DNA of 64,000 nucleotides, from the NCBI GenBank assembly GCA_030141605.1, contig JAQGDQ010000388.1:124001-188000 (forward strand), read 5' to 3'. The notes beneath the pieces are model-generated. The model worked only from the letters and a program-made list of their open reading frames with translations, did not search any database and was not told the origin of the DNA. The position numbers and the translations under genes are program-made. This DNA comes from Tubiluchus corallicola. Its lineage: Eukaryota; Animalia; Priapulida. Positions 1 to 64,000 of the stretch are shown piece after piece. The stretch's first letter is position 1. Every line of letters begins with the position of its first letter.

Positions 1-589
1 TTCCGTTTTCCATGCATAGAGTTCACTAAATAATAATTCATGTGAAATTGTTGCTAAAGTTATTAATGTTTCTCCTATTATATTTCATTTTTTGGTTGGT
101 AGCCCACAAACAAATATGAATAAGAATAGTTACCCACTCGTGCTACTGATAAATAAATAAAAAATAATGATAAATTTTTCTCATAATAAAATATGTGAGG
201 CTAATCAATATTATCCTGAATAGATTTTCAAAGATTTTCAAGAAATGACCGTTCAAAGAAAGGTTTCAGAAACAAATAAAATTTAGAAACCTGGTACCCT
301 TCTTATTAGTTGAAAGAAATTTCGTTTTGGCAATGTCAATTTAAGTAAAACAAAAATAGAGCAAACCGAGATATTGAAACAAAGAAAGCAATACGAAATC
401 GAAACGAAATCAAAAATGTTCAAAAAATATTAAATTTCTGAATCATTACAGTGTACAGAAAAAAGATCATATTTTTTACGAAAAAATGGCAACAACGACT
501 AATTCAAATGACGCCACATCCGATTGGTAAACCTGGATAAAGAGCCATTGCATGCATTCCTTTCGAAGGAGGATTTTCATTCGACTTAC

Positions 590-641
590 CAAAGAAAATG
601 CAGGTCTTTTAGAGAAGGAGGAGACGGGGGGCCAAAAGGCG
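590..641 (-). other. Candidate 52-nt internal exon of an unidentified minus-strand gene
   Basis: Minus strand reads gttctttttag|CGCCTTTTGG...TTTTCTTTG|gtaagt, a strong acceptor and a perfect donor. Two frames are open (PFGPPSPPSLKDLHFL or AFWPPVSSFSKRPAFSL). I do not recognise any homology. Confidence 0.3.
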
Positions 642-990
642 CTAAAAAGAACTAAACAACAATCGTCATAACACGTCTGGCAGGAAGGAAATGGAATAAA
701 ACAGAAATAATTAACTTAGAAACGCGAATTGTGCAAGCCAAAACCCTCTCAACAATTGTCAGCAATTAAAAGCGTTTACGACCGCAATTTGGGCGAAGTC
801 ATTAGGCTTTAACACCTTCTGCTCCACAAAGAGCAGTCCGACTTTTCACCACTTTCTCCTAAATCTTTAACCTCTGGCCCTCTACGGGCGCAGGGCCTGC
901 TTGGAAGAGGCGGCAATTAAAAACGTATGAGAGCTGAGTTAATGAGAAAACGGCCGCATTCTCCCGGGGCGAGCTCATTGGACGACTGGG

Positions 991-1008
991 CCGTTGCTAA
1001 GGCAACGG
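991..1008. promoter_or_regulatory. RFX X-box-like palindrome in an enhancer-like GC-richer block (~750-1090)
   Basis: CCGTTGCTAAGGCAACGG fits the RFX consensus GTTRCY-N2-RGYAAC. Nearby are GCAATTAAAA(G/A)CGT at 762 and 913 and TGATTAAT at ~1072 (homeodomain-type sites). Confidence 0.45.
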
Positions 1009-4000
1009 CAGTGATGGGGATGCTGGCATGAATGGGCAAAGCTGTGTTGTCCGTGACAAGCAAGGGCGATTTGATTAATGGAACTCGTCGTAGTTTAGTG
1101 TAGTTGGATAGTATGTGGAAAATTCAAAACCCATTAGCACTACAAACGCCCGGTCACCACTAGGCCTAACATTAATTCAAAGTAAAAAAAAAATTTAAAC
1201 TATATCTTCTACAAGATAAGCTAATAAATCTTCTAATAAAATCTAGCTAGTGGACAGGTCCATCTTTTTCCCGAACTGCTGCTATTTTTGGGAACCACAT
1301 TCATGCAGGAATCAATGTAATGATGACAGGTTAAACAGTAGAAGGTCCCATTCTTTTGATAAACTTTAGACTGTTCATCTACAACGGGAACTGAACGTTG
1401 GCTAACGCAGCTTTAGAATAAATGTTACGTACGACATAAAGGAAGACCATTAACTAATTTTGATAAAGTTTAATCAATTAACGGAGCACACTAAAATCAA
1501 AAGGCTAAATTTGACAGCTAATAGTAATTCGCAGTAGAACTATACAGTCTAAACAGTGTAACACGGTAGCCCGTGATTGCAACCTGCATGGCATATTATA
1601 TTGAACAGAGGCGGTAGAACTGTTGTCAAGAAATGCAAAAAATCTTGTCCTGTTAGCGCACAAGCTGTGTGAAATGTTTCATGAGACTAACAAAGTGAAA
1701 TAGCCAGCAATGGTTGAGTAACCGTCGAACAAATACAGTACAGAAAACTTTCTCTAACATGTCAGTGATGTCATTACACTAGAGGTGGAACCAGTCACAG
1801 ATGACACACTTGAAATGAGCAAATGCATAGTTTAAATTGAATAATATGCAACTCGTGCAGAAAGATGTAGCGCATCTCAATAAGACAGGAATTCCCCAAG
1901 GACCAGACATACGTCCCTCAGCGTTCTCGTTATAGAGGGATTAATGAGGTCTACTATCACTTCACCGTCTGGAGGTGGTCCAGTAATTCAGGATATTGAA
2001 AGACTGTTTAATCAGAGGAAAAAGCATGAATGAAGAATCTATGAAGAGTAAAGAAAGTTCCCTTCAGGCTAGTATAGATCTTGCAAGATTGACAAGGTAC
2101 ACTCGCGGATCCATGTCGAAAGTAAAAATGAAGATAACAAACATGAGAGAAAGAAGGAGTAAGAAAATTATTGACATGAGAAAAAGAATGAACATGCGTG
2201 CCTGTGACAGATAGATTTCCAGAAAAAAAGAAGAGGAAAGTGAAAACGAACTACAAAATGGTAATAATAGAGAGAAAGAGATATAGAGAGGGGGGATAAT
2301 GGAATGAGAGTGAAAATACATCGAGAGAACAACTAAGAGGAATCTCTGTATTTACCAATAGCGCACTAATTTTCAGCAAACTATTACTAGTCATGCATAT
2401 TCATTAATCAACTTTAAAACAGTGCCGTTCCCTTCTTTCGTTCTAATTGCAAATTAGGAAAGAACAGTCAACAACAAACATCAATTCCCCACCGCTTTAG
2501 CCAGTAGAAACACACGCTCACGTAACACAATGACTGACTCGACGCTTCAGATCATCCGGTCCGAATTAAAAGTTAGATCACGTTCGAGAATCACGTATGT
2601 GCATTGTATGGCACTCCAATGCCTGAATGGGACAAGTAATAACAGTACCAAAGTTCAGGTAAACATGCCGACTATTACCTTCCGCCCCCTATCCGCTTGA
2701 TGAAAACTATATGGGCAATAATCTGAAGCGAGTGGAATGTGATCTAAGCCAAACATCACACCAGCAATGCCAAAGATAATCTACACAGTAGTTTCGAGGT
2801 GTTCGTTTAAGAATGCGTGTAAAGAGTGTTCATTCACAGAATGTTTTCAACGCAAGAAGTGTACTTGGTTAATTTTTAGCAGTCTTCAACCTAACAGCAA
2901 CTTGAAGCGATCACTCTACATTAACCAGTGACCACAGGACGTGATTGTTATGCACACGTAGTTTGTACAGCAATAATGTCTGATCTGAGAGGATGTCCGA
3001 TCAATAATAAAAGGTTCCATGTGTGAACCTTACGGTTCTATAGACCATAATGCTAAACAAGGTTGCATTAAATACTTTGATAATATTACTTTAAAAATCG
3101 TTTTAGTTTTTTTCTGTTAAATAAAAGCTCACTCCTAGCCTTCTCCCTAGGCGTCTCTCATTTTCACCTATAGACAAACTTGCAGAGTTTTCTTTTCTAA
3201 CTAAAAGAGATCTGATAAAAATACCCACTTCTGACACACACGTGATTAGATCAAAGCGCTGTTTTACCGAGTGCATTTGACAGGTTTTCCATGATTTAAT
3301 GTAAGACTGAAACCTTTCGAGAAACCTATGAAGCTTCTAATTTGAGATGCTATAAAATGTGGACCCGGTCATTTCCTTTCACTGGTGACACGATGTAACA
3401 GATGCGCAGGCCTATTTTTTACCTAATCCAAGAAACAGGTTTTTAACGTTGGTAGTTCCATTATTATAAATCTGATTAATTAACGTGCAAATTTTTTACA
3501 CATAAGCTTATTAAAGTTTAAATAGCTTCAATCACCTGTTCTTATCTGGTTAGTATTCCTCATTCGTCTGAGTGTGCCATTCCACTGCCAAGGGGAATCT
3601 AAGAAAGCTGCAGAGTGATTTACAAACTAAAAAGCTGCAAAACATACGAAATAGAACGCAGTATACAACGGTCACCCCTAAAATTCGACAAGCTACCTTA
3701 AAGAGAGGAAATTAAGTGACATCATGCTTTGCGATCATGATTCATTCGGATTCAATTTGCCCACACGCTGGAAGATTAGGAAAGCCCAAATAAGAAGTAT
3801 CCATGTAGAAGGTGAGACTATCCTGTTTCTCCCCCCTCTCCTCTCTCTTTCTCTCTCCTCCCTCTCTCTCTCCCCTCTTTCTCGTTGTCTCTTTTTCTTT
3901 CCTTTCTCTTTGCAGTCTCTTTCCTGTCTTAAAGGCACAAATTGTTCATGTGTAATGAGGAGTTGCAAAATAAGATATTCTTTTTCTTATTGTTCACAAA

Positions 4001-5389
4001 TTACTAAAAATGTAAATAATAACTTCGTTTATTTTGAGTGAATTTCAACACGGTAACTATTACTGATCACAGTATTTCCACTATGTGCACTGATGAAATA
4101 TACAATTAGTTAGTTCGAGTATGTAATAACTCAAAATAGTTAGTTCAAAAATTAACTAAATAAATATGTAAATAACATGCATACAACACATTCTACTTCT
4201 TTTTAGGTTTTTTTTTATTCCAGTGGGAAGACGAAGGATTTGCAATTTATTCATGCAATGAAGCATTAGCCTATAAACAGGTATCTTGAAATCGTTCGTT
4301 TGCCCAATTCTCAGTTATCAAAAACTAGCTTTGACCTACAAGCGGATGTGATTAAACCGTCCATTTTTATGTGTTGCATAAAGAACGATGGCCCCGGGAC
4401 GAACCTTGAGGAACTCCGCCGATCAAATAGCAATCGAATGCTGGTTAATATTCACAACGTATCGAGCGGATGGACAGAGTTTGGAGAGACAGGTGTAACA
4501 TGGATGCTAAGTCTCAGAATTATTTTCATTGGTCATAAAATGATCTCCGCATTTGTACACTGTAATCACGAGCGGCTCACGTCAAAGCCTGACAAAATTA
4601 CCTACTGGTAATTAAAAGCTGGAGATATTCACATAAAATGAGCGGGCGTGGGCAGTTCGGAAGTGAAAACTTCCTAATTTTCCTAATACTGTTACGTAAT
4701 TTTTGAAATTTACTTTTCAGGATTTTTGAAAAATAGGTGACCCGCTCTCATTACATATTTAAAATTTTAAATTTTATCAAACTTAAAATGATATTATAGT
4801 TAATAGATGTTATTGACCAAGAGACACTGAATCAACCCAGTCATGGCCGTCAGTACACCAACCAGTCGACGAATTTTCATTATTCATTCATTCCTCCATC
4901 CATACATTCGTTCATTCATCCATTTGTTCAATCAACCAATCAATCAGTTTAAAATTATTTCTAAAGACCGAACTTCCACACATACGGCCTGTTTGAAACA
5001 ACAATTCCATTTTCTTCAAAGACGGTTAGTTTCCGGGATTATATTGCAAACATCTAAGGTGTAGCGTAATGAGTTACTGTTGTTGTGCAAACTTTGTATC
5101 TGACTCACTCTCACATGCTCACACGCCGTCTGCCTAAAATACCTGTCCACCCACTCAATCCTACGGTTTGTGCACGCGTAATTACTGAACTGTAGGCTTA
5201 CTTTTTACTACAGAGTAAATTCAGTTACCAAATAAGCGAACTATTATATATATTTGTGGACGCTAACGGCAAAATTTAAAAAAGTTTGACCCTAGAATTG
5301 GCTTCAATAGTTAGGTAAAAAAAACTTGCAGATAAAACCTTTATTAAAGGCTAACAGAACTGCACCACGGCTGGTCTGATATATATTCA

Positions 5390-5835
5390 GTGACCGGTAA
5401 TAAAGCCACAGGAAAAATAGCCACAGAAGAAAGTCTGAATGTTGACAAGGAAAAAGTCAAAATTAATTTATGGTGGCTGAAAAAAATCACAATTTTGGCT
5501 AAGAAAAAAAGTTACAACTGATTTATGTTGGCAGAAAAAAGTCACAATTTTGGCTAGGAAATAAAAGTCAGATAGTCAAACAAAAATGTTCAAGTTAGTT
5601 ACAATTTATTTAAGTACCACAAACAATTAAGGTAATAAAACAAAATATTTTAAATCAGTTATTGATTAATACACGACTTGTATATATTGACAACACTGTT
5701 TATATTATGATGGCATTACATGTATGTGAAAAAGCATGTTTTTCAATATCTTAGGATTAGGATTGGTGGTTAGGGTAAAGGTCTTGTGGTTTTTTCCGGT
5801 GTTTTTTTTTACCTGTGACTCTATTACCTGGATTC
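5390..5835. mobile_element. Non-autonomous Mutator/MULE-like DNA transposon
   Basis: A 9-bp direct repeat ATATATTCA flanks both ends (5381-5389, 5836-5844). Imperfect TIRs GGTAATAAAGCCACAGG / CCTGTGACTCTATTACC, subterminal AAAAAGTCACA repeats, no ORF. A 9-bp TSD is typical of MULEs. Confidence 0.65.
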
Positions 5836-6198
5836 ATATATTCATATCGTTTCCAAACATTGATAATTCCAGATAATAGTCACTAACGGCACAAATTACA
5901 CAATGTAGGCTCTGGAGACTGGTGATGTAAGAATGACCCAATAACTGAAAAAAACTCTTCCTAACACCCCAGTGCTGACTTTGCCTACCTTCAAAAGAGC
6001 GCCTTATCTTATAACTGATCGTGAAAAATATGGATTTTATTCGTCCAGTATAATAAAATTTTATTTTAGTACGTACGTAATGAGGTATGTGTGTTCACTT
6101 ACAAAAAATCTTGGTGTTTCTTCCATTACTCCCGAAGTTGCGCGCGGAATGTAACTGATTAAACTGAGCACTGGAAACATACCATCAGTTGTACAAAC

Positions 6199-6212
6199 CT
6201 GTCACGTGACAG
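6199..6212. promoter_or_regulatory. Palindromic E-box / CLEAR-type element
   Basis: CTGTCACGTGACAG is a perfect 14-bp palindrome containing GTCACGTGAC (USF/MiT-TFE consensus). Confidence 0.4.
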
Positions 6213-9200
6213 AGCTGGGTCAAATTTTTTGCTTTGAAAATTACACATTGCTATGAACTGCAGTGCTGTACTTGAGGGGGCGTGTTTCAGCGGCTTTCTG
6301 TGATTACGAGTTCACCAAATCCGAAAAATAAACAAAATGCGCGTGGATGATGAAAGGTAACAAAATGAAAACGTTTTCATCATCATTTTTTGATGTCATC
6401 CGTCAGTTTAACCAACGTTATTACAAAAAAAATATTTGAGCTTTTATAACTCCTTGTTTTAATTTTTTGCAAAAAATTATCAAACATTGTGATAAAAAGT
6501 ACCTGATAAATGACAAAACTCAAATGTCTTGTACGAAAATTTTTCAAACTTTGCGAAATAAAATACCCGAATAGATGACAAAAACTTAAGTATCTTGTAT
6601 GCAATTTGTGTGGATAATTTTTAATATCGTGTGTAATTCAAGCCAAATTAGTATTTCACAGTTTTGCTGTAAATTTTTTAACGATGGTTCTTCAAAGCAA
6701 AAGAAACAATAGTAGGAGCATGGAATGGTGGTGGCGACAGTGGCAGCAAGAGCAACAGCAGCAATAATCACTTTCTGACAATCACAGCAAATAAAAATTT
6801 GGAACAAAAATGTATAGTTAACAGTCTAAGTATCATCCATAAAGCCACAAACCTACAAATCCATAAATGTCAATCAGGCCTTACGCAAAATAAGCCTATA
6901 ATAAGTAAATGGTAAGGTAAACCAGGCTCCGGAATAATGCATATTCAAAAAAGTCAGTAAATTGAAATCTGGTATAGTACAAACTTCGTGCAACATTTTT
7001 TGCTCGATACTTATCCTACTTGACATTAATGCTGAAAAGGGAAGGCAACAATTTGACACAAGACAAACTGTTATTTAGTAGTGATATACGCGGTATTTTA
7101 AGGTATTTTAATAAGCAGTTGGTCTATCACATATCAAGCAGTAGACCAAAATTATAATAACTGTCACGGCTAGCTGCATTAATTGTAATATAATGGCTGA
7201 CAGATTCCAAGGCATTGGGCACGGTGAACAGTTTTTAACTGTATAATTATTGCCACAGCCAGAGATTTTACATGCACATACGTGTACAATTATTATAAGT
7301 TAATTTACCATTTAAGGTTCAGTGTTTTCTTGCTTCAATAAGACAAATGCGAAGCGGTCATTTTGCGAGCCGCGAAGGACGCGTACGATTTCAACAAAAA
7401 TGTCTTCCACGTCACGGTCGCATCTGCAGTAGCATGAAAGGGGTGCAGAAATTAACCATGTCATTCGATACGTCGCCCTATTTTTATCTCTATTTTTTCC
7501 TCCCACGCCGTGACTCTTGAGTCACCCCAAATTTGAGAGGCACGCACTATACAGTTTCACGAACGTAGTATATGGATATTTCTTAACAGAGTATCCCTGC
7601 TTGTCGTGGCAAGAAAAAATAAAAACTGCGCTAAAAATTAAGCCAAATTTCTGAAAATATAGCAGCAGAGTGGTTACCTTAGTTCATTTAAAAAATTTTT
7701 GAATCCGCTTATTATAAAAATGTCAAACTTAGCTTAACTTTATCTGCATCTACATTATGCAGTCTAGTGAGTGTACGTATATATTAAATTTTAGTGCAAA
7801 ATACGTTCATCTTTATGTCAGCTGAAACTAAGCAGCATAATGTAGGCCTCTTGTAAAATTACAGCGAAAAACAAAAATGATTAAATAAATTAACTCTGCA
7901 TAGTTTTAGTATAATTGCTCACTATTATGTACACTTGCTCTGGAAACTACAAGAGGTTTAATGCACAAATTTAAACATTTTAAAACATGTAAGTGCAAAA
8001 TTACAAACCTATAATAACTTGATAATATTGAAACTGACATCATAATAAATATTTGAATAATTTATGAACGTTTTGCTGCTCAAGTTGAATTGCTCAGTTA
8101 GCAGACTAACGGCATATTGATTAATTTTAAATTTAATGACTGAAACAGATTTGCAGTTAATAATAATAATCATGTAAAGAAACAACTTATATGAATTTAT
8201 TTTAAACATAGGCTTGGATTAAAAGTTAGGCCCACAAATGACAACAATGTACATACAATATTAAGAAAACATTACAATATGATAATTATAAAAAATTATA
8301 ATTATGGAACAACACAATTTATTAGGAAACTACTTATAGGCTTAGGCCCTCGTGTTGATCAGCTGTTCCAGTACTGTCAAAATCTAAAATTTTCTTCATA
8401 TTATAACAATTATAATATGTATTAAGCAAAATCTATTACAATTTGACTATTAATTATGACACCAGGTTTTAATTAATGAAATTGTAGCCTTCCCACTAAT
8501 TAGTGAGCAAAATACTACGCATTTTATAATTCATTTGTGCATAATCAGCTGTTTCTTATTACAAATTAGTGGAGCAGGAGAAAACAAGTTTCACTTACAT
8601 TTTCCCTAATTTTTCTCAGCTTGTTACGTCCAAAATAATGATCAACAAGCAGGCAAATCGTTGATAATAATTACGTCAGGATTCATTTCCGGTTAATTGA
8701 ACTCTACGCGGTGCGCCAATAATTGAAGAACTCCGGATTTCATTGTCTTCTTGGGCATCGAGCACACAATTTGGTCTTTATTTACAGTTTGTTGGGCACT
8801 AGAGAGGGTGACCCCCCGCTGACCAAATCAGCTGATATTGTATTATAAAATGAGGCTGTCTGTGTGTACTGGGTGACCAAAATTTGAAAAGTAAAAGACT
8901 CTACGGAGATTGAAGGAAAAAATCCAGTAAATTAATAGCTTCTTTCGCCCTATGACTGATTAAATTAATTAGTTGATTTTTAGTACATAATTAATCGTAT
9001 CAAATAGCCTAGCATAGTCTAATAAATTTACTTGCAATAGTTTACTAACATAGTCTACTCGCTCAGTGGCCAACTGACTTTTCAAAACACAGTGCAAAAT
9101 CACCGAATAGCTTTTAAAAATAAAATACAGTTTTTAGGTATGAAAGCCTTAAAATAAAAATTCCCCATTTTTATTGTGTATATCTAATAATGTAAGTTTT

Positions 9201-12197
9201 TTAATGCATTTCTCTATGCTCCAAACTATCGTCCCGAATTAAACGACACCGCCTACTTATTAGGTATTTTTATGATGGTGGTTCTTGCATCAAGCAGTAG
9301 GCCTCTGGTTCGAATCCAGGCTACATTCCAACTTCTTCACATTTCCTGTCTTTCAAGTTTGGTACAAAATTTAATTTAATTACATTTGTTAATTAAGAAC
9401 AAATATTGTTATTCGTTCTTAATAAATTTGTAAAAATCATCAATAATAATTTTGACATTAAAATTGTAATAATTAACTAGTTTTCGCATATTCGTGATAA
9501 CACACTGCCGCAAATCGTTAACAGACGTGCGGAGCCCCGGCGGACATCTGATATTATTTGTACTGACCGGGTGTACTGACCTTTGCCCATAAACACTGCC
9601 TAAACCCCTCGAGCTGGGTGAAGATTGGCGTTGTGGGTGTGAAAAACCAAAACAGCAAAATATCTCCGTGGCACAGATTATGGCTCACAAAGACTATATA
9701 TGCCTATTGAAAATTAGTGAGAAAAATGAGAAACAAATTTAAATATTAATGAATGGGAGAGCGCAGCAAAGATACGAATGCAAAAACACAGATTATCAAA
9801 TCAAGACATCAACCAAGTTCCCAAACATTCTTTTCCATAAAATCCCCCTGTTATTTTGTCTTGTTAATATAAAGTATTGCTTGAACTATCTTGTGTGCGA
9901 CAACCACTATGCAGCATCAAAGAACATGAGAAAAAAACAGCAATGTATGTCCGGCCTTTCTCAGCCTAAGAACAAGATTTATCCCCGCGCAATGGTGGCC
10001 ATGTTCTGTTCCTGTTGGCTCGAATTTCGTTCAAGTTGGTCAAGTCATTGAAGTGCAATCTTTTGGAAATTGACAACATGTCACCAGGCTTATTGTGGAC
10101 CAGAGGAACACGATACTATTGGGCTTAAATATAGAGTAGGATAGACACGTGTTCGGCTGCCTGGTTCAAGTGACAAGGTATTTCAAAGTACAGTACCACA
10201 AGCTATGGCACATGAAGATTTAGACAAGGTAGAATGCATCTCAGTTTGGCTAAGTTCCAAAAACAAATTTATTTAGGTAGCTGATAATCATACTGATAAC
10301 AGATAAATTCCCTAAATTTCCTATCAAAAAATTATTTGTAATTAATCACCATCCGCCACAGCGCATAGAAATAAAATCATATCGGTCTACTACATCAGGT
10401 TAGCTTAGTGAACAACAGCACAAACGGGGAAAAAACTTAGATATCATAAAGTACTTAGATATATTAAAATTTCAGAATTTAGATTTGAGTCAAATACCTG
10501 GAAATTAAAACGAGGGCAAAAAAACTGCGTAATATTTCGCTAAGGCAAAATTTCTTAATTGTTATTTATGCAAATTTGCTAGATAAGCATGGGTACGCGG
10601 CGGCATGCATTAATTTATTAATATAGCAAAGCCTATAGCATACAATAAATAAATTACTACATACTGACATATAGTTTAAACTTAAAATAAGGTCAATTTT
10701 CTTATTATATGTGCCAGGCAGGTACATTAATGACACGATGATGTTATGAAATGAATAAGAAATTGAAATCTGAAACTGCACTGAAAATTAAAAAAATGTG
10801 GATCTTCAGCGAAATGATACAAGCAGAAAAATTAAAGAAACCAAACTGCACTTAAAAAGTTTGTCTAAAACGCAAGTCGTTCAAAAACATTCGAATAATC
10901 GAATAATAAGAGAAGAAAATGCACAAAAATCAAATTATTCGAAAGGTATATTGGAATTCTATTGACTCACTATTTATTTATAATTCATATATATTTAAAC
11001 TAAATAAAAAAACTATAACGCGCTTAAATATTTTTTAGTTATATAAACCTAAAAATATAACTTATAGATGCTCATTTAAACAAAAAATCTAGAAACCACT
11101 TCAAATATTTATATTAAGTTAGTAGTTAACAGGATAGCTCTTTTTATAGCATAATTTTAGAATGTCTATATGTGATAGTTTCATTCTACTTTAAATTTAA
11201 ACAATTTTTGTTCTGTAAATTTCATCGAGGCTTTGAGGATCCATATAAAATGCTTTTGAAAAAACGTAAAATTTTTTAAGAAAATTAAAACTTAAAATCT
11301 CATCAAAATAAGCTGTGTCCGACAAAATCGTTTGCCTGCACAATGACCAAATAAGGCGTAATTATGCGTGGCTTATACGTGAAGGCGTACTGGGTAACTA
11401 TGAAAGAAAGGTTTGTATAGGATTAGCTAACAAAGCGTGCGTGCACTGTACATACAAAAGTAGCGCCAATTTTTGTGGAATTTTGGCCCGGGTGCTTATT
11501 TTTCAGCTGATTTTCGCAACATTTTTTCCTGTGAGGTCGTTCACTGGTCTCTTCTCGCCTGGTTGCTCTTTCTACGGCATCTCTAAGCAACCTTTTTTTC
11601 AAGGTCAAACGGCATAAATAATCAGAATATTTTTATTACATAATCACAATTGTAATTATTATTTGATATTCTTTAATAATCACTATAATTAATTAATTAA
11701 TTATTACAACTCATAAAGTCGCTGCCGCAGCTGAAATGACATTAGAGCTCTTGTCAAACTATTATAATTTTAATTGTCAGAATAATTCTTATAAATGTGT
11801 AAACTCGTTATAAAAATCTAATAGATTCAGCTTATATAAAATTGATCAAGTTAATAGAAAATTTCGCCCACGATCTCTAGCAGCTGTAACTCAGTGTCCA
11901 CTATCTTGTACATGTTTTAATTCGACATATCAAATTAATTAACCTATTTATAACATACTGAGCTTAAAAACCCAGAGGGAAGAGAATAAAACACTCATCC
12001 CAAAATTATTTAAGCCTGACTCATAGAAAAATAAATTCAGTGCGGGGGCATGTTCTTTGCCAAATTGAAATGTTCCCTCTTATTTTATATTATACACTGA
12101 TACATGATATTCTCTGATGGGATGTAACACGCGGCGATATAAGCAGGAAGGGCTAAATATCTGGTCACAGAGTTCACAAATATAGTGTCTAAATAAC

Positions 12198-12312
12198 TAA
12201 TGAATGAGTGACTAAATGAATGAATGAATGTACGAATGAACAAATGAATGAACGAATGAATGAACGAACTAATGAATGAGTGAGTGGGTGAAAAATAAAT
12301 GAATGAATGAAC
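12198..12312. repeat. Degenerate (GAAT)n microsatellite
   Basis: Repeated gaatgaatgaac units are visible directly. Confidence 0.85.
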
Positions 12313-12786
12313 GAACTTGGGATTTTGAAGCGAAGTCTTAAATAAGCGAACAAAGACTTTGTACCAAGAAAGAAATTTGTTATTTGCAGCAAGCTAATTA
12401 TAATAATTATTTGTAATTATTTAAAGAAAAAATAATTATTTAAATTAAATAAACACTATTTCATTGGTAAATAAAATATTTACAATTTAAGACTAAACCA
12501 AATGCATAAGTAAATAAAGACATAAATACTTAATTTTATAAATACGTAAATATAAATAAATAAATAAACAACTAAGACCCAATACGAAAGATATAAAGGA
12601 AATCTGTAGAAGCTCTATATTTCATGAATGTCAAAATATTCAACGAATTAAAGCAGACCTAAATTAATAGTTGACGTATCAAATATACAGTATTTGAAAA
12701 TATTAACCCTAATACTTGTAACTTCTATATTACAAAAGTACAGACATTATATTACAAAAGTACAACTTTATTTCAAATAACCTTAC

Positions 12787-14478
12787 CTTTTTTGAGTTTT
12801 TACTACCTCGTGGCCTTCCTCTAGGCCTTTTTGGCTTTGGTTCTGCAGTTTCCTATATAAAAATATATTTCTTGAAAAGTTTTGCATCTTACTAAACTAA
12901 AGAATAATATCAACATCAACATTTTAAAATCATCAAGTATTATATCATATCAACCTTGCCATACCATATTTATTGGCATAAGATATGCCTAAAATACAGC
13001 ATAAAATGTGTTGATTTTTTTTATATATTTCATATACCTATCAATGTCAGCTTAAAAGGAAATTAATATTTCCTGTTGCTGCAGTTGAAGATTAGTTCTT
13101 GTAGTAACTTCAGGCCGTATTTAAAAACAAAGACAGATAGGACTGTGTATTTAAAACAGTTAGTGGTGTTTACAGTAAATTAGATCTGAGCTTGTGCACA
13201 ATTGAAACAGTTGGAAAGGGTTAAAGGTTCAACAACACTTGCCTCAATTTTTGATCAGCGTGTTTAATTAATATTGATCTAAAATGCTAGTACCATTATT
13301 ATACACTTAATTTCGCAAAAGCCCTAATAGCTAACCTTTACACTGAAGCTGTTTCGCATGCTACAAAGTTCAATATTTTGAATTTAGGAAACGTTCAAAG
13401 TACAAGTTTCAACTTATTAACAAAGCCAGGTTTTCCAAATGGGATTATCGACTCAAGATTTTAAGCCTTTTACACAGAGAGGCACACGAGCAAGAGCACG
13501 CCATTTCAACTCAAAGGGTTAAAATACCGAAAGACTTAAATACGTGTTCTTAAACTTACCAAGAATAAATTTCGAACATAGATGCAAAAGATTTTGATAC
13601 GCGCTTGATGTGAGTTTCCAATAATTAAACCAAACTATACACAAAAACAAAAGCTCTTATTTGGCCTACTTGACAGGCTTACTCAGGTCGTGTTAAGTAA
13701 AATTTAACAATGAGTTTTTCAATACATTTTTCTAGACATCGATGTCGAACAGTTGAAATGAAGTATTTACAATGTCAATGTACTCAGAATTAAAAAAAAG
13801 CTCGAAAATTAATGATAGCCGTTCAATAATACCAGGTTTGGTGCTAGATGCATGTACATAAAACGCAAGCAACAATGTGGGAAATTCAAACTCACAAATG
13901 TTTTGCTAGTACAGGCCTACTATGATTAAATTGAAAATACTCGACCTAGTTAGAAAGTTTTAGTGCTAAGAAGAACAATACGTTAAAAGTATTAAAAATA
14001 TTTCATCCTTCTGTACTATATAAACAGTTAAACTAAAGCAAAAGTTAAGTAACGGTTACGAAAACTGAAGAACAGTCGCAAAAGTGATTCTCACAAAACC
14101 CCTCAAAATGAAATTCTTTATTTCAGTACCCGTTCAGATAGGCCGTTATCTATCACAATCAATCATCATGTTTGGTGTTGTTCGGTGTGAGATAACAACA
14201 CTACAGTAAGTTACTAGTTTGCCATCGCCAAATAAACATTCTTTTTGTAGCCAAGAATTGACATAATATCTAGGCCTGTAAACCTACACAAATAGGCCTG
14301 TTATCCACTTACTGTCGCAGTGTCAGTTAGCACCACTCTTATGTCTATGTGATTCTAATCTTACCTCAACAGGCCGCTTTCGTGGCCGCCCTCGTCCCTT
14401 TTTTGGTGGCGTCGTTTCCTCAGCTGGACCCGCAGATGGACCAGGCTTTTCTTCTGAAGGGCCAGCTTTTTCCGACAT
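12787..14478 (-). CDS. HMGA: HMGA-family AT-hook protein, first two coding exons (3' part unresolved)
   Basis: Exon 14478-14365 encodes MSEKAGPSEEKPGPSAGPAEETTPPKKGRGRPRKRPVE|gtaag. Exon 12852-12787 is tatag|ETAEPKPKRPRGRPRGSKNSKK|gtaag. Both junctions are phase 0. Two RGRP AT-hooks, with the HMGA-typical KRPRGRPxGSKN second hook. Confidence 0.88.
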
Positions 14479-15445
14479 GTTAGTCCACACACACAATGGC
14501 CGAAGAGCTGCTGCTGGCCAGTCCACTCACCCAATCACCGACACGAAAATCAATTTCCCTGAATCAGTGCGAATGGTAATTATTATTTCTCCGGCATACA
14601 TCCCACATTTCGCTGTCATAAAACACGTGTTTAAATCCGGTGCAGAAACAACACTGATTTCTGAGGATCTTTGAAAAGAGAAGATCGCACGTTTTCCGGA
14701 TCGCACACCACGATCTCGGGCATTAACTCTTCCCTATTAGCCGCTACTAGATCATGAAGAAAAAAACGTGTGTCCTCCCACCGTGCACAGGATGATATGA
14801 ATTACATTGGCAATGTGTGCCGCAGACTGCAGCAGTAGCAGCTGACCAGAGCTGAATTTTGCTGTTGACAGCGAACGCTGGGTGATCACCGATAGATGTC
14901 ACCACCAGCCAATCTGTATTAGAATACCTTTATATTTACTGCGTAAAAGAGTGCCGACAACTATTAAATTTTTTTGTCATAACGAAATGTTACGTCATCA
15001 CAAATCACATCATAATTAAGTAGGACTACTACAATAAAAGCTAATTGCAATAAAAGTTTAATTGTTAATAACCTAAGTGTGAAATAATCAAGAACTCGAG
15101 AAGGGAATAGCAGGTTTTTCCTAGATAATTTTGAGCTCATTTTATAATATGCCGCCCGCATGCACGCACCGGGCCAAAAAGTTAGCGTACCTAACTTACG
15201 GAATATTAATGCTAAAACTTAATTGTAATTATATGAGACTACTTCAGTTATGCTTTTAATTAGTATCATTTTCTTTATATCAGCTTAAAGTGATAGCAAG
15301 TGTAGCTTTTACTTTCATTAAGTTAGCCCGATCGCATCTTTCAATGTACTGATCGTTATATACATAGATTTTTCTGGGCATTTTATAGCGCTAAATTTAT
15401 AAAAGTTTAAAAGTTTCTTTTATTTTAAATTTGGGTAACAGACAG

Positions 15446-15813
<368 letters not shown>

Positions 15814-17862
15814 GACCAGTGCCCGTGCCACACTACTACTACTATATTACTACAAGTACTACATATACACAAGGGGCTATAGGCTTCGAGAAATTGTCTT
15901 CTGTGTTTGTACTTTACTGTATTAAAATGTAGTTTAAAGATATGGTATTGTCACGCTCACCGGCAAAAAATATGGACACAGAAATGGATTTGGTTTTATA
16001 GATAATTATAGATGTAAATAGAGTATAACATATTTGCAATTTGATGCATTTTACATAATTCTCTCGTGCCAACTTGCCAAATCAATAAGCCTCAATCTTT
16101 CTTCAAATTAACCAAATTCGTATATAAAAATGCCCAAGTTGTTATAATTATAATAATTTATTTTGGCCGCAGTCTCCATTAGAAATTGATCGTGATCCTA
16201 ATCTATAAAAAGGTAGTCATTGTGTGGCTTTTGTTGTTCTAGTTGTTAGTGATAGTGACAGAGATACGTTATCAAACTGCAGATATAGGAATGATGATCT
16301 CTGAAGCCATATACTCAAGGTAAGATAAAATGTAGCCCCACAAAGTTGGTGTTTTAGTGTTTTAGTTTTGGAGTTAGGGTTATAAGGACGCGCTTGTTTT
16401 CAGGTAGGACGAAATTGCTTACTGCTTACGTGTATATTTTTTGATACATTGACAATATCAGTTTTTAAACTAAGTTGTTAATACAGTAAAGTACAGATAT
16501 AAAAATATTAAAAGTGCTTATAGTGCTGAGAGTAAGAGTGACAGAGTGGAAGAGAGAGAGAGGGAAATTTTCTAATATTTGATAGAAAATATTTAAATTG
16601 CACTTGCGACAAGAGTGCCACTACTGTACGTGTTACTATTATGCTTTAGTTCAATTTTGTTTCTTATTTCTATGCGTGACATCTAAATTTATGCTCTTTT
16701 GTAACTGTATAATTGTCTAGCATGTTTTCTAAGATGTCTTATATCGTGCCAGATATTTTAAATTAGTAAGATTTCTATACCGAACGGTAATTTTGTTTAT
16801 GTAAACTTCCTTTGTTTTATTAATAAAAGACGATTTATTTATTTTAATTGTTATTTCAGCTCATAGATAAGCCATAAATTATACAATAATTACTAAAAAA
16901 ACTAATTATAAAACATAAAATTACAATTTGCAGTAAAATGAGAGGAGAGCATTAAAATATTTACATAAATGACACAAGTACATCAAAATTTCATTCCAAT
17001 GGACAAAAATTTATTGGAGCATATAAAACATCGCTATTGTAAATTATATGTTTTAATAAACCATAACAAGAGTTGAAAACACGGCATCTAGGATTTGAAA
17101 TAATGCTTAAAGTTCATGCATTTTTTGCTCATGGGTAATTTCAATTTAGATTTATCATAGTAGATATTGATATAGATATTACATTTTAGTAACTGGGCCA
17201 ATCGTACTATTACCAAAGTGTAAAAAGAGCGATTTAACTATTGCGCGTATTTCGTTTGCGATTAACGGCTACGCTGGCGGCATCAAACGGCGGATGATTA
17301 AAAAATTTTGAGCGGCGCATTAACTATAATAACATTATTATTAAGTTCACCAATAATGTTGGCATACGCGCAATTTCGATAAGCCAAAATCACTTTTGCG
17401 TTTTTAATAAAAGAAGAATATCTCAATTAAAAGCAATAATTAGTTTAAAAAACTGAAAACATTTCATGAAAAGGAACAAAATTGTGGCAATAACTTTGTA
17501 TTATGTACTTGCAAATACTTCTTCAGTTTTCTTGTAAGTAAAATTTTATTGTTCTTCCTGAGGAAAGAGGCTAGCTGACTGTGTGATGGGCTGCCAACTA
17601 TGTAAAAAAGTAATGCATTCTTTATTGATTTATTGTTTTTCTCTCCCTCCCTCTTTTAGAGAGAAAGAGAGGAGGGAGAGACAGAGAAAGAGAGAGGGAG
17701 AGGAAGAGAATCAAGGAAGGAATCAATTAATTTAAGCTCATCAATAGATAATATTTATCAAGAATTGTCAGTGGATTTAGCCACAAGTGTTTTATTAGTA
17801 CGCTTATACAAGTAAATTTTTTACACGTAAACAAACTGTATTTAATGAACATTTATTTTGAC

Positions 17863-18045
17863 GTAAGTCTAACTGAATCTTAAAAAAATTAGGCTAAATA
17901 TAAGTGACGTCTACACATGATATATAAGGTGTTATGCACGCCTGCCAATTCTAAGTAAGTCTAACTGAATCTTAAAAAATAGGCTAAATATAAGTGACGT
18001 CTACCCATGATATATAAGATGTTATGATCCGCGTGCAGATTCTAA
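17863..18045. repeat. Tandem duplication of a ~91-bp unit
   Basis: gtaagtctaactgaatctt...tataagtgacgtctac...ttctaa begins at 17863 and again at 17955, with few differences. Confidence 0.9.
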
Positions 18046-18939
18046 TTTATGTGCCAGGTTGGCTTCTCACCCGAATTCTGTAACTTGATTTTGACCTAGT
18101 TAGTTGGTTGTTATAGAGGTGGAAATGATGTCGGTTGCTTAGGATGACAGCTCTGATGTTTCGTTTTGTTATTTTTTCTTCACTGATAATAAAAAAGAGG
18201 AGTAATGTCGTAAATGCATCTCTGTTTCATCTCTGATTTTATAGCCAACTCCAACTCATAACAAAGGTCAATGTATGATTATATGCTTTTTAAACATCTT
18301 TTAACTTGGAATTAACAAAACATGCAGATGCTTAGATTAAGTTTTGTTCTGGAAAGAATATTTTGCTCTTCTGAAAAAATCGATTTTTTTCTATGAAAGG
18401 TATTACACATGAAAGTCGGGCCTATATATTTATAAGTTATATTTCCCGATAAGAACATATTAAATAGGAATGTTTTTTAGAAGAAATATTTCTCCAGAAA
18501 TAGAATACTACATGAGCCAGGTATTTGCAAGCTTTCTTTCTGATCAACTTTCTTAACTTCTTTTGTAAATAAGCCTATTAATTTTCATGATATATGATTA
18601 TAATAGTTTTTATTTTAACTACTAATTATTCTTAATGTCTTATGCTTGCTTTATATAATATTCAAAGTGGACTTGTAACAAATGGTACAAAACCATGTTA
18701 TAATTATCTGGCTGCATCCTTGGGAAATTTAAAAAGATGTTTTCATTTGTGTTTTCGCGACTCATTGCTGGCTTTGGTGGTCTCATCAATTCATCTGCTA
18801 CAGTACACACAGCTTGCGCTATAGAGTCATGATAACAACAGCCGCACTGCTGTGCCGCTAGGGCGACACTAACTGCGCGAACTACTGCGCAGAAGGACTT
18901 TCCCTACTTTATTGTGTATACTTTGCTACTACTACAGTA

Positions 18940-19119
18940 AACGAGTCACATGACCAAGTGGCGGGAAGGTTTCTCCATCGACTCGGTGACGTAATGACGT
19001 ATTTTCCGAATTTGGTAAAGCGTGCCGTGTGCAAAAACCACGTGCACCCATAACTCACGTAAGAAGTTGTAAGGGAAGAAGTACGCTTTGGATTTTTGCT
19101 CCTTTTTCGTCCACATCAG
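18940..19119 (+). promoter_or_regulatory. CNBP promoter and short non-coding first exon with a TCT/5'TOP-like start
   Basis: GTCACATGAC (~18945), tandem TGACGT CRE-like sites (18987, 18995), CACGTG E-box (19039), pyrimidine tract CTCCTTTTTC (~19099) followed by donor CAG|GTAATT at 19120, and YY1-like AATGGCGGC at ~19293 in intron 1. Confidence 0.6.
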
Positions 19120-20399
19120 GTAATTTTTTTCATCTTATTCAGTATCCATTGCTAACGGCATATTCGTCCGGTTATATTGGTATGTATTTTATGTCACTTT
19201 CGCTTGTATTTGCTGCTTAACTATGTGGGAGAAATTTTGCAAGTCACCGGTACAGTAACAACTTGCGTTTGTGGAGGTGATTGACCAAATCTAATGGCGG
19301 CTGTTATATTGCGTGTCAGAAAATTTGATGAATCAGACGTTCAGTCCTGCTTGTTTACAGAAAACGTTTATTGCTATATAATTATTTCAAATAATAATTA
19401 GATAACATACGTTTATAAATAGTTCAGGATTTTTATTGATGGGGAAATAAACTATTAAACATGCTACAGCATTTTGCTTGCAGTAATTAGAAAACTTGAC
19501 GCCAGGGAAAATGTTGTAACTTTGTTGAGATATTTTTGGCAGAACTTGAGATTTTGAACTATAATGTTTTTTAATTTGAAGTATGATAGTGAATTAGTTG
19601 CAAAATTACCATGTTAGATTTTCTTTCTGAATTTTTACTGACGGAAAAAACTTGATACATTGTGCCTGCAGTGTAAAACTTCGCACCAAGGAAGTGTTAT
19701 AACTTTGTTTAGCAGAACTTGAGATTATAAACTATACTGCTTGTTTTATTTGAAGTAAGATGGAGGGCTGTAAGGCCGTAAGTTTTTAAAGTCTTCCGGT
19801 TGTTTATAGATTCGAGTAGAATTCAATCAAATTGCATTATAAACACAAAACAAATTTCGAAGAAATGGGCATGTGTTATTTGTGTGAATATGGGAAACCT
19901 TTTCACAAACGTATTGCTGTTCTTTGCAAGCTGACCCAAAAGTTTGTCTTGGCAACTGCAAAAACTAAATAAAAAGACGTAGTGGGTGCTCGAATTATAT
20001 TAAAAAATAAAAGTCGGAAAACTTCTTCCAAGGTCGTGAAGTCCCTAAGTCTGGTTGATAAAGAGTTGCCAGCTTGCTGTTCAAGTTTAAGGTAAACTCA
20101 TTTGATAAGACCTTTTGTTACTTTCAAAATATGTTTACTTATTTGTTGAGTGGCATTTATTTATTGTAGGTTTTTTACACATGTTGTTTTGGCTCTATTT
20201 GTTTATTTAGGTAATTTCTATTTCATGTCAGAAATCGATTGAAATTTCTTTTTTTCTTTTAAGTGTTTAAGTTTCTTTAAATTTGAGTTAAGATTGGTGT
20301 TGTAAAATAATTTACTAAAATAGGCGTGTGGTTTTATGTAGCTTGATATTGCGAATAAAAAGTAGGAAATTATTTTTTTATAGGTTTAAAGTCACCATC

Positions 20400-23300
20400 A
20401 TGAGTGATAGCTGCTACAAATGTGGAAAGTCAGGACACTTTGCTCGTGAATGTCGTGATGGCGGAGGGGGCGGCGGCGGCAGAGGTCGTGGACGAGGGGG
20501 CTCAACTACTTACTCGCGCGGCGGTGGCCGTGGCGGGGGTGGATACAGAGGAGGCGGAGGAGGTAATTGTAGCTTTAAGTGATTGAGAAGAGTGTTTGTA
20601 ACAATTGGATTCACTATAATTTTGACACAAAATCACTTGTAAGAAACTTTGGCTTCCAAAAGTCCTAAGTGCGTTAAGCTTGTTTCAGTGTTACCGAAAC
20701 CTTTAACAGTATTTCCATTTTTTTAATCAAGATGTTTTGCTCTAAAATTTAAAATCCACTCATTTTTGAATGCAGCTCAGAAACTTAACCCCCCTAAAGT
20801 TTTATATAGCTGCGTAAATATAATGAAATTACTGTTATTTGTTTACCAACTTTATGTTACAAGTAGCAAACTTCAACGTTTACACCCAAGCATTTTTATA
20901 CCTGCAGCCATTTTAATGAGTCTTTATCTACTAAGAAACTGAAGCAAGTTTTGTTGACACCAATGGCTTCTTTTTATAATTTTTGGATCGTCCTTGAACT
21001 TTTGGTTTGAGAGATGACAATTTATGCGTTGTAAGCTATTAGTAAGAATTTTCTTCTTTTTTGAAGATTTTTTCAAATGTATTTTAAAATTTGCCGATTT
21101 TCCATTTAATTAATGTGCTTCTATCCAAAATGGTTTGTACTTTAGCAGTTAATGATACATAGTGGGCACTAGTTAGGAAATGGTAACTGCATGATTATGA
21201 TGTAATGTGGGGCATATTTCTGTAGGTTGTGGATCATATGGCCATCTAATTTAAGAAATGTTTAAACTAATTTCACCGTGAAGAAACCTGGGCAGGGTTA
21301 GAAATTAAAGCTTACCACCCTTTTGTAAGACTAGACATGACAAAGCCCGTTGAGATAAATATAAAGGACTTCGCTTTTGGTTTTAAATGTTTTCTTATTA
21401 GGGCAGAGAATTTTGTCCTTAAAAAACTGCAAGAAAAACACATGCATTTGGTAGCGACTGTGTTTACGACTGTATTTAGGAATATTAATGTATCGTATAT
21501 ACTCGCATATAAGCCGACCCCCTAAAACTGCTTTAAAATGGCCAGTTTTTGCAAAAACCCGTATATAAGCCGACCATCAACTTGTCTAATTTTACTCCAT
21601 ACCCAATCAACAAAATTGATCCCTTTTTGTCACATTTTGTTAATTGGGTATTTATTGGTTCATAGAGATTTTTTACTGTAAAGATGTAAAATGCTAACTT
21701 TTATGTTACATACTAGAAGAAATAGAAGAAATTGTACATTTTGATATGAATAAAGAAGAAAATATTTTGTTTTCTATTTATTCACAAAAAATTATAACAT
21801 TTCTGTTTATAATTTAACGTAGTGTTCTTAAAAATAATTAGTGTGCAATTTTCGTTCTCTGTCTCAAACTTATAGAATGTCTGTTCAGAAAACGTGTACA
21901 CCAACCGTTATCTAATGAATACAAAAAGCAGACATTTATTGAAATGTGAATTTTTTCTAAAAAAAAGTGGGTGGACGGCGATCCCCCTCCAATACACCAC
22001 TGGTGACACACAACCAAATAAAGAGTCAGATAGCGATGAAAATGTGTGGCTGGAAAATTGGCATTAGTGTCTGTCCTTGTGTTCATTTTGTTTCATGCGC
22101 ATATAAGCCGACCCCCTGATTTCAGTATTCTATTTTATAGTTCTAAATTCGGCTTATATGCGAGTATATACGGTACAGTGATATTCGAAAAAAAATTGGA
22201 ATTTAACTAAAAGCGAATCTCCTTTGACAAACTGCACAATTTCGAACCCTGCTGCACTTAGCGTTCAGTAATATCTCATTAGCAAATGGGCTGCATCGAG
22301 TGAGCTTGATAAAATAAACCAATGTTTACTGCAAATGAGACATAAACTATACATATTTTAATGGCTAAAGCTATCTGCCATTTTTGCAAACTGTAAATGT
22401 TCGAAAGTAGAGAATGTCAAGCATTCGGTGCATCCCTCGTAACGACTGTCGTCTGCCTCCTTCAGATCGTTGCTACAAGTGCAGCAAGATTGGACATTTT
22501 GCACGGGACTGTCCCGAAGAGAGCGACCGCTGTTATAAGTGCAACACGTTCGGCCACATTGCCAAAAACTGTCCAAAGGGTGATGCGGAAGCAGGTAGGC
22601 GGGGCGTGTGTGCTATAGGTTGCTGCACAGTGGCTTCTTTTTGGTTTAAGCCTGTAACCAATTCTGTGCTGCTGTTGAACGTTTGTCTTTTTCAGACATC
22701 ACTGTTTGTGCTACCTCTTCCTTATGCTTCCACTCTGACATTCTCTGTAGTGGTGGGCAGAATCTCAACACCTATTTGTCAATTGTTTGATTGTGTAATT
22801 GTACAAGTCTTTGTTGGGCAGTCTTTTTTGTCTAGCTAGCTTGTCGATTACAGTTAATAGTTTGTACCCACTTTGTTTAGTGCTCACACATTTAGAGAAA
22901 CTACTAACTTAGTGCTAAGCTAATAAACAGTTATTAGTAATTGTTGTTAATCTTGCTGGTTTGGTTGCTTTGACAAAAAATTTTTGCATGAATGTTTGGC
23001 TTGCTACTTGCAGTGGTTCATGTGCAGAAGGCGGCTTGGAGAATATAATCATTTTCACAGTTTCAGCAATTAATGATGATTGTGAAAGGTCAGAGGTTAA
23101 GTGTACTATACAATGCATTTGTGTACACTTGACAATGCTCACAGTCCATGCTATTGTAATAGTAATCGTTTTAATATGTTTTAATAGCTAGTTAGAACTA
23201 CCTAGTTCATTTTTTCTTGTTCCCAAGCAAAATTATGCTAATAAGTCCATGTAAAACAACTAAAGTTACTGAACTGAGGCAGCAGACTGCTTTGCTTTAT

Positions 23301-26300
23301 CCACAAGTCAAGTTGATGCTTGTAGTTAAGATAAGCTGCTATGATACACTTAACCTTTGCCCTACAGCGACTGCGCGTACACACAACGAAGATATGAAAA
23401 AGCTTATTAAGTGGGGGGAGGCTACTAAATTCATTTTCATTGGTTAATCTCCATTCTTGGCTGATATTGGTGGTGGTTAGCACTTTTCTTGTCTAAAAAA
23501 TATTTGACATGTGCATATCAAATGGTTTTCGTGCATCTCTCACATTACTGCTCAAAGTAAGGGAACGTTCTTATAAAAAAACGGAAAATTGGATGCAGTG
23601 TTATTTGTGTGTGCACTGATTTAGAACAAGTACACGAGAATGCTGCTTGCGTGCTATAAAGACCATTTTATTACAATGCCAAACAGTTTCTCTGATACAT
23701 AGTTGTTCACACAGTGCACATAAGTTGTAGAGTTTTTGCAAAATGGTTGAATTTTGGGACCCTATTGATTAACTTTCTTATTCTAATATTTTTCCTTTCT
23801 GTGCAGTGTATAGGATCATGTTTCTTTAAGTTTTTGTTCGTCAGTCATTTGGGCTCTGCTAGCTTTAAAATTCACTTGACTTCTAATGTCGCCCAGGTTT
23901 ACCACTTGCTAAAATGCTAACAATGCAGTTTTCTCGCTAAACCGTCATCAATAATGATTTTGATCCTAGAATGAAAGACACGTCTATAATTTTGTGATTA
24001 AAAAGCTATACTTTAAGATTTTAGCTGCATTTGTTTTGTTAAACAAACTTCTTTGCAAATGGAAAATGGCATTACCATTAATTAATGGCGTGATTGAATT
24101 TCCAACGTTAAATCATCGAGGTTGTTGACAAGCTTTATGTTTAGCTCGAAAATTGTCTTGGAATCCGGTTTCACAAAAGTGTTCTTTGCTTGCCTGCTCA
24201 ACTTTTGTGTTGTCTTCTAGGCTCATGTTACAACTGCGGTGAATCCGGCCACGTACAGAGAGATTGTCCCTCTGGAGGTGGCAAGAGCTGCTACAATTGC
24301 GGCAAAAGTGGACACATCTCCAGAGACTGTCCAGAACAGTCGGGAAGAGGAGGATCTCGCGATGTGGCGGTAAACATGTTATTTTGTGCTTACAGCTGTT
24401 TGATGTGTTTACGATTTTTAGTTTTGTCCATTGGAACTGAAACAAGTAGTTAGATTCAGTACAATAATATCATTGAAAGGCTAGATGGATAAATGAGATG
24501 ATATCACATTAATTAATAATCATTTGAATGCACAAGCATATGCAGGTGTGACTTGGTAAACACAGTTTCATTAACTTGACAAGAAACAAACTTGGTAAAT
24601 GTTAGTGGATCTTCACGATAAAGTACCTGGCTGCAATCTCTTATGTATGTTGCTGAGCGATATTAGCAGTACCTTCTTTGACTTTCGGCAAAATTAAACT
24701 AAATCGGTGCAGACACTTTCGATTTAAAACCAATTTTGTTTATAGCACAAATTCGTTATTGCAATAGAATTGTTTTAAACACCTTGAACTGTACTTACGT
24801 GGCATGATGAAAAGTAGGATTGACACATTTTTCGAGTGCAGCTGCCACTTAGCAGTTGTGATGAATAATAATTTCTGCCAAATGCTGAGTAGTTGGTTTT
24901 TAATAGGCTGTCCAGACCAAAAGATATAGCGAGTAGATAAACATTGATTTTATAGGAATTCTATTAAATGAACGAAAAGTGATGCTTGTGTAGAAAAGAA
25001 CTAACAAACGTGAAATGTTGTTGTGCAAATTCAAAACATAAAAAGCTTCGCTGAGCTGCTAGTATCGCTTACAAGTCCAAAGCGATTAGTAAAACTATTC
25101 TTCCCAATTTAGAAAATATTGCTGAAACATCCTAATTACAACTGAATATTCATTTACCTTTACGGCAAGAAAACGTAATGCTTAAAATGCTGATTATATA
25201 TTTTCAGTATTAATATTAATAAAACTAAGAATGGTATCTGATCAAATATTTATTAACTGGAGTGAGTAATTACTTGTGTAACATCAATGAAGTGACTGTC
25301 ATTGTTTAGGCTTTTTTGGATTTTAGTGTTACAATTGTGGGAAACTGGGACACATTTCCAGAGAATGCACAGAAGCAAGGGAGAGTCGCGGTGGCTCCGA
25401 CATAACAGTATGAAGTCTCTTTTATGCTATGCATTAATTTCGAAAGAATTTTTATACAATTCGACATTATAGATGCATTTAAAACTGCGGTCTGTTTCGT
25501 GTATCATGGCAGGACCTGATTTACACCTTGTTTAACGAATTAAGTAGTTGGTTAGAGCCAATTGTCCTGGTGTTCACCAGGCCGTTTTCTGACCAGGCTT
25601 GGCAATATCTAATTTGCAGACACACTGTGATAACTTTTCTCTGAAGTCTTTGTTGGTTTATCAGCTGACATTTGCGAAGTGTAGAGTACATTATTGTGAT
25701 AATTCATATAAATAGCCTTGCAGTAAATCATTTGATAGTAAGGTTAGGTCTGCATTAGCTGATGTTAGCTTTTTCAATTATCAACATCTGGTTTGGTATA
25801 GGCATATTAAAGACAATGAGTTGTTTGGTCATGTCTAATAATTTTTTTGGCCATATAATTTTTGTCTGGAACCTTGGTGCTGCGGTGTCTATCCGTTTGG
25901 ATAATAGAGCAATCTCACATTTTTTCAGTGCTACAAGTGCGGCAAAACTGGTCACATGGCCCGCAACTGCTCGGACCGTGATGGAGAGGGCGACACTCGA
26001 AGATGTTACACATGCGACCAGCCAGGACACATTTCACGCGATTGTCCAGAGGCCGGTAGCAATGATACTTGCTACAGGTAGGGGGTAAGGGTCATTTTAT
26101 TGCATTCTCTTCCTTCATTATTCCGATCTTTCCTCTTCAAGGACTGACACCTGTCTTTAGGCCTAATCTCTTTTTGTTGCCCAAAATGTGTTTAGAATTT
26201 GGTACGGTTAGTATCATGCAGTCTCGCACAATTTTGTTTCTTCGCATGCTGCACAAAGAAGCTGTATTCTTTGTGCAGAACCATAAAAGAATTTGGTTCT

Positions 26301-28596
26301 CTAAAATTGTGATGCAGTTCACTTTTATTTAACATCTCTGAAGCTGTTTGTTATTTGGCAAAATTACTCTTATTTTTGCTTTTGGTGTTTTATATTTAAG
26401 CTTTTGAACTCGAAGTTACCTTAATACTTGCACTATTAACTGTTAAAGATTCAGTCGAAGAATTTCAAAAGTATGTATGTAAGTATGTTTGTTAAAACAA
26501 GATGGCAAAGTATAGAATTGCTACAAGGGACAGTAAACTGTACATTATTCGGTTCTGGGTAAGTCAGAATATAATTCATCTCGGGCAGATTCGTTAGAAC
26601 GGATTCGTTTCTATATATCTTAATGCTTAAAGCAATCACAAAACTTGGCATACATCACAAAAATGGCATTGTGTCAGATCAGCAGAGTTCTATCATACTT
26701 TGAACTTAAAATGTACTGAATATTTATGTTTTATTGCCAACTCAAGAAGAGCACTTGTTGTCGCAGTCTTCGCTTTCGTACAGAAAAAGATTTCTGCCAT
26801 TGGAAAATTGTCCCCAGCGGTCACGTAGTCAGAATCATTTTTTTACAGCAGTGGTACTGACAAGCCACTAAGCATAGTAGTGTCTAGTTTTTTGAACTGG
26901 ATTACTTCTGTGTTTACCTGTCTTAGAGACAGTTTAATTTTACGTGTCTGTCTGCCTAATGTCTAGAATAGATGTAATAGGCATATAATGGTGTCAGATT
27001 TGCATAAATTTTGAACCTAATATTTAACAATGAGAAATGTTTCATAATTTATGTAGGAAGTAAATTGGGGTGTTGTAAAAATCATGTCGATTGGCTCAGT
27101 TGACTTAGATATTAAAGCATTTTTTCCTAAAAAGCATTGCTAAACCCATTTTGGAATTTGTGGCTTGTTTACTGTTCCTTCTTTAAAGACAGATGTCAGT
27201 TAAGTGGCTCAAGTGCCATGCCTTGTAATTTCTGTGTATGCATGAATCACTCTCTTTTCTTCCCTATCCATTTCGCCACTTTTTACAATAATATTTCTGT
27301 AGACTTTTATTCTGTTTTTGTTAGACTCCTAGAATTTCTAGAAATTTCTTGGAAACACTGTAGAACTATAAATACGTAAAATAGGTGTACATGTCAGTGA
27401 TATGATCGCTACCAATTTTGATCTAATCAGTTATTGCAACTACTATTAGCTCAAACTTTCACTGGAACTGTGCAAAAAGTTTACGTTGCCAACCGGACCT
27501 GACCCAAATTATTTCAAACATTTCTAAAAGGAATTGTTTTTGCTATAACTTTTGAATGACACTGTGCTTTGTTTAATAATTTTTTTAAAGGATGGATCAG
27601 GTCACTCACTATTTTGGGTTTATTAATGTTATCACTTAAACTTAGAAAAATATACCAAAGAAATTTGCTAAGAAGTCCTATAAGTGCTAAGAAGGCCTTT
27701 AAATGCATAAATTTAAAATCTACTACCTCTGAATAGAAATTTTCAAGCGTGGTGGTTGTCGCCATTCACTTGAACGTCATGATGTAACTGGGAGACTTTG
27801 TGACTTTTCGTAAGCGCGCGTTGCTTAAACTAATCCAAACTTCTACAGCTTACCTAAGGTTCATGCAAAGGTATTATTCAAGAGTTTCAAGAGTTTTATT
27901 CATTTTCAAAATTATAAAATTAGCTACCTAATTACTTTGTAAAAACTTGTTGTGCTTTTAATGAAGATTGGCAGCGCGCTACTTTTCTTCAAGACAAATG
28001 ACGTCATTGAAAGATTGGACTTTGAAAATGGGAGCTCTCAAGCAAGGCGCTTATTGCAATTTTATAACTAAATCATTCTAATATATTTTGTGAACATTGA
28101 AATGAGCCGAACTTTCCAGAAAGTTTGACTGTTCGTTTAATGTTCAACTGTGTGGCATTAGTTTATAATAACAGTGTGTTATTTTGTGGCGTTTTGGATG
28201 CATTCGTAAAACTATTGGACTTGAACCTTGCACTCTTCTCATTAATTCACAAAGTGAGTGCCATTCAATAATGATTATTACAACTCATCTATCTGGTGTA
28301 GACACACATTGATTTTTCTGATAATTTGTATATCAATTTAAGAGCAAATTTAGCTTAACTTTTGTGATGTAGAATGTGCGGTATTGGTTATATTTTCTAC
28401 CAGAACAATGTCTAATTCTGACATTTATGCTCCATGCAGTTCTTCATTAATGTAATCTACTAGAATTAGGAATTTTGATCTTATTTACAGGTGCAACGAG
28501 AAAGGTCACCTGGCACGCAACTGTCGCAAATGTCACAACTGCGGCGGATTTGGCCACATCGCCCGCGACTGCGAAGAAGTTACAGTTTCCTCCTAA
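20400..28596 (+). CDS. CNBP: CNBP/ZNF9-family CCHC zinc-knuckle nucleic-acid-binding protein, 258 aa, 10 knuckles plus RGG box
   Basis: Coding exons 20400-20562, 22466-22594, 24221-24369, 25327-25407, 25929-26077, 28491-28596. All are GT-AG with consistent phases (1,1,0,0,2), 777 nt including TAA. Starts [19 protein letters not shown], then a Gly/Arg box, then nine more CX2CX4HX4C. Confidence 0.93.
21493..22173. mobile_element. Tc1/mariner-superfamily (pogo/Tc2-like) MITE in a CNBP intron
   Basis: TIRs (T/C)CGTATATACTCGCATATAAGCCGA and TCGGCTTATATGCGAGTATATACGG, with TA on both flanks. Internal copies of TATAAGCCGACC at ~21565 and ~22102. No ORF. Confidence 0.85.
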
Positions 28597-29740
28597 ACGC
28601 ATGGACTGTGCTTCCGCCTGGTGACCAAAATCGGATGTCCTCCTCACGCTCATGGCCGGAGGACCGATGTTGCGTGAGCACCGTATTCATTTGTTCTATT
28701 GTCACTTTATTACACTTTAAATACTAGTTGTAGCCTGGATTGAGTGAGTCATTCCAAATGTTTATTAAGTAATTATTGTATCACGCTAATCATGACGGTT
28801 TGATTGTTTTTGAGGTTATGTGTTTTAGCTGGGCGACGTTCGTAAGGTGTGCAGTTGATCCATCTTCACGAAAATACGTCAGGACTGTTCGTGTTCTTAA
28901 TTAGCAAATTTGCCAATTTGCTGTTAATTATTACAATGATCAATAAGTTGTTTCGCGCACAACGCAGGGGCTGTTGTCAATTGGGACAGCAAGCTTTGCG
29001 GTGTGCACTTATTTCGTAGCTTATTACAATGTGGTGTGGAGTAGTAGTTAAAGTGCGTCGTTGAAGTTTTTTATCCCCCGGGTGGCCTTTATGAAGATCG
29101 TGGCTATCCCTTATCTTAAAGCCGAGGAGTAGAGAGAGTTTAAGAGGTCGTTGCAAAGTTCGTTAGCATAAGATAAATAAGTATTTTCATGAGAGAACTA
29201 AAGCTTTTGACTCACACATGAAATGGTGTTTAGACATTAATATGAAGTTGCCTTTTATTAGAAGAGGAAATTTTGTAAATCTTTCAATTTGGAGCCAGTT
29301 CTATGTATAGTTGACTGTAGCAAATTGTCGTTGCAAATCATGCGGTACTTTTTCTGGCCCATCTATTATATGTTATGAAAACAAGTGAGCAACCTGTTCC
29401 TATTCAGGAGGAAGAGGCTTAACATTGTGAAGAAAACCACACCAGTGCAGTAAATGCAGCTTTTAGAAAATATCAAAATTGCTGTGTCATTGACAGAAAA
29501 TCGTTAATGGGGTAAATTTGCTCAATATTATTGTGTGAAGCGATTCGATTGGTTTAGTTAGCCTTTGTAAACTGGAGAAAACAATTATGGTTGGAAAGAA
29601 GTTATATTTTTTGCTCGGGCATCGATGTTGTCCATTATGAAGTTTGTAAATAAGTGTACAGACATTTTTTGTAACTTAATTTAAATTGATTTTATTTTAC
29701 TTACTCCGTTTTTATATTTACGCCATTTTTATATACTCAG

Positions 29741-30965
29741 GTCAAGCGAGTTAGGAGGTGACGGCTCCATCCAGGGTCTACCCTCAGGAGGACCGTCATG
29801 TGGTGTTGCCCCTTCCACGAATTTTTATCATTGTGCAGCTATTCGCATTTTATTAGAAAAATCGTTGTTTCCATTGCAAATAATTGACATTGCATTGAGA
29901 GTGCGAATAATGGGGCAGCACATAGCAGGACCATCCGCTGATGTCTATCTCTGGTTGGTTGGTCCTCAATCAGCTGCACGCAGAGTTGTTTAGGTGTAAA
30001 ATCGGGGAGAGTTGCGGTGTAAAATCGGGCAGAGTAACCTGCCCGTGCGGAGCAGAGAAGTAAAATTTGACACTATTTTCAATAGCCGTTTCGTTTTCGT
30101 CATGAAAGTTGGCCACTCTTCAAATTTTCAGCAGTAGGGATGCTACGTACATCGTTAAAACCTGCTAAATTTCCTCCAACGGATTGCAAATAGTCTTATA
30201 TAGTACTAGATGGTAGTGCTGCCATCTATTGAGTTGCGTAATCGGACGTACGCAGGCACTGGCTGCCTAGCAGTAACAGTGCAACTGTCGGGGCCTCAGC
30301 ATTAACATCGTGGCCTATAGATTAGAAGTGAAAATTGGGAGAACATCATTGGGGTGTTTGTGTTAAGCGGCAAGTAGAGAGAGGGGAAGATGTGGAAGGG
30401 AGGCGCCAGTGTGTTAAAATTTGTTATGGAAATTGTTTGCGTCTATTTTGCGCGTTTAAAAAACACATCGAATTGTTGTAATGGGCGATTATTACAACGT
30501 TGGCGCCTTCCTTCCTACGGCTCATGACAACTTATCACACCACAAATTGTTTGGTATGTTAGCATTATTTTAGACGTGGTGTTTGGCAAACACGTCTGGG
30601 TTGTGGTTTATATTGAGGAACATGGGCAATGCTTTATACCCAAGTATATTGTGTATTCTACTACTTAGTTTCATGAGTCGTGCACGGTCCTTGTTTTGCG
30701 CAATTTCCCCAACAGAAAACTGACTGTGGAGTCGTGGACAGATTTTTGGACATTACTGTGCCAACTCAGTTACGACCCGCGGAGCAAGGATCATGCGCAT
30801 TGCAGGCGATTGAGACGGGGAGAGTTAAAATGGAGGTGGTGCTGTGTGGGGTGTCGGCAAGCAGGCTGGAGCACAGCTTCAGATGCTGTCGGCATGTGCC
30901 ACATTTGTGGGGGAGCTACATGCGGAGAATGATCGCATGACCCACCCTTCACTCGACTAGTGATT
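29741..30965 (+). ncRNA. Candidate large structured RNA element (family unknown), downstream of or within the CNBP 3' UTR
   Basis: More than 12 stems found by eye, e.g. 29803-29812/29912-29921, 29840-29851/29898-29909, 30394-30412/30497-30515, 30517-30527/30671-30681, 30686-30700/30778-30792. Non-Watson-Crick positions are G-U on the + strand. A GCGA tetraloop sits at 30485-30488. Confidence 0.55.
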
Positions 30966-31372
30966 TTGTCAGTTAGTACTTGTTCATACATTGCTCCTGT
31001 ATGTAACTTAAAAGTGCCAAACCATTGTACTTGTACTAGTTATTATTATTCTTAAAGATTATTGGCTTTTAGAGTGTGAATGTATTTCAAGTGTGTACTA
31101 AGTTTTCAGTATTATTTTTAGCACATGAAAATGTAAAATTTTTGTCTAGTTGCATAAACGAGATACTATGACAATTGCGATTGTAATTTTTATGTCATAA
31201 ACAGTGGATTCTGTATGTTGTATCAAAACTTTTGGAGTATTTACAATTCTTGGCCTACATTTTTCGAGTGGAGGGTGGGGTGACCCCGAAATTTTTGGCG
31301 AAATCTGGGGTATTTCGCCGCCTCGAAGTACAAGGCGTTTTGAAAGTCTGTGATGATTTTATATTATAGAGT

Positions 31373-31378
31373 AATAAA
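31373..31378 (+). terminator. Candidate CNBP polyadenylation signal
   Basis: First AATAAA I could find downstream of the CNBP stop codon. A second is at 31546. Confidence 0.35.
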
Positions 31379-33041
31379 AGCTTGTATGAGAAAATTTGTT
31401 TGTTACAGTCTTTACTCTGGAGTTTTTGTCAGATAGCGTGGAAGTATAAATGTAACAATATGGCAGTAATGTTTTTATTGTGATATTAGCAGATGTTATA
31501 AATGAATGTGAAGTACATTTGGTTACCGTGTTGCCATGGTGGTACAATAAAAGTGGATTTTGGGGCAAAATAGATGGCAATACCAAATAGTACTACTTGT
31601 TACGGATGGACCGTAATGTGCACCCAAAACCCTTGACTTGAAATTAAACAGATTTGCTGAGTTTACTCGTGGCTACAAGTATTGTACCAATTGTAGTGCC
31701 ACTTATTAACAAGAAAGTAAATCATCTATCTGATAGCTCGATGTTTGAGGATGTGACACTCTTGAAGTTATCCATGCAGAATACTTACAAATAGGTTGCA
31801 GTACAAAAAGAAACTGCCTATTATGTGTGGAATAACAAATGCACAATCCAAAATGTAGTACTAAAAGTGGTTAACATAAACTTAACATATTTATTCATGT
31901 ACACAAACTTTGGACTAAAATTCAATTTCAGACGTATGTGTGTAAATATATGCACGTAGCATTTCCTTTGCCGTGTTATTCGCTTTTGTACAACAGAGAT
32001 CTCATCTGGATCAAGTGCACCAACTTCAACAAAAACAAAATAGCACTGATAATCATAAACTTATTTCATTTCTGGTATTATCCAAGCAATTGTAACAGCT
32101 ATAAGTCGCATAATTTCTGCGATGTTTGTCGTATTTACATTTTAATCCAATATTTGCTAACTACAAACCTAATTTTGCAGGAATTTTACACAATTATTGT
32201 CATTCGTGGGCAATAATTATTTCACCTGCAACAAAGTTTACAGTATTCTATATTGACCTAAGGGAGACTACAACAAGTCTCTTTTCAAGTAATATCATCT
32301 TCAATGTAGTGTGTACAGATAATTGATCCATAAAAAGTGACACGGGACCGGAAAATTAAAAATTTGGCACCCTTGATTTGAAATTCAAGCTAGTTTATTG
32401 TTGTCTTTTTTACTAATTCCCCGTTTGGTGTGCAACCAGAATTGTTTTGAAGCATTGCTACTTGACTAGTTGTATTATTTTTATTAGTGGATACAAGATA
32501 CAGTTCAGTCACTATGCTACTCGATAGTGCTTGCAGAAATTAACATTGGATTACATTTTTGTGGCACCTTGTGTCTGGCCACGTATTCAATGGTGGTGTG
32601 TTTACCTGGCGCATTATCTGGTACTATCAATTTTTGTTGCTCTTTACGTTTTCCAAATTGGTTCTTGAATGCCTTTCAGGTTACTCATACACCAGGAACC
32701 ATTAATTTTGAGTGTTTAAAAGGTTAACATCGTTAAGTGCTGGCAGACGTCTTCAAAATTCTTCTTGGTAAAAACATAATAAACTCCGATAGTAATGTTT
32801 CCATCGAAAGAGAGCAGCACATGTTGTGAACTTGGAACTTGAGAGAAATTGCATCTGCTGGGTAAACCAGATAAGTTGTTTTCCATTATTTTTGTCATAA
32901 TCCCTTATTACCAACATCTGTCTATACCTTCCCTCAAATGAAAGGCATCACACACCACACCAAGTCACTAAAATGTGGCAACACAACCATTCACTAAAAT
33001 GCGGTATGCAAGATGAATTATCAAATTTGTGATGCAAAGGG

Positions 33042-36000
33042 TCATTTCCGCTTTTTATGAGTTACTAATGTCCATCCCGATGCTCCTTCGTCTTCTGCAT
33101 CATGCTCCATGTGTTCATCTAAACAAAAATGCAAAACAGCTTTAATTAGCTGTGAAATAAAAGAAAAACATTCGGTTTTTCTTTGTCTTCCTTTGAATGC
33201 AATTTAGACCAAATCTACTTTAAATTATCTATTGTTGTCTATTAATTTTCTATTTTTATGCATAATGTTTCTGCCATAGGTAATAAAGTACAGTACCATA
33301 AACGTAATGGTATGGTGAATGACAAGAAATTGTATGAGTGCAGATCAGATTCATTTAAAATTGGGTTTTATTTGGTTTCGAAATTTGATCACTTTGCAAC
33401 TGACATGCAACTTCTCGTCGTGTAGGGTTGTGAACCCTGAACAGACAAAAGTGCAGATTAAATAAACTGAAAAAAAATGGCACAAACATGCATATACAAC
33501 TCAGCACCGAACATAACATATACTATATATTAATGTCGGTGTTATAGGACATTATATATATATGTATAAGATTCAAGGCTACAGCTCCGAGAATGGTACC
33601 ATTTTCAGCGATCTATATATCAAACAAATGGTCTCCATCCATGTCATTTTATTGATGGTATATTTTTCGAATTCCGCCCAACGGGAGGAAAGGGAGCAAA
33701 AAATTTCCCAAAACCGCAAAACTTGTACACTATTTCTGGAGAGTAGGCAATTAATTGAAGCACATAATTACTAAATTTTGGTTCTTCTCAGTATTTGAAC
33801 CGATCAGCACTAACTACTACCCAAGTTTAAATCGTACAAAGGATCTGCGTTACTAACATTATTTTGAACACGATTTTGCAGTTAATTCTGTAATTTAAGT
33901 TGCATCTTCCACCGTTTGATCTATGAAACTAATTACTAATGTTTTTGCTATCTTTACTCCAGATTTAATTTTCAATTTGAACCTCTAAAAACAGATCAGA
34001 GGCAGTTTTGAAAAAGCTATTAAAATTAAACGTATGAAACAAAGTTCTAGGTCTTGCATGAAAAGCAATATGTACTTCCTGACAAAAAGATGACTTTCAC
34101 CTGCATTTTCCTTATATGGATGCTGATCGTGCATTTGTGATTTACGCTGTTCCTCCTCGGACTCGCTACTTTCGTCCTGCAAAAATTGAACGGTGACACC
34201 AGTTTTGCTAAAATCTAGTGCAATAATGAAGGACAATAAAATCTACAACCTACAGTTTAGAATTATCGTGATATGCAAGAAAGGATTCTGTACTTCTTGT
34301 ATAGGATTTCACATCTATATTCAGAGCAGGACAAAAAGCTTGTACATGATTAGCAGCGTGTGCTTTTTATCACTATCAAAGAGGAAGAAAATCCAATTAA
34401 AAAGTGTACGTAATTGGGAAAGAAAATTCTTACTACCTTATAAAGTTTCCTGCCACCTGTGTGCCACTTATTCACTAAAAACACATTATTGAGTTTATTG
34501 ACAAAATAAAGTAATTTATACTTTTGCGTACCTAGCAAAGAGTGTGCTAGGAATGCTCTGAATCAGAGTTATTTAAACTTGTTTCAATCAACTTATCATT
34601 AAAATGGCTGCGTTTAAAGGTCATCGCTCGAGTATTACACAGCGTTACTGTTAATGCAAGCTCTGTATGAAAAAGGACAGCATGTAGGTGATACAATATT
34701 TAAAGCCGAGTGTATTAAGCTTTATTTATTAAAGGAAGACCGGACGATTGTTTAGACTCAATGTCATTTTAATTTACTCTTCAAAATATACATTTTCTTG
34801 CCCATAAAAGTTAGCAATTGTTTCTTATATTTGAATAATTAACTTAGAAAGTTAATTAACGGAAACCGAACACAGCTATTGCTTACGTGAGAAACTAACC
34901 ACAGTTTGGGCAATGGCAGGCGTCTTCCCTTGTGCGTCAAGCACATTTGCATAGGTGTTACAGTACTGTTTAAACGCATGATGTCAAAAAAATGGGCTCT
35001 ACATCATATGACGTCAGAAACTAACGCTGCAGTTCATGATCATGGTTCTATTTGTCGGCCACACGAATGTGACAAAAAGGCGCCACTGCCAATATTAGCA
35101 GATTCACTGAGCCGCGCGTAGCTTTGAAAGTTTAACGAAATTTGAGTATACGAGGTAATTTTTATTTAATCTAAGTCCATGTGCTGGAAAAAAAACAGCC
35201 ATTGATTGACTTTGACACACAATGCTTTGCAATGCAGAAAACGAATTAAAGAAGATTGTATAGAAAGTTTAGAGAGCCTAAAACGCTTTATCATCAGTCA
35301 CACAGTTTTGGATGACTACCCCTGATTCACACATCCGCAATGTCAGCATGCAGAACTATTATAACACTGCTTCTGCACAATTATGTCGTGCTCAGCAATA
35401 CATATTTCTGGTAGTGCAAAATCTGCATCATTATGATGTGTGAATATCTGCATCTATGATGTGTGAACCATAGTAAGACGTGTGAAGCAACAGAAATTCA
35501 CAACATCAAGTTCTAAATTACAAGATGACAGTTCCTAGAAATAATTTATCATCATGACATCATAGGCATCTAATTATTACCCTTGCAAATTAAACGATTT
35601 TTGGTATAAGGAACATAGTTTTAGCTAACATGCCATAAACAATTCATCGAAAGGCCATGAGCATATAAAAAGATTTTAACATAAATTAATAGGTAGCCTT
35701 TTGAATAAAAACAATTCCAAGTGATTCTGGGTGTTACAAGCAATGTAGAATAAATGCAGTAACTCTCGTATATTTTAAAATCTGCCTAGTTTGTTTTTTC
35801 ACCATTTGTCAGAATTCCCAGAAGATTTTGATAAAAATTCTACCACAAACAGTACTATCATTAATTATGGTCTTTCGAATCTGCATGGTACAAGACTGAG
35901 GGTAAGACATTGTTGTGCAGCTGTTGCTTTACCATGAAAATCAATGTGTGATTACTTGCATATTAGTGTTAGAAATTATGTAATACTTCATTTTGAGCTT

Positions 36001-39000
36001 CAGCTAAAGAAGATTTAGCAAGGCACTCTCTCGTGACAGTAGTAGATGGCATTTTGTTCATATCTGCCACAACTTCATTTTCCCTTCCTTGAGCACAGAG
36101 TGTGAAATAATGATTCAGCAATTCCGAGGTCTGCAAAAAATATTTTGGGTTTAAATGCATTAGAAGGTGCCACCATTAAATCATTTAGTATTTAATTGTA
36201 AGCTTAGGTAAAATAGCATCACATACTGATTTGGTTCAAACACAAGCATTTAGTATCAACTATCAACCAAGTGCTGCTGAAGATTACCGTATTTTCCCAT
36301 GTATAAGAGACCCTTGTGTATAAGAGACCCCTTCAATTTTTAGGCAAAAATTCTGGAAAAAAGTTTTTTGGTAATGAATAACTTTATTCATCATAGAAAT
36401 CATTAAATTCCTCATCACTCTCATCAAAAATATCAACTGGAGTCAGACCTTTTAGTTTGAAATTTGCAGGATAAGAAGCACGTTTTTTAATTTCGGGCAT
36501 TGCTTACAATAGCTTCATAGTCGAACGCGACACGCCTTCCTTAGGCTGACTCATCTCGTTGACCTCTGCCGACGTATCAATGATGTCGACGGGCATGCAG
36601 AGAGCTTATGCAGATGCGTTGATTGGCTGCAGAACAATCGATTTCTCTCCAATACCAAAGAGACATTTAAAAAAATAATAACTTACCCGGTACATTAATT
36701 TTATCATTAGAATTTAGCCATGGAGAAGATTTATTGAAAGGAAACTATAATTATTCGAAATAAAACAGTTGTAGAGCACTTATTTCTTTAAAATCATTAG
36801 TGTAAAATGCATCTTATTGAAAAGACTTACTCCCATGTATAAGAGACCCCCTATTTTTAAAGTGAAAATTCTGATCAAAAAAGGGTCTCTTATACACGGG
36901 AAAATACGGTACATGCCTCCATATCTTTAATTTTTGCCCATAATACAGCTTTATTTTAAGGCTGACAAACTGTGCAAAAAAGCAACCGCGAACAAGAAAA
37001 CAAGTCCAGATGATGAGGAAACATAGTTCACCTGATATAAAGTGCCATCTTCTATCACAGTGTCAAACTCATTGTTGAGAATTTCTGCTATAAAATATTC
37101 CACTTCATGTGGTTCCAGATTATCTGAAAATAAATATTGTATTATGCAGCAGGCAACAAAGCACGCACAATCTTGATCATATGTTTCCATACACGATGCA
37201 TGTCATGAACGTGGAACTTTTCTTGGAAACTGGTATTAAAGCTGACGCACAAGAAGGCAGCTGGTAGACTAATTTCCTACAAAGAAAGCCATCATTTCCC
37301 AACAAAAAACCTGATTCAACACATTTAACTACATCATTAAAAATATGCCAGAAACAAAAATATTCCCAAACAAACAAAACAATACATAAATCAATATCTC
37401 CACAACCTTAGGTACAGTAGTGTAATACTGATCACATCTCGTTGATAATAAACGTGTGATCAACAGCACCCAGTCAATAAGTCGTGACCATTAACACTAC
37501 AAGATTAGTTGAAACACCAAGTACTTTTAGAAACTAAAAGTGTACATTATGTAGGAATTGAGGCGTAACTTGGAAGTTACATAAATACGTAAATAATATT
37601 AATATTATGCTACCGTTTTCCTGAAAAAAATGGTACACTGCATCGATCATCCATACTGCTTTGTCCTTGCTGTAAACTCCACCAAATCCTTGCTCCACTG
37701 CCATCTGGAAAGGATTCACAAATTTTTGTATGCAAATTGTATACATGCATGGAGAAACAAAATTGAGTGTCCAACAATTCGTGGTAAAATTGACCACTTG
37801 GCACAAATTATGAGAAGTGAGGCTGGAATAAAACTTTTAATGAGCAAATCTCTTAGTAAATATTTGGTATCAATTTTACTATTGTTCAAAACTGATATAA
37901 CTATATCACATATATATTGTATATATATATATATAATATATTGGTCCATACATGATACACAATTTCAAGACAAATCTTTTAGTCTTGAAATTATTTAAAT
38001 AAAGGGTTTTCTTGTCCTTTAAGTACCTAGTCCTAGACAATTCTCCTGTATTAAGGTAACAAGAGCAGTTTCATTCTACAACACTCATTAATTAGGCCTA
38101 ATCACTTCACCACCACGTGTGTGTGCAAAGGTGTACCGTAGATTTTATTTCCTTCATGAGCTTTTGTTTATGTAGATATACATTCACAAAAAGAAAAACA
38201 CAGGTTTTGACCCAAATTAAAAATTCAAGATGGCCACCTTGACCATTTTATGATGAATCATTTAGAATTTATAATACTGAACATATTTATGCTATGGAAA
38301 CAACAAAATAAAATTTAAGTTGTTATGGATAAGAAAAATATACTTCTAGTATATTCAAAATGGCTGCCAAACAACTTTATTAACTAGGTTACTACATTAT
38401 AACATTTTATAACACTTATAATATGCATCTCATAATTTCACCTCAACACAAAATCATAATTTCACATAAGCAAAAAGCTACAGGCCCAAAAGAGGCCTAC
38501 TAACAGTTTCGACTTATATAGGACTAAAACAAAAATATATTGATTCTGATAAAATCTTCTTAGAAGTAAAACCTAAACGTATGCGTGCAAAGATCCTATA
38601 CAAGCCCAAAGATCGTGTAAACCCTTGTACAAGAACAACAATGCCTCTATAAATTGCTTTCTTTATAGCTACAAATCTCAAAACCTACTTTCGAGAACAC
38701 TTAGAAATATAGGCATATAGCTTGAGAAAGGTGAGAGCACGTGCATATGCAGCAAAACCCCGAAGTGGTCTTGCCATTGACAGCTGAGTACTGGGGATAC
38801 TGGTCTGCAGAGTACTCACTATATGAAAATTAATTTTGTGTCTATGTATTATCAGTAATTTCGCTGGCATGTCAGATAACTGCTTAAGGCAAGCTGAATT
38901 GAGTGATTTGAATGATGTACAAACAGACTCGTCCAACTACTACTGATAAGTTTTTAGGAGTCTCGTTACTTTGCAACTCTGCGTGATTGAGTGACTGATT

Positions 39001-39612
39001 ATATTTTGGTGTAAAATTTAAAATGTTATACGATAAGCCTACAGTAATTAAAAGACAATTTCATGTACTAGCACGAATAGCAGTAACAGACAATACAACA
39101 TTACCGACCTGTACGTTTCATTATTGACAAGTTATAATAGTCATAAGCAGTTGCAAAAACAGCCACAGCAACTATAATGAAGGTACCTTCAATATAAATA
39201 ACCATGATGATGGAATCTGACCAAATCACTGTTAAGTGTTATAACAATACTGCCTAAACAGTTAGTAGGTAAGAATAACAATTAGTATTGGAGTACCTCA
39301 GATATCACATTATTAGCTATTTACAAAAATGATAAAATTCTGCATCAACTAAGCATTATTATTACGACCCATCATACTTCACTAGTACTAGTAAGTGGTA
39401 GTACATAAGTGTTAAGTAAATAAAATAAGAACAGAAAAGATAGCCAATCACGATAGCAAGATAAAATTAATATAACAACATGCAGACACTGCACAAACAC
39501 GGTGCAGAACATATTCGTTCAATAAAAGTATTTGTACCTGTAAGGCAGGCCAACAATCGAAGACTTTTTCGATAGCATCGTGAAATACTCGACTAGAACT
39601 GGTGGCTGCCAT
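33042..39612 (-). CDS. TSR2: Pre-rRNA-processing protein TSR2 (eS26 escortin), 184 aa
   Basis: Exons 39612-39538, 37704-37614, 37123-37032, 36130-35987, 34176-34101, 33118-33042. All GT-AG, phases consistent, 555 nt. Motifs WPALQMAVEQGFGG (WGG domain), EFDTVIEDG, an acidic linker and C-terminal GWTLVTHKKRK. Confidence 0.93.
36287..36909. mobile_element. pogo/Tc2-like MITE in TSR2 intron 3
   Basis: TIRs CCGTATTTTCCCATGTATAAGAGACCC / GGGTCTCTTATACACGGGAAAATACGG, with TA flanks and internal copies of GTATAAGAGACCC. Confidence 0.85.
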
Positions 39613-40078
39613 ATTGTGCAACAAAAACAATATGGGACAACTTATTTGTCGTGTAAAGTCTCTGCACTCTCTAATCTCTATCACTTTGTCATTGATAGCT
39701 TCTGGTTTCTGTAAACTGGCCTGTTTCACTCATTTATTTTTATTTTAATTATAAATTACAAAAATAATCATTGTTATAAAAATGGTTTCCATGCATTTAG
39801 ACATAAATACATGATTTCTCGCTTTGTAAACGATGAATAATGGACACTGCAATTCCGATTAACTTGCTATAGTGATTAGTAAGGTTGTAGACGTCAGACC
39901 TGATATAAATTAAATTAAAATAAAAACATAAAATGACGATCCACAAACAAATACTGACTCATTGACTACTGACTAACTGGCTCACTGACTGGCTTTGACC
40001 ATCAGAAAACAATGAGCTACACCAAGTCATCGTAACTATACTACTACAGCGCATTTATTACACAAGCTGCGCGTTTTG

Positions 40079-40586
40079 GCTGTTCTACAACCTTTGTTGC
40101 TGTATTGGACATAAGCACATGATGCCTCCTTGTGTTTGTTTTGTTTTTTGCAAAATTCGGCTATTGATCGACAGATGTGCTAGGACAGGAACTAGTCCAT
40201 TAGCCTCATTTTGGAGACAGGATAGGAAGGAAGTCATTTTTGTTCAGTACTTCATGTCGTTTTATAACAACATGTCAGTCGAGTTCTCTTTAGCAAGTTA
40301 GTAAGATGCAGCAAAGATGTAAGTTTGATTTCTTCGTTTTTCGTCATATTACTACTCATTTTCATTATTACAATTAATTAATTTTTTGACATTGGATTAT
40401 CAAAAACTGTTTTAATTTGCTTCAGATAAAACGAGGTCAAGCCGCACATAATATGTCAGTCAGTCAGTCAAGTATGTCATGATATGATAGTGATTCTGGA
40501 ATATGACGATGATTATTTTGGACAATAAAAAATCATGAATTACGTCTAAAAGACTGTTGGACTTGAATTTAGTGCATGTCGTGCAC
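40079..40586. repeat. Dispersed ~500-bp repeat, copy 1 (unclassified; copy 2 at 59360-59866)
   Basis: Collinear, same-orientation similarity along its length, e.g. tgcctccttgtgtttg, ttctctttagcaagttagtaagatgc, aaagactgttggacttg. Confidence 0.85.
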
Positions 40587-40702
40587 AGTTGCACAGTAAT
40601 AATAGCCGGGTGCTAGTTCTAGTAGTCAAGTCTTATGTCAAGATAAATCTTTTATCATTTCGTTGGATACATAAATTTGCCTTTAAATGTCACCAACGTG
40701 AC

Positions 40703-41643
40703 TGTAACGTGCCGAGGGTTATTTGGTTTAAAACAAAATAACTACTGCCACTATTGTAACGTTTTGTAACCTATAACGCTATTACATTCCTAATTTTTAT
40801 ATAACGATCAGGAAAATATACCACATGTATTTTCACGGGTTCGTCTGCTGTTTTTTTAAGGCTGTTTAGTTAAAAACAAAACAAGATGAAACAAATTTTA
40901 AAGCTATAATTATTACAAAAGAAGAGTATAACAACAAGTCAACAATAAGAGCTCAAAAATTACTATTAGTGGCTTGCTGTGAAAACCCCCAAGGAAAGAT
41001 GAGGATAGGAAAATGAATGCGCATAACTTATCTGAATGTTCATGACGATGTTGTGCACAACTTGACGATCGTCCCACAATGACAACGCTGACGCCGGCAA
41101 TATGACAATCCTCCATGAGCCATAACAATGCAGATGACGACAGCTAATCCACAGCATCCAGCAACCCTCTTGTAGTCTACAACACGAACGTACCAACAGC
41201 TGACTGGAATGGAATAACATCACACTTCTGTGGCTTGACCAGCTCTTCAAACCATGCAACAGCAACGAGACTGAGAAAGACAGGCTATACAACAGGAACA
41301 CTGTCCTTTTGGCCAAAACAACACTTAGCTCAGCTCTCCATGGTAAAGAAGTTACATCACAGATCGTGTACCAGCCTTTCCAGACGAATACGTTAACTAC
41401 AGGTATACTGGAACATGCCCACTGGTCAGACCAACAACTAAAGTCTGTACCAGTGAAAAATATCAACTCAACTGTCCAGAACAGGTATTTCTTTTTCTGC
41501 ATAAGCAAACGAAGCACTCCAACAGGTAAGTACAAACCATTTTAACTGACAGGGGTGAGGAGATGATGAAATTGAAAGAACACATACAGCAATGCAAGCC
41601 AAGCAAGCCATTTACTATCAAAATTAGCAACATGCACCTCACA
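40703..41643 (-). repeat. 3' LTR
   Basis: TG...CA termini (tgtaacgtgcc...cacctcaca), near-identical to 47152-48090. Polypurine tract GGAGGGGGGT is adjacent on the minus strand at ~41645-41655. Confidence 0.93.
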
Positions 41644-42173
41644 ATACCCCCCTCCAAGTAAACTCGGATATCTGAAATTTTCAAATGAAGTTCCGAGTAC
41701 AATAGATCATTTAGCAAACAATACACACAAAAAACATTATCAAAATGACACAATAACATAATTAGCAAAATGTCACAATCAAAATGATCAACAAAATATC
41801 ATAATAATCAACACGTTTAGCGAACTTGCATAAAAATATGCAGCTCATTGATCATATACAACATGTTAAGCAATACTACTAAAAGAACAAACCAGCACAG
41901 TTAGCAAAAACAATCTAAAAGGAAGAGAATTCGGCCGTTAACTCATCAACCTTTCAATCCATCCTGGGAAAACCAAAGCAGGCCTAACAAAATAATTATG
42001 CAAAAACAACAATAGAGCACAAATGGCAAAATGATCATACACTGTGCATAAATAATATTTGATTCAAAACATACAAATCAACATTAGCCAAAAAATTAAG
42101 CAAATCTCTGAGGGAAATACTATGCATTCATTAACGCTTTTTAGAAAAGGTTTTCCTTTAACTTAGGAAATCT

Positions 42174-42636
42174 TTAGAACCTGGAGAGCGCATCAGCTAC
42201 TCTGTTATCAGTACCTTTAACAGATTCAACTCTGTAGCTATATTCGCTCAAAATAAGGCTCCATCTACATAACCTACGATTATTTCTTTTGATTTTTGGC
42301 AAAGCCAATAGAGAACGCTGATCCGTTCTCAATACAAAAGTAACTGCTTCAAGATAAAATTTCAATTTTTCGATACAAAAAATTATTGCAAGCAGCTCTA
42401 TTTCAACTGCGCTGTAGTTGCGCTCAGCAGGAGTCAGTTTACGACTGACATACATGATTGGGACTTCTCCTAAGTCACCCTGAATCTGGGATAGTACACC
42501 CCCAAGGCCAATCAGACTTGCATCTGTGGTTAGTATGAATTCTAGGGAAAAGTCTGGAGAGTGAAGTACAGAGTCAGATGTTATAGCATCACGTAAAGCA
42601 ACAAAACTCTCCTCACACGCATCATCCCATTCGACT
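42174..42636 (-). pseudogene. RT connection / RNase H remnant of pol, out of frame with the upstream ORF
   Basis: VEWDDACEESFVALRDAITSDSVLHSPDFSLEFILTTDASLIGLGGVLSQ...YVSRKLTPAERNYSAVEIELLAI...TDQRSL...NRVADALSR, with gypsy RNase H motifs TDAS, E.E.LA, TD and ADALSR. Confidence 0.88.
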
Positions 42637-45600
42637 TACTGTACGCACCTCTTCTAAAGACTGTGTAGCCACAGCTAAGGGGGGAAAAGCATAATCAGGA
42701 AGTTGTCCAACCTCAGAAGGACTGAGTTCCCTATCATACACAAGAACTTCATTGTTATCAGGGTTACTGCCTACACACACATCACAAATGTCATCATCAT
42801 CAGTGACAGCAGAACTAAAACAACATTGACTAACACGACCATTATAGAGAATTAACTGCTCCTCACGATCATGGTAAGGTTTCAACAAGTTAATATGGAA
42901 TGATCGAATTTTTCTCTTTCTGCCTGTTCCACCCATATCAATTTTGTAGTTCACATCTGATATCTTATCGGTTACAACATAGGGACCTCTATGACCACGA
43001 TTAAGTTTACCAGGTTTTGCTGGTTTAAGAAGCATGACTTTCTGGCCAACCTCTAGAGTTCGTGCACTAGCCATATTATTAAACCATTTCTCTTGAGCTA
43101 TTTTAGCATCATGTAAGGCAGAATGGGCATTATCTGTTGCCTCTTGAATTGAGTTTATAATTTTACTAACGTATTCATCAATTGATTCAGTATTGGCAGG
43201 AAGTGCAAATCCCTGTGTTTCTCTGTAAGCAGCAAGGGGACCACGTACTTTGAATCCAAAAACAAGCTCATTTGGTGAATAACCAAGACTTTCTTGCACA
43301 ACTTCTCTATATGCAAACAACAGCATTGGAATCATTTCATCCCAAGGAATAGGGTGCTTTTCATGCAAGAGTTTCAAGATTGAATGTTTCAAAGTTTGAT
43401 TATAACGCTCTACCAAACCATTAGCTTGAGCATGATATGGGCTGGTTGTAATACCTTTGACACCAAGTGTTTTTTCCAGATCTCTAAGCATCTGGGATGT
43501 AAACTGGGTACCTTTGTCAGTAATAATCTGTCTTGGGATACCATACCGACTGATGAACTGAAGTAAAGCTTTTACAACTGTGGTCGTTTCAATATTAGAA
43601 AGAGGATAGCAATCCGGATACCTTGTAGCATGGTCAACAATTACTAATGCGTACCGATTGCCACTAGGTGTCCGAGAAGTGCCTAAGGGTCCAATAAGGT
43701 CCATACCAATAGTGTGAAATGGAACTGAAGGGATTGGAAGGGGTCTTAATCTAGCACGTTCAGAAGTTTTTACACGTGAAGACTTTTGACAAGGAAGGCA
43801 AGTTTTGCAGTATTGCTGCACAGTGCGCTTCAGGTGAGGCCAGGTATATTCTGCCAAAATTCGGTGTAAAGTTTTCTTTACTCCCATGTGACCAGCTAAT
43901 GGATTATCATGGGCCAAGTGCAAAATTTCACGACGTCTACATTTAGGTACTACCAATAACTCATGTGGTGTATCACCACGTCGCTCACGACCCAAGTAAA
44001 ATAGCACATCGTCACGTATGTAATACCCTTTACCAACAGCTTGTGCCTCAGCTTCCGTACCAGCACGATCACGGATATTACGTAAAGATATATCGTCCTT
44101 TTGTTCCTGTATGAGTTTTTGCCTATTAGATTCTAGAAGCTTCTGATAATCCAAAGTGTTTTTTTCTACTTGATGAGAATGGGGTGCAGCATCCATTTGG
44201 AGTTTATCTTCAAGCTCCCTTTCACGCCTTGTTTCAGCTTCTATGCGTGCTATTTGAGACCTTGTTGCAACATAGGTAGGCTGTGGATTTCGGCCCATGG
44301 AAACAGACTGCCCAGGATCTGACTCGGATACAGATTGATCACAGAGTAGAGCATCAGGCAATTTATTTGAAGAACTAGGAAAAGGTTCATAAGCTGTTTC
44401 GATATCATTACCAAGAAGCAAGAATGGGATCGGGGCAGTGTTAGAAATGCACACAGTTAACCAACCAGAAATACGGTCACTCTCTACAACTACTTTGGCA
44501 AGTTGGTAGCTTTTAACATCACCATGTATGCATCGTATTTTAGCGGAAGTGCCTGGTATTGTTTGTCTTGGATGAACAAACTTAGAATGCAAAATGGACA
44601 TATGTGCACCACTGTCTCTTTGGCATGTAAGGTCATAACCATTGACACGAACAGGGAAACAAAATGGTTTAGTATGTGCAGGTATTTTGTTATCATCATT
44701 TACACATTGATCAGAGGAGCTAATGGAATCAGTATTCTCTCTTATACCCACATATTGGCGAGCTGCTCTATCAGGTTGTTTCTCTAATGTAGGTTTGTTT
44801 TTAGAATAATTTTTATTCTGAAGAGGCTCACTCCTACTCTGAGGAAACTTTGCTTGAGCACAGTCAGCCCTTCTATGGCCCCAAAGGCCACAAGTAAAAC
44901 AACGAATATTACTGTCGGAACCTTTAATAAAAGTATTTGTATTTTGTTTATTGTCACCATTTTTCTCTTGAAATTGCAAGCCTTTGGCTCTATACTGGTT
45001 TCTGAAAGAAAATATCTTGTTACTCCTAGCTGCCAAATAACGGTCAGCACATTCAGCCATATGTTCATAGCTGCCCTGTTCAATAGTACGCAAATGAATG
45101 GACATTTCCGGGGGCATAGAATTAAAAATCTGTTCAAGAGCAATCTGTTGGACAACCAACTTGAGAGTGTTTGCTCCAACAGCATTGAGCCAGTCATGAG
45201 CACATTTTTCCACTCTCACAAAGAACTGCCTGTAAGTTTCATCAGGTTGGCGTTTTAAAGTACGGAATCTTTCTCGGTAAGTGTCACTACTTAAAACATA
45301 AGTGTCAATCAAGGCTTTCTTAACAAAACCATAGTTTCGCATTTCAGACACTGGACATTGCTGATAACATATTGCAGCACGACCTGATAAACTCGGTGCT
45401 AGGTTTGCCATATAATCAGTTTCATTAATACCATTGCTTATCATAGCTGCTTCAAAATACTCGAGATAAGAATGGATCGAATCTTTTGCTTCAGAAAAAT
45501 TCCGAATCTTTACACGAGGGAGTCTGGAGGACTGTGCACTATCAAGTGCATTAGTGGAAGTAGCAGAAGGACCAAGAGCTGCCGACTGGTGGCGTGCTCT

Positions 45601-46242
45601 TTCACAGTTCAATTGTGCCACAGCGATCCTTTCTTGTGCCTGCAACAGCTGAATCATAACATCTTTTCTGTCTTTTTCTGGTACCATAGAAACCTCTTTT
45701 AAAGTTGGTAACTGAATGGGCGATTGACCTGTTGAGGACAGTTCTTGGTGTTTGGAAACACCCTGTACATTTTCATGTGATGTGGTCTGGACGAAAGAAG
45801 GACCTAGCCCGCCAGCAACATTTGACAACAACGCTGCTGGGTTAGAAAATTGTGAAGTTGGTAGAAGCCATGGCTGTTCAAAGCCAGAGCCCTCAACTTG
45901 TTGAGTGACACCCTCCATATCATTAGTGTTAACAGTTAAACCTTCTGGTTTCAACACCTTACTGCGAACTGATTGCTCCGACACAACAGTAGATTCATCT
46001 TTACTCTCTGTTGTAACTTGTTCATCAACATTTAAAGTTTGGCCAATAGCTGCATTGTTAGGTAAAGCATCACCATTATTCATATTCTCTGTGGTTTGAT
46101 GTCCTAAAACTCTATGTATCATGTCATCTTTTAATGTGGAAGTTGGAACTTTGTCCCCATATTCCTTTAATATTTCTTGTAATTCAGATTTTGTAAAACT
46201 AGACAATTCTTCTAATGTGTATTGTTTGATTTTCCCTGACAT
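42622..46242 (-). CDS. Gag-protease-integrase polyprotein (1206 aa)
   Basis: N-terminal helix-extended-helix-like segment, SCAN/capsid-like region, CCHC knuckle CFTCGLWGHRRADC, protease DSGA, integrase HHCC (HDNPLAGH...CLPC), catalytic core (MDLIGP, TDKGTQF, VERYN) and GPY/F motif. No YxDD RT motif. Confidence 0.92.
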   Translation of the reverse strand: MSGKIKQYTLEELSSFTKSELQEILKEYGDKVPTSTLKDDMIHRVLGHQTTENMNNGDALPNNAAIGQTLNVDEQVTTESKDESTVVSEQSVRSKVLKPEGLTVNTNDMEGVTQQVEGSGFEQPWLLPTSQFSNPAALLSNVAGGLGPSFVQTTSHENVQGVSKHQELSSTGQSPIQLPTLKEVSMVPEKDRKDVMIQLLQAQERIAVAQLNCERARHQSAALGPSATSTNALDSAQSSRLPRVKIRNFSEAKDSIHSYLEYFEAAMISNGINETDYMANLAPSLSGRAAICYQQCPVSEMRNYGFVKKALIDTYVLSSDTYRERFRTLKRQPDETYRQFFVRVEKCAHDWLNAVGANTLKLVVQQIALEQIFNSMPPEMSIHLRTIEQGSYEHMAECADRYLAARSNKIFSFRNQYRAKGLQFQEKNGDNKQNTNTFIKGSDSNIRCFTCGLWGHRRADCAQAKFPQSRSEPLQNKNYSKNKPTLEKQPDRAARQYVGIRENTDSISSSDQCVNDDNKIPAHTKPFCFPVRVNGYDLTCQRDSGAHMSILHSKFVHPRQTIPGTSAKIRCIHGDVKSYQLAKVVVESDRISGWLTVCISNTAPIPFLLLGNDIETAYEPFPSSSNKLPDALLCDQSVSESDPGQSVSMGRNPQPTYVATRSQIARIEAETRRERELEDKLQMDAAPHSHQVEKNTLDYQKLLESNRQKLIQEQKDDISLRNIRDRAGTEAEAQAVGKGYYIRDDVLFYLGRERRGDTPHELLVVPKCRRREILHLAHDNPLAGHMGVKKTLHRILAEYTWPHLKRTVQQYCKTCLPCQKSSRVKTSERARLRPLPIPSVPFHTIGMDLIGPLGTSRTPSGNRYALVIVDHATRYPDCYPLSNIETTTVVKALLQFISRYGIPRQIITDKGTQFTSQMLRDLEKTLGVKGITTSPYHAQANGLVERYNQTLKHSILKLLHEKHPIPWDEMIPMLLFAYREVVQESLGYSPNELVFGFKVRGPLAAYRETQGFALPANTESIDEYVSKIINSIQEATDNAHSALHDAKIAQEKWFNNMASARTLEVGQKVMLLKPAKPGKLNRGHRGPYVVTDKISDVNYKIDMGGTGRKRKIRSFHINLLKPYHDREEQLILYNGRVSQCCFSSAVTDDDDICDVCVGSNPDNNEVLVYDRELSPSEVGQLPDYAFPPLAVATQSLEEVRTVSRMG

Positions 46243-47139
46243 ATTTATACTTGTACCATAGATTCAATATTTCAAATTGAAAAGAAAATTGTAAAATTTT
46301 TTGTAAATTTTTTCCCACCTTGTACAAGTTTAATTTTATGTAATTAAATTTTCGAGCCACCCTGTACTATGATAATTAAAGTCGCACATTTGTTTATATA
46401 TCGAGTTTGTGGACCACCCTGTACAAATCTATTACTGATAAAATGTGATCACCCTGTAAAGTTTCTTAGCAGGCAAATGTGGGCCACCCTGATCAAATTT
46501 ATTACATTTAAAATGTGACCAACCTGTAAACGTTTTAGCAGGTGAATTGCGAACCAACTGTACTAGTTTACACTTGATTTGTGTTCAGGGTAATTTGCTT
46601 TAAGCAGCTGTGTAAAGCTCTACATAAACCAAAACATTTTAAATTATTATTGCACACGGTTATCAGTCTATACAAGAGCTCGGTTATTTCTCAGCAAACT
46701 GTAAAGTCAAGGTTAACGGCTGTGAAATTATTCTGAGAATTCTATCCCACAGCGCATAGCATATAACGTACAACGCTGTTGAATAAAGAGCTTCCGTTAG
46801 TTGGAAAAATTTTCCACTCTTGAGTTTAAACTGTATACAGGTATTGGCAACTACCAGAAAATCAATGCTAATATTAACGTGAAAACACCCCTATAAAAAT
46901 ATTACAGCTCAATCTAGCTGTTGAATTACCGTGCGCTCTTCATGTCTTCGAAAATGGGTCAACGCAGGTACAAGTCTGCTTATGAACGACCACACAATTT
47001 AAATAAACTGGCTTCTTTACACCAAACAGAAAGTATCACATTAGGGGAAATAATTATCTGATGAAAATATAACAAATTAGCAACATGAAGTGTTTACACT
47101 AAACACCTAAAAAAACTAGTGAGCAGATTTCTCCTAAAA

Positions 47140-47150
47140 CGCTGCCACCA
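47140..47150 (-). other. Primer-binding site, tRNA-Leu-like
   Basis: Minus strand TGGTGGCAGCG lies one base inside the 5' LTR, complementary to a ...CGCUGCCACCA tRNA 3' end as in tRNA-Leu. Confidence 0.75.
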
Positions 47151-47151
47151 T

Positions 47152-48090
47152 TGTAACGTGCCGAGGGTTATTTGGTTTAAAACAAAATAACTACTGCCAC
47201 TATTGTAACGTTTTGTAACCTATAACGCTATTACATTCCTAATTTTTATATAACGATCAGGAAAATATACCACATGTATTTTCACGGGTTCGTCTGCTGT
47301 TTTTTTAAGGCTGTTTAGTTAAAAACAAAACAAGATGAAACATAAATTTTAAAGCTATAATTATTACAAAAGAAGAGTACAACAACAAGTCAACAATAAG
47401 AGCTCAAAATTACTATTAGTGGCTTGCTGTGAAAGCCCCCAAGGAAAGAAGAGGATAGGAAAAATGAATGCGCATAACTTATCTGAATGTTCATGACGAC
47501 GTTGTGCACAACTTGACGATCGTCCCACAATGACAACGCCGACGCCGGCAACATGACAATCCTCCATGAGCCATAACAATGCAGATGACGATAGCTAATC
47601 CACAGCATCCAGCAACCCTCTTGTAGTCTACAACACGAACGTACCAACAGCTGACTGGAATGGAATAACATCACACTTCTGTGGCTTGACCAGCTCTTCA
47701 AACCATGCAACAGCAACAAGACTGAGAAAGACAGGCTATACAACAGGAACACTGTCCTTTTGGCCAAAACAACACAGCTCAGCTCTCCATGGTAAAGAAG
47801 TTACACCACAGATCGTGTACCAGCCTTTCCAGACGAATACGTTAACTACAGGTATACTGGAACATGCCCACTGGTCAGATCAACAACTAACGTCTGTACC
47901 AGTGAAAAGTATCCACTCAACTGTCCAGAACAGGTATTGCTTTTTCTGCATAAGCAAACGAAGCACTCCAACAGGTAAGTACAAACCATTTTAAGTGACA
48001 GGGGTGAGGAGATGATGAAATGAAAGAACACATACAGCAGTGCAAGCCAAGCAAGCCATTTACTATCAAAATTAGCAACACGCACCTCAC
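47152..48090 (-). repeat. 5' LTR (outermost base missing or mutated)
   Basis: Matches 40703-41643 but ends cctcac|t instead of cctcaca. Confidence 0.92.
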
Positions 48091-48548
48091 TTTTCTGTCT
48101 AGAACCTAGTACTGCAATTGTAAGAAACTTTATATTGAAACTCCAATAGTAGCCGTGGAAGCTGTCATTTTGCTTCCAGTTTTTTCTGTTGCCAACCCCA
48201 GACCTTCGTCGAGGAGAGCCACCTACTGGATTTAAACGCAACTTCAGCACGTTCTTGTAAAGTCCATAGCAACCAACATTTGTACGGTTGCTAAGTGTTT
48301 TGTAGAAACGCGACAAAAAACAATGGCTGACTTTAACAAGTGATTTTCTCAAGATTAGGTTTTTCAGTGCAAAGCCTGCACCTCAACAAATGGAGATTCA
48401 CGCTGTGTGAATAACCAGAAAAGCTTAATTGCAGGCTTATGGACGATTTTGCTATGCAAGCACACATATTTGAGTAAATGGTTCAGTACCATAACAAACT
48501 ATCACGTTTAGATAACACAAAAGCTAGACTAAGCAACACCAGACATAC

Positions 48549-63576
<15,028 letters not shown>

Positions 63577-64000
63577 CTAAAGAAAACGTACGGAAGGCGA
63601 CACCCATTAAAGTTAATGCAAATGAAAATTACCACATCATTACATAATCTAGCACACGGGTGTGCAAATTATCTAACTAGCCGGGCCACATTAAACATTC
63701 CCGCAATTTCTGCGAGCCACAGGCAGTTTGTTCAAGGAGCCAAGTACAGTAGGACCTAATAACGATTTTTTTGCATCCGGCCTGCGTACATCATTACTAC
63801 TACACTCACGAAAGTTTTTTAGAAGTTATTAAAATTTATATTACAAACCATATATTTCTACTTTCAGGACAGATAGTGGTAATTTCATTACAATGCATAT
63901 TAGTAATGTGTATCATACAGTCTGTGTAGTACAGTGACATTAAGCTACAACCGCCTTGTAAGGGTTAATGACATCCGATCTAGTAGAAAAAACTACCCGC

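What the first reader, a model, noticed from the sequence alone, without database searches (positions are those of the whole stretch)
29741..30965. Candidate undescribed ~1.2 kb multi-domain structured RNA downstream of CNBP
Seen: a G/C-richer block almost tiled by nested stems. These are 29758-29764/29793-29799; 29803-29812/29912-29921 enclosing 29840-29851/29898-29909; 29927-29933/29960-29966; 30026-30032/30039-30045; 30207-30215/30220-30228; 30235-30240/30249-30254; a 19-bp stem 30394-30412/30497-30515 with a GCGA (GNRA)-capped 10-bp hairpin at 30475-30498 overlapping its inner end; 30517-30527/30671-30681 enclosing 30570-30578/30591-30599; a 15-bp stem 30686-30700/30778-30792; 30841-30847/30871-30877; and 30892-30898/30917-30923. 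A weaker end-to-end closure pairs CGAGT (29747) with ACTCG (30951). Imperfect positions are G-U on the + strand (A-C on the minus), which points to a + strand RNA rather than DNA palindromes. No AATAAA separates it from the CNBP stop, so it may be in a ~2.8 kb 3' UTR or processed from it. I found no telomerase template, hammerhead, group I/II core, RNase P/MRP or snRNA motifs, and no TIR/TSD. Inference: a novel cis-acting localisation, translation or autoregulatory RNA, or an independent ncRNA coupled to CNBP. Caveat: G+T skew inflates chance pairing.
Basis: partly seen in the sequence, partly recalled or inferred. Interest (0 to 1): 0.85.

Follow-up and report, generated by a model that had tools for sequence, protein, structure and literature searches.

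The report
Frozen RNA core in CNBP tail
The long untranslated tail of an invertebrate's CNBP messenger RNA holds an uncatalogued segment, predicted to fold, whose roughly 200-letter core and long stems are essentially unchanged in diverged lineages while the stem interiors change freely, so it likely acts as a protein-docking control element for this gene's own message.

Summary
Real, but the conserved element is smaller than the 1.2 kb block reported. All 15 listed stems pair at the stated coordinates. The block folds better than shuffles (+ strand z −3.75, 0/72; − strand −2.6), although local tiles elsewhere score as well. It is single-copy, has no Rfam match, and lies inside a ~2.8 kb CNBP 3' UTR: spliced RNA contigs cross both edges and a poly(A) tail starts at 31394.

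The decisive evidence is two diverged lineages that differ from the window at about 6–8% of aligned sites. A 203-nt core (30499–30701) is identical in one and has no listed change in the other. The interiors of the two long stems differ at 24% or are replaced outright, and the changes stop at the predicted helix ends.

No compensatory covariation could be shown. No canonical telomerase template is present. GGAG, the CNBP-binding core, is the most enriched 4-mer (13 vs 4.8 expected) but is absent from the invariant core.

Best reading: a cis-acting 3' UTR protein-docking element controlling CNBP mRNA (0.5). A hosted ncRNA released from the UTR remains possible (~0.15).

The parts
20400..28596 (+). 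CNBP-type host gene, six coding exons (20400-20562, 22466-22594, 24221-24369, 25327-25407, 25929-26077, 28491-28596); 260 aa, RGG box and ten CCHC knuckles
   Evidence: Exons joined and translated. PF00098 in 3 of 3 exons tested. Several named hits are 'cellular nucleic acid-binding protein'. X6 contig joins exon 5 to exon 6 (table 8).
28597..31394 (+). 3' UTR, 2,798 nt; AATAAA at 31373, poly(A) from 31394
   Evidence: Poly(A) loose end in X6. X5 records bridge 29450-30588 and 30567-31165; an X6 record bridges 30199-31059.
28658..28756 (+). Second conserved UTR patch (99 nt) holding a donor-like GTGAGT at 28744
   Evidence: No X5 substitution listed between 28657 and 28757, with 11 listed on either side; 22 of that record's 24 differences are listed. 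Donor-like site.
29711..29740 (+). Acceptor-like pyrimidine tract ending in CAG at the exact 5' edge of the block; use not shown
   Evidence: Tied for the highest pyrimidine share among YAG sites in the UTR, and the only one of those tied with no upstream AG within 40 nt. An X5 record runs through it unspliced.
29758..29921 (+). Domain 1: hairpin 29758-29799 and long hairpin 29803-29921 (predicted)
   Evidence: z -4.7 for 29755-29925 (boundaries chosen by eye); z -4.6 on a fixed 300-nt tile; pair probability 0.91-0.99. Per-site conservation not seen; X5 differs at 7.0% over 29450-30379.
29988..30033 (+). 23-nt tandem duplication carrying two of six GT(G/T)AAAAT-like motifs
   Evidence: function unknown.
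30394..30515 (+). Domain 3: 19-bp basal stem (30394-30412/30497-30515) with a fast-evolving 84-nt interior
   Evidence: Duplex -33.1 kcal/mol, probability 0.99. X6 has 0 differences in both arms and the interior replaced between 30413 and 30497. The two X5 changes in the stem keep their pairs (U-A to U-G, G-C to G-U).
30499..30701 (+). Invariant 203-nt core: 3' arm of D3, all of domain 4 (stem 30517-30527/30671-30681, inner hairpin 30570-30599, and its loops) and 5' arm of D5
   Evidence: X6: 0 differences in 205 nt versus 7.2% elsewhere, P=2e-7. X5: none listed, P=1e-5 even allowing 3.
30682..30796 (+). Domain 5: 15-19-bp basal stem with a fast-evolving 77-nt interior
   Evidence: Duplex -26.0 kcal/mol. 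X5 has 20 substitutions and 8 indels in 30702-30773; X6 interior replaced between 30709 and 30775. The basal stem still forms in the X5 variant. The 3' arm carries some differences that the tool did not place.
30800..30965 (+). G-rich 3' part; predicted stems unstable and poorly conserved
   Evidence: z -0.6. X5 replaces 30820-30889; X6 differs at 11.6% over 30775-31059.

Best explanation
The block lies in the 3' UTR of the CNBP mRNA, and its core of two long predicted stems flanking an invariant ~170-nt domain likely serves as a protein-docking platform that would set the stability, translation or location of this message. Shown: it is transcribed as part of the polyadenylated CNBP mRNA, it is single-copy, and differences between lineages spare the stems and domain 4 while piling up in the stem interiors. 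Inferred: the D3 and D5 stems (15-19 bp, freely changing caps) are read as double-stranded RNA by a Staufen-type protein. Domain 4, whose loops are also invariant, is likely read by sequence or by tertiary fold. The many GGAG motifs would let CNBP itself bind and give negative feedback on its own level.
For: Position in the mRNA: X5 covers exons but not the intron bins beside them, X6 has a spliced contig and poly(A) at 31394, and both cross the block's edges. Selection pattern: X5 listed substitutions are 38 of 161 in the stem interiors versus 2 of 259 outside (Fisher P=3e-15; 1e-12 if 3 unlisted ones are put outside), and both outside changes keep their pairs. The two X6 replaced segments fall inside the two stem interiors; random placement would do so in 6 of 779 and 17 of 797 positions. 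GGAG is the top 4-mer of the block, 13 versus 4.8 expected (0 of 1000 shuffles), against a mean of 1.8 and a maximum of 8 in 96 control tile-strands. CNBP prefers the GGAG core (PMC5739540, passages) and is a single-strand nucleic acid chaperone (PMC7961906, passages). Staufen1 needs a 19-bp stem in the ARF1 3' UTR, and Drosophila Staufen needs stem-loops III-V of bicoid (PMC6238398, passages).
Against: No binding or reporter data. No double-sided compensatory change was seen in the conserved stems; invariance does not prove pairing. Only two diverged runs were available, and they share differences from the window, so they are not independent. The invariant core has no GGAG, the GGAG at 30728 is lost in X5, and about half of the GGAGs are predicted paired. 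I noticed the GGAG motif by eye before counting it. Blocking the GGAG sites melts D3 and D5 but costs about 35 kcal/mol, and domain 4 does not refold. No G-quadruplex appears in any of 6 MFE folds.
Confidence: 0.5

Rival explanations
1. The block is a hosted non-coding RNA of about 1.2 kb that would be trimmed out of the CNBP 3' UTR, in the way Ustilago telomerase RNA is, and would act in trans in a ribonucleoprotein.
For: Sharp GC edges at both ends. An acceptor-like CAG sits at the 5' edge. An invariant core with hypervariable stem extensions is the usual pattern of RNP scaffold RNAs (general knowledge). The size matches the 1,291-nt Ustilago RNA processed from an mRNA 3' UTR (PMC9564094, abstract). 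Poly(A) libraries would miss a trimmed product.
Against: The longest + strand matches to templates of 7 tested telomere repeats are 5-7 nt; the TTAGGG match is only 5. No Rfam hit. No RNase P CR-V pattern and no C box. The end-to-end stem is only -8.5 kcal/mol and has probability 0.00 with flanks. The 3' domain is poorly conserved.
Confidence: 0.15
2. The conservation protects something other than a fold, such as a DNA enhancer or a target for a trans-acting RNA, and the hairpins are incidental.
For: Domain 4 loops are as invariant as its stems. Domain 4 folding is modest (z -2.4, 3 of 200 shuffles). No compensatory change was observed.
Against: Conservation resumes on the far arm of D3, 84 nt away, and stops within 1-2 nt of the helix end on both arms. 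The pair-keeping changes are G-U type. No strong partner for the core was found elsewhere in the pre-mRNA except a compositional match to the G-rich exon 1.
Confidence: 0.13
3. The block begins an alternative exon: a 3' UTR intron from the donor at 28744 to the acceptor at 29740 would be spliced under CNBP control and would send the mRNA to nonsense-mediated decay.
For: Donor-like GTGAGT inside a conserved patch about 150 nt after the stop, and the best acceptor-like site at the block's edge. Ultraconserved elements in RNA-binding-protein genes often mark splicing-coupled decay (recalled).
Against: An X5 record runs through 29740 unspliced. No such joint is among the 15 of 93 joints shown. The invariant core is 760 nt downstream of the acceptor. 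The 83-aa frame after the acceptor has no Pfam match.
Confidence: 0.1
4. The main role is mRNA localisation in oocytes or neurons through long-range or dimer contacts, as with bicoid, with no CNBP feedback; GGAG richness would be a by-product of a G-rich UTR.
For: Multi-stem layout in a long UTR. GGAG is absent from the invariant core. A 6-bp loop-loop match (30561-30566 with 30628-30633) exists inside domain 4.
Against: No localisation data. The loop-loop match is worth only -4.5 kcal/mol and is one of many similar helices.
Confidence: 0.08
5. Chance pairing in a G+U-skewed region, or a transposon remnant.
For: Control tiles reach similar z-scores (6 of 52). Stem interiors fold no better than shuffles.
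Against: Single-copy depth. The core is invariant (P=2e-7 in X6), and the variation stops at helix ends.
Confidence: 0.04

Closest known systems
Staufen-binding site of human ARF1 3' UTR (PMC6238398, passages)
   Same: A 19-bp stem in a 3' UTR, predicted to be read as double-stranded RNA; its long apex (about 100 nt) is recalled, not read.
   Different: Here two such stems flank an invariant 170-nt domain; no sequence relation was tested and no Staufen binding is shown.
Drosophila bicoid 3' UTR localisation element, stem-loops III-V (PMC6238398, passages)
   Same: Adjacent long stem-loops in a 3' UTR.
   Different: In bicoid the distal stem regions matter; here the distal parts are the most variable. 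No Rfam match to the block.
Ustilago maydis telomerase RNA, processed from an mRNA 3' UTR (PMC9564094, abstract)
   Same: About 1.2-1.3 kb structured RNA inside the 3' UTR of a protein-coding mRNA.
   Different: No template for any of 7 tested repeats; processing not shown.
Ultraconserved elements in RNA-binding-protein genes and 3' UTR autoregulatory regions such as TDP-43's (recalled)
   Same: About 200 nt of invariant non-coding sequence in an RNA-binding-protein gene, with that protein's motif enriched nearby.
   Different: Invariance is shown only across lineages 6-8% apart; it follows predicted helices; splicing-coupled decay is not shown.
Insect and crustacean RNase P RNA hosted in Pol II genes (PMC4287351, passages)
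   Same: Precedent for a structured RNA riding in a housekeeping Pol II transcript.
   Different: That RNA is intronic; here there is no CR-V pattern and no Rfam RNase P or MRP match.

Membership tests
Any Rfam 15 family | Covariance-model score at or above the gathering threshold | tested here: not met
   0 hits in the window; best weak hits in the block 18.8 vs 75 bits and 14 vs 46 bits; 0 in 29700-30400.
Telomerase RNA | Template of about 1.5 telomeric repeats | tested here: not met
This organism's own repeat is unknown, so an unusual repeat is not excluded.
Telomerase RNA | Template-adjacent pseudoknot and CR4/5-like element | tested here: inconclusive
   Helix list for the core shows only weak crossing helices; no pseudoknot-aware folding was run.
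Telomerase RNA | Binds TERT and supports repeat synthesis | not testable with these tools
   Needs reconstitution.
RNase P / MRP RNA | CR-I and CR-V forming helix P4 | tested here: not met
   Recalled CR-V pattern found 0 times; the loose CR-I pattern 4 times; no covariance-model hit.
Transposon or SINE | Multiple genomic copies | tested here: not met
   X1 depth about 270-310 over the block, as on unique flanks; no second copy in the window. No whole genome was held.
Staufen-binding 3' UTR element | Stem of about 19 bp in a 3' UTR | tested here: met
   D3 has 19 pairs, kept in X5 and invariant in X6. This is a predicted stem.
Staufen-binding 3' UTR element | Staufen binding and a Staufen-dependent effect | not testable with these tools
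   Needs CLIP or reporter data.
CNBP target RNA | GGAG-core G-rich motifs | tested here: met
   13 vs 4.8 expected.
CNBP target RNA | Motifs single-stranded and conserved | tested here: inconclusive
   About half predicted paired; 30399 invariant in X6 and unlisted in X5, 30728 lost in X5, the other 11 not resolved.
Protein-coding alternative exon | Conserved reading frame or known domain | tested here: not met
   0 Pfam families for 3 of 3 frames; X5 indels in 30708-30758 sum to +5.

The most novel reading that the evidence does not exclude
The CNBP 3' UTR of this lineage is the precursor of an undescribed ~1.2 kb scaffold RNA, with an invariant core and expansion-segment-like variable stems. 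It is released from the mRNA and works in trans, possibly as this lineage's still unidentified telomerase RNA with an unusual repeat, which would be an animal case of an essential ncRNA made from a protein-coding mRNA tail.
Probability: 0.13. Interest if true: 0.85.

Novelty: new variant of a known kind. Interest (0 to 1): 0.5.

Why it matters
CNBP is a conserved RNA chaperone that affects translation and underlies myotonic dystrophy type 2 in humans. I found no described structured control element in its 3' UTR (searches; listings only). A selected three-domain core with exact boundaries makes feedback control of CNBP testable with one reporter series. Natural variation has already marked which parts are dispensable (the interiors) and which are not. 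If the RNA is instead released from the mRNA, it would be a rare animal example of an mRNA-derived scaffold ncRNA.

Tried and rejected
No whole genome was held, so copy number rests on contig depth.

Homologue hunts: a gapped pattern in viral contigs gave 1 hit and a 19-mer in metagenome contigs gave 2 hits; none extends beyond the pattern, so all are chance. blastn against phages gave none. Earlier scan findings hold no look-alike. No listed run is on record as RNA; X5 and X6 are called RNA here from their splicing pattern and poly(A).

Two interior hairpins that I picked by eye in D3 seemed to show compensatory changes. A fair null rejected them: 465 of 500 random placements did as well, and 467 of 500 had a double change. 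Two-sequence consensus energy was also unremarkable (252 of 1000). Interiors fold no better than interior shuffles (45, 192, 155 and 204 of 300).

A G-quadruplex/hairpin switch at 30383-30403 has a G4Hunter peak of 1.48 but no G4 in any MFE fold. A CNBP-triggered refolding of domain 4 was not seen. CACACCACA in the core as a template is one of 15 short periodic stretches, with 16 expected by shuffling.

The taxon was not resolved by my searches. No tRNA. The primary CNBP PAR-CLIP paper was not held, so its motif is cited through PMC5739540.

Full report
Host gene. The upstream gene is a CNBP-type protein. Six exons joined by GT-AG rules give 260 aa with an RGG box and ten CCHC knuckles. PF00098 was found in 3 of 3 exons tested, and several named homologues are 'cellular nucleic acid-binding protein'. 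The stop ends at 28596. A TSR2 exon (PF10273) lies downstream on the other strand. My searches did not fix the taxon; earlier unreviewed AI notes on this genome suggest a priapulid worm, which I did not confirm.

Observation. All 15 listed stems pair at the given coordinates (141 pairs, 19 G-U). The whole block folds at -408 kcal/mol, z -3.75 (0 of 72 shuffles), against z -2.6 on the minus strand (1 of 95). The signal is uneven. Domains chosen by eye score -4.7 (D1), -5.1 (D3), -2.3 (D4) and -3.2 (D5), but +0.7 for 29925-30390 and -0.6 for 30800-30965. Fixed 150-nt windows reach only -2.6 in the block. Fixed 400-nt tiles reach -2.8 and -3.1, which 6 of 52 control tiles match. With 200-nt flanks added, 10 of 15 stems keep probability >=0.86, while the end-to-end closure and the two last stems fall to 0.00. 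Folding energy alone would leave the finding doubtful.

Transcription and copy number. Six public runs hold part of the block, and none is on record as RNA. I laid 4 of the 6 and 2 of the 6; all are contigs. X1 (DNA) has flat depth of about 270-310 over the block against about 1e5 on an intronic repeat, so the block is single-copy. X5 covers exons, leaves the neighbouring intron bins empty, and has an exon-3-like loose end at the start of exon 4. X6 has one contig joining exon 5 to exon 6 and a poly(A) loose end at 31394, 21 nt after the first AATAAA. X5 records bridge 29450-30588 and 30567-31165, and an X6 record bridges 30199-31059. The block is therefore part of a 2,798-nt 3' UTR. Contigs cannot show RNA ends or levels, so a processed product is not excluded.

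Selection. X5 and X6 differ from the window at 8.1% and 6.3% of aligned sites. They share many differences in exon 5, so they are not independent. Over 30380-30815, X6 has 0 differences in 30380-30413 and in 30497-30701, while 30414-30496 and 30710-30774 are each replaced by 76 other letters. X5 has 20 listed substitutions in 30417-30498, none listed in 30499-30701, and 20 plus 8 indels in 30702-30773. Three counted X5 places are unlisted, and its two records hold 8 differences that I could not place. Listed X5 substitutions are 38 of 161 in the two stem interiors and 2 of 259 outside (P=3e-15; 1e-12 with 3 more outside). The two outside changes turn U-A into U-G and G-C into G-U at the inner end of the 19-bp stem. 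The chance of 0 differences in 205 nt for X6 is 2e-7. The X6 breakpoints at 30413 and 30497 lie within one base of that stem's inner pair. This match between conservation edges and helix ends is the best evidence that D3 forms. For D5 it is weaker, because its 3' arm carries unplaced differences and X6 differs at 6 of 41 sites in 30775-30815.

What did not hold. The GNRA hairpin loses 3 of 10 pairs in X5. The interiors fold no better than shuffles, and my hand-picked compensatory hairpins failed a fair null (465 of 500). No double-sided change was seen in the conserved stems. Domain 1 and 29925-30390 differ at about 7%, well below the 24% of the interiors, but I did not see their per-site differences.

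Known families. Rfam gives nothing credible. There is no template for 7 canonical telomere repeats, no RNase P CR-V pattern or C box, no tRNA, and no Pfam match for the three frames in the block. Pattern scans of viral and metagenome contigs and blastn of phages found only chance hits. Five literature searches pairing CNBP or priapulids with RNA-structure terms listed no title describing such an element, and Priapulus with telomerase RNA gave 0 papers. I saw listings only, the library lacks most subscription papers, and I read no supplements, which could hold unlabelled predictions.

Mechanism. GGAG is the most enriched 4-mer in the block (13 vs 4.8 expected, 0 of 1000 shuffles), with a control mean of 1.8 and a maximum of 8 in 96 tile-strands. 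CNBP prefers a GGAG core (PMC5739540, passages) and acts as a chaperone on G-rich single strands (PMC7961906, passages). One GGAG sits in the outer arm of each long stem. Against a simple feedback model, the invariant core has no GGAG, one GGAG is lost in X5, and blocking GGAG costs about 35 kcal/mol without refolding domain 4. No G-quadruplex is predicted. Long stems with dispensable caps fit double-stranded-RNA readers: Staufen1 needs a 19-bp stem in the ARF1 3' UTR, and fly Staufen needs bicoid stem-loops III-V (PMC6238398, passages). Human CNBP mRNA is reported to undergo STAU1-mediated decay through an Alu duplex (PMC11288052, passages), which is a different, primate-specific structure. 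I therefore commit to a cis-acting docking platform controlling CNBP mRNA (0.5). Its presence in the mRNA and the selection pattern are shown; the fold is predicted; the binding partners and outcome are inferred.

Rivals. A hosted ncRNA has precedent in the 1,291-nt Ustilago telomerase RNA cut from an mRNA 3' UTR (PMC9564094, abstract) and in intron-hosted insect RNase P RNA (PMC4287351, passages). The sharp GC edges and the acceptor-like site at 29740 keep it alive at 0.15. A non-structural constraint (0.13), a 3' UTR intron with decay (0.10), pure localisation (0.08) and chance (0.04) follow.

Verdict. A real, selected, uncatalogued 3' UTR element whose best-supported extent is about 30380-30800, with domain 1 a plausible second part. 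It is a new variant of a known kind. Interest 0.5.

Noticed in passing
window 28658-28756: A 99-nt patch of the proximal CNBP 3' UTR with no listed X5 substitution between two stretches differing at 11-18%; holds a donor-like GTGAGT at 28744.
   Followed up: partly
window 27423-28163 and 26435-27175: Two repeat elements in the last CNBP intron; summed DNA contig depth up to about 130,000 and 5,100 versus about 300 for unique DNA.
   Followed up: no
window 29996, 30019, 30060, 30328, 30413, 30824: Six copies of a GT(G/T)AAAAT-like motif in the block (0.15 expected by shuffling, 0.54 per equal length in the window; motif defined after seeing it). The copy at 30413 is altered in X5.
   Followed up: partly
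window 20400-28596: This CNBP has ten CCHC knuckles; human CNBP has seven (recalled).
   Followed up: no
window 14323-14526 (-): Frame with an AT-hook-like KKGRGRPRK motif, likely the first coding exon of an HMGA-like gene, head to head with CNBP (naming from memory).
   Followed up: no
window 42174-46263 (-): Gypsy-like retrotransposon frames of 1,213 aa (gag, protease, integrase-like) and 153 aa (RNase H-like) (naming by eye).
   Followed up: no
window 50844-53170: 40-bp satellite, about 59 copies.
   Followed up: no
window 48549-48719 (-): PLAT-domain exon similar to polycystin-1-like proteins.
   Followed up: no
window 33001-33300: Tile with z -6.6 on 14 shuffles fell to -2.7 (+) and -0.6 (-) on 200 shuffles; probably noise.
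   Followed up: yes
window 29701-29734: 17-bp tandem duplication forming the pyrimidine tract just before the acceptor-like CAG.
   Followed up: no
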